The notes under the pieces were generated by a model. It was not told where the DNA came from and did not search any database. It saw only the letters and a program-made list of their open reading frames with translations. 64,000 nt of DNA, taken from Rebecca billardiae RCC1528 (Eukaryota; Protista; Haptophyta). The stretch covers positions 124,001 to 188,000 of the forward strand of contig OZ251255.1 in the NCBI GenBank assembly GCA_965240325.2. The letters run 5' to 3'. Both the position numbers and the translations under genes were made by a program. Each line of letters begins with the position of its first letter. Positions within the stretch are counted from its first letter, which is position 1. Below, piece after piece: positions 1 to 64,000 of this stretch.

Positions 1-3000
1 CTCCGAGTCCGCCGCCCTCGCCGCCGCCGAGCCCGCCTCCGTCGCCTCCGCCGAGCCCGCCACCGAGCCCGCCGCCGAGCCCGCCGCCGCCCTCGCCGCC
101 GCCGAGCCCACCGCCAAGCCCACCACCATCGCCGCCACCGCCGCCCTCGCCGCCGCCGTCTCCGCCGCCGAGCCCACCGCCGTCGCCTCCGCCCAGCCCG
201 CCACCTTCGCCGCCGCCCAGCCCGCCGCCATCGCCACCGCCGCCGTCGCCACCGCCGTCCCCGCCGCCATCGCCGCCGCCGAGCCCGCCGCCGAGCCCGC
301 CGCCGCCGTTGCTTCCGCCGCTGCCGCCTCCATCGCCGCCGCCCAGCCCTCCGCCCAGCCCTCCGCCGCCGTCGCCACCGCCGTCGCCACCGCCAAGCCC
401 GCCGCCCTCGCCGCCGCCGAGCCCGCCTCCGTCGCCGCCGCCGAGCCCGCCACCAAGCCCGCCGCCGAGCCCGCCGCCGCCCTCGCCGCCGCCGAGCCCA
501 CCGCCAAGCCCGCCACCATCGCCGCCGCCGCCGCCCTCGCCGCCGCCGTCTCCGCCGCCGAGCCCCCCGCCGTCGCCTCCGCCCAGCCCGCCGCCGTCGC
601 CGCCGCCCAGCCCGCCGCCATCGCCACCGCCGCCGTCGCCACCGCCGTCGCCACCGCCATCGCCGCCGCCGAGCCCGCCGCCGAGCCCGCCGCCGCCGTT
701 GCTTCCGCCGCTGCCGCCTCCATCGCCGCCGCCCAGCCCTCCGCCCAGCCCTCCGCCGCCGTCGCCGCCGCCGTCGCCACCTCCGAGTCCGCCGCCCTCG
801 CCGCCGCCGAGCCCGCCTCCGTCGCCTCCGCCGAGCCCGCCACCGAGCCCGCCGCCGAGCCCGCCGCCGCCCTCGCCGCCGCCGAGCCCACCGCCAAGCC
901 CACCACCATCGCCGCCACCGCCGCCCTCGCCGCCGCCGTCTCCGCCCCCGAGCCCCCCGCCGTCGCCTCCGCCCAGCCCGCCGCCGTCGCCGCCACCCAG
1001 CCCGCCGCCATCGCCACCGCCGCCGTCGCCGCCGCCGTCGCCGCCGCCATCGCCGCCGCCGAGCCCGCCGCCGAGCCCGCCGCCGCCGTTGCTTCCGCCG
1101 TCGCCGCCTCCATCGCCGCCGCCCCGCCCTCCGCCCAGCCCTCCACCGCCGTCGCCACCCCCGTCGCCACCGCCGAGCCCGCCGCCCTCGCCGCCGCCGA
1201 GCCCGCCGCCGTCACCGCCGCCGAGCTCGCCACCAAGCCCGCCGCCGAGCCCGCCGCCGCCCTCGCCGCCGCCGAGCCCACCGCCAAGCCCACCACCATC
1301 GCCGCCACCGCCGCCCTCGCCGCCGCCGTCTCCGCCGCCGAGCCCCCCGCCGTCGCCTCCGCCCAGCCCGCCACCTTCGCCGCCACCCAGCCCGCCGCCA
1401 TCGCCACCGCCGCCGTCGCCGCCGCCGTCCCCGCCGCCATCGCCGCCGCCGAGCCCGCCGCCGAGCCCGCCGCCGCCGTTGCTTCCGCCGCTGCCGCCTC
1501 CATCGCCGCCGCCCAGCCCTCCGCCCAGCCCTCCACCGCCGTCGCCACCCCCTTCGCCTCCACCGAGCCCGCCGCCATCGCCGCCGCCGAGCCCGCCGCC
1601 GTCACCGCCGCCGAGCCCGCCACCAAGCCCGCCGCCGAGCCCGCCGCCGCCCTCACCGCCGCCGAGCCCACCGCCAAGCCCACCACCATCGCCGCCACCG
1701 CCGCCCTCGCCGCCGCCGTCTCCGCCCCCGAGCCCACCGCCGTCGCCTCCGCCCAGCCCGCCGCCGTCGCCGCCACCCAGCCCGCCGCCATCGCCACCGC
1801 CGCCGTCGCCGCCGCCGTCCCCGCCGCCATCGCCGCCGCCGAGCCCGCCGCCGAGCCCGCCGCCGCCGTTGCTTCCGCCGCTGCCGCCTCCATCGCCGCC
1901 GCCCAGCCCTCCGCCCAGCCCTCCACCGCCGTCGCCACCCCCTTCGCCTCCACCGAGTCCGCCGCCATCGCCGCCGCCGAGCCCGCCGCCGTCGCCGCCG
2001 CCGAGCCCGCCACCAAGCCCGCCGCCGAGCCCGCCGCCGCCCTCACCGCCGCCGAGCCCACCACCAAGCCCACCACCATCGCCGCCACCGCCGCCCTCGC
2101 CGCCGCCGTCTCCGCCGCCGAGCCCCCCGCCGTCGCCTCCGCCCAGCCCGCCGCCGTCGCCGCCACCCAGCCCGCCGCCATCGCCACCGCCGCCGTCGCC
2201 ACCGCCGTCCCCGCCGCCATCGCCGCCGCCGAGCCCGCCGCCGAGCCCGCCGCCGCCGTTGCTTCCGCCGCTGCCGCCTCCATCGCCGCCGCCCAGCCCT
2301 CCGCCCAGCCCTCCGCCGCCGTCGCCGCCGCCGTCGCCACCGCCAAGCCCGCCGCCCTCGCCGCCGCCGAGCCCGCCTCCGTCACCGCCGCCGAGCCCGC
2401 CTCCGAGCCCGCCGCCGAGCCCGCCGCCGCCCTCGCCGCCGCCGAGCCCACCGCCAAGCCCACCACCATCGCCGCCACCGCCGCCCTCGCCGCCGCCGTC
2501 TCCGCCCCCGAGCCCCCCGCCGTCGCCTCCGCCCAGCCCGCCGCCTTCGCCGCCACCCAGCCCGCCGCCATCGCCACCGCCGCCGTCGCCGCCGCCGTCC
2601 CCGCCGCCATCGCCGCCGCCGAGCCCGCCTCCGAGCCCGCCCCCGCCGTTGCTTCCGCCGCTGCCGCCTCCATCGCCGCCGCCCAGCCCTCCTCCCAGCC
2701 CTCCGCCGCCGTCGCCGCCACCGTCGCCGCCGCCGAGCCCGCCGCCATCGCCGCCACCGTCGCCTCCGCCGTCTCCGCCGCCGAGCCCGCCTCCGAGCCC
2801 GCCGCCGAGCCCGCCGCCGCCCTCGCCGCCGCCGAGCCCACCGCCAAGCCCGCCACCATCGCCGCCGCCGCCGCCCTCGCCGCCGCCGTCTCCGCCGCCG
2901 AGCCAACCGCCGTCGCCTCCGCCCAGCCCGCCGCCGTCGCCGCCACCGAGCCCGCCGCCGTCACCGCCGCCGCCGTCGCCGCCGCCATCGCCGCCGCCAT

Positions 3001-6000
3001 CGCCGCCGCCGAGCCCGCCGCCGAGCCCGCCCCCGCCGTTGCTTCCGCCGCTGCCGCCTCCATCGCCGCCGCCCAGCCCTCCGCCCAGCCCTCCGCCGCC
3101 GTCGCCACCCCCGTCGCCACCGCCAAGCCCGCCGCCCTCGCCGCCGCCGAGCCCGCCTCCGTCGCCGCCGCCGAGCCCGCCACCAAGCCCGCCGCCGAGC
3201 CCGCCGCCGCCCTCGCCGCCGCCGAGCCCACCGCCAAGCCCACCACCATCGCCGCCACCGCCGCCCTCGCCGCCGCCGTCTCCGCCGCCGAGCCCACCGC
3301 CGTCGCCTCCGCCCAGCCCGCCGCCGTCGCCGCCACCCAGCCCGCCGCCATCGCCACCGCCGCCGTCGCCACCGCCGTCCCCGCCGCCATCGCCGCCGCC
3401 GAGCCCGCCGCCGAGCCCGCCGCCGCCATTGCTTCCGCCGCTGCCGCCTCCATCGCCGCCGCCCAGCCCTCCGCCCAGCCCTCCGCCGCCGTCGCCACCC
3501 CCGTCGCCACCTCCGAGCCCGCCGCCCTCGCCGCCGCCGTCGCCTCCGCCGTCACCGCCGCCGAGCCCGCCTCCGAGCCCGCCGCCGAGCCCGCCGCCGC
3601 CCTCGCCGCCGCCGAGCCCACCGCCAAGCCCACCACCATCGCCGCCACCGCCGCCTTCGCCGCCGCCGTCTCCGCCGCCGAGCCCTCCGCCGTCGCCTCC
3701 GCCCAGCCCGCCGCCGTCGCCGCCACCCAGCCCGCCGCCATCGCCACCGCCGCCGTCGCCGCCGCCGTCCCCGCCGCCATCGCCGCCGCCGAGCCCGCCG
3801 CCGAGCCCGCCGCCGCCGTTGCTTCCGCCGCTGCCGCCTCCATCGCCGCCGCCCAGCCCTCCGCCCAGCCCTCCACCGCCGTCGCCACCCCCTTCGCCTC
3901 CACCGAGTCCGCCGCCATCGCCGCCGCCGAGCCCGCCGCCGTCGCCGCCGCCGAGCCCGCCACCAAGCCCGCCGCCGAGCCCGCCGCCGCCCTCACCGCC
4001 GCCGAGCCCACCACCAAGCCCACCACCATCGCCGCCACCGCCGCCCTCGCCGCCGCCGTCTCCGCCGCCGAGCCCCCCGCCGTCGCCTCCGCCCAGCTCG
4101 CCGCCGTCGCCGCCACCCAGCCCGCCGCCATCGCCACCGCCGCCGTCGCCACCGCCGTCCCCGCCGCCATCGCCGCCGCCGAGCCCGCCGCCGAGCCCGC
4201 CGCCGCCGTTGCTTCCGCCGCTGCCGCCTCCATCGCCGCCGCCCAGCCCTCCGCCCAGCCCTCCACCGCCGTCGCCACCCCCTTCGCCTCCACCGAGTCC
4301 GCCGCCATCGCCGCCGCCGAGCCCGCCGCCGTCACCGCCGCCGAGCCCGCCACCAAGCCCGCCGCCGAGCCCGCCGCCGCCGTCACCGCCGCCGAGCCCA
4401 CCGCCAAGCCCACCACCATCGCCGCCACCGCCGCCCTCGCCGCCGCCGTCTCCGCCGCCGAGCCCACCGCCGTCGCCTCCGCCCAGCCCGCCACCTTCGC
4501 CGCCACCCAGCCCGCCGCCATCGCCACCGCCGCCGTCGCCACCGCCGTCCCCTCCGCCATCGCCGCCGCCGAGCCCGCCGCCGAGCCCGCCGCCGCCGTT
4601 GCTTCCGCCGCTGCCGCCTCCATCGCCGCCGCCCAGCCCTCCGCCCAGCCCTCCGCCGCCGTCGCCGCCGCCGTCGCCACCTCCGAGCCCGCCGCCCTCG
4701 CCGCCGCCGAGCCCGCCGCCGTCGCCTCCGCCGAGCCCGCCTCCGAGCCCGCCGCCGAGCCCGCCGCCGCCCTCACCGCCGCCGAGCCCACCGCCAAGCC
4801 CACCACCATCGCCGCCACCGCCGCCCTCGCCGCCGCCGTCTCCGCCGCCGAGCCCACCGCCGTCGCCTCCGCCCAGCCCGCCGCCGTCGCCGCCACCCAG
4901 CCCGCCGCCATCGCCACCGCCGCCGTCGCCACCGCCGTCCCCGCCGCCATCGCCGCCGCCGAGCCCGCCGCCGAGCCCGCCGCCGCCATTGCTTCCGCCG
5001 CTGCCGCCTCCATCGCCGCCGCCCAGCCCTCCGCCGAGCCCTCCGCCGCCGTCGCCGCCGCCGTCGCCACCGCCGAGCCCGCCGCCCTCGCCGCCGCCGA
5101 GCCCCCCGCCGTCGCCTCCGCCGAGCCCGCCTCCGAGCCCGCCGCCGAGCCCGCCGCCGCCCTCGCCGCCGCCGAGCCCACCGCCAAGCCCACCACCATC
5201 GCCGCCACCGCCGCCCTCGCCGCCGCCGTCTCCGCCGCCGAGCCTACCGCCGTCGCCTCCGCCCAGCCCACCGCCGTCGCCGCCACCCAGCCCGCCGCCA
5301 TCGCCACCGCCGCCGTCGCCACCGCCGTCCCCGCCGCCATCGCCGCCGCCGAGCCCGCCGCCGAGCCCGCCGCCGCCATTGCTTCCGCCGCTGCCGCCTC
5401 CATCGCCGCCGCCCAGCCCTCCGCCCAGCCCTCCACCGCCGTCGCCACCCCCTTCGCCTCCACCGAGTCCGCCGCCATCGCCGCCGCCGAGCCCGCCGCC
5501 GTCACCGCCGCCGAGCCCGCCACCAAGCCCGCCGCCGAGCCCGCCGCCGCCCTCGCCGCCGCCGAGCCCACCGCCAAGCCCACCACCATCGCCGCCACCG
5601 CCGCCCTCGCCGCCGCCGTCTCCGCCGCCGAGCCCACCGCCGTCGCCTCCGCCCAGCCCGCCGCCGTCGCCGCCACCCAGCCCGCCGCCATCGCCACCGC
5701 CGCCGTCGCCGCCGCCATCGCCACCGCCATCGCCACCGCCGAGCCCGCCGCCGAGCCCGCCCCCGCCGTTGCTTCCGCCGCTGCCGCCTCCATCGCCGCC
5801 GCCCAGCCCTCCGCCCAGCCCTCCACCGCCGTCGCCACCCCCTTCGCCTCCACCGAGTCCGCCGCCATCGCCGCCGCCGAGCCCGCCTCCGTCACCGCCG
5901 CCGAGCCCACCGCCAAGCCCGCCGCCGAGCCCGCCGCCGCCGTCACCGCCGCCGAGCCCACCGCCAAGCCCACCACCATCGCCGCCACCGCCGCCCTCGC

Positions 6001-9000
6001 CGCCGCCGTCTCCGCCGCCGAGCCCACCGCCGTCGCCTCCGCCCAGCCCGCCACCTTCGCCGCCACCCAGCCCGCCGCCATCGCCACCGCCGCCGTCGCC
6101 GCCGCCGTCCCCGCCGCCATCGCCGCCGCCGAGCCCGCCGCCGAGCCCGCCGCCGCCGTTGCTTCCGCCGCTGCCGCCTCCATCGCCGCCGCCGAGCCCT
6201 CCGCCCAGCCCTCCACCGCCGTCGCCACCCCCGTCGCCTCCACCGAGTCCGCCGCCATCGCCGCCGCCGAGCCCGCCGCCGTCACCGCCGCCGAGCCCGC
6301 CACCAAGCCCGCCGCCGAGCCCGCCGCCGCCCTCGCCGCCGCCGAGCCCACCGCCAAGCCCACCACCATCGCCGCCACCGCCGCCCTCGCCGCCGCCGTC
6401 TCCGCCGCCGAGCCCACCGCCGTCGCCTCCGCCCAGCCCGCCACCTTCGCCGCCACCCAGCCCGCCGCCATCGCCACCGCCGCCGTCGCCGCCTCCGTCC
6501 CCGCCGCCATCGCCGCCGCCGAGCCCGCCGCCGAGCCCGCCTCCGCCGTTGCTTCCGCCGCTGCCGCCTCCATCGCCGCCGCCCAGCCCTCCGCCCAGCC
6601 CTCCACCGCCGTCGCCACCCCCGTCGCCTCCACCGAGTCCGCCGCCATCGCCGCCGCCGAGCCCGCCGCCGTCACCGCCGCCGAGCCCGCCACCAAGCCC
6701 GCCGCCGAGCCCGCCGCCGCCCTCGCCGCCGCCGAGCCCACCGCCAAGCCCACCACCATCGCCGCCACCGCCGCCCTCGCCGCCGCCGTCTCCGCCGCCG
6801 AGCCCACCGCCGTCGCCTCCGCCCAGCCCGCCACCTTCGCCGCCACCCAGCCCGCCGCCATCGCCACCGCCGCCGTCGCCGCCTCCGTCCCCGCCGCCAT
6901 CGCCGCCGCCGAGCCCGCCGCCGAGCCCGCCTCCGCCGTTGCTTCCGCCGCTGCCGCCTCCATCGCCGCCGCCCAGCCCTCCGCCCAGCCCTCCACCGCC
7001 GTCGCCACCCCCGTCGCCTCCACCGAGTCCGCCGCCATCGCCGCCGCCGAGCCCGCCGCCGTCACCGCCGCCGAGCCCGCCGCCAAGCCCGCCGCCGAGC
7101 CCGCCGCCGCCCTCGCCGCCGCCGAGCCCACCGCCAAGCCCACCACCATCGCCGCCACCGCCGCCCTCGCCGCCGCCGTCTCCGCCGCCGAGCCCACCGC
7201 CGTCGCCTCCGCCCAGCCCGCCGCCGTCGCCGCCACCCAGCCCGCCGCCATCGCCACCGCCGCCGTCGCCGCCGCCATCGCCACCGCCATCGCCGCCGCC
7301 GAGCCCGCCGCCGAGCCCGCCCCCGCCGTTGCTTCCGCCGCTGCCGCCTCCATCGCCGCCGCCCAGCCCTCCGCCCAGCCCTCCGCCGCCGTCGCCGCCG
7401 CCGTCGCCACCTCCGAGCCCGCCGCCCTCGCCGCCGCCGAGCCCGCCGCCGTCGCCTCCGCCGAGCCCGCCTCCGAGCCCGCCGCCGAGCCCGCCGCCGC
7501 CCTCACCGCCGCCGAGCCCACCGCCAAGCCCACCACCATCGCCGCCACCGCCGCCCTCGCCGCCGCCGTCTCCGCCGCCGAGCCCACCGCCGTCGCCTCC
7601 GCCCAGCCCGCCGCCGTCGCCGCCACCCAGCCCGCCGCCATCGCCACCGCCGCCGTCGCCACCGCCGTCCCCGCCGCCATCGCCGCCGCCGAGCCCGCCG
7701 CCGAGCCCGCCGCCGCCATTGCTTCCGCCGCTGCCGCCTCCATCGCCGCCGCCCAGCCCTCCGCCGAGCCCTCCGCCGCCGTCGCCGCCGCCGTCGCCAC
7801 CGCCGAGCCCGCCGCCCTCGCCGCCGCCGAGCCCCCCGCCGTCGCCTCCGCCGAGCCCGCCACCGAGCCCGCCGCCGAGCCCGCCGCCGCCCTCACCGCC
7901 GCCGAGCCCACCGCCAAGCCCACCACCATCGCCGCCACCGCCGCCCTCGCCGCCGCCGTCTCCGCCGCCGAGCCCACCGCCGTCGCCTCCGCCCAGCCCG
8001 CCACCTTCGCCGCCACCCAGCCCGCCGCCATCGCCACCGCCGCCGTCGCCGCCGCCGTCCCCGCCGCCATCGCCGCCGCCGAGCCCGCCGCCGAGCCCGC
8101 CGCCGCCGTTGCTTCCGCCGCTGCCGCCTCCATCGCCGCCGCCGAGCCCTCCGCCCAGCCCTCCACCGCCGTCGCCACCCCCGTCGCCTCCACCGAGTCC
8201 GCCGCCATCGCCGCCGCCGAGCCCGCCGCCGTCACCGCCGCCGAGCCCGCCACCAAGCCCGCCGCCGAGCCCGCCGCCGCCCTCGCCGCCGCCGAGCCCA
8301 CCGCCAAGCCCACCACCATCGCCGCCACCGCCGCCCTCGCCGCCGCCGTCTCCGCCGCCGAGCCCACCGCCGTCGCCTCCGCCCAGCCCGCCGCCTTCGC
8401 CGCCACCCAGCCCGCCGCCATCGCCACCGCCGCCGTCGCCGCCGCCGTCCCCGCCGCCATCGCCGCCGCCGAGCCCGCCGCCGAGCCCGCCGCCGCCGTT
8501 GCTTCCGCCGCTGCCGCCTCCATCGCCGCCGCCCAGCCCTCCGCCCAGCCCTCCGCCGCCGTCGCCGCCGCCGTCGCCACCTCCGAGCCCGCCGCCCTCG
8601 CCGCCGCCGAGCCCGCCGCCGTCGCCTCCGCCGAGCCCGCCTCCGAGCCCGCCGCCGAGCCCGCCGCCGCCCTCACCGCCGCCGAGCCCACCGCCAAGCC
8701 CACCACCATCGCCGCCACCGCCGCCCTCGCCGCCGCCGTCTCCGCCGCCGAGCCCACCGCCGTCGCCTCCGCCCAGCCCGCCGCCGTCGCCGCCACCCAG
8801 CCCGCCGCCATCGCCACCGCCGCCGTCGCCACCGCCGTCCCCGCCGCCATCGCCGCCGCCGAGCCCGCCGCCGAGCCCGCCGCCGCCATTGCTTCCGCCG
8901 CTGCCGCCTCCATCGCCGCCGCCCAGCCCTCCGCCGAGCCCTCCGCCGCCGTCGCCGCCGCCGTCGCCACCGCCGAGCCCGCCGCCCTCGCCGCCGCCGA

Positions 9001-12000
9001 GCCCCCCGCCGTCGCCTCCGCCGAGCCCGCCTCCGAGCCCGCCGCCGAGCCCGCCGCCGCCCTCGCCGCCGCCGAGCCCACCGCCAAGCCCACCACCATC
9101 GCCGCCACCGCCGCCCTCGCCGCCGCCGTCTCCGCCGCCGAGCCCACCGCCGTCGCCTCCGCCCAGCCCGCCACCTTCGCCGCCACCCAGCCCGCCGCCA
9201 TCGCCACCGCCGCCGTCGCCGCCTCCGTCCCCGCCGCCATCGCCGCCGCCGAGCCCGCCGCCGAGCCCGCCTCCGCCGTTGCTTCCGCCGCTGCCGCCTC
9301 CATCGCCGCCGCCCAGCCCTCCGCCCAGCCCTCCACCGCCGTCGCCACCCCCGTCGCCTCCACCGAGTCCGCCGCCATCGCCGCCGCCGAGCCCGCCGCC
9401 GTCACCGCCGCCGAGCCCGCCGCCAAGCCCGCCGCCGAGCCCGCCGCCGCCCTCGCCGCCGCCGAGCCCACCGCCAAGCCCACCACCATCGCCGCCACCG
9501 CCGCCCTCGCCGCCGCCGTCTCCGCCGCCGAGCCCACCGCCGTCGCCTCCGCCCAGCCCGCCACCTTCGCCGCCGCCCAGCCCGCCGCCATCGCCACCGC
9601 CGCCGTCGCCGCCGCCATCGCCACCGCCATCGCCGCCGCCGAGCCCGCCGCCGAGCCCGCCGCCGCCGTTGCTTCCGCCGCTGCCGCCTCCATCGCCGCC
9701 GCCCAGCCCTCCGCCCAGCCCTCCACCGCCGTCGCCACCCCCGTCGCCTCCACCGAGTCCGCCGCCATCGCCGCCGCCGAGCCCGCCGCCGTCACCGCCG
9801 CCGAGCCCACCGCCAAGCCCGCCGCCGAGCCCGCCGCCGCCGTCACCGCCGCCGAGCCCACCGCCAAGCCCACCACCATCGCCGCCACCGCCGCCCTCGC
9901 CGCCGCCGTCTCCGCCGCCGAGCCCACCGCCGTCGCCTCCGCCCAGCCCGCCACCTTCGCCGCCACCCAGCCCGCCGCCATCGCCACCGCCGCCGTCGCC
10001 GCCGCCGTCCCCGCCGCCATCGCCGCCGCCGAGCCCGCCGCCGAGCCCGCCGCCGCCGTTGCTTCCGCCGCTGCCGCCTCCATCGCCGCCGCCGAGCCCT
10101 CCGCCCAGCCCTCCACCGCCGTCACCACCCCCGTCGCCTCCACCGAGTCCGCCGCCATCGCCGCCGCCGAGCCCGCCGCCGTCACCGCCGCCGAGCCCGC
10201 CACCAAGCCCGCCGCCGAGCCCGCCGCCGCCCTCGCCGCCGCCGAGCCCACCGCCAAGCCCACCACCATCGCCGCCACCGCCGCCCTCGCCGCCGCCGTC
10301 TCCGCCGCCGAGCCCACCGCCGTCGCCTCCGCCCAGCCCGCCACCTTCGCCGCCGCCCAGCCCGCCGCCATCGCCACCGCCGCCGTCGCCGCCGCCATCG
10401 CCACCGCCATCGCCGCCGCCGAGCCCGCCGCCGAGCCCGCCGCCGCCGTTGCTTCCGCCGCTGCCGCCTCCATCGCCGCCGCCCAGCCCTCCGCCCAGCC
10501 CTCCACCGCCGTCGCCACCCCCGTCGCCTCCACCGAGTCCGCCGCCATCGCCGCCGCCGAGCCCGCCTCCGTCACCGCCGCCGAGCCCGCCGCCAAGCCC
10601 GCCGCCGAGCCCGCCGCCGCCGTCACCGCCGCCGAGCCCACCGCCAAGCCCACCACCATCGCCGCCACCGCCGCCCTCGCCGCCGCCGTCTCCGCCGCCG
10701 AGCCCACCGCCGTCGCCTCCGCCCAGCCCGCCACCTTCGCCGCCACCCAGCCCGCCGCCATCGCCACCGCCGCCGTCGCCGCCGCCGTCCCCGCCGCCAT
10801 CGCCGCCGCCGAGCCCGCCGCCGAGCCCGCCGCCGCCGTTGCTTCCGCCGCTGCCGCCTCCATCGCCGCCGCCGAGCCCTCCGCCCAGCCCTCCACCGCC
10901 GTCGCCACCCCCGTCGCCTCCACCGAGTCCGCCGCCATCGCCGCCGCCGAGCCCGCCGCCGTCACCGCCGCCGAGCCCGCCACCAAGCCCGCCGCCGAGC
11001 CCGCCGCCGCCCTCGCCGCCGCCGAGCCCACCGCCAAGCCCACCACCATCGCCGCCACCGCCGCCCTCGCCGCCGCCGTCTCCGCCGCCGAGCCCACCGC
11101 CGTCGCCTCCGCCCAGCCCGCCGCCTTCGCCGCCACCCAGCCCGCCGCCATCGCCACCGCCGCCGTCGCCGCCGCCGTCCCCGCCGCCATCGCCGCCGCC
11201 GAGCCCGCCGCCGAGCCCGCCGCCGCCGTTGCTTCCGCCGCTGCCGCCTCCATCGCCGCCGCCCAGCCCTCCGCCCAGCCCTCCGCCGCCGTCGCCGCCA
11301 CCGTCGCCACCGCCGAGCCCGCCGCCCTCGCCGCCGCCGAGCCCGCCTCCGTCACCGCCGCCGAGCCCGCCACCAAGCCCGCCGCCGAGCCCGCCGCCGC
11401 CCTCACCGCCGCCGAGCCCACCGCCAAGCCCACCACCCTCGCCGCCACCGCCGCCCTCGCCGCCGCCGTCTCCGCCACCGAGCCCTCCGCCGTCGCCTCC
11501 GCCCAGCCCGCCACCTTCGCCGCCACCCAGCCCGCCGCCATCGCCACCGCCGCCGTCGCCACCGCCGTCCCCGCCGCCATCGCCGCCGCCGAGCCCGCCG
11601 CCGAGCCCGCCCCCGCCATTGCTTCCGCCGCTGCCGCCTCCATCGCCGCCGCCCAGCCCTCCGCCCAGCCCTCCGCCGCCGTCGCCACCGCCCTCGCCAC
11701 CGCCGAGCCCGCCGCCCTCGCCGCCGCCGAGCCCGCCGCCGTCACCTCCGCCGAGCCCGCCGCCGTCGCCGCCGCCGAGCCCGCCGCCACCCTCGCCGCC
11801 GCCGAGCCCACCGCCGAGCCCACCACCATCGCCGCCGCCGCCGCCCTCGCCGCCGCCGTCTCCGCCCCCGAGCCCACCGCCCTCGCCTCCGCCCAGCCCG
11901 CCGCCGTCGCCGCCACCCAGCCCGCCGCCATCGCCACCGCCGCCGTCGCCACCGCCGTCCCCGCCGCCATCGCCGCCGCCGAGCCCGCCGCCGAGCCCGC

Positions 12001-12900
12001 CGCCGCCGTTGCTTCCGCCGCTGCCGCCTCCATCGCCGCCGCCGAGCCCTCCGCCCAGCCCTCCACCGCCGTCGCCACCCCCTTCGCCTCCACCGAGTCC
12101 GCCGCCATCGCCGCCGCCGAGCCCGCCGCCGTCACCGCCGCCGAGCCCGCCACCAAGCCCGCCGCCGAGCCCGCCGCCGCCCTCGCCGCCGCCGAGCCCA
12201 CCGCCAAGCCCACCACCATCGCCGCCACCGCCGCCCTCGCCGCCGCCGTCTCCGCCGCCGAGCCCACCGCCGTCGCCTCCGCCCAGCCCGCCACCTTCGC
12301 CGCCACCCAGGCCGCCGCCATCGCCACCGCCGCCGTCGCCGCCGCCATCGCCACCGCCATCGCCACCGCCGAGCCCGCCGCCGAGCCCGCCCCCGCCGTT
12401 GCTTCCGCCGCTGCCGCCTCCATCGCCGCCGCCCAGCCCTCCGCCCAGCCCTCCGCCGCCGTCGCCGCCACCGTCCCCACCGCCGAGCCCGCCGCCCTCG
12501 CCGCCGCCGAGCCCGCCTCCGTCGCCGCCGCCGAGCCCGCCTCCGAGCCCGCCGCCGAGCCCGCCGCCGCCCTCGCCGCCGCCGAGCCCACCGCCGAGCC
12601 CGCCGCCGTTGCCGCCGCCGCCGCCCTCGTTGCCGCCGTCTCCGCCGCCAAGTCCGCCGCCGTCGCCTCCGCCCAGCCCGCCGCCTTCGCCGCCACCCGG
12701 CCCGCCGCCATCGCCACCGCCGCCGTCACCACCGCCATCGCCTCCGCCCTCGCCGCCGCCGAGCCCGCCGCCGAGCCCGCCGCCGCCGTTGCTTCCGCCG
12801 CTGCCGCCTCCATCGCCGCCGCCCAGCCCTCCGCCCAGCCCTCCACCGCCGTCGCCACCCCCTTCGCCCCCACCGAGTCCGCCGCCATCGCCGCCGCCGA
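1..12900 (+). repeat. Coding tandem array with a 390-bp (130-aa) unit of S(P)3-5 blocks punctuated by LLPPL; at least 33 units
   Basis: The marker ttgcttccgccg recurs at 309+390n for n=0..32 (309, 699, 1089 ... 12789) with no phase slip. The array decays into irregular Pro/Ser/Ala sequence from about 12900 to 13550. Confidence 0.97.
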
Positions 12901-15318
12901 GCCCGCCGCCGCCCTCGCCGCCGCCGTCCCCGCCGCCAAGTCCTCCGCCGCTCGCGCCGCCGCCGTCGCCACCGCCGTCGCCGTCGCCGAGCCCGCCTCC
13001 GAGCCCGCCGCCACCGTCGCCGCCGCCGTCGCCGCCGCCCTTGCCGCCGCCCGCGCCGCCGCCGAGCCCGCCGCCGCCCTCGCCGCCGCCCTCGCCGCCG
13101 CCCTCGCCGCCGCCCGCGCCGCCGCCCGCGCCGCCGCCCTCGCCTCCGCCGAGCCCACCGCCCTCGCCGCCGTCTCCGCCGCCGAGCTCGCCGCCCGCGC
13201 CGCCGCCATCCGCGCCGCCGGCGCCGCCGCCGAGCCCGCCGCCGCGCCCGCCGCCGCGCCCCTCGCCGCCGCCCTCGCCGCCGCCCGCCGCGCCGCCGTC
13301 GCCGCCGCCCGCGCCGCTGCCGAGCCCGCCGCCCTCGCCGCCGCCGCCGCCGCCGGGCGCGCCGCCGGGCGCGCCGCCGGGCGCGCCGCCGTCGCCGCCG
13401 CCCGCGCCGCCGCCGAGCCCGCCGCCGAGCCTGCCGCCGCGCCCGCCGCCGCCGGCCTCGCCGCCGCCGCGCCCGCCGCCGCCGTCGCCGCCGCCCGCGT
13501 CGCCGCCGTCGCCGCTGCCCTCGCCGCCGCCGCCGCCGCCCGCGCCGCCCTCGCTCGCGCGCGCGCAGCTCGTCTCGCTCCAGCCCGCGTCCGCGCCGGC
13601 CGGCGGCGGCGGCGCGGGCGGCGGCGAGCCGACGGCGGTCACGCTGCGCGGCTCCGGGCTGGCGGCGGGCGGCGGCGGTGCGGAGTGCGTCTTTGAGCCG
13701 CTGCCGAGCGCGGGCGGCGTCGGCGCGCCGGGCCCGGTGCTCCGCTCGGCCGCGACGCTCGCGCCGGGCGGCGCCGAGGCGACGTGCGACCTGCCGCCCG
13801 CCGCGCGCGCCGGCCGGTACGCAGCTGTGCTCTCGCTCGGCGGCGGCGCGCGCGAGGTGCGCACGCTGTTTGGCGACGAGATTGCAATCTCGGTGTACAA
13901 CGCGAGCGGCGTGGGCCTGCGCCGCGTGGCTCCGGACGCGTGCCCCGAGTCCGGCGGCGCGGTGCTCGAGCTCGAGGGCTGGGGCTTCGCCGACGCCGCG
14001 GCGGCGGGCGACCTCTGCTGCGTGCTGCCCGCGCTCGTGCGCGCGACGGGCGAGCCGTGCACGGCGCGCGCGCGCGCGCTGGTGGGCGCGCCCGACGGCG
14101 CGGCGCGCGCGGCGTGCGTGCTGCCGCCGCTGCCGGTGGCGCTGCGCGCGGCGGGCGGCGCGCGCGCCACGCTCCCGCTCGCGCTCGAGCTCTCGCTCGA
14201 CGGCGGCGCGCCTCGCTCGACCACGGCCGGCGTCGCCGCGGCCGTCGCCACGGGCGGCGGCATCCGCTACTACGCAGCGCCGCGCGTTGTCGGCGTGGCG
14301 CCCGCGTCCGGCGCGGCGGCGGGCGGCACGGAGCTGACGGTGCACGGCGCGGGGTTCGGCGCGCTGGGCGACGGGGGCGGCGCGCCGCACCCGCCCGGCC
14401 TCGCCTTTGCCTTCGCCCCCGCCGCGCCCGCGCCCGCGTCCGCCCTCCCTCAGGCGGTGCCGCAGTGGGCAAACGACAGCGCGGCGCTGCTGCGCAGCCC
14501 GCCGGGCTCGCAAGGGGCGGCGCGCGTGGGCGTCTCGCTCAACGGGCAGCAGTTCCACTTCGTGCAGGAGGCGGAGGAGGGCGGCGGCGCGCCGTCGTAC
14601 GAGTACGTCGGGCTGCGCCCGCCCGCGCTCGAGGCCGCCTTCCTCGACCCCCGCGGCTCGTCGGTGGCGTTCTCCTTTGGAGCGCAGCGCACCGACCGCG
14701 CTGCCATGGCGAGCGGACTGGGCGGCTGCGAGGGTGTGCTGGACGCGCCGACGGTGGCGGCGGTGCGCGGCGCCGACGACGCGCCGCCGGCGTGCTACTG
14801 GCGCGACGACTCGACGCTCGTCGCGCTGCTCGGCGCGCGCACGCGGCTCGCGCCCGGCGCGACCGTCGGCGTGCGCGGCGGCGCGCTCGCGCCCGCCGCG
14901 TGCGCGCCCGCGCCGTGCGCCGAGCCGTCGCTGCGCTCGGCGGCGGCGAGCGTCGCCATCGACGCGGACGCGCCGTGCGCGCCCGCGCCGTGCGAGCCGC
15001 CACGCGCCGCGCTCTCCGGCCCCGCCACCCTCTCCGACTGCGCCGCCGAGGCCGCCGTGTTTGACGGCACCGCCTCGGCCGGCGGCGGCGCGCGCCCGCT
15101 CGCGTACGCGTGGCGCGTTGACCCGGCGGCCTCGGACGACGCGGCGGGCGCCGAGGCCGTGAACGCGCTGCTGGCGGGGCTGGCGCCGAGCACGGGCGTG
15201 CTCACGCTCGGGCCGGGGGGCGACGCGCCGCTCCCCGCGCGCGGCGCCTTTGTCCTCGCGCTGCGCGTCGCCGCGTTCACCGGCGCCACGTCGGACGCCG
15301 CGCGGCTGCGCGTCGAGC

Positions 15319-15355
<37 letters not shown>

Positions 15356-15537
15356 GCCGCCGCCGCCGCGCGTGGCCATAGTCGGCCCGGCGCGCGCGCG
15401 CACGGCGGCGGCGGCGGCGCTGCTGCTGCAGGCGGAGGCGACGCGCGCGCCGTGCGCGCCGCCCGCCGCGGAGGGCGCGCGCCTCGCCTTCGCCTGGCGC
15501 GTCGCCTCCGTCGAGCCCGCCTCCAACGGCTCGACGT

Positions 15538-15571
<34 letters not shown>

Positions 15572-18147
15572 GCACGCGCCGCGCGTGCCCGACCTGAGCG
15601 CGCGCGCGGACGACGGCGGCGCGGGGCCGATCGGTGCGCGCGCGGCGCTCTCGCTCGGGCCGCACGCGCTGAGCGCGGGGTACGTGTACACCTTCGCCGT
15701 CGCCGTCTCCGACGCGCCCTCCGACGCCGCCGCCGCCGCCGCCGTCGCCGAGGCCAGCGTGGCGGTGGAGGTGATTCGTCGCCCGCTGCGCGCCGCCATC
15801 GCGGGCGGGGAGGTGCGGCAGGTGAGCACGGTGCAGCGCGCGCCGGAGGGGGCGGCGGCCGGCGGCAACGGCACGCACGTGGCGGACGCCGCCGCCGCGC
15901 TCGGCCTCGACCTCGGCGCGGGCGCCGAGCTGCTGCTCGACGCCTCCGCCTCCTCCGACCCGAACGAACCGAGCGACGACGCCGGCGCCGCCGACGGCGC
16001 CGCCGCCGACGACGACGCGGCGGGCGGCGGCGGCGGCGGCGGCGACGGCGGTGCGTCTGCGCTGGTGGTGTCGTGGGCGCTGTCGCGCGTGGAGGCGGAC
16101 GGCTCGCACGCCCCCCCGCTCTCGCTCGGCGCCCTCGGCGCGACCGCCTCCGGCCCCGGCGGCGCGCTCCTCCGCCTGAACGCGAGCGCGCTGCCAGCCA
16201 GCGAGTACTCGGCTGTGGCGAGCGTGACGCGGCGCGGCTGCGTGGCCGCGGGCGTGGCGAGCGCGCGCGTCGCGCTGCACGTGGTGGCGGCGCCGACGGC
16301 GCTGCCCAGCGTGGCGCTGCGCCTGCCGGGCGGCGCGCCGCCCAAGCTGCGCGCCACGTGGCACCTCCCCGCGCACCGCGCGCGCCTCGCGGCGCACGCG
16401 CGGCTCGGCGGCGCGTGGGGGCCGCGCGCCTTCAACTACAGCTGGGGCCTCTGGCTGGTCGGAGCGGGGGGCGCGCGCGCGCCCGCGCCGGGCGTGGCGC
16501 TGTCGGACGCGGCGCGCGTGAGCACGACGGGCGCGCGCGGGCCGAGCCTCGCGCTCCGCCCGGGCGTGCTCACCCCCGGCGCGACGTACACCTTCGCCCT
16601 CACCGCCACCCTCGCCGCGCCGGGCACCGAGCGCCTCGCGGCGTCGCTCGGCGTCCTCGGCGCCTCGGCAAGCGCCGAGCTGACACTCGTCGTGAACCGC
16701 CCGCCGCACGGCGGCGGCGTGGAGGTGGAGCCGCGCGGCGGCGCGCCGGCGCTGCAGCCCGCGTTCGCGCTCGCCGCGCCCGGCTGGAGCGACGACGACG
16801 ACGACGACCTGCCGCTCTCCTACGCGTTTGGGCACGCGCCCGACGCCGCCGACGGCGCCGCCGACGGCGCGGCCGATCGCGCGCCCGTGCCGCTGGGCCC
16901 GGCGCGCGCCTCGCCCTTTTTGCGCGGCGTGGCGCTGCCGCCGGGCAACGGCACCGCGGCCGTGCGCGTGTGCGACGCGCTCGGCGCGTGCGCCGAGGCG
17001 CGCAGCCAGCCCGTCGCCGCGTGGCACCCCGCGAGCGCCGCCGCCGCCGCCGCCGCGTTTGAGGCCGCGCTCGGCGCCGCGCACGCCGCCGCGGCGCGCG
17101 GCGACGCGCCGCGCGCGCGGCAGCTGCTCGGCGCGCTGGCGGGCGCGCTGGGCGGCGCGCCGCGCAACGGCACGGGCGCGTCCGCGCTGCTCGAGCTCGC
17201 CGCCGAGCTCGGGGACGCGGCGGGCGCGCCCACGCCCGAGGCGCGCGCGCAGGCGGCCGCGGCGCTCGCGGCGATTGTCGCGGGCGCGGCCGCGCCCGGC
17301 GGCGGCGCGCTCGGCGGCGCGGCGCGCGCGCGCGCGCTCGAGCAGGCGGCGAGCATCGCGGGCGCGGCGGCCGAGTCGGGCGTGGGCTCGCGCGCCGCCG
17401 CCGACCTCGTCCTCGCCATCGACGCCGCGCTCGACGACCACGCCGACGACCACGCCGACGCCGACGCCGACGGCGCCGCCGCCGACGGCGGCGCCGCGCT
17501 CGGTGCGGCCGCGCGCGCGGCGCTGTCGGCGCTCGCGCGCGCGCTGCTCGCCGGAGCCGGCGCGGGCGAGCCGAGCGCGGCGGCGGCGGGCGCGGCGGTG
17601 GCGGTGGCCGCGGCGCGCGTCGCCGCGGCCGACGTGGGCGGCGCCACCGCCGCCGGCGCCGACGGCGCGGGCGGGCTCGTCTCGCTCCCGCCCGGTGTGC
17701 TCGACGGCGCCGCGGCGGCCGACGGCGGCGGCGCGGACGCGGGCGCGCTCGAAGCGCTGCTGGGCGGCGGTGGCGTGGACCTCGTCGTCTTCTCGATCGC
17801 GCGCAACGTGCACGCCGACGGCGGCGGCGCGGTGCCGCCCAACGGCACGTCCGCCGCGCAGCCCCCGCCCCCCGCCCTCGCCTCGCGCGTCTTCTCCGTC
17901 TCGCTCTTCCCGGAAGGTTCCGGGAAGCCGCTGAGCGTGGCCGGGCTGCGGGCGCCCATCCTGCTGGGGCTGCCGGCGGCGCAGCAGCAGGCGCAGCAGG
18001 GCGGGGGCCCGCTGCAGTACGGGCCGAGCGGGGAGTGCTGGGAGTTCAGCCCGCACCCGTGCGACTCGGCCGCCGCCGCCGCGTCGGACGCCGCGTGCGC
18101 CGTGTGCGGCGGCCACGGCACGTGTGTGCGCGCGCCGCCGGACGGCG

Positions 18148-18181
<34 letters not shown>

Positions 18182-19863
18182 GTGCGCGTGCGAGCCCCCG
18201 TACAGCGGGCCTGCGTGCGGCGCGCGCGCCGAGTGCCACTGGTGGGACGAGGGCGCGGCCGCGTGGTCCACCCAGGGCTGCGCCACCGTGCAGGGCCCCG
18301 ACCCCGCCCTCCTCTACTGCGCGTGCAACCACCTGACCGACTTTGCAATGCTGCAGCTGACGCGCACGGGCGCGACCGCCGAGCCGCCGCCGCCGCCGCC
18401 GCCGGCGCGCGCCGCCGCCGCCGCCGCCGGCGGGCTGGGGCACGTGAACACGTTCACGGCGGGGCAGGCGGCGGTGATCCTCGCGAGCCCCGCCGCGGGG
18501 CACCGCGCCAACCGCACCGTCTACCGCGTCGTCTACCTCCTCGCCGCCGCCAACGCCGCGCTGCTGCTACTCGCCGCGTTGTCGGATGCGCGCGAGCGGC
18601 GCGCGTACGCGCGGTGGCGCGCGCGCGAGCTGCACTCGACCGGCGGCGAGCGCGCGCTCGGGCTGCTGACGCACGTGCAGCGCAAGCGGCGGCGCTCGCT
18701 GCGGCGCTCCTCCTCCGAGTCGTCGCTCCTCGGCGCGCTGCCGTGGCGCGCCGCCGCCGCCGGCGCGCGCACGTCGGCCGCCGCCGCCGCCGAGCCGCCG
18801 CCGCCGGCCGGCGCAGCCGCCGGTGGCGGTGGCGGTGGCGGTGGCGGTGGCTCGTGGTCCGGCACGCTGCGCCGGCGCAGCTCCGGCGTGGGCGGCTCGG
18901 TGCGCGCGGCGCTGAGCTCGCCCGCGCTCGGCCAGCGCCGGCCGCGCCGCTCGTGGACGCCCGACCGGCCCACCGCACATCTGCCCACACCTCGGCCGGA
19001 GGTGGCCATGGCGCTGGACGCGCACGCGACAGACGGCGCGGCCGCGACGCGGCGGCGCGCGGCGCTCACGCTGCGGGCGCGGCTGCGGGCGGCGGGCGCG
19101 GCGGTGCTCGACGGGCACACGCTGCTCGCGCTGTGCCTCGCGCCCGCCGAGCGCGCGCTGCGCCGCGCCGAGCTCGTGCAGAGCCTCTTCAACGCCCTCG
19201 CCCTGCAGGCCGTGCTCGCAGCGGCGCTCTACGCACGGCCGGGCGCGCGGGCCGGAGGGGGCGGCGGCGGCGGCGGGCGCGCCGACGAGGGCGGCGCCGG
19301 GGTGGGCGAGATGGTGGGCGCGTGGCGCGGCGCGCTGGGCGGCGGCGCCGACGCCGACGCGCCGCGCCCCGCCGACGACGTCGCGCCGCACCCCGCCCTT
19401 GTCCTCGCCTACGGCGTCGCGGTGGGCCTGGCGGCCGCGCCCGGGCTGTTGCTGTTCAGAGCGGTGTGGCGGTGCGCCGCGCGGCTCGGCGGCGACGCGG
19501 AGCGCGCGCACGTCTCGCGCCGGCTGCTCCGCGCGCTCTCCGCCGTGGCGCGCGCGCGCGCGCACGAGGCGCTCGCGCCCGCGTCCGTCCCGCCGAGCGC
19601 GCGCGGGCCCGCGCGCGGCGGCGCCGCCGCCGGCGGCGGCGGCGGCGACGGCCTGCCGCGCGGCGCGCCAACGACGCCGACTGGCGAGGGCGGCGGGGCG
19701 GCCGGCGCGGGCCGCGCGCCGCGCGCGCCGCCGCCCGCCGCGCCGTGGTTCGAGCAGCGGCCGGGCGAGTCGTTTCTGCAGGGCGCGGCGCGCGCGCGGC
19801 GCGAGGCCGCCGCGCGCCTCGCCGCCGCGGTCGGCGCCTCGCCCTTCGCCTCACGGCCCGGCA

Positions 19864-19903
<40 letters not shown>

Positions 19904-20673
19904 GGGCGCGCGGCTCGGCCGCACGCTGCCGGCGTCAGGCCTCGGGGCCACGGCGCCGCCCAAGCCGAGCGCCGCCGGCGCCGACGAGGCGGCGGCGGAG
20001 GTCGGTGGCGGCGACGGCGGTGCCGCCGCGCCCGACGCCTCGGACGACAGCAACGCCGCCGCCGCGCGCCGCTCGCCGCGCCGCTCGGCCGAGCGCGAGG
20101 CGCGCGCCGCCGACGCGCGCGCCGACGCGGCCGCGTCGCCGGGCGCGCGCGCAGCCGCGTGCGTCGGCTCGCGGCCCAGCACGCCCGGCTCGGCGCGCTC
20201 GGCGCGCCGCGCCGCGGCCGTCGCGGACGGCGGGCCGGCGGCGGGCGCGGGCGTGCGCGCGCGCGCGCGCGCCGACAGTCCCGCGAGCAGCCCGCCGTCC
20301 GCGCGCAGTGGCAGCGGCGCGAGCGCAGATGGGGCGAGCGGCGCGTCGGCGCGCGGCGGCGGCTGGGGGCTCGGCCTGCCGCCCACGCCCGGCGCGCGCC
20401 GCGCGGCCGCGAGCCGCACGCACCCCGACGACGACGATGGCGGCGGCGGCGGCGCGGTGGCGGCGGGCGCGCTCGCATCGCCGCCACTCATGTCACCAAC
20501 CGCCGCCGCCGGCGGCACCGGCTGGCGCGCGCCCAGCCTGCCGCCCACGCCGGGCGCGCGCCGCGCCGCCGCCAGCCGCACGCACCCCGAGGGCGCGGCC
20601 GCGCCGGGGTGTGCCGCCGCGCAGGGCGGCGTGCTCGGCTGGCTGTGGCCGAGCAGGCCGTCCACAGCCGGCA

Positions 20674-20704
<31 letters not shown>

Positions 20705-21327
20705 GAGCGGCGGCGGCGGGAGCGGCGGCGGCGCGCGCGGCGCGCGCCCTCGCGCCGCGGCTTCGCGCACGCACGCCGAGGGCGAGGGCGAAGACGAGGG
20801 GCTCGGCAGGGGCGCGTGCGGCAGCCACGGGCGCAGCACCGCCGCCGCCGCCGCGCGCCGCACGCACCCGAGCGCCGATGGCTCGGGCTCAGAGGCCGAG
20901 GAGGGCGGCGGCGGCGGCGGCGACGGCGGCGACGGCGGCGGCGGCGGCGGCGGCGGCGGGCGGCGCACGCCGCGGCCCGCCGCGCGGGGCGCGCTGCCAC
21001 CGCTCGCGCTCGGGCGCGGCGCGGCGGTCGGCGGCGGCGGCGCTCTCCCGTCTCCGCCCGCGCGCGAGGGCGCGCGCGGCCGCGCCGCCGCGCCAGTGCA
21101 CCTCGTGCGCGGCAGCGCCGCCGCCGCCGCCGCGCCGCAGCCGGCCGCACAGCCGCCGCCCGGCGCCGCCGCCGCCGGCGGCGGCGGCGGCTGGGCGCGC
21201 TCGCCGCTGAGCGCGCGCTGCTCGCCCTTCGAGCGCTCGCCCCGCGCGGCCAAGGTGTCGCCCAAGGAGCTCGCGGCGCACCAGGGGCGGCGGCACGCCG
21301 GGTGGCGCGCCGCGCTCGGAAGCGACG

Positions 21328-21363
<36 letters not shown>

Positions 21364-23018
21364 GCGGCACCACGCGCGGGGCGGCAGCACCGGGCAGCGG
21401 CGGGCGCGGCGCGGACTCGGCCACGGGCCGCGGCGCGCGGTGGCGCGCCGCGCCGCCCGCGCCGCCCGCGCGCGCCGACTCGCGCGGCGCGATCGCTGTG
21501 GTCGCCGCCGCCGCCGCCGCCGCCGCCGCCAGCGACGACGACGACGACGACGACGCCGACGACGACGACGGCGCGCGCGACTCTTGCGACGACGACGACG
21601 ACGACGACGTCGCCGCCGCGCTGCGCGAGGCGGACCTCGCTCTGCTCGGCTCGCCCACCGGGTATGGCGGCGGCTTCTTTGCGCCCGCCGCCGCGCCGCT
21701 GGCGCTCGGCCGGCCGCTCTCGCGCGGGCGCGGCGCGGGCAGCGCCGCGCCCGACAGCGGCGGCCGCGTCGGCGCCGACTCGGCCGCCGCCTCGGAGCTC
21801 GGCGGGCCGGCGCAGACGTTTGGCACGCGCCCGCCTTCGCAGGGCTCGGCGCGCGCGCGCGCGGCCGCGCTGCACAACGCGCTCGGCGGCGGCGGCGGCG
21901 GCAGCCGCGGCGGCAGCGGCGGCAGCGGCGGCGGCGGCAGCGCGGCGCGCATCGCCGCCCTCTCCGCGCGCCTCAGCTCGAGCCCGGAGGGCAGCCCGCC
22001 GCGCGAGCGGCGCGCGGCGCGCGGCTCCGAGCTGAGCGCCGCCTCGGCCGCGTCCGCCGAGCAGCCGCCCGGCGCCGCCGGCGCGTGCGGCGCCGAGGGC
22101 GGCGGCGGCGCGCGCGCGCTCGGCGGCGGCGGTGGCTCGCTCGTGCTCGGCGCGCGGCCGCGGCCGGGCGCGCGCGGCCGGCTGCGCGGCGGCTGGGACG
22201 AGGTGGTGGCGCCGGTGAAGGGCGTGGAGCAGCTGCAGCCGCGCGGGCAGTCGAGGGGCGCGGGCGGCGGCGCGGGCGCGCCGCGCGCGCACCCGCCGCC
22301 GGGCCCGCCGCCGGGGCCGCCGCCGCCCGCGCCGCCCGCGCACCCGCCGCCGCGCGCGGCGGACGGCGCGGCGCCGCCGTCGCCGCGCGCCGCCGCGCCG
22401 CTGCGCTCGGCGCGCGCGCTCCCATCGCTGCTGCTGCCGCCGGCAGACAGCGCGGCGGACGCGACGGCGTGCGCCGACGCGCGCGCGCCCACGACCTTCG
22501 TCGCGCCGCCGCCGCCGCGCGCGCACGCGGGCCCGGGCGGCACGGCCGGCTCCGCGCTCAGCTCCGCGCTCAGCTCCGTGCTTAGCCCGCGCGCGCGCCG
22601 CCGCTCCGCGCGACTCTCGACAGAGTCGGCCTGCTCCGCGCCTAGCTCCGCGCCGGGCAGCGGCGAGGGCCGCAGCCGGCGCGGGTCGGGCGCCAGCCGC
22701 GCCAGCCGCGGGAGCTGTGGCGCCACGCCGCCGCGAGCGCCGCCCGCGACCGCCGCCGCCGCCGCCGCGCCGCCGAGCGGCACGACGGCGCCCGCGCTGC
22801 CGCGCGCGCTGCGCGAGCGCCTGAGGCGCGAGCCTCGCCTCTCCTCCGCCTCCGACTCGGCGGCGTCCGGCAGTGCCGCCGCCTCGCGCTCCAGCACGCC
22901 GCCGCCGCCGCAGCCGCCGCGGCAGCAGCAGCAGCCGGTGCCGCGCGCGGGCATGGACGGCAGCGCGCCGCCGCGGCTGCTGCGCGCGCTCGGCAGCGGC
23001 CGCGCCGAGAGCAGCAGC

Positions 23019-23051
<33 letters not shown>

Positions 23052-24098
23052 GGCGGCGGCGACGGCGGCAGCGGCAGCGGCAGCGCGCGCTCGCGCGTGC
23101 CGCCGATCCCAGCGCAGGACTGGGCGCGCGCGCTCGCCGCCGCGACCGCGGCGCGGCACGCGGCGGGCGGCGCCGCGCCCGGCGCCGAGGCCGGCGCGGA
23201 GGCGCCCGACCCGCTCGCGCGGCCCGACGCGCCGGCGAGCGCGGGCTCGCAGCACTCGGCCGCGAGCGGCCACAGCGCCGCGCACTCCGTCGCGTCGTCG
23301 CTCGCGCGGCTCGCAGCGCCGGACGACGGCGGCGGCGGCGGCGGCGGCGGCGGCGCGCGACGCAGCGGCGCGCTGCCTTGGTCCTCGGCGCGCGGCGGCG
23401 CGGGGGCGCGCGGCGCGACGGCGCGGCGGCTCGCGGCGGGTGCGCAGGCGCTGCTGCGCGCCGAGCTCGCCGCCGTGCGCGTCGCCTTTGCCATGTACGA
23501 CCTGGGCGGCGTGGGCGGCCTCGGCGCCGCCGAGCTCGGCGTGCTGATGGCCGAGGCGGGCGACCCGCTCACGCCGTCCGAGCAGCGCCGGCTGCTGCGC
23601 GCGCTCGACGGCGGGCGGCGCGGCGCGGTGGGCGAGAAGGCGCTGCTCAGCTGGTACGCGCGGCAGCGGCGCGGCGAGCTGGCGCGCGAGGTGGCCGCCG
23701 CCGCCGCCGACGGCGGCGGCGGCGGCGGCGGGCCGGTGGCGCGCTGGCGCCGCGCCGCGTGCGCGCGCGCCGCGCTGCCCGCGCGCGCGTGGCAGGGCCT
23801 CGCGTGGGCGGCCATGCTGCTCTGCTTCGCCGCGCTGTGCGCGCTGCTCATCGTGTACGGCCGCGTGCTCGGCGCCGCCGCCACGCGCGCCATGCTCGGC
23901 ACGTGGCTCGCCGCGCTCGGCCAGACGGGTGCGCTCGAGGAGCCGCTCGCCCTCGTGCTCGCGTACCTGCTGCCCGCGATGGCGGCGGCCGCGCGCAGGA
24001 GCGCGGCCGCGCGCGCGTCCGCGGGCGGGATCGACGCGTCCGCCGCGAGCCTCGTCGCGCGCGCGCTCGACGCGCTGGCCTTTGTCTTCCGCGGCTGA
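1..24098 (+). CDS. Giant polycystin-1 (PKD1)/REJ-GPS-like membrane protein with extensin-like Ser-Pro rod; 5'-partial, >8,000 aa
   Basis: The frame is open from base 3; the ORF track's 'M' at 309 is a TTG Leu inside the repeat. After the repeat come three IPT/TIG-like units (e.g. PRVVGVAPASGAAAGGTELTVHGAGF...SLNGQQF) and REJ-type motifs (LLLDASASSDP, GVLTPGATYTF, VNRPPHGG...F.L.APGWSD..DLPLSYAF, VCDALGA). These are followed by an EGF-like module (CGGHGTC...CACEPPYSGPAC), a GPS motif (CHWWD...WSTQGC...CACNHLTDFAML) and five hydrophobic segments. Stop TGA ends at 24098. Confidence 0.85.
13566..14610 (+). other. Three IPT/TIG-like Ig folds of the PKD1-like protein
   Basis: Three recurrences of the 'v..v.P.s.p..GG..ltl.G.gf' pattern (QLVSLQPASAPAGG, RRVAPDACPESGGAVLELEGWGF, RVVGVAPASGAAAGGTELTVHGAGF), with closing SLDGG/SLNGQQF motifs in the second and third. 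Confidence 0.7.
15000..17030 (+). other. REJ-like region
   Basis: FDGTAS..LAYAW, LDASASSDP, FNYSW, LTPGATYTF, NRPPHGG, GWSD/DLPLSYAF and VCDALGA motifs, as in PKD1/REJ proteins. Confidence 0.7.
18100..18352 (+). other. EGF-like module followed by GPS autoproteolysis motif (H-L|T at 18330-18338)
   Basis: CAVCGGHGTC...CACEPPYSGPAC followed by CHWWDEGAAAWSTQGC...YCACNHLTDFAML, which matches the GPS consensus C-x-W/F...W...GC...C-x-C-x-H-L-T/S-x-F. Confidence 0.9.
23460..23660 (+). other. Degenerate EF-hand-like pair in the large loop of the PKD1-like protein
   Basis: RVAFAMYDLGGVGGLGAAELGVLM...LTPSEQRRLLRALDGGRRGAVGEKALLSW has calmodulin-lobe spacing, but several Ca2+ ligands are missing. Confidence 0.6.
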
Positions 24099-24868
24099 GC
24101 GAGCGGTGGCCGCGGTGCGGGGCCGCTGCCCGGATGCGCGCGTCCGGGGTCGGACGTACCGGGTCCGGTCCGTCCGTGAGGCGGCGCCGCTCCTGATCAG
24201 CTGGGCCGCGATGATGTGATGCCGGCCTGCTAATATATATTGCCTATTGGGCTGACGGGCGCTCGATCTTCAGGCCGCCGCCGCCGGCGTCAGCGGCGGG
24301 CCCGGATGCTGATGGTGTCGCCGCATGTCGTCGCGCGATCAGCAGTAGTCAATAAGTCATCGTAGTCGTCACCACGCACGCGGCGGCCGTTCGCCGACCG
24401 CACGGACTGGTCAGGGCCCGGCGCGGGATAACCGCCCGCGAGTCGCAGCCACTGGCAACGGCCGACCGCCGCGAGTCGGCGCCCCCGGCCAGCCAAGCCC
24501 AAGGCGCCGACACGACCGCTCGGCCAGGCCGATTTGCTTCAGCTCCGCACACCTCCGGGACCGGCTCGCCCGGGCATCAACACCCGGGACGAGCGTGCCG
24601 TCCGGCTTGATGCCCCGCGGCTGGAACGTGGTCGCGTCGTACCCGGCCGGCCACTCGTCGACCATCTCGTTGAACTGCCGCTGCGCCGCGCCGCCCGGAT
24701 TCATCCGCCGGAGGTGATCGTGTCGCCCCGTTTGGCAAACCGCGCCGCCGTTGGCTGCCCCGGCCGGAGCCAACGACCTCGCCAGCGCGGCTCGGGCTGC
24801 CAACCTTCCAGTCCGGGGCCGCCCGGACGACGCTGCTTGCAAGGGGCACTGCGCACTCTGGCGGCGCG

Positions 24869-25225
24869 ATGCCTGACGCGCCATCCGCCGGCGCCGACGA
24901 TGCGCGCGCGGCGCTCAAGGCGGAGCTGCTCGAGCTGATGGGCCGGAAGGACGAGCTGGAGAAGGAGCTCGCCTCCATCGTCGACGCGCTCGGCGCGGCC
25001 GGGATGGGCGGGCTCCGCGAGGCGCTCGTCGACGCCGAGGGCTTCCCGCGCGCGGACGTGGACGTGCACGGCACGCGCGCGCTGCGCCACCGGCACGCGA
25101 TGCTGAACACGGACCACAAGGCGCTGATGGCGACGATCGAGCGGCAGATGCACGCGCTCCACGCGCTGCCCGCGCCGCAGGCCGCCGCGCCCCGCGCGCC
25201 CGCGCCTCGCGCCGCGCCCGCGCCG

Positions 25226-25263
<38 letters not shown>

Positions 25264-25636
25264 ACCCGCCGGCGCACCCGCGCACGGCGCGGCGGCGTGG
25301 GCGATCGTGGACGAGGTCGCGCCGGGCGGGCCGGCGGAGCAGAGTGGCGTGCGAGTCGGTGACGCGCTCGTCGCCTTCGGCGACGTGCGCGCCTCCACGC
25401 CCGACGCGCTGCGCGCGGTCGCCCGCGCCGTCTCGGCCGCCGCCGATCTCGGCGCCGAGATCGAGCTGCTGCTGAGCCGCCCGCCGGGCGCCGGCGCGGA
25501 GGGCGCGAGTGGCGCGGGCGCGGGCGGGGCGGAGGTGCGGCTGCAGCTGCGCCCGCGCCCGTGGGCGGGGCCGGGGCTGCTCGGCTGCCACCTCGCGCCG
25601 CTCGCGGCCTCGGGGCGGCCCGATTCGCAGGAGTAG
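24869..25636 (+). CDS. PSMD9: 26S proteasome regulatory-particle assembly chaperone Nas2/p27 (N-terminal helical domain + PDZ)
   Basis: LMGRKDELEKEL...GM...LVDAEGFPRADVDVHGTRALRHR...LNTDHKALMATIE, then a PDZ domain (VDEVAPGGPAEQSGVRVGD), ending LRPRPWAGPGLLGCHL. Confidence 0.93.
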
Positions 25637-26977
25637 CGCAGGAGACTAGTACCGGAGTTGGCGGTTCTCGGCGCTCTGCAGCCTGCTGAGTGATGGGTGC
25701 GGGCGGACAGCTACAGTACTGAGTGAGTAGTGAGTATACGGGTGTACCCCGGAGCCGCGCGCTGCCCTACCATCACAGCAGCCGCAGCCGAGACGGCCGA
25801 GGCAAGAGTCGCCGGGCGGCCCGGCCGCTCCGGGGCAAGGCCAAGCACCTGCACTCGCGGGCCGCGGCGGTTCTCGCGGATACTCGGACGGCGGCGGCAT
25901 CACTTGTATCATCATGCAGTTATAAGCGCCGCCCTACAGACTGTGGCCCGCAGTGTCTCAGCTGAGGCGGCTGACTCCGAGTCCGACTACCGCCGTCACT
26001 GATGAGTCACCGTGTGGCTTATGACGCGGCAGCGCTCGGCATGGCCGACTGCCCGACTCGGGCATCAGCCGGCAGCGCGGGGCCGCGAGGCGGCGGACGG
26101 TCCGAGGCCGCCGGTCCGCGCGGTGCCACTTAGCACGGGCGCGTGCGGCAACTACGGTTCGGAACTGCGCGCTGCGCGCGTCAGTCCGAAAGTGGCACCG
26201 TGCCCCGGGTCCCGGGCGGACTGACCGAGTGACCGGCCCGTGACCACGGACTCTCACTACCGACTACGGTCCGGCGCGCCCGCGGGCCCGCCGCGACCGA
26301 CCGGCGGCAGCGGGCCGGCGGACTTTCCACAGCAGTGTATATATATCTATACTATCTATCTAGTGCGGGCCGCCAGTCCGGGACGCGGCTCCGGCATTAA
26401 TAATCACTCGGCGCGGCACTGACACTGCTCGGGCGGAGCCGCACCGCCGGCCGGCTCGGCTGACGGGCGCCGAGTAGCCGCGCCGCCGCAGCTCGGGCTC
26501 GGCCGCACGATCCGGGACCGCAGCATCATGGATGATCATCGCCGGATCGACCGCCGCGGGCACTGTGCGCGGCGTCGGCCCGGACGAATAACGCCGGCCG
26601 ACCCTGCTGTCACTCGGCACTGTTGCCCGAGTCACACTCACTGACACGCAGGCCCCGGCCTGCCGCGGGCTTAGCCGACGCTACAGAGGACATAAATCGG
26701 ACGCCGCGGACCGCCTGTTAAGGCGGCGCGGAGAGTGATATATATATCACATCTGCGGTACGCGGCGGTACGGTATCATCGTCAGCGCATGCATCACGGA
26801 ATCATATATATATATCACTGCGCATAATATGCTGCTAGCTTCTAACTGACCGACAGGACTGCGCGCTAGCTCACTGACGCCGGGAGAGTCATCGGCCATA
26901 TCGTCGGACGATGATTCGGGCGGCGACCGGGCCGGCGTCCATCAGCATCGCGTCATCATATCACGGTCGGACGACGA

Positions 26978-27036
26978 TGTATTATTATTATAAATAATCT
27001 TATATATATATATAATAATATATATATATATATAAG
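26978..27036. repeat. (TA)n / AT-rich tract in the convergent intergenic region
   Basis: tattattatataaataatcttatatatatatataataatatatatatatatataag in an otherwise very GC-rich window. Confidence 0.9.
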
Positions 27037-27384
27037 CGCGCGCATGCGCGCAGCAGAGTAGTCGATATCTCAACCGCACGCATCAACTTGACAGGCGGCG
27101 CATCAACACTTACACCGCGCGCGGCTGACGATTCCCGCGACCGCGTCGTGACAGATGAAGCGTGATCGACTACGATATAATATAATGACGACGCGCGACG
27201 ACGATATATCGTGCGGCGGAGTCATATCGTTATAGCGCAGCAGCTGGCACTATACGCCGCGGCAGACAGCGCTATACTACGGCGGACCGCACGTACGGTC
27301 GCTGGCAGCGCCGGGCTAAGCAGCCGGCGCGGCGGCCGGCCCGTGGGCGTGCGCGCCTGCCCCGATACGGCCGGTCAGCGTCAG

Positions 27385-29171
27385 TCAGCGGCCGTAGGGC
27401 TGCTGCGTTGCGCGGCCGGCCTCCCAGCCGCTCGCCTCTGCGCGCGCGTGCAGCAGCCCGCGCGTCGTGCGCCGGCTCGCGTCGATCGCGTGCACGAACG
27501 CGTGCAGGTCGGCCGCGTCGCGCTCGCCCGGCGCGAACTTGTCGCACCAGAGGCGGAGTCCGCGCTCGAGCTCGGCGGTGAGCGTCTCGGAGGTGAGCGC
27601 GAGGTCGGTGAGGCGGCGGCGGTCCTCCGGGCTGGCGGAGGCGCGGCGGCGGTGCTGCGCGGGGGGCGAGAGGCTGCCGCCGCGCCGCGGCGCCGGCGCC
27701 GGCGGCGCGGCGGCGCGCGCGGGCGAGCGCGGCGACGGCGCGCGCGGCCGCGGCGCGGCGCGGCGCGCGGCGGCGCGCGCGCGCAGCCGGTCGCGCGCGC
27801 GCTCGACCGCGCGCGCCCACAGCGTCGGCTCGTCGAGCGGGTTGCCGCCGCGCGCGGCGGCGGCGTCGATCTGCGCGGCGATCTCCGCCTCGAGCTCGAG
27901 CTCGAGCGCGGACGCGAGCGCGGCCGTCAGCCCCCACTGGCTGACGAGCGTCGCCGCGCGCCGACGCACAATGGAGCGCGCGCGCGCCTCGGCGCTGAGC
28001 GCGCGCGCGCGCGGCGGCGGCGCGGCGGCGCGCGGCTGCGCGCGCGACGCGCCGGCGCCGCCGCCGGCCCACGGCAGCGTGCGCGGCAGGCGCGAGGGCG
28101 AGGGCGGCGCGGGGCTGAGCGCGCGCCGCGCGCCGCCGCGCGCCGCCGAGCCGCCCAGCTCAAACGCCGCCGCCGCGCCGCCGGCTGCGCGCCGCCAGCG
28201 CACGCCGCCGCCGCCGGAGTCCTCGTCGGACGCGGCGGCGCGCGCGGCCGCGGCCGCGTCGAGCTGCGCGATGCGCTCGCGGATCGAGCCGGTGCTCGCC
28301 GCGCGCTCGGGCGTGGGCCGCGCGCGCAGCTGCACGCGCGAGCCCTCTGCCCACCGCTCCGCCGCGTCCCCCAGCATGCCGAGCGCGCGGCCCGCGCCCA
28401 CGCCGGCCGCCGCCTGCTGCCGCTGCTGCTGCCGCCGCTGCTGCTGCTGCTGCTGCTGCTCTTGCAGCGTGCGCGGCGTGCGCGGCCGCGAGGGCGGCGG
28501 CGTCGCACGAGGCGGCGCGGCGCGCGCCTCCTCGGGCCCCGCGCCGCGCCCGCGCGCCTCGCGCGCCGGCGCCACGCGCGCCGTGTCCATCCACCGCCGC
28601 GTCGCGCGCTCGAGGACAGGGCTGGCGCTGTCGGCGCGCGGCGGCGCGGCGCGGCGGCCGGCGCTCGGCGCGGGCGCGCGGCCGCGGCCCGCGGCGCCGG
28701 CGCCGTCCTCGCGGCCGCTGGGCGAGACGTGCGCGCGCGCCATCCACGTGCGCGCCGAGCGCTCGAGCAACGGGCTCGCCGCGCGGCGCGCGCCGCCGTC
28801 CGCGCCGTCGCCCCCGCCGCTGCGGCCGTCCCGCGGCGGCGGTGCGCCGCGCGTGGGCGACGGCGTGGCACCGGTGCGCGCCATCCACGTGCGCGCCGCC
28901 CTCTCGAGCAGCGGGCTCACCGCGCGGCGCGGCGGCGAGGCGCGCGGCGCGGCCTCGCCCACGCCGGCGCTCGCCATCCACGTGCGCGCCGCCCTCTCGA
29001 GCAGAGGGCTCACCGCGCGGCGCGGCGGCGGCGAGGCGCGCGGCGAGGGCGGCGCGGACGCGCGCGAGGTCGCCCTCCAGCGGAGCGCCGCCGCCTCGAG
29101 CGCGGCGGACGGGCGCGGGCGCGCGGGCGGCGCCGAGCGCGCGCGCGCCGCGGGCGGCAGCGGCAGCGGGC

Positions 29172-29212
<41 letters not shown>

Positions 29213-32200
29213 AGCGGCGTCGCCGTCGCCGCCTCGATGAGCACGCGCGCGCGCTCGCGCGCGCGCCGCCTCGCCTCCTCGCGCTGCGCGCGCAGGAAGG
29301 CGGCGCGCTCCGCCTCGAGCGCGGCGCGGCGGCGGCGGCGCTCGCGCGAGCGCTCGACGGCGAGGTCGGCCGCGAGCCGCTCGTAAGTGTGCACGCGCCG
29401 CTCGGTGCGCAGCCGCGCGTCGCGCCTCCGCGCCAGCTCAATCTGTATGGCGGACGCGCGGTGCATCGGCATCAGCCCGCGCCACTCGAGGCCGAGCTCG
29501 TCCGCGAGCGCGCGCAGCTGCTCGGGCGGCGGCAGCGGCGGCGGGCAGTCTCCGCACGGGTGCTGCTCGTCGCGCCACGCGCCGCCGGTGGCGAGGGCGG
29601 AGGCGCGCGCGAGCGCGGCGCCGCTGGCCGCGCGGCGGCGCGCGGGCGGCGCGCTCAGGGGCGGTGACGGCGGCGACGGCGGCCCCTCCGCGCCGCGCAT
29701 GCGCAGGTGATACGGCGGCGGCGACATTGGGCGCGCGCCGCCGCCGGCGGCCGCCCCGTGCGCATGCTTGCGCGGCGTGGGCGAGGGCGGCGGTCGCTCG
29801 TAGTGCAGCTGCAGCGGCTGCCAGTGGCCGACGACACCGTCGCCCCAAGCGGACGATGACTCGTACGACGCGCGCGCGTACGCCGCGGCCGAGGACGACG
29901 CGCGCGCCACCGCCGTGTGCGCGGCGGACGCGGACGCGGACGACGTGCGCCCGCCGCCGCGCCGCTCGCGCGGCGGCGTGCTCGCGCGCGGCGGCAGCGT
30001 CACCGCCAGAGGCACGTCGTCGTCCGCGCGCGGCCGCAGCGCCTTGTGCAGCTCCCGGAACTCGAGAAGACCGGAGCCATCCCTGCGCGTGCGCCGGGGG
30101 GCGGCAGCGGTCGGCGCGCACGGCCGGTGCAGAGGCGGGAGTGCCGCGGTGGGCGCGCGGGTGCCGCAGTGTGGGCGCGCGGGCGCCGCGGTGGGCGCGC
30201 GGAGTGCCGCAGTGTGGGCGCGCGGAGTGCCGCGGTGGGCGCGCGGGTGCCGCAGTGGGCGCGCGGGCGCCGCAGTGGGCGCTCACTTGTCCAGCCGAGC
30301 GTGCAGCTCGACGACGGCGGCGGCGGGGACGTCGAGGCCGTGCACGTCGGCGAGCGCGGCCTGCAGCTCGGCGAGCGAGATGCGCCCGTCGCCGTCCACG
30401 TCCCACGCGCTGCGCACACGCGGCGGCGGGCGGGCGCGCGGCGGCGCGCGGGCGGGCGGGCGGCGCGCGGACGGCGCGCGTGAGGCGCTCGGCGCAGCGC
30501 GGGGCGCGTGGAGGGGAGGCGGCGCGGAGGGCGGCGCGCGCACCGGAAGAGGTCGACGGTCCGGCCGAGGTGCGAGCGCAGCAGGATGCGCAGGTGCGCG
30601 AGCAGCGCCTTGAGCTGCGCGCCGCACGCGCGCGCGCGCCGCCGCCCGTGAGGCGTGGCGTGGCGGGGCGAGCGCGCGCGGCGCGGGCGCGCGGCGCGGG
30701 CGCGCGGCGCGGGCGCGCGGCGCACCTGCGGCGACATGCGGTCGTCGGCCATCGGGTCGCCGCCCCACGGCGGGCGCTGCCCGTCCGCGCCCTCGGCCGC
30801 GTACTCCTCGTACTCGCCGTACCCCTCCAAGTACTCATGTGAGTACTCACGCGAGTACTCGCCGTACTCACGTGAGTAGTACTGGTGCGCGCTCGCCTCC
30901 GCGCCGCCGCCGCCCTCGCCGCCGCCGTCCGCGCCGCCGTCGCCGTCCGCGTCCGTCGCGGCCCAGGGCACGTACGCGCCGTCGCCCAGCACAGCCGCCT
31001 CCTCAGCCGCGCTCGCGCTCGCGCTCGCGCTCCACACCGATCGGCCGCAGAAGCCGGCGGCGCCGGGCAGCGGCGGCGACCCCCCGGGGCTGCGGCGGCC
31101 GGAGGCGGCGGCGGCGGCGGGGCCGGCGGTGCTGCGGCGCGAGCCGAGCGCGGCGGCGGCGTCGGCGTGCGCGCCGGGCGAGGTGGGCGAGCTCGCGCGG
31201 CCCGGGCTCGGCACGCCCGTGCGCAGCGCCGTCGGCGGCGAGCGCACCTCGGCACTCGGCGGCGCGCCCGCCGCCCAGCCGCGCCGCGCGAGCGCCGCCG
31301 CGCCGCCCGCGCGGTGCGCGCCCGCGAGCGCACCGGCTGCGGCGGCGGGATCGGCGCGGCGCTCCGCGCTCGTGCCCGGCGCGGCCGAGGCGGGCAGCAG
31401 CCCGCTCGGCGTGTACGCCGCGCCCGCCGCCTCGGCCGTCCCCAGCCCCGCCGCGCGCGCGGGCGCGGCGCCGGCGGGCGCGGCGGCGTGCGGCGCGGGC
31501 GGCGCCGCGAGGTAGTGGCCAGGGGTAGGGTTGTGGTTGTGGTTGTGGGAGCGCGCGTCGGCCGCGGCGTCGTCCGCGGCGGCCTGCCGCTCGGTGAGGC
31601 GCTCGCCGTCCAGCCCCTCCTCCTCCCCGCCGAGCAGCAGTCCTTCCAGCCGCCGCAGCAGCGCCTCCCGCCGCGACGGGCCGCCCGCGCCGTCGGTGGC
31701 GGTGGCGGCGGCGACCGCGGCCGCCGCGCTCGCCGCCGCGCGCGTGGCGGCGGCGTCGGCGCTGCGCGCGCTGCTCGCGTGCACGGTCTCGCGCCGCGTG
31801 CGCAGCGCGCTCTCGAAGAGCTCGAGGATCGCGCCCTCGATCTCCGCCTCCTCCGCCACCTCCGCCGAGCCGGCCGCCGCCGCCGCCGCCGCCGCCGAGC
31901 GCTCGGCGGTGCCGCCGCCGCCGGCGGCGCGCGCGCGCGCCGCGCCGCCGTCAGCGGGCGGGCGCGCGGCGTGCAGCGCGGGCGAGGCGGTGGTGCGCGC
32001 GCTCGCGGGCGGCCCGCCGCGCGGCGAGACGACCAGCGCGTGCGGCCGCGCCGCCTCGAGCCGCTGCCGCGGCCCGCCGGCGCCGCCACCGCCGCCGCCG
32101 CCGCCGATGACGCTGTGACCGCTTACACCGCCGCCGCCAAACGAGTGCCAGCGCATCGCGCCGCCGAGCGCGTCGGCGCGCGGCGCGGCCGGCTCCACGC

Positions 32201-32760
32201 CCGCACGCCGCGCCGCGCCCTTCGTCAGCGCGGCGCGCAGCGCGGCCAGTCGCATCGCGCCGCGCCCCGCGCGATCCATCGCATCGAACGCCGCGCTCGC
32301 CTCCGCGTGCGTCAGCGGGAGGTGGAGGGCGGCGCAGGCGTGCGCGAGGTCGGCGGGGGTGAGCAGCACCCACTCTGGGCCGCCGCTCGACGGGCCGCCC
32401 CCCGCCGCCGGGTCCGTCGAGCGCTCCAGCGCCCACGTCCTGCGGGCGAGCGGGAGGCAGGCGGCGGCGCGGCGGGTCGGCGGCGCGTGGCGGGTCGGCG
32501 TGGGGCAGCGTGCGTGTGAGTCGGCGTGGGCGTGAGCACCGCGTCCTCGCGCCACAACTCCGCGCGCGCCATCGCGGCGCGCGCGCAACACCGCGCGCGC
32601 GCGCGCGCGCGCACGTGAGCACGCGCAGCAGCGGCGCTGCGCTCTCGTGCAGCACGCGGCGCACGCGCGGCTCCCGGACTGCGGAGAGCGTGGCGGTGGC
32701 GCGCGTGGGCGCGCGGGGGAAAGAGGCCGGCGGGGCGGGCGCGCCGATCGGGATGGGCAT
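27385..32760 (-). CDS. EF-hand calcium-binding, low-complexity protein (~1,583 aa, 5 exons: 32760-32615, 32439-30726, 30614-30544, 30409-30287, 30082-27385)
   Basis: GT-AG introns at 32614-32440, 30725-30615, 30543-30410 and 30286-30083 join the ORF fragments in frame (4,752 nt). Splicing rebuilds a canonical EF-hand pair, LFRAWDVDGDGRISLAEL and LDKDGSGLLEFREL. A degenerate hand (AFDAMDRAGRGAMRLAAL) lies further N-terminal. An alternative in-frame ATG is at 32916. Confidence 0.72.
30140..30282. repeat. Intronic minisatellite, ~20-22-bp unit gtgggcgcgcgg(a/g)gtgccgc(a/g)
   Basis: About 6-7 imperfect copies inside intron 30286-30083. Confidence 0.8.
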
Positions 32761-33313
32761 TCCGCCGCTCGGTGCTGCCGCGCGGCGCGGCTGGCTGTCG
32801 GCCTCGGCCCCGCTGCTGTCGGCGGCGGCAGCTCGGCGCTGCCTCTGCTCGGCTGGTGGTTCCTGATGGCAGCGATCTCGCGCCCGGCTGGGTGGCTTTC
32901 CCCGTTTCAGCCGCATTTTCTTTTGCCCGAGAAATGCCCGTTACGGTGGGCAGGTCCGGTGCGGCTCATGAGGGTCCGGGAGCAAGGAGCATCCGCGATT
33001 CATCAGTCGGTATTTTTCGCTGATTCGTCAGGGGCCGATCTCCAATACGGCGCGGTATCTTTTGGGATATGAACTCCAGCATGCTGGTAGTAGTATTCAG
33101 GTCCGGCCCGCTCGAGTCCGTGGTTGGCTCGCGAGGGGCTGAAGGATTTCGTCATGCGCCTGCGGGCACGCGCGTCCGGTTTCGTGGGCTTCGCGAAAAG
33201 GCGCCTTCTGACTCGCCGAGCGGCGAGCACATCAAAGCACGCGAGGCTCGTGCCGCGGCGAGTGCCTGTCATCGGCAGGGCAGGCTGCGTGGACGTGCGC
33301 GGCGCCAGCCAGA

Positions 33314-35333
33314 ATGCGGCAGAGCGGGGCGAGACGAGCGCCGCGCGCGCTCGCGCTGGGCGTGTGGTTCGTGTGCCTCGCGGTGAGCGACTGGACCGCC
33401 GCCGCCGCCGCCTCACGGCCAGCCGGCGCGCCGCGCGTGCCGGGAGCGGGCGGCGCGCGCGGCGCGGCCGGCTCGATGGCGAGGCAGCGCGCGGCGACGG
33501 CGGTGGCGGCGGCGGGCACTGCGGCGCACTCGCGCGCGTCGGTGAGTGCGGCGGCGATCGGCGTCGCCGCGCCCACGCGGCGCACCGCCGGCGGCCGCGC
33601 TGGCGGCGCCGCGGCCGCGCGCGCGAGCGCGGCGACGGCGACGGTGGCCGAGCTAACGACGGCGACGACGGCGGCGGCCGTCGAGCTGCTCGGCGGCGCG
33701 GGCGGCGCGGAGGGCGCGCTGGAGGCGGAGTTTAGCGACATCGCCGCCGCCGCCGTCGCCTCCTCCCAGCGCGCCGCCGCGCCCGCCGCGCCCGCCGCCG
33801 CGCCCGCCGCCGCGGCCGCCGCCACCGCGGCCGAGCCGCCGGCGCGCGCCGCCTCGCCCGCGTCCACCGGCAAGGCCGGCGTGGACGACTCGGTGCGCTG
33901 GTACCTGAACCGGATCGCCGGGCGCAAGCTGCTCTCGGCGAGCGAGGAGATCGCCCTCGCGCGCAACATCCAGGTCCTCGTCGCGTGGGAGGGCGCGCGC
34001 GAGCGTCTCGCGGCCGCGCTCGGCCGCGCGCCGTCGCACGGGGAGTGGGCGGAGGCGCTCGGGCTGCACGTCACCGCGTTCCGCGCGCAGCTGCGGCGGT
34101 GCCAGCGCGCGAAGGAGGCGATGGTGTCGGCGAACCTGCGGCTCGTGGTCTCGATCGCCAAGAAGTACATGTACGCGCCGCAGCACTCGCTCTCCCTCCA
34201 GGACCTCATCCAGGAGGGCTCGCTCGGCCTCATCCGCGCCGCCGAGAAATTCGACCCGGCGCGCGGATTTAAATTCTCGACCTACGCGACCTGGTGGATC
34301 CGGCAGGCGATCTCGAGATCGATCGCCGACCAGTCGCGCACGATCCGGCTGCCCGTGCACATCCACGAGCTCATCGCCTCGCTCCGCCGCGAGACCGCCG
34401 CGATGCACGCCGAGCTCGGCCGCAAGCCCACTGACGAGGAGCTCGCCAGCCGGCTGGGCATCACCGAGGCCAAGCTCGCGCTGCTCAGGTGCGCACCGCG
34501 CACGCGCACCGCGCACCGCGCACCGCGCACCGCGCACGCGCACCGCGCACGCGCACCGCGCACGCGCACCGCGCACCGCACTGCGCACCGCGCACCGCGC
34601 ACGCGCACCGCGCACCGCACTGCGCACTGCGCACCGCGCACCGCGCACCGCACCGCGCACCGCACCGCGGACGGCAGGTGGCGTGTGCGTGTGCGTGTGC
34701 GTGTGCGTGTGCGCTTGGGCGTGCTGCCGCGGGGCGGTGGGACGGGGCGCGCGCCCCACCCAGCCCTCGTCTCACCCGCGCCCTCCTTCCCCCTGCGCCC
34801 GTGTGTGTGCGCGCAGCCGGTCCATCCAGGAGGCTCTGAGCCTCGAGATGCCGATCGGGCGGGACAAGGACGGCGGCGAGCCCAGCACGCTGGCGAAGCT
34901 GATCGCAGCGACCAACGTGCGCGCGCGGCGCGGCGCGGCGCGCGCGCGCGCCTCGCGATGCGGCGCGCGCCTCTCGCGCGCGGCTGACCGCGCGCGTTGC
35001 CCACCGCGCCGCCGCGCCGCCGCCGCCGCTGCTGCCGCTGCTGCTGCCGGCGCGGATGGATGGCAGGCGGTGCCGGAGAAGCTGGTGGAGCACTCGTGCC
35101 TGCGCGACGACCTCGAGCTGCTGCTCTGCGGCGTGCTCTCCCTGCGCGAGCGCGACGTGCTGCGCCTGCGCTACGGCCTGGACGACGGCCGCACGCGCAC
35201 GCTCGAGGAGGTTGGCCAACTCATGTCGGTCACGCGCGAGCGGGTGCGGCAAATCGAGTCAAAGGCGATGCGCAAGCTGCGCTCGCCGCGGCACGGCGTC
35301 GTGCTGCGCGAGTACGTCGAGTCGCAGGAGTGA
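33314..35333 (+). CDS. Nucleus-encoded plastid RNA polymerase sigma-70 factor (~513 aa; exons 33314-34488, 34817-34916, 35067-35333)
   Basis: Region 1.2 ([22 protein letters not shown]), region 2 ([50 protein letters not shown]), region 3 ([19 protein letters not shown]) and region 4 ([21 protein letters not shown]...[18 protein letters not shown]). The N-terminus has a hydrophobic signal-like stretch followed by an Ala/Arg/Ser/Thr-rich extension. Confidence 0.93.
34490..34714. repeat. Intronic (CGCAC/CGCGCAC)n tract followed by a complementary (GTGCGT)n tract
   Basis: Seen directly in sigma-factor intron 1 (34489-34816). Confidence 0.85.
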
Positions 35334-36654
35334 GCACGCGCCACGGCGCCCCACGCCCCACCCCTTTGCCTCTCGCTCTGCTCTGCGGGGTCGACGTCGG
35401 CGCGGGCGGCCTGACGCAACGGCTGGACCCGACACCGTCACCGTGACCGCAGGCGGCAGGACGAGCTCCGCCTGTCGCCACCCTCGTGCCCGCGCACTGA
35501 GCCGGCATAGATTTAATATACCGCGTGACCGTCTGACAATACCGACGCTTGCTGGCCCGGCATGACGAATCATCCATGCTGAATGCTGATGCTCGCTTTA
35601 AATTCCGACGGCATTATTCCGCTGTCGAGTCGGTCGTGCAGGTGAGTGACTGCAGGCGTGCTCGACCGCTCGGCCTCCGTCGCCGTCGGCCTCGGGCCGG
35701 CGCCCTGACGCCGACGGCCTCAGGCTGAGGGCGGCCTCAGGCTGAGGACGCTGAGACCAGTGACGAGCGAGCCCCGGCCCCGGGCCCCGGCGGCGGCGCC
35801 GGACAGCGGACTGCCGTCGCGGCGCCCCGGTCGGCGGTTCTGAGGCACCCGCCTCGACCATGCAGCGTGACGCCTCCGCAGAGGCAGCCATGGGTGTGGA
35901 GCGCGTCGCGTGCGACCAGACGCTAGCCATGGCATACCCTATTGAAAGCGCCCACCTCTCCGGCGCCGCCATCTGTGAATCGGCCAGCGGCCGCCAGCTC
36001 AAGGCCTCAAGCCGGCTACGGCCGCACGACACGGACAGGCACGTGGTGGCCGCGTCAGCGCAGGCGACGACAGCTGCTGTCCACTTGGCTCGAAGAGATC
36101 GCTCAGGCAGGGGCCGGCTGGCTGCGTGACCACGCGCCGTACGACCGATCGTCTAGTCGCGCGCACACCGCACCGCGCGCCGCCCCAGCGCGTCGGCGCA
36201 CCGGCTTGATGACGATACGATTGCCGATTGGCCGGCCACAATCCACAAACTGACGCGCGTACCTTCGCACGGCCGGCGAGGTGCGCCCGTTTGCCCGAGC
36301 TGCGCAGCCGCCGCAGCGGCACGTGCCGCGGCCGGGACAGAGCCGCTTGATGAAACGCCGCGCTGGACCGTCCGGCCGCCTGGAATCCGGGTGTGCAGTC
36401 CTGTACTCCTGTCCTAGACGCTGAGTCGTAGTGACGGAGGCCGGACGGTTCACGGCCGGTCCGGGGCCGTCCCCCAGCTTTTTGTTTGAATCTGTCGCGG
36501 TGGCGTCGTCGCGCGCCCGGCAGTCCTTGGCGCTCGACGCGCGCGGCCGTCCCCCTAGCTCGCTCGGCGACCGAGCGTCCGCGTCTCTGCGGGCGTGAGC
36601 GACGCACTCGGCCGTTCGCCCCACCACCTCCTCCGCACGCCCCACCCGCGCGCC

Positions 36655-39600
36655 ATGTCCACCGCCCTCTCGTCCCCGTCCGCAGCCGGCGCGCCGTCCG
36701 GCGTCGGCGGCGCCGCCGAGCTCGGCGGCGGCGCCGAGCACACGTGGGAGCTGTCGAAGGAGAACGTGATGCCCGTGCGCCGCGGGCGCAAGGCCGCCGC
36801 ACTCGGCGTCGTCGAGCCCGCCCCCTCCGGCACCACCGCCGCCGCCGCCCCCGCGCCGCGCGACCTCGAGGCGGAGCGCGCGCGCTGGGAGGCCGAGCTG
36901 CGCAGCGCCGCCGACCCGTTGGGCGTGTGGGTTTCGTTCATCCGCTGGTCGGAGGAGGCGTACCCGTCGGGCGGCGCGGGCTCGCCCACGCTCGCGCTGC
37001 TCGAGCGCTGCACGCGCGCGCTCAAGGACGACCCCCGCTACGCATCCGACGCTCGGTACGTGCGCGTGTGGGTCGCGTATGCGGACCGCTGCCACCAGCC
37101 CGAAGAGATCTTCCGCTTCCTGCGCGCGAACGAGATCGGCGTGCGCCACGCGCTGCTGTGGGAGGCGTGGGCGGCGGTGCTCGAGGCGCGCGGCGAGTGG
37201 GCGCGCGCGGACAAGGTGTACGAGGAGGGGCTGCAGGTGCGGCCGCGCGCGGCGCGCCAGTCGCGAACGGTCGCGCGCCGTTGCGCGCGCGCCCGCTGAT
37301 GCCGAGGCTGATGCGCGCGCGATTCCCTCGCCCTTTCGCGCGCGCGCGCGGGCCGCGTCAGACGGGCGCCGAGCCGCGCGAGCGGCTGCGCGCGCGGCAC
37401 GTCTCGTTCCAGCACCGGATGGTGGCGCGCATGCGCCAGCAGATGGCCGAGGGAGGCGGCGGCGCGGACGGCGGCGACGGCGGCGCGGGCGACGGCGGCG
37501 CGGGCGCGCGCCACCCGCGGTCGAACGCCGCGGACGCGGCGGCGGCGGCGGCGGCGGGCGGCGCGGCGGAGCGCCCGGCACTGAACAGGCTGAGCCGCCG
37601 CGAGGGCGCCGCGTCGCACCGCCCCGCCGGCGCGCGCCGCCAGCCGGGCACGCTCAAGGCGCCGCAGCCGCACGCGCACGGCGCCGGCGCCGGCGGCGGC
37701 GGCGGCGGCGGTGCGGGCGGCGGCGGCAGCGTGCTCGGCGGCGGCCCCAAGACCAGCAACTTTCAAATCTTCTGCGACGACGAGAGCGGCGGGCGCGGCG
37801 GCGGCGGCGGCAGCGCGGCGGGCGCGCACCCCGCCGCGCCCCCGTCCGGGCAGCAGCAGCACCACGCCTCCGCCGGCGGCTGGGCGCACCTGCCGCCGGA
37901 GCGAGAGGCCGCCAAGGAGAACACGGGCGTGGCCGCGCCGTGGGGAGGACAGGCGCTCGCGCCGCCGCCCAACGCTGCACCCGCGCGCGGCGGCGGCGGG
38001 GCGCGTGGCGGCGGGGCGCGTGGCGGCGGGGGCGGGGCGCGTGCCGGCGTGCCGGCGCCGCGCGCCGCGCAGCCGCAGCAGCCGCAGCAGCCATCCTTTG
38101 CCATCTACACCGACGAGTCCGCCGCAGCCGCCGAGCCGCCGCCCGCCGACGGCGCCGCCCACGCGCCCGAGCGCGCGCGCGAGCGCGCGCCGCCCGCCAC
38201 GACGCCGGGCGGCGGCGCCCGGCTCGGCGACGGCTCGCGCGTGGGCGTGAGCGCGCGGCTGGCGCAGCTCCAGGCGCACCCGCTCGCCGGCATGGACGGC
38301 GGCGCCGGCGGCTCGGTGGCGGCGGAGGGCGGCGCCGGCCCCGCCGCGCCGCAGCCCGCGCCGCAGCCCGCGGCCGGCGGCCAGCCGCCGGCGCGCGCCG
38401 GCGCTCGCCCCGAGGTGCGGGGGTACGACGAAGCGCTGCTGCTCCCGCCGCCGGCGGACGCTGCCGCCGCCGGTGCGCCCGTCGGCGTCGGCGTCGGCGT
38501 GCACGGCGCCGCCGCGCCGCCCGCCGCCGCGCAGCCGCCGTCGGAGCGTTGCTTTGAGGAGGCGCGCGCACGTGCGCTGTACGGCGCGCGGTTTGCGTGC
38601 TGGCCAGAGGGCGCGGTGGCGGCGCCGGTCGTGGCGCACGTGGCGGTGCCGGCGGCGCTGGGCGAGCCCTCGGCCGCGCCCCGGCCGTCGGCCCACGCCG
38701 GCCTCGCCGAGGCGCCGGCCGTGCCCGAGGCCGCGCCCGTGCCGCCCTCGCCCGACCCGCCGCCGCCCTCGCCACCCGCCGCCGCGCCGTCCGCGCTCGC
38801 CGACGTCGAGCCACCGCGCGCGCCGCCGTGCGCGCCGCCGGCGGACACCGTGCTGCCGCGCGCCCTGGACTTTGGCGCGGCGGCGCTCGACGCGCCGCCG
38901 CCGCGGCCGCCCGTGCCCGCCTCGCCGCCGCTGCCCGTCAGCCGGCGCGCCTCCTCCTCCGCCTCCGCCTCGCCCGCACCGCAGCATGGCTGCCGCCGCA
39001 TGTTCGACTCGCCCACGGTCAACACGGCGGCGGCGCTCGCTGCGCTGCTGCCGGCGTTTGGCGGCGGTGCGGACGAGGACGAGGCGGCGGAGGGCGGCGG
39101 CGCCGCGCCGGCGGCGGGCGTGGTGCGCGTGCCGAGCGCCGTTGGCCCCGCGCTCGGCGCAGCGCCGTGCTCGCCCCGCGGCGGCGGCGGCGGCGGCGCA
39201 GCGGCGGCGGCGGCTGAGGCGGAGGAGGGTGTCGCGCCGTGGGCGCGCGCGCCCGCGGCCGGCGGCGGCGGCGCAGGCGGCGCTGCGCCCGCCGGCGCGC
39301 GGCTGCCCGCCACCTCGCCGCTGCACGGCGCGGCGGCGGGCGTGGCGGCGGAGGTGGCCGACGCATCCCCCGCGGCGCCGCCGCAGCCGCCGCAGCCGCC
39401 GCAGCCGCCGCAGCCGCCGCCGCCGCCGCCGAGCGCGCGCGCGTTTGACGACGGCGCGGCGCCCTGGTCGCAGCCGCGGGGCGGCGGCGGCGCGCGCGCG
39501 GCGGCGCCGCGCTTCGAGCCCGACGCGCCCGACGCGCCGCCGCGCTCGCCCGCCGCGTGCGTGAGCGCCGCCATGCCCACCTCCGCCCGCGCCTCGGCCG

Positions 39601-39973
39601 GCGGCTCCGCGCGCTCCTCTGGCCGCCGCCGCCCGCTCGTGCGCTGCGCCGGCATGTCGCCGCTGCCCACGCGCGCCGAGCGCGCGGAGGCGGAGGGCGG
39701 CGGTGGGCGCGGCGCGACTGAGCCCGGCGCTTTGGCCGCTGCTGCTGCCGACGGCGGCGGCGGAGCCGGCGGCGGCACGCCTCGCAGCAACACGCGGCTG
39801 CAGCTGCCGCCGCCACTTACGCCGCAGCCGCCGCGCTCGCCCGCGCCGCCGGGGCACGGCGCGTGCAGCCCCTCGCCGCGCGTGCGCCGCGCCGCCGCCG
39901 GGCTGCGCCCCTCCGCCGCCGGGCCGCTCTCGCCCTCGCCCGCGCCGCCCGCGCGCGCGCGCTCGGCCGCGCG

Positions 39974-40005
<32 letters not shown>

Positions 40006-40890
40006 AGGCTGGCGGCGCTGGCTCGCTGCTGCCGGGCGCGGCTGAGCCGACGGTGAACACGGCCGCGGCGCTCGCGGACCTCATGCCGCACTTTGCGGGC
40101 ACTCTCTCCGGTGTGTGCGCGCGCTGCGGTGTGTGTGTGTGTGCGTGTGTGTGCGTGTGCGTGTGCGTGTGCGTGTGCGTGTGCGTGTGCGTGTCACGTG
40201 CGTGCGTGCGTGCGTGCGTGCGCGCGTGTGCACGCCCACGCGCGCTCCCGCCGCCGCGCCGGCATGAGCCGTGCCGCCGCCCGGCGCTGACCGCCGCCCT
40301 GCCGGCCCCCTTTGCCGCCGCGTCGTCTGTGCCGCGTGTCGCCGCGTCGTCTGTGCCGCGTGCCACCGCCGCGCCGCGTCTGTGCCGCGCGCCACCGCCG
40401 CGTCGTCCGTGCCGCGTGCGCAGCCGCGCAGTTCTCCTCGCTGCTAGCGGCGGCCACGCCGCCGCACGCGCCGCCGCCGAGCGCGCCCGCGTTCGCCATC
40501 TGGTCGGACGAGCCCGGTCCGGCGCCGCCCGCCGCCTCGAGCGCGCCGGCCGACCCCGCGCCCGAGATCGCGCCCGCCGCCGCCCAGATTGCATCTCGCG
40601 GCGGCGAGATTGCAATCTGGTCGGACGAGATGGCGCCGTCTGGCGGCGGCGCGGCGGAGGCTGCGCCGCCGGCGCTGCCCTCGCCGCTGCAGCCGATGGG
40701 CTTGGGCGGCCTGGCCTCGCCGCTGCAGCCCGCGGGCATGGGCGCGCTCCCCTCGCCGCTGCAGCCAATCAGCATGGCCGCCGCCAACCTGCCGCCGCCT
40801 GCGCCCGCGCCGCCGTCCAAGCCTGCGGCCGGCTGCGGCGTGCGCGGCCCGGCAGCCACGCCCAGACCCTTCTCCATCTTCGAGGACTGA
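36655..40890 (+). CDS. MAD3: Mad3/BubR1-like (MadBub family) spindle-checkpoint protein without kinase (~1,265 aa; exons 36655-37236, 37362-40110, 40424-40890)
   Basis: KEN1 (WELSKENVMPVRRGR) and a TPR domain (DPLGVWVSFIRW..YPSG, RYASDARYVRVW, IFRFLRANEIG, EEGLQ|TGAEPRERL). These are followed by ABBA-KEN-ABBA (FQIFCDD, AKENT, FAIYTDE), a GLEBS-like motif (ERCFEEARAR) and SPTVNT. The spliced length is 3,798 nt. Confidence 0.88.
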
Positions 40891-41703
40891 TGCACGGCGT
40901 ACGGCCGCCCGTCGTGGGTGCGCCGAGCTTGGCCCGAGGTGCGCGCGCGCACTTGCGTGCGCGTGCGCGTCCGTGGGACAGCCACAGGTGCCGGCGGCGG
41001 CGAGGCGCTCACAGTGCGCCGCGCCCCGCGCGCGGTGTGTCGCAGCAGGTGCGCCGCACTGCCGCAGTGTGTCTGGTGGTCGGAGCCCCGTCCACCTCCC
41101 TCGGCCTCCGCCCGCCTCGCGCTCCAGGGCCGTCTCGACTTCGAGCGGCCTGTCTGGCTGCCTGCTGAAGCATCGGCTCACGTCCGCGCGCAGCGTCCGC
41201 GACCGCCGCGTGCCGGGCCACTCCGGGCTCAACGTCGGACAACAAGCCTCGGCCCGTCGCGCCGATTGCTCCCGAATGTCAGTGCCGTCGGCTGCGCCTG
41301 TGGATTCTCCCGGGCACTCGCAGCTTGCCCGCCAATGCGCCGCCTCGTGCGCCGCCCGCGCGCCGAGGGTGGCGGCCCCGGAATCCATCATCGTCAGCAT
41401 GCAGTTTTCGTGCCCCTGAACCCGAAGGTTTCTTACTTAGCTGCGTAACGACAGCTATCGAGAGGGCGGTACCTGTAGCTAGGTTCAAGGTGGGTACTCA
41501 GAGCCGTTATTGTAGATAAACGGCAGCCATCCTGCCCGCCGCTCAGCTTCGACGCTGCGAGCTGGGCGGAGAGGGCCGGCTCACACCAACCCCCCCGAGG
41601 CCGGCATCGCTTGGCCGGGAGGGCGCAACCGCCGCACCGGCCCCGCGCCCCGCAGGCGCAGGACGGGGCCGAGCGCGCGCACGCGCGCGGGCGGGCGGGC
41701 GGG

Positions 41704-44700
41704 ATGAAGGCCACCCGCGCCATCTCCACCGCGCCCACCTCGCGCGCGGGCAACACGAGCCGCCGGCCGCCGCCGGCCGCGCCGAGCCGCGCCGAGCAGC
41801 GGTTTGGCTGGCTGCACCAGCTCGCGCGCCGCGCGCTGCTGGGCGAGTCGCCGGCGGACGCGCGCCGGCGCGGCGCGGCGCGCGGGCTGAAGCCGGCCAT
41901 CCGCCTGCCCGGCGTGGACAAGCGCGCGCGGAAGGCCGCCAAGGTCTCGTGGCGCACGCCGCTCGAGGGCGGCGACGACGAGAGTGAGGAGGAGAAGCAG
42001 CGGCGGCGCGAGGCGGAGGCGGAGCTGCGCGAGAAGTGGCTCCGCACGTACCGCGCGCTGCGGCTGCCGGCGCTGACGTACGAGATGCTCTGCGTGCCGC
42101 TCCGCCTCGCGTTCCCCTCCATGACCATCTCCGGCCCCGCCTTTGTCGCGCTCGACCTCACGGTCGACATCTTCGAGCTGTTTGTGATCGCGTTCAACGC
42201 GCGCGCGGAGGCGTCGGCGCGGCGCGAGCTGCCGCAGGAGGAGCTGCTCGCCGTGGGGTTCGGGGCGTACCCGTACACCCTCGGCCGCATGGCGCCCGAC
42301 CTCCTCGCCATCCTCGTCCTCTGGGCCGGGCGCGCGCTGCTGTGGTCGGGCGTGACGCGCTGGCTCTGGTACGCGGCCGGCGCGGCGCGCGTGCTGCGCA
42401 TCAAGGACCTGGTGGAGTACGTCGCGCTGATGAACGCGGACCTGTCGACGAACGTGACGTTCCTCGCCGTGTACAAGTTCACCCTCGTCCTCTTCGCCGT
42501 GCCGCACTGGGTGGGCTGCGCGTGGTGGATGCTCGCCGAGCACACCTCGTCGATGCAGCTGCCCTCGTGGTCGGCGCAGTTCTTCCTCGCGTCGAGGAAC
42601 ACGGCGCTCGACCCGATCCGCGCGAGCGCGGAGGAGCGATGTGCGCGCACGCGCGCGCGGCGCGGCGCGCGCGCAAGGCACGCCGCCGCGCCCACGCCCA
42701 CCACGCGCCGCCGCGCCGCCGCGCCGCCCCCTCCGCCGCCCCCTCCGCCGCCGCCCCCTCCGCCGCCGCCCCCTCCGCCCCCTCCGCCCGCAGACCTGCT
42801 CTCGACGTACATGGCGTGGACGGGCGTGACGGCGCTGGGGTACGGCTCGGTGGTGGTGACGGAGAAGCAGGACCTCGCCTTCGCCATCCTGATCTGCATG
42901 GTCCAGATCGTCTTCTACGCGTACGTGCTCGGCACGCTCTTCCACTACCTCGTGCGCGTGGACGAGAACACGGTGCGGTTCAAGGAGCTGATGAAGGCGG
43001 TGGAGGAGTACTGCCTGACGCGCGGGCTGCCCGGGGCGGTGCAGAAGAAGATCCGCACGCACTTCGAGTTCCAGCACCGCAAGAACGCCTCGGGCACCGA
43101 GAAGGTCTTCAACCAGATGCCGCGCTCGCTCAAGGTGAAGGTGGCGTCCGCGCAGTACTACAAACACGTGCAGAGCGCGTGGGTCATGCAGCGCTGCCAC
43201 CCGCAGTTCCTGAGCCAGGCGGTGATCGCGCTCAAGGAGCGGTACGTGATGCCGCTCGAGACGCTCTTCAACCGCGGCGACGGCTCGCGCGAGCTGCTCT
43301 GGTGCGTCGGCGGCTCGCTGCACGTGCGGAAGGGCGACGTGCACGTGACGACCGTGCGCTCAGACCTCGGGCCTGGCCAGATCGTGGGCGAGATCGCCTT
43401 CTTCCTGGGGATCCAGCAGCCGTACACGGTGGGCGCGACGGGCGCGGGGGACGTGACGCTGCTCGTGCTCTCGGGCGTCGACTACGACGACATCCTCACC
43501 TCGTACCCCGAGCAGGCCGACATGATCACGCAGAACCTTCTGCGAAAGTTCGGGCTGGACAAGAACGGGCACGAGCTGGCGGAGAACTCGTCGCCCGCGT
43601 CTGCGCTCTCGCAGGCGCTGGCGCAGCTGGACGACGACGAGCGCGAGGAGTTCGAGCAGCTCAAGGCGCTGGTGAAGGACGCGATCACGCGGCGCAACGA
43701 GGAGGCCCTCGCGCAGATGACCTACGCCGCCTCCGAGGGCGACATTGACTCGGTGCGCGCGCTCGCCGCGCGCGGGCTCGATCTCGACACGGGAGATTAC
43801 GACCAGCGCACCACGCTCCACCTCGCCGCCGCCGAGGGGAACACGAAGGTGGTGGCGCTGCTGTGCTCGCTCGGCGCCAACCCGAACGCGCACGACCGCT
43901 GGGGCGCCTCGCCGCTGCAGGACGCGATCGAGGTGCGCGCCGGGGGCGGGGGCGCGGGCGCGGTCGCGGGCTGCGCGGGCGCGGGCGTGTGCGCGGCCGC
44001 GGGCTTGGCCGCGCGAGCCGGGCCGCGCGGCGCGCGCGGCGCGCCCACGCGGCCGACGTGCGCACCCATCCCCGCCTCCCTCACACGCCTCCTCCCCCTC
44101 CAACCCTCCCTCCACGCACACACCCCAACCCCATCCCCCCGGCGCGCGCAGGGCCACCACGCGTCGGTCGCGGCCGAGCTGCGCGAGCGCGGCGCCCGGC
44201 TCGTCCTCGAGAACCCGGCGTCCATGCTGAACGAGGCGGCGTCGCGCGGGGACGTGTCGTACATCGCGACGCTGCTCGAGCACGGCATCGCGATCGACTG
44301 CAAGGACTACGACCGGCGCACCGCCATGCACCTCGCCGCCGCCGAGGGCAACCTGCGCGTCGTCGAGTTTTTAATCTCGAGGTTGGCCGACGTGAACGCG
44401 ACCGACCGCTGGGGCAAGACGCCGATCGACGACGCGATCTCGAACCAGCGCACGCTGGTCGCGCCGCTGCTGCACAAGGCGGGCTCGCGCCCGCGCAAGC
44501 GCGGGCTCACCGAGCGCCTCTGCCACGCCGCCTCCACCGGCGACTTTGACCGCCTCCGGCTGATCGTCGAGGCGGGCGCGTACATTGACGAGGGCGACTA
44601 CGACTCTCGCACAGCGCTGCACCTCGCCGCCGCGAGCGGCGGTATCTCGGCGGTGCAGTTTCTGCTCGGCGCGATGGCGGACCCGAACTCGGCGGACCGG

Positions 44701-46719
44701 TGGGGCAACACGCCGCTCGTCGACGCGCTCGAGACCTCCTCCGAGACCGCCGCTCTGCTGCTGCACAACGGCGCACGGCTGCCTGAGCGGCTGCAGGGCG
44801 ACGCGCACTACCAGCGGCTGCTGCAGCACGCGCGCTCGCTCGACATGTACAGGGTGAACCGCGCGCTGCAGCGGCGCGTGGCGCGGCGCGTGCAGGGGGA
44901 GGAGGACAAGCAGAACGCGCGGCGCGAGCTCGGCCTCGCCTTCGAGGGCCTCACCCACGACATGGGCCGGCTGCTGCACACGCTCACGCCGCTGTACGCG
45001 TCGCTGCTCAAGCACGCGCCCGCGTGGGTGCACACGTACGCGATCGAGGCGCCGGGCGGCGCGGACGACGACGAGCTGGACGAGCTGGACGACCTGGACG
45101 AGCTGGCGGACGAGCTGGGCTACGGCGGCGGCGCGAGCTCGCCCGGCCGGTACGGCGCCGCCGCCGTCCTCGGCCCGCGCGGCGCGCAGGTGCGGCGGCG
45201 CGGGTCGAACGACGGGCGCGGCGGCGGCGGCGGGCCGCCGGGTGTCGCCGGGCTCGTCGCGGCGCGGCACAGCTCGAAGGCGGGCGGCGGCGGGCGCGCG
45301 AGCAGCGGCGGCGGGGGCACGATGGCGGACGCGACGATGACGCGCCGCTCCTTCATCCGCATCGTCCTCCAGCTGCCCAAGGCCGAGGCCGGGCTGATCG
45401 CCCTCCGGCGCTTGTTTGACGACGCGATGGACGGTGCCGCTGCCGCCGGCCGCGCCGAGAAGTCTCTCTCGGCGCTCGGGCTCGGGCGCTCGTCGGGCTC
45501 GGGCGTGACGTTCGCGGAGGGCGCGCGGCCGCCGGCGCGCAAGCACTCGTCGAGCCACGCCAACGGCGGCGCCCCCGCGCCCACGCCGCCCGGGCCGAAC
45601 GGCCCCGCGGCGGCGGGCGGCGGCGGGCGAGCGGCTGGGCGCGTGCCCGCGCCCGCTGGGATCGGCGGGATCGGCGGCGCGTTCGTCGCCGTGCAGTACG
45701 AGCGGCAGGCGGCGGCGGGGGGCGCGAGTATGGACGGGCGGCTGCCGCTGAGCACCTCGGCCGCGGCGGGCGGCGCGGGGCCCGCCGCGTACTCCATCCC
45801 GCTGCCGGGCAGCCCGGCCGCGGGCGGGCGCGGCGCCGGCGCCGGGTGCGGCGGGTGCGGGGGCGGCGGCGGGTGCGGCGGCGGCGGCGGCAAGATTCCG
45901 CTGCCCGGCTCGGCGATGGCGGCGGTGGCGGCGGCGGCCGCCGGGCGGATCCCGCTGCCCGGCAGCGGCGGCGGCGCCGGGCTGGGCCCGGGCGCGAGCT
46001 GCTCCGAGCCGAACACGCCCAAGCCCTCGCTGCTCTCGGCCGCGGGGCCGTCCGACGGCGCGCCGGACCCGCTGTCAGCGGAGGCGCTCGCGGCGCTGCC
46101 GTCCGACCTGGCCGCGGACGTGCGGCGGCGCAAGCGCGAGGAGGAGTACCTGAAGGACGCGCTGCGGAACAAGCTGCGCTTCGACGCGTCCGTCGCCGCG
46201 GCGGTGCTCTCCGAGGTGCACGAGCAGCTCCGGCAGTTCCTCGGCGCGGGCGCGCCGCCGCTCGCGCGCGCCGCCGCGCTGCAGGCCGCGGCGCACGCGG
46301 CCGAGCGCGCGCGACGCGGCGCGCGGCCCGAGCGGCGCGGCTCGGGCGCGGAGCGGCGCGGCTCGAGCGCGGCGCAGCCGACATCGCCGTCGGGCAGGCG
46401 CGCGCCCTTCGTGCGCTCGGGCAGCGTCCTCGGCTCCGGCTCGGCGCACGGCGCGCCCCCCAACGGCACGCGCCGAGGCTCGAAGAGCGCCGCGGCCGCG
46501 GCCGCCGCAGCCGCAGCCGCCGCCGCGTCCGCACAGGACTCCGAGCCCTCGCCGGACTCCGACGCGCGGCCGGTGGCGGACAGGGGGGGGCGCGCGGCGG
46601 GGCGCAAGGCGCAGGCGAAGGGCTGGCTCTTCTCCGCCGGGCGGATGGGCCGGCAGATGTCGCAGAACATGGGCGAGGCCGTCGCGGCGATGCACGCCGG
46701 AGCGGACGAGGATGACGAG

Positions 46720-46765
<46 letters not shown>

Positions 46766-49700
46766 GCAGCGGCGGCGGCGGCGCGGCGGGCTTGGGCGCG
46801 CGCCGCGGCTCCGCCGAGCACGGCCGCGCGTCTGCGAGCACGGCGGAGGAGGAGGGCGGCGAGGAGGAGGCGGAGCCGCCGCTCAGCATCCCGTACCTCG
46901 CCGACCTCGGCTTCCTCGTCCTCCTGTGCTCGCACACACTCGTCGAGTCTCTGCGCGAGCGCGAGGCGCTGCGGCAGCGGCGCGGCGGCGCGGAGGCGGC
47001 GCCGACGCCGACCAAGTCGGCGGCGAGCGGGCGGCGCGGGCCGCGGCAGTCGATCCTGGACCGCGTGCGCGGGCGCGGCGCGCGCGGCACGATGGGCGAG
47101 GACGACGAGGACGACATCACCTCCGAGCCCGCCACGCCCGTCTCCACGGCCTCCGCCGCGCTCGGCCGCACCGGCTCGGTGGCCGGCTCGACGCCTTCCG
47201 TGAGCTCGACGCCCGACGCCGGGCGGCGCGCGCGCGTCGCGCCGGTGGGCGCGGGCTTCGGCAGCGCGGGCGGGCTCGGCACGCCGCCCGGCGCGCGGCG
47301 CAGGCTGCGCCCCGGCTCGATCCGGCGCAACTCGCGCGGCGAGGCTGAGGGGCGAGGCGGCTCGGACGGCGGCGCGGCCTCGCCCGAGGTGGCCCGCTCC
47401 TCGCAGGCGTCCACGCCGACCGGCGGCGCCGAGCGCCTCAACGGCGGCGGCGGCGGCGCGCAGGGCAGCTGGAGCGGCGGGCGGAGCGGCGGGCTGGGCA
47501 CGGCGGGCAAGACGCTCACCTCGAGCGCGTCGATCCGCCTCAAGACCGCCGCCTCCGCCTTCGCCTCGGTGGCGGGCAACTCATCGTTCAACCTCGGCGG
47601 CGGCGGCGGCGGCAGCGCCGACGGCGACTCGCGCCGCGGCGGCCAGTCCGAGCGCACGCTGGACGAGAGCCTCTCGCCCGACCCGGTCGCGTCGCGCGCC
47701 GCGACGGCCGCGCGCCCCGCCGACAGGGCCACCGTGATCGCCGAGGGCATCGCCGTGCTCGACGCCATGTTCCGCACGCTCGATGTCGGCTCGACCAACC
47801 ACATCCGCATCAGAGACGTGAAGCCGCTGGCCGGCACGCTGGGCGAGCTGGGCGACGCGGAGATCCGCTCGCTGCTGCGCTTCCTCGCGGACGCGTCCGC
47901 GTCGTCCGGGCCGCTCGCGGCGGGGCGGCTGCTCGGCAACGAAGGCGGCGGCGGCGGCGGTGGAGGCGGCGGCGGCGGCGGCGGCGCGGGCGCGCGCGGC
48001 GGCGGCGGCGCGGACGAGGCGGCGGGCGGCGGCGGCGCGCGCGGCGCCGTGGTGGAGGGCGAGCCGCTGCCGAGCGGCGCGGGCGGCGAGGCGGTGGCGG
48101 CGGAGGGCGGCGGCGTGCTCGCGGGCCGGCCGCTCAGCCGCGAGCACGAGTGCGCCGACGTCGCCGACTCGTACCGCGTGCGCAGCGGGCGCACGCCGCT
48201 GAGCGCGCCCACCGGTCGGCGCGGCTCGACGGTCGCGCCTGAGCCGGGCGGCGGCGCGGGCGCGCGCGGAGGCGCGGGCGGCGCGGCGGAGGCGGCGGCG
48301 GGCGGCGGCGGGGGCGGCGGCGAGGGCGGTGGCGCGGGGCGTGGCGGGCGGCTCTCGGTCGCCGTGCCCGAGGAGGGCGCGGGCATGCCGGCGACCAGCA
48401 CCGACGGCCGCGACGACGCTGACGAGGCCGCGGCCGCCGCGGTCGCGCGCGCGGCCGAGCACACCGCCGCGGCGCGCGCCGCCGGCCGCCGCTCTGTGCT
48501 CACGCGCGCGCAGTTCAACGTGGGCGCGGCGCAGTGGATCCTGGGCACGGTGGGCTCGGCGGAGGGCGAGGGCGGCGGCGCCGGCGGGCGCAACTCGGCC
48601 GCCGACCCCGCCGTGCCGCTCCTCTCGCTCGGCGGGCCGGCGGGCGGCGGCGCGCGCGGCGTAGGCGGCCGGCTGTCTGCCGCTGGCGGCGGCGGCGGCG
48701 GGTTTGGCGGCCTCAGCCTCAAGGACGCGGTGTTCAGGGCGGTGGACGACGCGGAGCAGTCGGCGCAGCACGCGCTGCAGATGGCCTTCTCCACCGCGCC
48801 CGCGCTGCACGCGCTCGCCGACGGCGTGCGCTCGCTCATCCGCGTCGGACGGATCGCGCGCGACTCCCCCGTCGAGTCGTCCGAGCTGCCGTCCATCGCG
48901 GCCGACGCGGCGATCGCGGCGGGGCGGCCTCTCACCGCCGAGCTGCGCCCGTCGGACGTGGAGGGGTGGATCATGACGACGCTGCACCTCGAGGTGGGCG
49001 CGGTCGCCGCCGCCGCGGCGGCGAAGCGCGGCAAGGGCGCCGTCGCCACGGGCGGCTGGACCGCCACCCTCTCCTCCGCGGGCTCGACCAAGGGGGGCTC
49101 TGTGAAGGTCGGCGGCGCGGGCGCGCCCACCGGCGCGTCGTGGCGCGCGCTCGAGCGCGCGCTGCGCGACGCGGCGGACGAGCTGACCGCCGCGGCGCTG
49201 GCGGGCGCGAAGGAGGGCGGGGACGGCGGCGGCGGCGGCGGCGGCGGCGGGCTCGCCGGCGCGCTGCTCGGCGCCGCGGGCGCCAAGAAGGGCGGCTCGC
49301 CGTCGGGCGGCGGCGCCAAGGGCACCCATCCGATGAGCGCGTCGGAGCGGCTGGAGGCGGCCGCGCGCCAAAAGTCGCTCAAGGCGACGATCCTGCAGAT
49401 GCTGTACGGCGACGGCAGCGCGGGCGGCGGCGGGCTCGCCGCGCGCAAGTCCACCATGTTCTCCATCAACCGCCGCCCCTCCTTCATCGTCTCGCACACC
49501 TCCGCGCCGTACGTGCGCTTCCACCGCACGATGCTGGTCGTGACGGCGTGGACGGCGCTCGTGCTGCCAGTCGAGCTGTGCTTCTTCAGACAGTCGCGGC
49601 TGCTCACGTGGCTGCCCGCGGTGAACTACACGTGCGACGCGGTGTACTGGGCGAAGATCGGCCTCGGCTTCTGCGTCTCGTACGTCAACACCAAGTCCGT

Positions 49701-50638
49701 CACCGTCAACGACCCGCACAAGATCCGCAAGCACTACCTGGCCACCGACTTTCCGTTCGACGCGGGCGCGTCGCTGCCGCTCGACCTGTTCGCGCTCGCG
49801 CTCGGCGCGAGCCCGCTCATGTACACGCTGCTGCGGCTGCCGCGGCTGACGTACGTGCGGTACCTGCGCACCGCGTACGCCGCGTGGGAGAAGGCCAACT
49901 CCTCCGACGACCTCGGCCTCGGCCTCGTGCGCTACCTCACCATCCTGCTCGTCACCGGCCACGTGGGCGCGTGCCTGTGGAACGTCTTTGGGTACTCCGC
50001 CTACGCCGACACGGCGGAGGCGACGTGGGCGGACCAGTACTACGAGGACGTGCGCGACGTGGGCGGGCTGCCGCCGCAGGACTCGGACGGCCCGATGCTC
50101 GTGCTCACGCACCACTACCTCGTCGCGATGTACTTCATCATGTCGATGCTCACCACGCTCGGGATGGCGCAGGTGCCGTCCAACTTCGCCGAGCTCGCGT
50201 ACTTTTTATTCATCATGGTGCTCAACCTGACGGTGTACGCGTGGGCGGTCGGCAAGATCTCCGCGCTCGTGATGAAGCAGGACGACGAGATCGTGCAGAA
50301 GCGCGGGCAGCTCGAGCTCGTGCAGGCGTACATCTCGCACATCAAGGTGCCGCAGGAGCTCAAGGAGGACATCGAGCTCTTCTTCCACTCCAGGCTCGAG
50401 GACGCCTCGCTCACGACCGTGCGCGATGAGTCCATCTACGATGCAATGCCGATCGCACTGCAGGTGTGCGGGCAGAGCGCTGCCGCCGCCACGGCCGCGG
50501 CTGCCGCAGCCGCTGCGCGCGCGCGCCGCGACCGCCGCGCGCTCAGCCCGTGCCCGTGCCGCGCGGCCACGCGCCGACGGTGCCGCCGTGCGGTGTGCGT
50601 GTGCTGGTGTGCGTGTGTGCGTGTGCGTGTGTGTGTGC

Positions 50639-50672
<34 letters not shown>

Positions 50673-50731
50673 GCGTGTGTGTGTGTGTGTGTGCGTGTGT
50701 GTGTGTGCGTGTGTGTGTGCGTGTGTGTGTG

Positions 50732-50778
<47 letters not shown>

Positions 50779-50805
50779 GTGTGTGTGCGTGTGTGTGTGT
50801 GTGTG

Positions 50806-50866
<61 letters not shown>

Positions 50867-51572
50867 GTGCGTGTGTGTGTGTGTGTGTGTGCGTGTGTGT
50901 GTGTGTGCGTGTGTGTGCGTGTGTGCGTGTGTGTGTGTGTGCGTGTGTGTGTGTGCGTGTGTGTGTGTGCGCGTGCGCGTGTGTGTGCGTGTGTGCGCGT
51001 GCGTGTGTGCGTGGCTGTGCTCTGCTGCCCGCAGATCGAGGTGTCCAAGTACACCAACAGGGCGCTCGTCGCGGAGGCGGCGATCGTCGCGGGCTGCGCC
51101 GACGCCTTCCTCGACCGCATGTCCTCGCTGCTCAAGGAGCGCACCCTCGAGCCCGAGACCGCCCTCTTCCGTGCGACCGAGGCGGCGCGCGAGCTCTTCC
51201 TGATCGACTCGGGCGCGGTCGAGGTGTACGAGGAGGAGGGCGACGGGAGCCACGCGGCGGAGCCGCAGCGCGTGCTCGGCGTGGGCGAGACGGTGGGCGA
51301 GATCTCGTTCGTCTTCGGCATGCGCCACTACAACAACGCCAGGTCCGCCTCGGACGTCGAGACCAAGGTGCGCGCGCGCGCGCCGTGTGGGTGCGAGCGC
51401 GCGCGCGCCGTGGGGCGGCGCCGCCGCCGCCGCGCGCCGCCGCACCTCCGCAGGGCGGACGGCGCGCGCGGTGCGGTGTGTGCGCGGCTCCTCGCGAGGG
51501 GGTTCTCGCTGCCCAGCGCCGCTCCCGCCGATGTGACACACACACACACACACGCACACACACACACACACG

Positions 51573-51632
<60 letters not shown>

Positions 51633-54556
51633 CACGCACACACACACACACACACATACACACACACGCACACATACGCACACGCACACACGCACACACA
51701 CGCGCAGGTGTTCCTGCTCTCCTCCGAGGACTACAAGCTGCTGCTCAAGATCTTCCCGCAGCAGGAGGACATCGTGATGAACAACGTGATGAGCGGCTAC
51801 GACGGTAAGCGTTGCGGCCTGGGCTGCACGGGGCTGGGTGCGGGTGTGCGGGCGGGCGTGCGTGCGCGGCAGGCGGCGCGCACACCACCGCGCCACCGCC
51901 GCGCCAGCGGGTGTGCGGGCGGGCGGGCGGGCGCGGCAGGCGGCGCGCACACCACCCCGCCGCCGCCGCACCACGCAGCGCGCGCACGGGCGGGCGGGCG
52001 AATCGCGCGCGCGCCGCGAAGGCAGGGGCGGCGACTGCGGCAGCGCGCGCGCCCTCCGCGCGCCGGCGCGCGCGCACGCACACATGCCAAACCGCCCCCC
52101 CCCCCCCCCCCCCCCCCCCCCCCGCGCACGCACGCCCGCCCGCCGCGCGCACCGCACCAGGCGTGGGCACCGCGCGCACGCGCACCTCGCGCGGCGACCG
52201 CAACTCGGCGGCCGCCGCGCGCACCGAGTCTGTCGACGGCGACGGCGGCTCTGAGGACGGCGGCTCTGACGGGCCCGCCTCGTCTGCGCGATTCTCGGGC
52301 GGCGAGGGCGGAGACAAGGCGAACGCCGGGCAGGAGATCACGGGCAACGCCATCCAGAAGGTGCGACTGAGCGAGCGCGCGAGGCGGCGCGCGCCCACCC
52401 CGCGGCCGGCAGCCCGCCACGCCAGCAGCGCGCGCGCGCGCGGACGCTCCGCGCGGCGCGCTCAGCTGCCGCGCGCGCGCCCCCGTGTCGCCCCACCCAC
52501 CCCACCCACCCCAGATGATCTCCGCCGCGAAGAAGAAGCGCACGGACGCGTACATCGTGCGGCTGTGCGAGGCGTGCGCCAAGGGCGACGTGAGCGCGAT
52601 CGAGCGGCTCGTCTCCGCCAACTCGCTCGACGTGAACCGCGGCGACCACGACAACCGCCGCGGCATCCACCTCGCCGCGTGCGGGGGCCACGTGCAGGCG
52701 GTCGAGCTGCTCATCGCCTTCGGCGCGACGGTGAACGTGACCGACTCGCGCGGAGGCACGCCGCTCGCCGACGCGCTGCGCCACCGGCAGCACAAGGTGT
52801 GCGAGGTGCTGCGCAGGCACGGCGCCAAGCTCATGTACAACGACACGGCCGAGCGGCTCAACTTTGCGGCGGGCGACGCGGACGGCTTCGACGAGCTCAA
52901 GTCGCTGCTGCAGTACGGCTGCGACCCGAACTCGCTCGACTACGACCAGCGCACGCCGCTGCACCTGGCCGCGTCGGTGGGGCACGTGCCCAACCTGCGG
53001 CTGCTGCTCGAGATGCGCTCGGACGTGAACGCGATCGACAAGTGGGGCGCGTCGCCGCTGCAGGAGGCGTTCCGCAACCAGCACGTCGAGTGCTCGCGCA
53101 TCCTGCTCGAGGCGGGCGGCAACGTCGGCGACTTTTACGCCGCGTCGCGGCTGTGCGCCGCCGCGGCCAACGACGACGTCGACCTGCTCAAGCGGCTGGT
53201 CGAGCACCGCGTCGACCCGAACGACGCGACGATGGACGGGCGCACCGCGCTGCACCTCGCCGCGGCGAACACGCGCCTCGCCGCCGCGCACTACCTCCTC
53301 ACGCGCCCCGGGATCGTCGTGAACCCGCTCGACCGTTACGGCAACACGCCGCTGGACGACGCGGAGCGGCAGGTGGGCGTGGACCAGCCGGTCGTGGTGG
53401 CGCTGCTGCAGACGCGCAAGGCGGAGCGCGGCACGCACGTCGCGCGGCTCAAGTCGGGCGCGGAGCAGGACTTTGAGGAGCGCAAGTTCCGCGAGGACGC
53501 CGAGCTGATCGAGTTCCAGCGGCGGCAGCTTGAGCAGATCCGCGACTTCCGCAAGTGGGCGGAGGGCGAGACGCGCGGCGCGCGCCGGCTCAAGGCGCGT
53601 GTCGACGCGATCCTGCGGCTCGAGTCGGAGCAGGGCTCGGTGATCACCGACGCCGAGCCGTCCTTCTGGCCCGAGCTGCAGGCGTACGTGCGCGAGCACC
53701 AGGGGCGGTACCGCTACCTCGTCGAGACGCTGCAGCGCACGACGCGCGAGTGGCGGCTGCAGATGGACCAGTTCGCGTACGCGTCGCATCACGACATGGA
53801 GAAGAACTTTGCGAGGCTCAGGGTGCGCGGCGCGGCCGCGCGCGGCGGGCGTGGGGTGGTGTTCGCAGGCATGGCGCGCGGCTCGCGCACCCGCGCCGCT
53901 CGCTCGCTCGCTCGAGCCGACCCGCCCTGCCCGTGCCCCCTTCTCGTGCGTGCGTGTGCGTGTGCGCGCGCGTGTGTGTGTGCGCGCGTGCGTGCGCGCC
54001 GCAGCTGAACGAGCTGGTGCGCCTCAACGAGGGCGTGTTCAACCCGTTCGAGTCGGTCGCAGAGTCCACCTTCCTGAGCGCGGAGGCGGAGGAGGAGTCG
54101 GAGGCCGCGACGCCCGCGCCGCAGGCCGAGGCGGCCGGCTCGGAGCCGGGCACGCCCGCCTTCCTGCGCGCGCTGCGGCAGGGGCAGGCGGTGGCGTCGG
54201 CGGGAAGCGCGCTCGCCGGCCTCGCCGAGAAGCGGCGCATGGCGCGCACCTCGCTCCCGCCGGGCGTGGGCGCAGGCACAGGCACGCCCGACCGCCGCGC
54301 GGCGCGGAGCAGCGCGAGCGTCGGCGGCAACGCGCAGCCGCCGCAGCAGCAGCCGGGCGGCGCCGCCCCCGCCGCGCACCGCTCCGCCTCGAGCCCCGCG
54401 CCGGGCGGCGGCGCCGGCGCCGCGCCGATGACGGAGGAGGACATCGCGGCGGCCGCGCTCGAGGCGCTGAGCGGCGGCGGCGCGGGCGCGGCGCAGCAGC
54501 CGCAGCAGCCGCGCCGAACGACGCCGCCGACCAACCGCCGCTCCTCCGCCGCGTAG
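41704..54556 (+). CDS. Tandem two-module cyclic-nucleotide-binding-domain/ankyrin cation (K+-type) channel, ~3,625 aa, 8 exons (introns 42641-42793, 43933-44151, 50464-51034, 51368-51707, 51805-52160, 52361-52514, 53823-54004)
   Basis: Module 1 has TM helices, pore YMAWTGVTALGYG, C-linker, CNBD (LFNRGD...GQIVGEIAFF) and ankyrin repeats (DYDQRTTLHLAAAEG, DRWG..PL). Module 2 has TM helices (S4-like LLRLPRLTYVRYLR), pore YFIMSMLTTLGMA, C-linker, CNBD (GETVGEISFVF) and ankyrin repeats (DYDQRTPLHLAA, DRYGNTPL). Seven GT-AG introns give a 10,878-nt open frame. Confidence 0.88.
50592..51012. repeat. (GT)n/(GTGC) microsatellite in channel intron 3
   Basis: About 420 bp of gtgtgt/gcgt; it explains the spurious VCVCVC translations. 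Confidence 0.97.
51536..51704. repeat. (CA)n microsatellite in channel intron 4
   Basis: About 170 bp of cacaca/cgca ending at the acceptor. Confidence 0.97.
52095..52123. repeat. Poly-C tract (29 nt) in channel intron 5
   Basis: Seen directly. Confidence 0.95.
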
Positions 54557-55603
54557 TGCTGAGTGAGGCGCCGACTCATCATACGGGTCGTCGCCGAGCG
54601 CCGCCGCTGACCGGGGGGCGGCGAGAGTGACGCAGCCATGAAGGCATGATTGTTCAGCATTCTGGTTGCGTGTCGATGTCGTGTTTCTGGTGCTGACGAC
54701 AGGTGAGGTGCCCTTTAATACCAGGCGGCAACTCGACTTATATTAGACACGACCCGCTACGACGGGCAATGATTCTTGTATTGGGATCTACGCGTCGTCA
54801 TCAGTCCAATATCTACGCATCACACAGCTCACATACAGGCGGCGCCAAATTCTTATGGCGGGCCTTAGGTCCGCCCCTTGTAGTGCCCGGGAAAAAGATA
54901 AGAAAAAGAAAAGGAAAAAAGAAAATCGCCTCGCAAAGAAAAGAAAATCGCCTCGCTCACTGCCGGGTCGCGTCGCTGACTACCGGGCGCCCTCGCAGCT
55001 CCCACTGGGGACGCTCGGCCGAAAATGTGTTCAGGCTGGCGCGGAGCGCGTGGGCCGCGCGCGCCAAATCCAACGCCGGCGCGGACATCGCGCGAGGATT
55101 CCCGAAGGGGGTTTTCGCCCGATTCGCGATTGCTGCCCTCGTCGTCTCGCGTGCAGGTCGAACGGGGGCCAAAGTCGACGCGTTTGGAGGTACGCTCGGC
55201 GCGTCGACACGATCGTGCGACTTGGGCGGGCCCTCGCCTGACTTGCACGTCGAGCGCTCGCACGGGCCATGGTATCAGGCGCTGCGCACGACACCCACCT
55301 CGCGCGACGCACCGCCGCGCGTCGGGCTCGGTGCGGAAAGGCCCTCATCACGAGGTGTCTCGCGGGCGGGAAGCGCCATCGCACGCGACGCAAGATTTGG
55401 CACGGCCTGCTGAACTCGATCGCCGGAATCCGCGCACCGGACTGTCGCGTGCCACAACTTCTCAAGGTACGGGCGCATGCAAATCCGTTTGCTACAAGTC
55501 CCAGGGTAGCGATCATCTTTCGCGATCATCGCGGCCAAACAGATCGCTCGGCGCTCGCCAGCGCGGTCCCTCTCAGTCAGACGAAAGCGCACGTCCGGCC
55601 TGC

Positions 55604-56210
55604 ATGGCGTCGAGAGTGAATGCGACGGAGGCGCAGCGCAAAGAGGCGTACGAGGCGCAGCGGAGGCACTTGCCGCGTCTGGCGCCGTGGCAAGACCCGC
55701 GTCTTGGCGAGTCGGCGACTCAGGCCGCGGCGCGGTACCAGCGAAGCAAGGTAAGCGTCCGCAGAGCGATCAAACATCGGGCGCGCAGCATCGTTGCGCC
55801 ATCCTCTTCCATTGCACGAGCGCTGCTGGACGAGGTAAACGTCGTCACGCTCGTGGCAGATGCGCTGCGCTTCATGTGCCTGCTCGAGCAGCGCGTGCCC
55901 ACCCTCGATCGCGAGTGGCACACGCTCCTGCACTGCGCGCGCGCGCACCGCACCGAGAGCTCCTGATACCGCCTGATGGCCGAACGTGCGAGTGCCGGAC
56001 CTGGCGCGCGGAGCGGCGAGCGCCGACGAGCGCTTGGACCTGGACGCGCTGTTGCGCAGCGTGGCGGCCGTGCACGACGCCGACGCGACCTTCGCGAACC
56101 CGCTGGGGAAATATTGCGACAGCACTGGCACGGCCCGCCGACCCCCCCGCCCGCCAGGGCAGAGTTTACTGTTCTTTGTGCAGTGTTGGATGGCGTCAAT
56201 CACGCCTTAA
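55604..56210 (+). CDS. Small hypothetical gene with unresolved structure (ORF 55604-55966 plus a coding-looking segment to 56210)
   Basis: An ATG at 55604 opens MASRVNATEAQRKEAY...; no family recognised. It could be spliced or a pseudogene. Confidence 0.3.
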
Positions 56211-56459
56211 CCAAGTGTGCACGTTAAAACATAGTAAACTGTAGTTGTTACGAGCCCCATGAACAGTGATCAGTACCCGCGCTTACCCTGATATATATAT
56301 ATGGCATGTCGTCAGGGTTGATATATGGTGATGCCAAGCCGAACGATTTCATGCGCGATGTGCGCTGAATCCGCTGATAATCCTGATATCATCCAGGACG
56401 GCGCCGGATCTCCGCCGCCGGGAAAGCGCAGCGCAGCGGCCTAGCCAACTCCCACCGTG

Positions 56460-57557
56460 ATGCGGCAGGTGCGCGCTCTTCGGGCGCACACGTACGGCGA
56501 TGCCCGGGATGTCCTGGACGTGAGCAGGGTCCCCGCTCCGACGCGCGCATCGCCGGGCGAGGTGCTCGTTCTCGTCGCATGTGCCTCACTCCGCGTGGCT
56601 GACACGTTTCTGCTCACGGGCAAGCACCCAATGTCACCGCCGGTGCCGTACACGCCTGGCCATGATGCGGCCGGTGTCGTGGCGGAAGTCGGCGCGGGCG
56701 TTACACATGTGAGCGTCGGCGATCGTGTGTGGCTCTGCGGCGCTTCGAGTGGCGCGTGTGCCGAGCTGTGCGTGTGTGACGCCAACCGTGTGCATGCGCT
56801 GCCTGAACACGTGACTTTTGCCGAGGCGGCTGCGATGCCAACGCCGCTGCTCGCAGCGCATCGTGCGCTGTTCACCAAGGCGCGTGTGCGGCCTGGCGAG
56901 ACTATCTTGGTGCACGGTGCGTCGGGGGCTACCGGCCTAGCCGTCGTCACGCTCGCTGCCGCGCACGGCTGCGAAGTCGTGGGGACGGCATCCACGCCCG
57001 AGGGATCGCGAGCCGTGCGCGCCGCAGGTGCCAAGACCGTGCTTGACCACTCGCAGTGGCGTGAGCCCGACCAGCCGATCAGCCTGCCGCTGGGCGTGCA
57101 CCCGACGCTGGTCATCGAGATGGCGGCCCACGCCAACCTGCAGAAGGCGGTGGAGGCTGTCGCGCAGGGCGGGCACGTGCTCGTCATCGGCTCTCACGGC
57201 TCACTCGACTTCAGCCCTCGAGCGCTCATGAACCGCGAGGCAACTGTGAGCGGCATGATGGTGCACCACGCATCCGACCAGGAGTACCGCAGCGCAGTGA
57301 ACGACGTGCAGGCGCTGATCGCGCGACCGGGTGCAATCGTGCTGCCCCGCGTCGAGGCCGAGTACCCGCTGGAGGAGGCCATCGCTGGCTTCGACCGCGT
57401 GCAGAAGCGAATTGGCCCGCCTGGCTCTTCTGGGCGTGTCGTGCTGCGCGTGCACTCAGATGAGGAGATGGGGAGCGTCGCAGCCACATACTTGGCCGCC
57501 GCCAGTGCTGGCATGCAGCCATCACACGCCAGCACGGCGGCGCGCAATAAGCAGTGA
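56460..57557 (+). CDS. Zeta-crystallin-type NADPH:quinone oxidoreductase (MDR superfamily), copy 1, intronless
   Basis: PYTPGHDAAGVV..VG.GV....VGDRV, AHRALFTKARVRPGETILVHGASGATG, GTASTPEG and VIEMAAHANL...GGHVLVIGSHG...PR.LM..E. No Zn-binding Cys cluster is evident. Confidence 0.92.
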   Translation: MRQVRALRAHTYGDARDVLDVSRVPAPTRASPGEVLVLVACASLRVADTFLLTGKHPMSPPVPYTPGHDAAGVVAEVGAGVTHVSVGDRVWLCGASSGACAELCVCDANRVHALPEHVTFAEAAAMPTPLLAAHRALFTKARVRPGETILVHGASGATGLAVVTLAAAHGCEVVGTASTPEGSRAVRAAGAKTVLDHSQWREPDQPISLPLGVHPTLVIEMAAHANLQKAVEAVAQGGHVLVIGSHGSLDFSPRALMNREATVSGMMVHHASDQEYRSAVNDVQALIARPGAIVLPRVEAEYPLEEAIAGFDRVQKRIGPPGSSGRVVLRVHSDEEMGSVAATYLAAASAGMQPSHASTAARNKQ

Positions 57558-58601
57558 TTCAATAAGGCGACGACGGCGGGACCGCGCCCGCCGGTCGCGC
57601 GCCATATCAGTCCATCGGCCGTGAAACGACGCTGCCACCGACTAGTGCGCCGCGGGGTCCAGGCTCCAGCCGGCAGTTGCCGCGCAGCACGCTGCCGCCG
57701 AGAATGCCGTCGTCGCCGTGAGAAGTCGCGCGTGCGGCATCCGAAGTGTGGCGTCAGTCCGAGACTCAGACAGCGCAGCGTCGTCACTCGGATCGGATTA
57801 GCCAGCATCATGAAGCCGCAGTAGTGTCAGTGTGTCACGGCGGATCTGCGGCCGACAGATCGTCATCGTCATCAGTAGCAGCATGCCGCCACTCGATCAT
57901 CCGGTACGTCGGCGGCGGCTTAGGCGGTCTTTACTCGTACTATACCGGGACAGGAGACGACGCGGGTAGTAACCGCTGCTATAGCCAATATCTCTCGGGA
58001 GGCGCCCCGGACTGGAGCGCCTATATATATCGGTCAGCCGACCCGGCGCACGGTGGCCCCCGGCCGCGAGTGCCGCCCGGCGACAGCGGCGGCCTGACGG
58101 CCGGGCCCGGGGGCGGCGGGCCCGACTCGGTGGCACCGTGTGAGCGGCGGGGCGTGACCGTATTCACATGCACTACGGCCACTAGGTCACTTACACGACG
58201 GCGACGTGACTTATGTGACGGCGCTCGTCAGTCTCAGCAACTAGCAGTGCGCCGCAGCCTGCCCGCTGAGCCTCGGGCGCAATCGCAGGCGCCGGCCAGA
58301 CTGAACCGCGTACGTACAGTCGTGCGCTGTACGTCATATGCTGATGCGACTCGGCCCGGTTGCGGCGCAGGCGGTCAGCCCGCGGGCACCAGACGAGTGC
58401 TGTATCCGATCGACTGACGAGTAGATGGATGGCGGCCGACGCCGCGCAGAAGGCGCAGCAGATGCCATGCGGATCCGGGCCGCGGCAGCCGGCAGCGCGC
58501 GCCGCCAGCGCGCTGAGGCGCGCCAGGTCGTCCGCGGCGGCGCCGGCCACGCCGGCCGGTTGGCGGGCGCGCGCGCGGCGCTGGCTGCGTGGGCCTAGCC
58601 G

Positions 58602-59550
58602 CTAGCGCGCGCCAGCGTGCTGCCGCAGCTGCGCCACCTCCAGCTGCAGCTCGCGCGAGCGGCCGTCCACCCACTGCAGCGCGCCCAGGTGCGCGTCGAG
58701 CACGCGCACGAGCTGGGAGAGCTCGGAGCCGCCGCCCAGCCCGCCGCCGAGCGCGTCGGCGGCCGCGGCGTCGGCCGCCGAGCCGCCGGCGCCGCCGTCG
58801 TGGCCGGAGGCGCTGCCCGCGCCGCCGGCGGCGCGCGCCGCGCCGCCCGCGCGCCGGTTGAGCGCGCCGATCGCGGCGGCGAGCAGCCGCGCGCTCTCCG
58901 CGAGCTCCGCGTCCGTCTCCTCCGCCAGCCGGTACGCGGCCTGCGGGGTAGGGGTAGGGTTAGGGGTAGGGTTAGGAGCAGGGGTAGGGTTGGGGGCGGA
59001 GGGCCATGTCGAGAGGGGGCTGTGGTGAGGCGCGCGCGGGCGAGGCGTGGGCGCGCGGTGCACGCCCTCCCCACCCTCGGCCCGACGGCGCGGCCGAAGC
59101 ACCGGGCACACGCGCGGCGCGCGCGCAGGCCGGGCGCTTTGCACTGCGCTGCGCTCGCTCACCGCGCGCTCGACGGCGGCCGCCTCGCCCTCGAGCGAGA
59201 GCTCGCGCTCCACCGCGCCCTCGAGCTTGGTCAGGTGGTCGTGCAGCGCGTCCTGATGCTCAAGCACAAGCTCGAGCTCGGCGTCGAGCTCGTCCTGCGC
59301 CTCGCGCACCTGCAGGGGGGCACGCGCGGGTCGTGTGTCGCGCTCGGCGGTGGGCGCGCGTGCGCACACGCGCGCGCGCCGCCACCGAGGCGCGCACAGT
59401 CCGGGCGCACAGTCCGGGGGGACGGACGCAGCGGCGCGCGGCGCGCCCGCACGCGCCGCACCCGTAGCACGTCCTCGTGCAGCGACACGATGGTGGCGCG
59501 GTTGGCCGCGATGGCCGAGTCCCACGCGCGCAGCTGCGCCGCCTGCCTGC
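58602..59550 (-). pseudogene. NUP62: 5'-truncated nucleoporin Nup62/Nsp1 C-terminal coiled-coil fragment, copy 1 (exons ~59550-59462, 59309-59163, 58940-58602)
   Basis: The spliced peptide RQAAQLRAWDSAIAANRATIVSLHEDVLR|VREAQDELDAELELVLEHQDAL...VERA|AAYRLAEETDAEL...LSQLVRVLDAHLGALQWVD matches the Nup62 C-terminal pattern (QA.QV.AWD, Q..LD.EL..I..QQ, ER..Y.LAE.ID.QL, I..ILNAH..SLQWID). The FG-repeat N-terminus is absent, cut at the repeat junction. Confidence 0.85.
58945..58996. repeat. Degenerate telomere-like (TTAGGG/GTAGGG)n tract at the Nup62 intron acceptor (second copy at 62754-62805)
   Basis: ggggtaggggtagggttaggggtagggttaggagcaggggtagggttggggg. Confidence 0.75.
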
Positions 59551-60267
59551 AGCAAGGTAAGCGTCCGCAGAGCGATCAAACATCGGGCGCGCAGCATCGT
59601 TGCGCCATCCTCTTCCATTGCACGAGCGCTGCTGGACGAGGTAAACGTCGTCACGCTCGTGGCAGATGCGCTGCGCTTCATGTGCCTGCTCGAGCAGCGC
59701 GTGCCCACCCTCGATCGCGAGTGGCACACGCTCCTGCACTGCGCGCGCGCGCACCGCACCGAGAGCTCCTGATACCGCCTGATGGCCGAACGTGCGAGTG
59801 CCGGACCTGGCGCGCGGAGCGGCGAGCGCCGACGAGCGCTTGGACCTGGACGCGCTGTTGCGCAGCGTGGCGGCCGTGCACGACGCCGACGCGACCTTCG
59901 CGAACCCGCTGGGGAAATATTGCGACAGCACTGGCACGGCCCGCCGACCCCCCCGCCCGCCAGGGCAGAGTTTACTGTTCTTTGTGCAGTGTTGGATGGC
60001 GTCAATCACGCCTTAACCAAGTGTGCACGTTAAAACATAGTATAAACTGTAGTTGTTACGAGCCCCATGAACAGTGATCAGTACCCGCGCTTACCCTGAT
60101 ATATATATATGGCATGTCGTCAGGGTTGATATATGGTGATGCCAAGCCGAACGATTTCATGCGCGATGTGCGCTGAATCCGCTGATAATCCTGATATCAT
60201 CCAGGACGGCGCCGGATCTCCGCCGCCGGGAAAGCGCAGCGCAGCGGCCTAGCCAACTCCCACCGTG

Positions 60268-61365
60268 ATGCGGCAGGTGCGCGCTCTTCGGGCGCACACG
60301 TACGGCGATGCCCGGGATGTCCTGGACGTGAGCAGGGTCCCCGCTCCGACGCGCGCATCGCCGGGCGAGGTGCTCGTTCTCGTCGCATGTGCCTCACTCC
60401 GCGTGGCTGACACGTTTCTGCTCACGGGCAAGCACCCAATGTCACCGCCGGTGCCGTACACGCCTGGCCATGATGCGGCCGGTGTCGTGGCGGAAGTCGG
60501 CGCGGGCGTTACACATGTGAGCGTCGGCGATCGTGTGTGGCTCTGCGGCGCTTCGAGTGGCGCGTGTGCCGAGCTGTGCGTGTGTGACGCCAACCGTGTG
60601 CATGCGCTGCCTGAACACGTGACTTTTGCCGAGGCGGCTGCGATGCCAACGCCGCTGCTCACAGCGCATCGTGCGCTGTTCACCAAGGCGCGTGTGCGGC
60701 CTGGCGAGACTATCTTGGTGCACGGTGCGTCGGGGGCTACCGGCCTAGCCGTCGTCACGCTCGCTGCCGCGCACGGCTGCGAAGTCGTGGGGACGGCATC
60801 CACGCCCGAGGGATCGCGAGCCGTGCGCGCCGCAGGTGCCAAGACCGTGCTTGACCACTCGCAGTGGCGTGAGCCCGACCAGCCGATCAGCCTGCCGCTG
60901 GGCGTGCACCCGACGCTGGTCATCGAGATGGCGGCCCACGCCAACCTGCAGAAGGCGGTGGAGGCTGTCGCGCAGGGCGGGCACGTGCTCGTCATCGGCT
61001 CTCACGGCTCACTCGACTTCAGCCCTCGAGCGCTCATGAACCGCGAGGCAACTGTGAGCGGCATGATGGTGCACCACGCATCCGACCAGGAGTACCGCAG
61101 CGCAGTGAACGACGTGCAGGCGCTGATCGCGCGACCGGGTGCAATCGTGCTGCCCCGCGTCGAGGCCGAGTACCCGCTGGAGGAGGCCATCGCTGGCTTC
61201 GACCGCGTGCAGAAGCGAATTGGCCCGCCTGGCTCTTCTGGGCGTGTCGTGCTGCGCGTGCACTCAGATGAGGAGATGGGGAGCGTCGCAGCCACATACT
61301 TGGCCGCCGCCAGTGCTGGCATGCAGCCATCACACGCCAGCACGGCGGCGCGCAATAAGCAGTGA
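60268..61365 (+). CDS. Zeta-crystallin-type NADPH:quinone oxidoreductase, copy 2
   Basis: Same protein as copy 1 except Ala->Thr (g56853 vs a60661; LLAAH vs LLTAH). Confidence 0.92.
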   Translation: MRQVRALRAHTYGDARDVLDVSRVPAPTRASPGEVLVLVACASLRVADTFLLTGKHPMSPPVPYTPGHDAAGVVAEVGAGVTHVSVGDRVWLCGASSGACAELCVCDANRVHALPEHVTFAEAAAMPTPLLTAHRALFTKARVRPGETILVHGASGATGLAVVTLAAAHGCEVVGTASTPEGSRAVRAAGAKTVLDHSQWREPDQPISLPLGVHPTLVIEMAAHANLQKAVEAVAQGGHVLVIGSHGSLDFSPRALMNREATVSGMMVHHASDQEYRSAVNDVQALIARPGAIVLPRVEAEYPLEEAIAGFDRVQKRIGPPGSSGRVVLRVHSDEEMGSVAATYLAAASAGMQPSHASTAARNKQ

Positions 61366-62410
61366 TTCAATAAGGCGACCGGCGGGACCGCGCCCGCCGG
61401 TCGCGCGCCATATCAGTCCATCGGCCGTGAAACGACGCTGCCACCGACTAGTGCGCCGCGGGGTCCAGGCTCCAGCCGGCAGTTGCCGCGCAGCACGCTG
61501 CCGCCGAGAATGCCGTCGTCGCCGTGAGAAGTCGCGCGTGCGGCATCCGAAGTGTGGCGTCAGTCCGAGACTCAGACAGCGCAGCGTCGTCACTCGGATC
61601 GGATTAGCCAGCATCATGAAGCCGCAGTAGTGTCAGTGTGTCACGGCGGATCTGCGGCCGACAGATCGTCATCGTCATCAGTAGCAGCATGCCGCCACTC
61701 GATCATCCGGTACGTCGGCGGCGGCTTAGGCGGTCTTTACTCGTACTATACCGGGACAGGAGACGACGCGGGTAGTAACCGCTGCTATAGCCAATATCTC
61801 TCGGGAGGCGCCCCGGACTGGAGCGCCTATATATATCGGTCAGCCGACCCGGCGCACGGTGGCCCCCGGCCGCGAGTGCCGCCCGGCGACAGCGGCGGCC
61901 TGACGGCCGGGCCCGGGGGCGGCGGGCCCGACTCGGTGGCACCGTGTGAGCGGCGGGGCGTGACCGTATTCATAACATGCACTACGGCCACTAGGTCACT
62001 TACACGACGGCGACGTGACTTATGTGACGGCGCTCGTCAGTCTCAGCAACTAGCAGTGCGCCGCAGCCTGCCCGCTGAGCCTCGGGCGCAATCGCAGGCG
62101 CCGGCCAGACTGAACCGCGTACGTACAGTCGTGCGCTGTACGTCATATGCTGATGCGACTCGGCCCGGTTGCGGCGCAGGCGGTCAGCCCGCGGGCACCA
62201 GACGAGTGCTGTATCCGATCGACTGACGAGTAGATGGATGGCGGCCGACGCCGCGCAGAAGGCGCAGCAGATGCCATGCGGATCCGGGCCGCGGCAGCCG
62301 GCAGCGCGCGCCGCCAGCGCGCTGAGGCGCGCCAGGTCGTCCGCGGCGGCGCCGGCCACGCCGGCCGGTTGGCGGGCGCGCGCGCGGCGCTGGCTGCGTG
62401 GGCCTAGCCG

Positions 62411-63359
62411 CTAGCGCGCGCCAGCGTGCTGCCGCAGCTGCGCCACCTCCAGCTGCAGCTCGCGCGAGCGGCCGTCCACCCACTGCAGCGCGCCCAGGTG
62501 CGCGTCGAGCACGCGCACGAGCTGGGAGAGCTCGGAGCCGCCGCCCAGCCCGCCGCCGAGCGCGTCGGCGGCCGCGGCGTCGGCCGCCGAGCCGCCGGCG
62601 CCGCCGTCGTGGCCGGAGGCGCTGCCCGCGCCGCCGGCGGCGCGCGCCGCGCCGCCCGCGCGCCGGTTGAGCGCGCCGATCGCGGCGGCGAGCAGCCGCG
62701 CGCTCTCCGCGAGCTCCGCGTCCGTCTCCTCCGCCAGCCGGTACGCGGCCTGCGGGGTAGGGGTAGGGTTAGGGGTAGGGTTAGGAGCAGGGGTAGGGTT
62801 GGGGGCGGAGGGCCATGTCGAGAGGGGGCTGTGGTGAGGCGCGCGCGGGCGAGGCGTGGGCGCGCGGTGCACGCCCTCCCCACCCTCGGCCCGACGGCGC
62901 GGCCGCAGCACCGGGCACACGCGCGGCGCGCGCGCAGGCCGGGCGCTTTGCACTGCGCTGCGCTCGCTCACCGCGCGCTCGACGGCGGCCGCCTCGCCCT
63001 CGAGCGAGAGCTCGCGCTCCACCGCGCCCTCGAGCTTGGTCAGGTGGTCGTGCAGCGCGTCCTGATGCTCAAGCACAAGCTCGAGCTCGGCGTCGAGCTC
63101 GTCCTGCGCCTCGCGCACCTGCAGGGGGGCACGCGCGGGTCGTGTGTCGCGCTCGGCGGTGGGCGCGCGTGCGCACACGCGCGCGCGCCGCCACCGAGGC
63201 GCGCACAGTCCGGGCGCACAGTCCGGGGGGACGGACGCAGCGGCGCGCGGCGCGCCCGCACGCGCCGCACCCGTAGCACGTCCTCGTGCAGCGACACGAT
63301 GGTGGCGCGGTTGGCCGCGATGGCCGAGTCCCACGCGCGCAGCTGCGCCGCCTGCCTGC
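62411..63359 (-). pseudogene. NUP62: 5'-truncated Nup62/Nsp1 fragment, copy 2
   Basis: Duplicate of 58602-59550; introns at 63270-63119 and 62971-62750. Confidence 0.85.
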
Positions 63360-64000
63360 AGCAAGGTAAGCGTCCGCAGAGCGATCAAACATCGGGCGCG
63401 CAGCATCGTTGCGCCATCCTCTTCCATTGCACGAGCGCTGCTGGACGAGGTAAACGTCGTCACGCTCGTGGCAGATGCGCTGCGCTTCATGTGCCTGCTC
63501 GAGCAGCGCGTGCCCACCCTCGATCGCGAGTGGCACACGCTCCTGCACTGCGCGCGCGCGCACCGCACCGAGAGCTCCTGATACCGCCTGATGGCCGAAC
63601 GTGCGAGTGCCGGACCTGGCGCGCGGAGCGGCGAGCGCCGACGAGCGCTTGGACCTGGACGCGCTGTTGCGCAGCGTGGCGGCCGTGCACGACGCCGACG
63701 CGACCTTCGCGAACCCGCTGGGGAAATATTGCGACAGCACTGGCACGGCCCGCCGACCCCCCCGCCCGCCAGGGCAGAGTTTACTGTTCTTTGTGCAGTG
63801 TTGGATGGCGTCAATCACGCCTTAACCAAGTGTGCACGTTAAAACATAGTATAAACTGTAGTTGTTACGAGCCCCATGAACAGTGATCAGTACCCGCGCT
63901 TACCCTGATATATATATATGGCATGTCGTCAGGGTTGATATATGGTGATGCCAAGCCGAACGATTTCATGCGCGATGTGCGCTGAATCCGCTGATAATCC

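Follow-up and report, generated by a model that had tools for sequence, protein, structure and literature searches.

We identified in Rebecca billardiae RCC1528 an intact gene whose predicted product, a membrane protein of more than 8,000 residues, joins a very long Ser-Pro rod to a base resembling the front half of polycystin-1. We favour, on a modest balance of probability, the interpretation that this is a single-chain membrane glycoprotein whose main role is that of a surface filament, be it a hair, tether or spacer, equipped with its own release point; as predicted from its sequence, it would probably be a surface hair made of a single molecule. This interpretation is based on selection acting on the rod, on a GAIN domain recognised by both profile and predicted fold, on the match of a compact relative (P0011) to polycystin-1, on rods at six other loci, on a headless rod-bearing frame in Diacronema, and on the filaments formed by a comparable protein of Chlamydomonas, MST3.

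The gene occupies positions 3 to 24098 (+ strand, as are all its features below) of the window, i.e. the whole 64,000-nucleotide stretch of DNA that was analysed. Frame +3 is free of stop codons from 3 to 24095, ends with a stop at 24096-24098, and is still open at the 5' edge of the window; hence, the 8,031 codons seen here represent a gene whose 5' end lies upstream. We found no stop and no frameshift across these 24 kb, GC3 is 94-99% in the non-rod remainder of the gene, and no low-GC intron-like stretch occurs 3' of the rod. The claim of an earlier, sequence-only reading that a single frame joins at least 4,500 residues of Ser-Pro repeat to IPT, REJ, GPS and transmembrane (TM) helices was thereby borne out. 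The next gene (24674-25633) encodes a Nas2/PSMD9-like proteasome chaperone. The window also holds a gene with a Sigma-70 region 4 (33909-35330; probably a plastid sigma factor, in keeping with a photosynthetic eukaryote), a large gene (41479-51774) encoding a channel that combines ion-transport, cNMP-binding and ankyrin domains, and a tandem duplication (55745-64000; period 3,806 bp, identity 99.8%) that bears a quinone oxidoreductase whose best matches are just 36-46% identical.

The rod (3-13550; aa 1-4516) consists of 33 regular units of 130 aa, each with one Leu-containing break, followed by a degenerate border. It contains 3,388 Pro (75%), 994 Ser (22%) and 106 Leu among its 4,516 residues, with six Arg but no Lys or Tyr; the Pro runs are mostly of three to five residues, the longest being six. 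At the DNA level, the period is 390 bp, with 34.7 copies, 95% matches and 0% indels. Five of the six reading frames are open across the repeat, and since the DNA is low in A/T, openness is weak proof of coding; we therefore tested for selection. Relative to the consensus, the 33 units carry 345 synonymous and 10 nonsynonymous codon differences, although only about 121 of the 390 sites per unit are synonymous. Distinct alleles number 73 at third positions versus 15 at positions 1-2, and a distinct-allele count of 64 silent versus 7 replacement changes gives a replacement-to-silent ratio near 0.05. We considered whether the antisense Gly-rich frame might be the coding one, but rejected it, since its ratio of synonymous to nonsynonymous differences (279/53) fits worse than that of the sense Ser-Pro frame (323/7). 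We conclude from this codon pattern that the rod is under strong purifying selection at the protein level, and hence coding.

Might the long rod nevertheless not be made as drawn, the array being inflated by assembly, spliced out, or part of a silent gene? Two sets of units are identical, merged haplotypes are possible, and the public gene model of a rod-bearing Diacronema relative omits the rod. However, 30 of the 33 units are distinct, their variation is nearly all silent and free of indels, and it is mosaic (the four-gamete test fails for 138 of 231 site pairs), which suggests the pattern expected from unequal crossing-over and argues against collapse or inflation. Moreover, rods recur in the PacBio assembly of another species, and the frame runs for 24 kb without interruption. 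An assembly expansion thus appears unlikely from the repeat itself, and we regard this explanation as a whole as very unlikely indeed. GC3 in the rod is 80%, against 94-99% elsewhere in the gene. No perfect CCG run in it exceeds six, and the silent differences may serve to break up unstable triplet tracts. A switch between TCN and AGY codons was observed at two Ser positions.

At 0.31 nm per residue, the 4,516 residues would give a computed, stretched-out contour length of 1.4 µm, or 40 nm per unit, in agreement with what had been estimated from the sequence. The rise used agrees with cryo-EM values for MST3 (PMC11015965) and for the free glycofibril TLP-4 (12.4 Å per tetrapeptide; PMC11725842).

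The rod is followed by three IPT/TIG domains (13569-14579; aa 4523-4633, 4639-4750 and 4762-4859), detected by a family HMM with E values of 5e-8, 3e-8 and 2e-15; Pfam alone detects one, and the third clears the Pfam cut-off if scanned alone. A conserved domain of about 125 aa without a name (14619-14993), delimited by BLASTP to relatives, then precedes the REJ module; several relatives that lack the rod have it as their N-terminal domain, and its nearest Atlas clusters, likewise without a name (score 0.90), are a lead only. The REJ module spans 14994-17021 (aa about 4998-5673), with a Pfam REJ match (PF02010) of E 7e-20 on aa 5502-5709 and a front part placed by comparison with relatives that carry a full REJ. 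The GAIN domain (17037-18362) comprises a helical subdomain A and a beta subdomain B, the latter containing an EGF-like insert (18036-18230) directly before the GPS motif (18231-18353; Pfam E 3e-9). Cleavage is predicted between bases 18335 and 18336, i.e. between His6110-Leu6111 and Thr6112, and both cysteine pairs and the His-Leu-Thr are intact. A profile built from the window protein and 32 relatives matches adhesion-GPCR GAIN over both subdomains (best E 8.6e-18), and the window protein alone gives weak GAIN matches against the PDB. An AlphaFold model of aa 5550-6126 (pLDDT 84, pTM 0.86) retrieved eight significant Foldseek matches, all eight to structures containing GAIN domains. Thus, the domain order proposed earlier stood for IPT (by family profile), REJ and GPS, and the intact HL/T site can now be placed within a whole GAIN domain; the EGF unit is reduced to a weak insert (Pfam E 0.44) inside it. 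Ten N-glycosylation sequons occur before TM1 and none after it, which fits a rod on the cell exterior.

The helices reported after the GPS are present, and we set their number at five, split 1+2+2 by long loops: TM1 (18528-18590, from hydropathy and family alignment), TM2 and TM3 (19164-19466), and TM4 and TM5 (23793-23972). Hydropathy gives four clear peaks; TM5 is weaker and was placed by family alignment. The loop of about 190 aa before TM2 is low-complexity and contains a degenerate IQ-like motif, with no Pfam match to PLAT between TM1 and TM2; in the model of a relative this loop is helical. TM3 is followed by a low-complexity Ala/Gly/Pro/Arg/Ser loop of more than 1,300 aa, predicted to be cytosolic (19467-23465), and by an EF-hand-like pair with degenerate calcium loops (23466-23660; Pfam EF-hand_7 E 0.0028, below cut-off). 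No channel domain follows TM5, the frame ending about 40 aa beyond it. TM profiles alone found no match in the PDB and no significant GPCR match, and Foldseek with the TM model returned EF-hands only. The model of P0011, a different protein from the window protein, has polycystin-1 as its best match among 48,161 chains, its base superimposing on TM1-5 of polycystin-1 (8z6b_A, residues 3063-3610) with Z 17.8 and rmsd 3.2 over 196 residues. A distant relative, P0095, matches human polycystin-1 on TM2 and TM4-5 (E 1e-4) and links to the family profiles, to which family the window protein aligns. From the modelled five-helix match and the end of the frame some 40 residues past TM5, we conclude that the base is a polycystin-1 front half that lacks both PLAT and the channel.

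The comparison with human polycystin-1 (PKD1) can therefore be made precise. Shared are REJ, GAIN with HL/T, the five-helix N-terminal membrane domain and a long TM3-TM4 loop. The window protein lacks PLAT, TOP, the TM6-11 channel half and the long C-tail; its visible stalk consists of the Ser-Pro rod and three TIG domains rather than PKD repeats, and, unlike polycystin-1, it has an EF-hand-like pair in the inner loop. The description as a polycystin-1-like receptor hence holds for REJ, GAIN/GPS and the five-helix domain but fails for PLAT, TOP and the six-helix TRPP channel half. As PLAT and the channel half are missing, the protein is not a PKD1 family member in the strict sense.

The word-based homologue search with the window protein gave no match, whereas a full HMMER scan found relatives, the best named being proteins of Diacronema lutheri and Pavlovales sp. 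CCMP2436 (34-43% identity), among which the window protein is nested in a FastTree phylogeny (support 0.975). GAIN, the post-cleavage strand and the five-helix base are conserved across the family, and the base is also present in oomycetes and brown algae. At six loci in other assemblies (L001, L002, L003, L005, L006 and L093), a Ser-Pro rod, in frame or adjacent, precedes the annotated start. L001 (Diacronema lutheri, 4144-21816, from a PacBio assembly; PMC8379373) is the only complete case among them: a frame of 5,890 codons that has no head, its signal-like peptide leading directly into a Ser-Pro rod of 1,877 aa. This rod is missing from the NCBI model KAG8459354 (3,751 aa), which starts after it. 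An N-terminal head on the window protein is thus not assured, to judge from this headless relative. In the locus closest in the tree (L003, 7411-10000; Pavlovales sp. CCMP2436 KAJ1635852; support 0.93), the rod segments are interrupted by gaps and separated from one another by a folded module that is itself repeated, and TIG domains are absent. Four family members (P0005, P0011, P0013 and P0032) begin with a signal-like sequence and carry no rod, from which we conclude that the rod is, as far as these predicted proteins indicate, a modular addition to a more widely spread base. In marine metagenome relatives (L013, L015, L020, L021-L023, L027 and L033), a proline-rich tract lies just before the EGF-like insert and GPS, of about 240 aa within the GAIN beta subdomain in L020 and at least 686 aa in L033; it marks a predicted second site of rod addition. 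That these loci lack REJ and GAIN subdomain A was considered and rejected: most begin inside the proline tract, and the tract of L020 is inserted in GAIN.

A different reading, close to that proposed from the sequence earlier, is a stalked sensory receptor, in which the rod would keep an N-terminal binding domain a micrometre away from the cell, and either binding or a pull would be transmitted via GAIN to the five-helix base and from there to a partner, which might be a separate TRPP/PKD2 channel. The family-wide conservation of GAIN, strand and base is in keeping with it, as are two features that relatives keep in canonical form, namely an IQ motif behind TM1 and, ahead of TM4, a pair of calmodulin-like EF-hands. 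Rodless relatives with the same base and these motifs suggest a signalling ancestry, which counts against the filament interpretation. However, no head is visible and headless relatives exist, the channel half is missing, and the segment after the GPS in the window protein departs from the family consensus. Furthermore, positions 3 and 5 of its first EF loop offer no acidic ligand, the second loop is missing these as well as the final Glu, and the IQ-like motif is degenerate, having lost its Gly. From these losses, the window copy probably does not bind or sense calcium itself. We consider the sensory receptor somewhat unlikely, though a serious candidate.

The nearest described counterpart is MST3 (Mstax), the axis of the Chlamydomonas flagellar hair, an 8,572-aa protein in which a PKD2-like domain bears a proline rod (PMC11015965). 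The two proteins share their size, a regularly repeating N-terminal polyproline rod about a micrometre long, a polycystin-type anchor and a very long inner segment; MST3 rods form real filaments, a 429-residue tip having been measured at 146 nm (PMC11015965). Proline-dense regions have been proposed to be exposed rods, and intricate patterns to bind partners (PMC11015965); by analogy, the window rod would be of the proline-dense, exposed kind. MST3 repeats, P13/P11(XXP)3, are coated by MST1, whereas the window rod has no such repeats. MST3 has its own PKD2-like channel domain, and it joins PKD2 and SIP; no REJ or GAIN has been reported in it. The two are hence alike in outline, with the window protein anchored by the other, non-channel half of a polycystin. 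The earlier statement that no PKD1 or adhesion receptor with such a rod was known consequently survives, in the literature searched, for REJ-GAIN proteins, but not for polycystin-type proteins generally.

Other systems are more distant. Adhesion GPCRs also place GAIN behind a long extracellular stalk but have a seven-helix domain, where the window protein has five polycystin-type helices and no 7TM. Plant extensins and volvocine HRGPs share the repeated Ser-Pro3-5; the window rod, in contrast, has no Tyr or Lys for cross-linking, is membrane-anchored and far longer, and belongs to a non-green lineage. The protein is thus neither an adhesion GPCR nor a classical extensin. Protist REJ-GPS proteins (Ectocarpus Esi0130_0068, PMC4700764; Phytophthora capsici KAG1686220) share REJ, GPS and a multi-helix anchor but are of 1,400-3,900 aa, with no proline rod described. 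In the literature searched (mostly without subscription journals), no paper turned up that describes a five-helix REJ-GAIN protein bearing a proline rod, nor any account of pavlovophyte hair proteins. Precedents exist for every part and for the overall design; the combination appears to be new.

In the filament interpretation, the protein would enter the secretory pathway through an upstream signal peptide, and its Pro and Ser would be O-glycosylated, stiffening a polyproline-II rod; both steps are modelled on known families, and ExAD-like genes in haptophytes (PMC5371791) lend indirect support to hydroxyproline glycosylation. Against a cell size of roughly 5 µm, the rod could reach 1.4 µm or beyond. 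After a cut at HL/T, the rod-bearing fragment would be held non-covalently on a membrane fragment of 1,920 aa, from which force or turnover could release it, and the long inner loop may tie the filament to the cortex or axoneme.

If GAIN cleavage served mainly to free the rod as a glycofibril or mucilage strand, the protein would be an export device, which we judge very unlikely. GAIN cleavage normally leaves both fragments associated, and a 183-kDa membrane fragment would be costly for plain secretion. On the other hand, a detached N-terminal form is known for polycystin-1 as well (PMC4810088), and a rod with six Arg and no Lys would resist trypsin-type proteases. Free glycofibrils of unknown source with a Pro/Ser-or-Thr tetrapeptide core, TLP-4, occur in pond water (PMC11725842), but the TLP-4 repeat has two variable positions and is tied to no haptophyte. 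A more elaborate proposal is that of a cleavable one-gene hair on the non-channel half of polycystin-1, convergent with MST3, in which this half, as a free-standing module, binds a TRPP channel in trans and passes on the pull of the rod, making it a naturally split PKD1; we regard this as unlikely.

The rod family is probably under-reported in public annotation, given that the Diacronema gene model we checked leaves out the rod. It supplies candidate genes for the surface hairs of algae and for orphan cryo-EM glycofibrils, and its architecture would surprise specialists in polycystins and algal surfaces. Since this algal family has only the front half of polycystin-1, in some members with a micron-scale lever and in others without one, it would provide a natural dissection of the roles of the polycystin-1 N-terminal five-helix domain and of GAIN cleavage.

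What the first reader, a model, noticed from the sequence alone, without database searches (positions are those of the whole stretch)
41704..54556. Two complete AKT/KCNH-like channel subunits fused in one polypeptide, with an asymmetric selectivity filter
Seen: [6TM-pore-C-linker-CNBD-ankyrins] occurs twice, joined by a low-complexity linker of about 1,500 aa with no stop. Filter 1 is TALGYG (42829-42846) and filter 2 is TTLGMA (50152-50169). Established: plant AKT-type channels have one such module and tetramerise, and K+ selectivity needs TxGYG/GFG from four subunits; CNGK channels have four repeats. Inference: a dimer would build a two-fold pore with alternating GYG/GMA loops, a hard-wired heteromer with probably altered selectivity or gating. 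I do not know this as a characterised channel class.
Basis: partly seen in the sequence, partly recalled or inferred. Interest (0 to 1): 0.82.

Follow-up and report, generated by a model that had tools for sequence, protein, structure and literature searches.

The report
Doubled Shaker-like ankyrin channel gene
A very GC-rich alga, probably a haptophyte, has one gene that joins two different plant-type ion-channel subunits into a single ~3,600-residue protein; it is one of about 42 such genes in this genome and belongs to an old, widespread, never-tested algal channel family.

Summary
Window 41704-54556 (+) is one eight-exon gene of about 3,625 codons.

The ~1,570-codon linker is coding. Third-position GC stays at 0.93-1.00 in one frame throughout, and that frame has no stop (500 shuffles gave at least 3).

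No RNA run was listed for this organism. A relative's intronless 8.1-kb MMETSP transcript carries the same collinear architecture in one complete ORF.

The family is not rare. I found about 27 long proteins from haptophytes, green algae, cryptophytes, Rhodelphis and ochrophytes, and 42 paired loci in this genome. First and second modules form two separate, mirrored clades beside plant Shaker channels.

The asymmetry is family-wide:
- Module 1 has a GYG loop, a charge-poor S4 and a plant-type CNBHD without the phosphate-binding Arg.
- Module 2 never has Y/F in its loop, and has a fuller S4 and a conserved Arg.

The linker holds a degenerate EF-hand.

A 2+2 single pore is inferred; co-folding gave only weak support. 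Two-repeat tandem CNBD channels were reported from sequences in 2020, in other lineages. This scan already reported paralogues in this genome. I rate it a new variant of a known kind.

The parts
41704..54556 (+). Whole coding region. Eight exons: 41704-42640, 42794-43932, 44152-50463, 51035-51367, 51708-51804, 52161-52360, 52515-53822, 54005-54556. Total 10,878 nt, or 3,625 codons plus a TAG stop.
   Evidence: GC3 periodicity. Collinear tblastn of the orthologue P0002. GT-AG junctions and reading phases. Lower-GC, aperiodic DNA flanks both ends.
42073..42534 (+). Module 1, S1-S5. S4 lies at 42361-42432 and has only R, R, K.
   Evidence: AlphaFold2 model of 41995-42639, pLDDT 88.3. The 50 Foldseek matches listed are all CNBD-family channels. 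The two S4 Arg are invariant in 20 relatives. Alignment.
42641..42793 (+). Intron 1: 153 nt, in frame, stop-free, Pro-rich if translated.
   Evidence: GTGCGC...CAG boundaries. Splicing restores a Tyr and a pore helix that match P0002.
42796..42954 (+). Module 1 pore helix, filter TALGYG (42829-42846) and S6.
   Evidence: phmmer alignment to GORK and SKOR, E 3.5e-41 for the exon. Coordinates.
42955..43554 (+). Module 1 C-linker and plant-type CNBHD. The PBC-like stretch with QQPYTV lies at 43384-43437.
   Evidence: Pfam cNMP_binding, 28.5 bits. Alignment to GORK. Family alignment of the PBC.
43717..44781 (+). Module 1 ankyrin repeats, interrupted by intron 2 (43933-44151, 219 nt, in frame).
   Evidence: Pfam Ank_2, 1.1e-37. 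Intron boundaries.
44776..49482 (+). Inter-module linker of about 1,570 codons. G and A together make up 41% of residues 45001-49482. Conserved islands lie at 45343-45417, 46882-46920, 48499-48543 and 48712-48996.
   Evidence: 0 stops and GC3 of at least 0.93. Islands shared with P0002, P0006, P0014 and P0001.
47737..47901 (+). EF-hand-like island in the linker, with loop DVGSTNHIRIRD.
   Evidence: Conserved in at least 16 paralogous loci. A profile of 7 relatives hits centrin and calmodulin EF-hands at 8e-11. Weak Pfam EF-hand_7 matches in 6 of 7 members.
49483..50274 (+). Module 2, S1-S6. S4 lies at 49828-49878 with four Arg. Filter TTLGMA lies at 50152-50169.
   Evidence: Pfam Ion_trans, 5.5e-10. 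phmmer to hERG 2.9e-16, AKT5, HCN1 and KAT1, with GMA aligned on GFG.
50275..51804 (+). Module 2 C-linker (to 50463) and CNBD (exons 51035-51367 and 51708-51804). The PBC with a conserved Arg-His lies at 51293-51352.
   Evidence: Pfam cNMP_binding, 36.8 bits. tblastn of P0002. PBC alignment.
50464..51707 (+). Introns 3 and 4, which flank the 333-nt CNBD exon. They carry TG-rich and CA-rich microsatellites that are about 90% complementary over 171 nt.
   Evidence: Boundaries.
52515..54556 (+). Module 2 ankyrin repeats (about 52560-53372), a charged helical tail and the low-complexity C-terminus. Intron 7 lies at 53823-54004.
   Evidence: Pfam Ank_2, 1e-40. tblastn of P0002, 8.6e-82. Exon model.

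Best explanation
The locus is one intact gene for a tandem channel subunit. Its order is module 1 (S1-S6, C-linker, CNBHD, ankyrin), a long regulatory linker with a degenerate EF-hand, then module 2 (S1-S6, C-linker, CNBD, ankyrin, helical tail).

Shown:
- one reading frame with a coding signature throughout;
- the same architecture on a relative's mature transcript;
- an ancient family in which first and second modules have evolved in parallel.

Inferred: two chains dimerise into a pseudo-tetramer around one pore, with modules 1 and 2 alternating, as in TPC channels, K2P channels and the plant AKT1-AtKC1 2:2 heteromer. The pore would then have two A-L-G-Y-G loops and two T-L-G-M-A loops. It would be a cation pore that passes K+ but is probably less K+-selective than a Shaker channel.

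The modules appear specialised. Module 2 carries the better voltage sensor and a CNBD that keeps a conserved Arg. Module 1 has a charge-poor S4 and a plant-type CNBHD that is probably ligand-free. The linker is where family members carry sensor domains: EF-hand pairs in green-lineage members, LOV/RGS arrays in giant paralogues. In this gene it may pass on a Ca2+ or protein-binding signal.

My confidence that this is one fused polypeptide is about 0.9. My confidence in a 2+2 single pore is about 0.6. My confidence in reduced K+ selectivity is about 0.5.
For: One gene:
- GC3 is 0.93-1.00 without interruption in one frame across the linker.
- The gene frame has 0 stops, against at least 3 in 500 shuffles.
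- All splice sites are canonical and the phases fit.
- P0002 (2,647 aa) is collinear from module 1 to the module 2 ankyrins.
- P0002 sits as a single ORF, 2-7945, on an 8,108-nt transcript contig labelled complete by MMETSP.

Family:
- About 27 proteins of 1,927-4,039 aa were found. Most show two pore loops and a few are fragments.
- This genome has 42 loci in which a module-1 hit lies upstream of a module-2 hit on the same strand, with none unpaired.

Parallel evolution:
- The module 1 clade (22 rows), the module 2 clade (23 rows) and the plant Shaker clade each have SH-aLRT 100. Lineages are mirrored between the two module clades.
- The two modules are only about 24% identical to each other, but 45-57% identical to their orthologous modules.

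Asymmetry:
- Pore loops.
- S4 charges.
- PBC motifs: QQPYTV, as in plant Shakers, against the conserved Arg-His of module 2.

Linker:
- EF-hand-like island.
- Canonical EF-hand pairs just before module 2 in Myrmecia and Pycnococcus members.
- A LOV domain in the same frame before module 2 in a paralogue.

Assembly:
- Co-fold of P0002 pore 1 x2 with pore 2 x2 scored 0.45, with a best control of 0.00. The runs share at least 68% of their contacts and the partner's pLDDT is at least 53. The verdict was weak support.
- Plant AKT1 homotetramers already adopt two alternating conformations, with 2-fold symmetry (PMC9515098). GORK does too (PMC12742848, abstract).
- AKT1-AtKC1 forms a 2:2 heteromer (bioRxiv 10.1101/2024.12.27.630498, abstract).
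Against: - There is no RNA or protein evidence from this organism; no sequencing run was listed.
- Assembly, stoichiometry, ion selectivity and gating are all untested. The co-fold result is weak. Any two related pore domains might score alike, because the controls were unrelated proteins.
- A 600-1,570-aa linker places no geometric constraint on assembly, so each module could just as well join a pore of its own kind.
- The EF-hand loop lacks a ligand side chain at position 3 (Gly), so Ca2+ binding is doubtful.
- The role of module 2's PBC Arg rests on an alignment that could be off by one residue.
Confidence: 0.6

Rival explanations
1. Twin-pore assembly. Four chains come together, and modules 1 and 2 each form their own homotetrameric pore. 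One would be GYG-type and one GMA-type, tethered side by side by the linkers.
For: Both modules are complete: S1-S6, C-linker, CNBD and ankyrin. The very long flexible linker would allow this arrangement. Single-module CNBD channels tetramerise with their own kind (PDB entries listed).
Against: No tandem channel class that I know of works this way; TPC, K2P, CNGK and Cav/Nav all place their repeats around one pore (my own knowledge; also the discussion in PMC7576140). Module 2 loops have lost the aromatic residue in 24 of 24 loci, while module 1 keeps GY in 12 of 12. That pattern fits complementary half-filters better than two independent pores. The co-fold placed the two pore domains together, though weakly.
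Confidence: 0.2
2. Module 2 is a built-in silent or regulatory subunit. It co-assembles in the pore but mainly damps or retunes gating, as AtKC1 does for AKT1. Its odd loop would then matter little for selectivity.
For: In plants a silent Shaker subunit, AtKC1, forms 2:2 heteromers with AKT1 and inhibits it (bioRxiv 10.1101/2024.12.27.630498, abstract; PMC9515098). Module 2 loop positions 5-6 vary widely among paralogues (L/M/V/A/I/S/T followed by A/P/S/G/T/V), which suggests relaxed constraint on those residues.
Against: The rest of the module 2 loop is strongly conserved ([TS]x[LI]G..Q.P). So are S6, the C-linker, S4 and the PBC Arg across all lineages. That does not look like a decaying subunit.
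Confidence: 0.15
3. There are two adjacent genes, or two transcripts from an internal promoter, that merely share an open frame in very GC-rich DNA.
For: Long chance ORFs are common in this window. No transcript data exist for this organism. One relative's contig (P0001) shows a module-2-only protein preceded by LOV/RGS domains.
Against: GC3 is at least 0.93 without a break, and the linker has no lower-GC intergenic stretch like those at both gene ends. With no stop codon, gene 1 has nowhere to end. A complete fused ORF sits on a relative's mRNA. All 42 loci are paired, and the linker islands are conserved. P0001 has an internal exact duplication and starts inside a LOV domain. In this genome the LOV-bearing loci have module 1 upstream in one open frame, so P0001 is probably a truncated assembly.
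Confidence: 0.05

Closest known systems
[quoted passage not shown] 2020, PMC7576140; sequence analysis only)
   Same: Both have two 6TM-CNBD repeats in one polypeptide. The repeats are less than 30% identical to each other. First and second repeats form separate clades with parallel branching. Neither has functional data.
   Different: Those channels have TVGYG-like filters in both repeats, and the paper does not mention ankyrin repeats. They were found only in SAR lineages. Here the modules are plant-Shaker-like with ankyrin repeats. The second loop has lost the aromatic residue and the last Gly. The linker is 600-1,570 aa with an EF-hand-like island. The family occurs in haptophytes, green algae, cryptophytes, Rhodelphis and ochrophytes.
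Plant Shaker-type channels SKOR/GORK/AKT1, and the AKT1-AtKC1 2:2 heteromer
   Same: They are the best solved relatives of module 1 (E 3.5e-41) and the best fold matches of its S1-S5. They share the domain order of 6TM, C-linker, CNBHD and ankyrin, and the same Arg-less PBC motif (P/Q)QPYTV. Their cytoplasmic parts also have 2-fold symmetry (PMC9515098; PMC12742848, abstract).
   Different: Plant channels have a single module and canonical T-V-G-Y-G, and Pfam's KHA tail (PF11834) is on record for several of the plant relatives found. No KHA match was found here. In the tree, plant Shakers are a separate clade (SH-aLRT 100). Its position relative to modules 1 and 2 is unresolved.
Two-pore channels (TPC1-3)
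   Same: Both are tandems of two 6TM repeats that dimerise into a pseudo-tetramer. In TPCs only one of the two voltage sensors is the working one (my own knowledge). That resembles the charge-poor S4 of module 1 against the fuller S4 of module 2.
   Different: TPCs belong to the Cav/Nav-like branch. They have no C-linker, CNBD or ankyrin domains, and their inter-repeat linker is short and holds EF-hands in plants. They are not homologous as tandems.
CNGK, the four-repeat cyclic-nucleotide-gated K+ channel of sperm
   Same: It is a CNBD channel concatenated in one chain, with repeats that have diverged in function.
   Different: CNGK has four repeats, GYG-type filters, real cGMP gating and no ankyrin repeats. 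A CNGK-like multi-repeat protein (P0003) falls outside both module clades.

Membership tests
CNBD-channel superfamily (KCNH/HCN/CNG/plant Shaker) | S1-S6 with an S4 and a P-loop, in each module | tested here: met
   Module 2: Pfam Ion_trans 5.5e-10 and hERG 2.9e-16. Module 1: P-loop and S6 align to GORK. Its S1-S5 were confirmed only by the AlphaFold2 model and Foldseek; Pfam and phmmer missed them.
CNBD-channel superfamily (KCNH/HCN/CNG/plant Shaker) | C-linker plus a cyclic-nucleotide-binding-domain fold directly after S6 | tested here: met
   Pfam cNMP_binding scores 28.5 bits in module 1 and 36.8 bits in module 2, against a cut-off of 27.5. Alignments.
Plant Shaker K+ channels (AKT/KAT/SKOR/GORK) | Canonical K+ filter T-[VT]-G-Y-G contributed by all four subunits | tested here: not met
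   Module 1 reads A-L-G-Y-G, with Ala in place of the Thr. Module 2 reads T-L-G-M-A. The same holds across paralogues.
Plant Shaker K+ channels (AKT/KAT/SKOR/GORK) | CNBHD with an Arg-less PBC (PQPYTV) followed by ankyrin repeats | tested here: met
   Met by module 1 only (QQPYTV, then ankyrin repeats). Module 2 has Arg-His at that place.
Plant Shaker K+ channels (AKT/KAT/SKOR/GORK) | Single-module subunit with a KHA tail, placed inside the plant Shaker clade | tested here: not met
   The chain holds two modules. There is no PF11834 match. Plant Shakers form their own clade, SH-aLRT 100, apart from both module clades.
Two-repeat tandem CNBD-channels (PMC7576140) | Two diverged 6TM-CNBD repeats in one polypeptide, with each repeat type forming its own clade | tested here: met
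Two-repeat tandem CNBD-channels (PMC7576140) | TVGYG-like filter in both repeats, and shared ancestry with the dinoflagellate and oomycete tandems | tested here: not met
   The filter of repeat 2 is not GYG-like.
Cyclic-nucleotide-gated channels | PBC with the phosphate-binding Arg followed by Thr or Ser | tested here: inconclusive
   Module 1 lacks the Arg (QQPY). Module 2 has a clade-wide Arg-His one position from the canonical Arg in my alignment.
EF-hand Ca2+-binding domains (linker island) | Helix-loop-helix with a 12-residue loop carrying oxygen ligands at positions 1, 3, 5 and 12 | tested here: inconclusive
   The profile hits centrin and calmodulin at 8e-11. The window's loop is D-V-G-S-T-N-H-I-R-I-R-D, with Gly at position 3. 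The best single-sequence Pfam E-value is only 0.011.

The most novel reading that the evidence does not exclude
This gene belongs to a pan-algal class of obligate 2+2 pseudo-heterotetrameric Shaker-like channels.
- Module 1 supplies a K-type half-filter and a vestigial voltage sensor.
- Module 2 supplies a non-K half-filter, the working voltage sensor and a ligand-competent CNBD.
- The inter-module linker is a plug-in slot for sensors: EF-hands for Ca2+, and LOV/RGS arrays for light in giant paralogues.

The 42-gene expansion would then be a sensory channel repertoire of a haptophyte. This copy would be an EF-hand-remnant form with a hybrid, weakly K+-selective pore.
Probability: 0.3. Interest if true: 0.8.

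Novelty: new variant of a known kind. Interest (0 to 1): 0.55.

Why it matters
Nature has hard-wired here something that plant physiologists study as an optional assembly: AKT1-AtKC1 heteromers, and the C4-to-C2 symmetry breaking seen in AKT1 and GORK. If the 2+2 pore is real, the family offers a natural system for three questions:
- how two different half-filters set ion selectivity;
- how one live and one vestigial voltage sensor share gating;
- how a sensor domain in an inter-repeat linker controls a Shaker-type gate.

The same scaffold carries LOV arrays in paralogues, so a plain member like this one is the natural control for testing candidate light-regulated channels. The family is also a large, unannotated part of the excitability toolkit of ecologically important algae. 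Public records name its members 'hypothetical protein' or 'potassium channel SKOR'.

Tried and rejected
- RNA evidence. The look-up of sequencing runs on 44600-50400 listed no run, so read laying could not be used. No transcript statement can be made for this organism.
- Pfam on the linker (45301-49500) and on neighbouring ORFs found nothing.
- phmmer of module 1's S1-S5 against the PDB found nothing. A model plus Foldseek was needed instead. Even there the best E-value is only 2.6e-3, although the 50 matches listed are all CNBD-family channels.
- Reading all 42 paralogues. Module 1 loops are known for only 12 loci and module 2 loops for 24. The 23-40 kb linkers of the three giant loci were not read.
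- Jegla et al. 2018 on plant Shaker evolution is not held in the library.
- Complex prediction gave weak support (0.45 against 0.00). The job used pore domains of the orthologue P0002, not of the window, because intron 1 splits the window's module 1 pore domain.
- The MAFFT alignment of whole linkers misplaced the conserved islands. Local BLAST was used instead.
- 'Two genes sharing a chance ORF' was considered and rejected; see the rival explanations.
- The idea that the linker holds decayed LOV/RGS domains found no support. tblastn of P0001 hit only the channel parts, and Pfam found nothing in 45301-49500.
- The spliced full-length protein was never joined or searched as one sequence. All searches were run exon by exon, by reference.
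- The search of protein representatives was not used. The word search had already found the family.
Full report
**1. What is there**

The window is extremely GC-rich, 65-86%. Frame 1 is open from 41611 to 51777. Pfam finds cNMP_binding and ankyrin repeats in the first half. In the second half it finds Ion_trans, cNMP_binding and ankyrin repeats, the last two in other frames.

In DNA like this an open frame proves little. The same 16 kb holds 45 ORFs of at least 150 aa, one of them a 1,495-aa antisense ORF. The test that does discriminate is codon-position composition.
- Third-position GC is 0.93-1.00 in every 300-nt window from 41800 to 50500, always in the same frame. Second-position GC is much lower.
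- The signal vanishes in lower-GC DNA before about 41600 and after 54600, and in the introns of the 3' half.
- The linker (45001-49482) has no stop in the gene frame. The other two sense frames have 14 and 5 stops and the antisense frames 2, 1 and 20. Shuffles gave a mean of 12.6 and never fewer than 3 in 500.

The linker is therefore coding sequence in frame with both modules.

**2. Gene model**

I combined three lines of evidence: a collinear tblastn of the orthologue P0002, the GC3 phase shifts and splice signals.
- The gene has eight exons: 41704-42640, 42794-43932, 44152-50463, 51035-51367, 51708-51804, 52161-52360, 52515-53822 and 54005-54556.
- All seven introns are GT-AG, mostly with GTGCG donors.
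- The phases fit, and the coding length is 10,878 nt, or 3,625 codons plus a TAG stop.
- Exon 3 alone is 6,312 nt. It runs from the module 1 ankyrins through the whole linker into the C-linker of module 2.

Introns 1 (153 nt) and 2 (219 nt) are stop-free multiples of three. The poly-Pro run beside filter 1 is intron. Splicing it out restores a Tyr and a pore helix that match P0002 residue for residue.

Every search was made exon by exon, by reference.

**3. Are both modules complete?**

Module 2:
- S1 to C-linker aligns to hERG (2.9e-16), AKT5, HCN1, KAT1 and GORK.
- G-M-A falls on hERG's G-F-G.

Module 1:
- The pore helix, S6, C-linker, CNBHD and first ankyrins align to GORK and SKOR at 3.5e-41. 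The filter A-L-G-Y-G falls on T-V-G-Y-G, so the filter Thr is Ala here.
- S1-S5 are too diverged for Pfam or for phmmer against the PDB.
- An AlphaFold2 model built on 20 relatives is confident (pLDDT 88.3, five long helices).
- Its 50 best Foldseek matches listed are all CNBD-family channels, with SKOR, GORK and AKT1 first. TM-scores are about 0.5-0.57 and the best E-value is 2.6e-3.

Both modules are therefore 6TM, C-linker, CNBD and ankyrin.

**4. One protein or two?**

No sequencing run was listed for this organism, so there is no direct RNA evidence. The indirect evidence is strong.
- P0002 (2,647 aa) is collinear with the window from module 1 to the end of the module 2 ankyrins.
- It is a single ORF, positions 2-7945, on an intronless 8,108-nt transcript contig that MMETSP labels complete.
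- A word search drawn from module 1, restricted to long proteins, returned about 27 relatives of 1,927-4,039 aa.
- Named sources are Diacronema lutheri, [Myrmecia] bisecta, Pycnococcus provasolii, Cymbomonas tetramitiformis, Bryopsis, Tetraselmis striata, Guillardia theta, Rhodelphis marinus, Nannochloropsis oceanica and Chrysophaeum taylorii.
- BLAST shows a module-1-type and a module-2-type pore loop, 1,200-2,000 residues apart, in most of them. A few are fragments.
- In the window's own 72-Mb genome I paired the hits by hand. There are 42 loci with a module-1 hit upstream of a module-2 hit on the same strand, mostly 4-7 kb apart. No strong hit of either kind is unpaired.

The closest named relatives are from the haptophyte Diacronema lutheri, at 55% identity. 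The window's modules nest among them in the tree. This agrees with earlier scan notes that call the organism a GC-rich haptophyte.

**5. Evolution**

I built a tree of 59 module sequences with the quick IQ-TREE method and the LG+C20 model.
- Module 1 (22 rows), module 2 (23 rows) and land-plant Shaker channels (9 rows) each form one clade with SH-aLRT 100.
- A CNGK-like multi-repeat protein served as the outgroup.
- The order of the three clades is unresolved.
- Within each module clade the same lineage groups recur: ochrophyte, Rhodelphis, haptophyte, and green plus cryptophyte.

The window's modules are 45-57% identical to the matching modules of P0002 but only about 24% identical to each other. 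The tandem thus arose once and long ago, and the two halves have evolved together since. Transfer between algal lineages cannot be excluded.

**6. The asymmetry is a family trait**

| Feature | Module 1 | Module 2 |
|---|---|---|
| Pore loop in this genome | T[AS][LMF]GY[GA] in 12 of 12 readable loci | [TS]x[LI]G, then L/M/V/A/I/S/T, then A/P/S/G/T/V, then Q.P in most loci; 24 of 24, never Y or F |
| Pore loop in other lineages | keeps G-Y (G-N in Rhodelphis; unclear in Nannochloropsis) but often loses the last Gly | varies |
| S4 | two invariant Arg, plus one Lys in the window | four basic residues in the window, four to five in the relatives aligned |
| PBC of the CNBD | (P/Q)QPYTV, the Arg-less motif of plant Shaker CNBHDs | clade-wide Arg-His at or next to the canonical Arg position |

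Module 1 is therefore unlikely to bind cyclic nucleotides. Module 2 might. This last point is an inference from an alignment that could be off by one residue.

**7. The linker**

G and A together make up 41% of its residues, but it is not just a tether. Relatives share islands at 45343-45417, 46882-46920, 47737-47901, 48499-48543 and 48712-48996.
- The island at 47737-47901 recurs in at least 16 paralogues.
- A profile of that island hits centrin and calmodulin EF-hands at 8e-11.
- The window's loop has Gly at ligand position 3, so Ca2+ binding is doubtful.
- Green-lineage members have canonical EF-hand pairs 50-100 residues before module 2.
- In three giant loci of this genome, one open frame of 8,009-13,615 aa covers both modules. 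At one of them, a single frame carries a LOV core with the adduct Cys followed by module 2.
- Other agents of this scan had already described those LOV/RGS arrays.

The linker therefore looks like the place where this family inserts sensor domains.

**8. How it probably works**

Shown: one polypeptide with two different channel modules.

Inferred: two chains form a pseudo-tetramer with alternating modules around one pore.

Support for the inference:
- Every known concatenated channel class works this way (TPC, K2P, CNGK, Cav/Nav). This rests on my own knowledge and on the discussion in PMC7576140.
- Plant AKT1 and GORK homotetramers adopt two alternating conformations with 2-fold symmetry (PMC9515098; PMC12742848, abstract).
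- AKT1-AtKC1 forms 2:2 heteromers (bioRxiv 10.1101/2024.12.27.630498, abstract).
- Co-folding two copies of each pore domain of P0002 scored 0.45, against 0.00 for the best of three controls. The runs share at least 68% of their contacts and the partner's pLDDT is at least 53. The tool rates this as weak support, more often wrong than right unless the guess was likely beforehand.

Two A-L-G-Y-G loops and two T-L-G-M-A loops cannot build the four-fold carbonyl cage of a K+ channel. I expect a cation pore that passes K+ with reduced selectivity. That is unproven.

**9. Known or new**

Two-repeat tandem CNBD channels were reported from sequences in 2020 in dinoflagellates and oomycetes. Those have TVGYG-like filters in both repeats, and the paper does not mention ankyrin repeats (PMC7576140). 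I found no paper on the ankyrin-bearing algal family. Public records call its members 'hypothetical protein' or 'potassium channel SKOR'.

This scan has already reported two paralogues elsewhere in the same genome (s1-332070, s1-355074) and the LOV-bearing giants.

**Verdict:** a real and intact gene; a new variant of a known kind; one of about 42 copies; function untested.

Noticed in passing
G000:C8:1488662-1525621, G000:C8:1555687-1596106 and G000:C3:3525152-3549360 (loci L011, L033-L036): These are three giant paralogues. The module-1 and module-2 hits lie 23-40 kb apart within one reported open frame of 12,933, 13,615 or 8,009 aa. In L011 a single frame holds a LOV core with the adduct Cys (Pfam PAS_9), then Ion_trans, then cNMP_binding. 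They are candidate LOV-bearing tandem channels. Other agents of this scan have already described them.
   Followed up: partly
window 50624-50960 and 51536-51706: Introns 3 and 4 carry TG-rich and CA-rich microsatellites that are about 90% complementary over 171 nt. They bracket the 333-nt, in-frame exon that encodes the module 2 CNBD beta-roll. Pairing in the pre-mRNA could loop this exon out, by skipping or as a circular RNA. Skipping would keep the reading frame.
   Followed up: partly
L002 (protein P0001, 2,567 aa; transcript contig of a relative): The architecture is LOV-RGS-LOV units, then the linker tail, then a module-2-type channel with loop STLGLA. There is no module 1. The first ~560 residues are repeated exactly, and the ORF starts inside a LOV domain. 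It is probably a truncated or collapsed assembly of a giant tandem-channel mRNA.
   Followed up: partly
window 1-12900: This stretch is 84-86% GC with a GC skew of about -0.42 held over 12 kb. The skew switches abruptly to about 0 near 13-14 kb. Another finding of this scan notes a repeated protein-coding array here.
   Followed up: no
L038 (G000:C32:599068-600015) and L037 (G000:C10:968222-971551): These are more distant channel genes in the same genome. The C32 locus has a canonical STVGYGD K+ filter and no paired second module among the hits. The C10 locus gives two weak hits (24-26%) about 2.5 kb apart on one strand.
   Followed up: no
P0003 (4,597 aa, from an ENA metagenome): Pfam finds 8 Ion_trans, 7 cNMP_binding and 7 Ion_trans_2 stretches in one protein. 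It is a CNGK-like concatenated channel with about twice the usual four repeats, or two fused gene calls.
   Followed up: no
window 42641-42793 and 43933-44151: Both 5' introns are exact multiples of three and stop-free. Retaining them would insert 51 or 73 residues, one into the turret before the pore helix and one into an ankyrin repeat, without breaking the frame.
   Followed up: no
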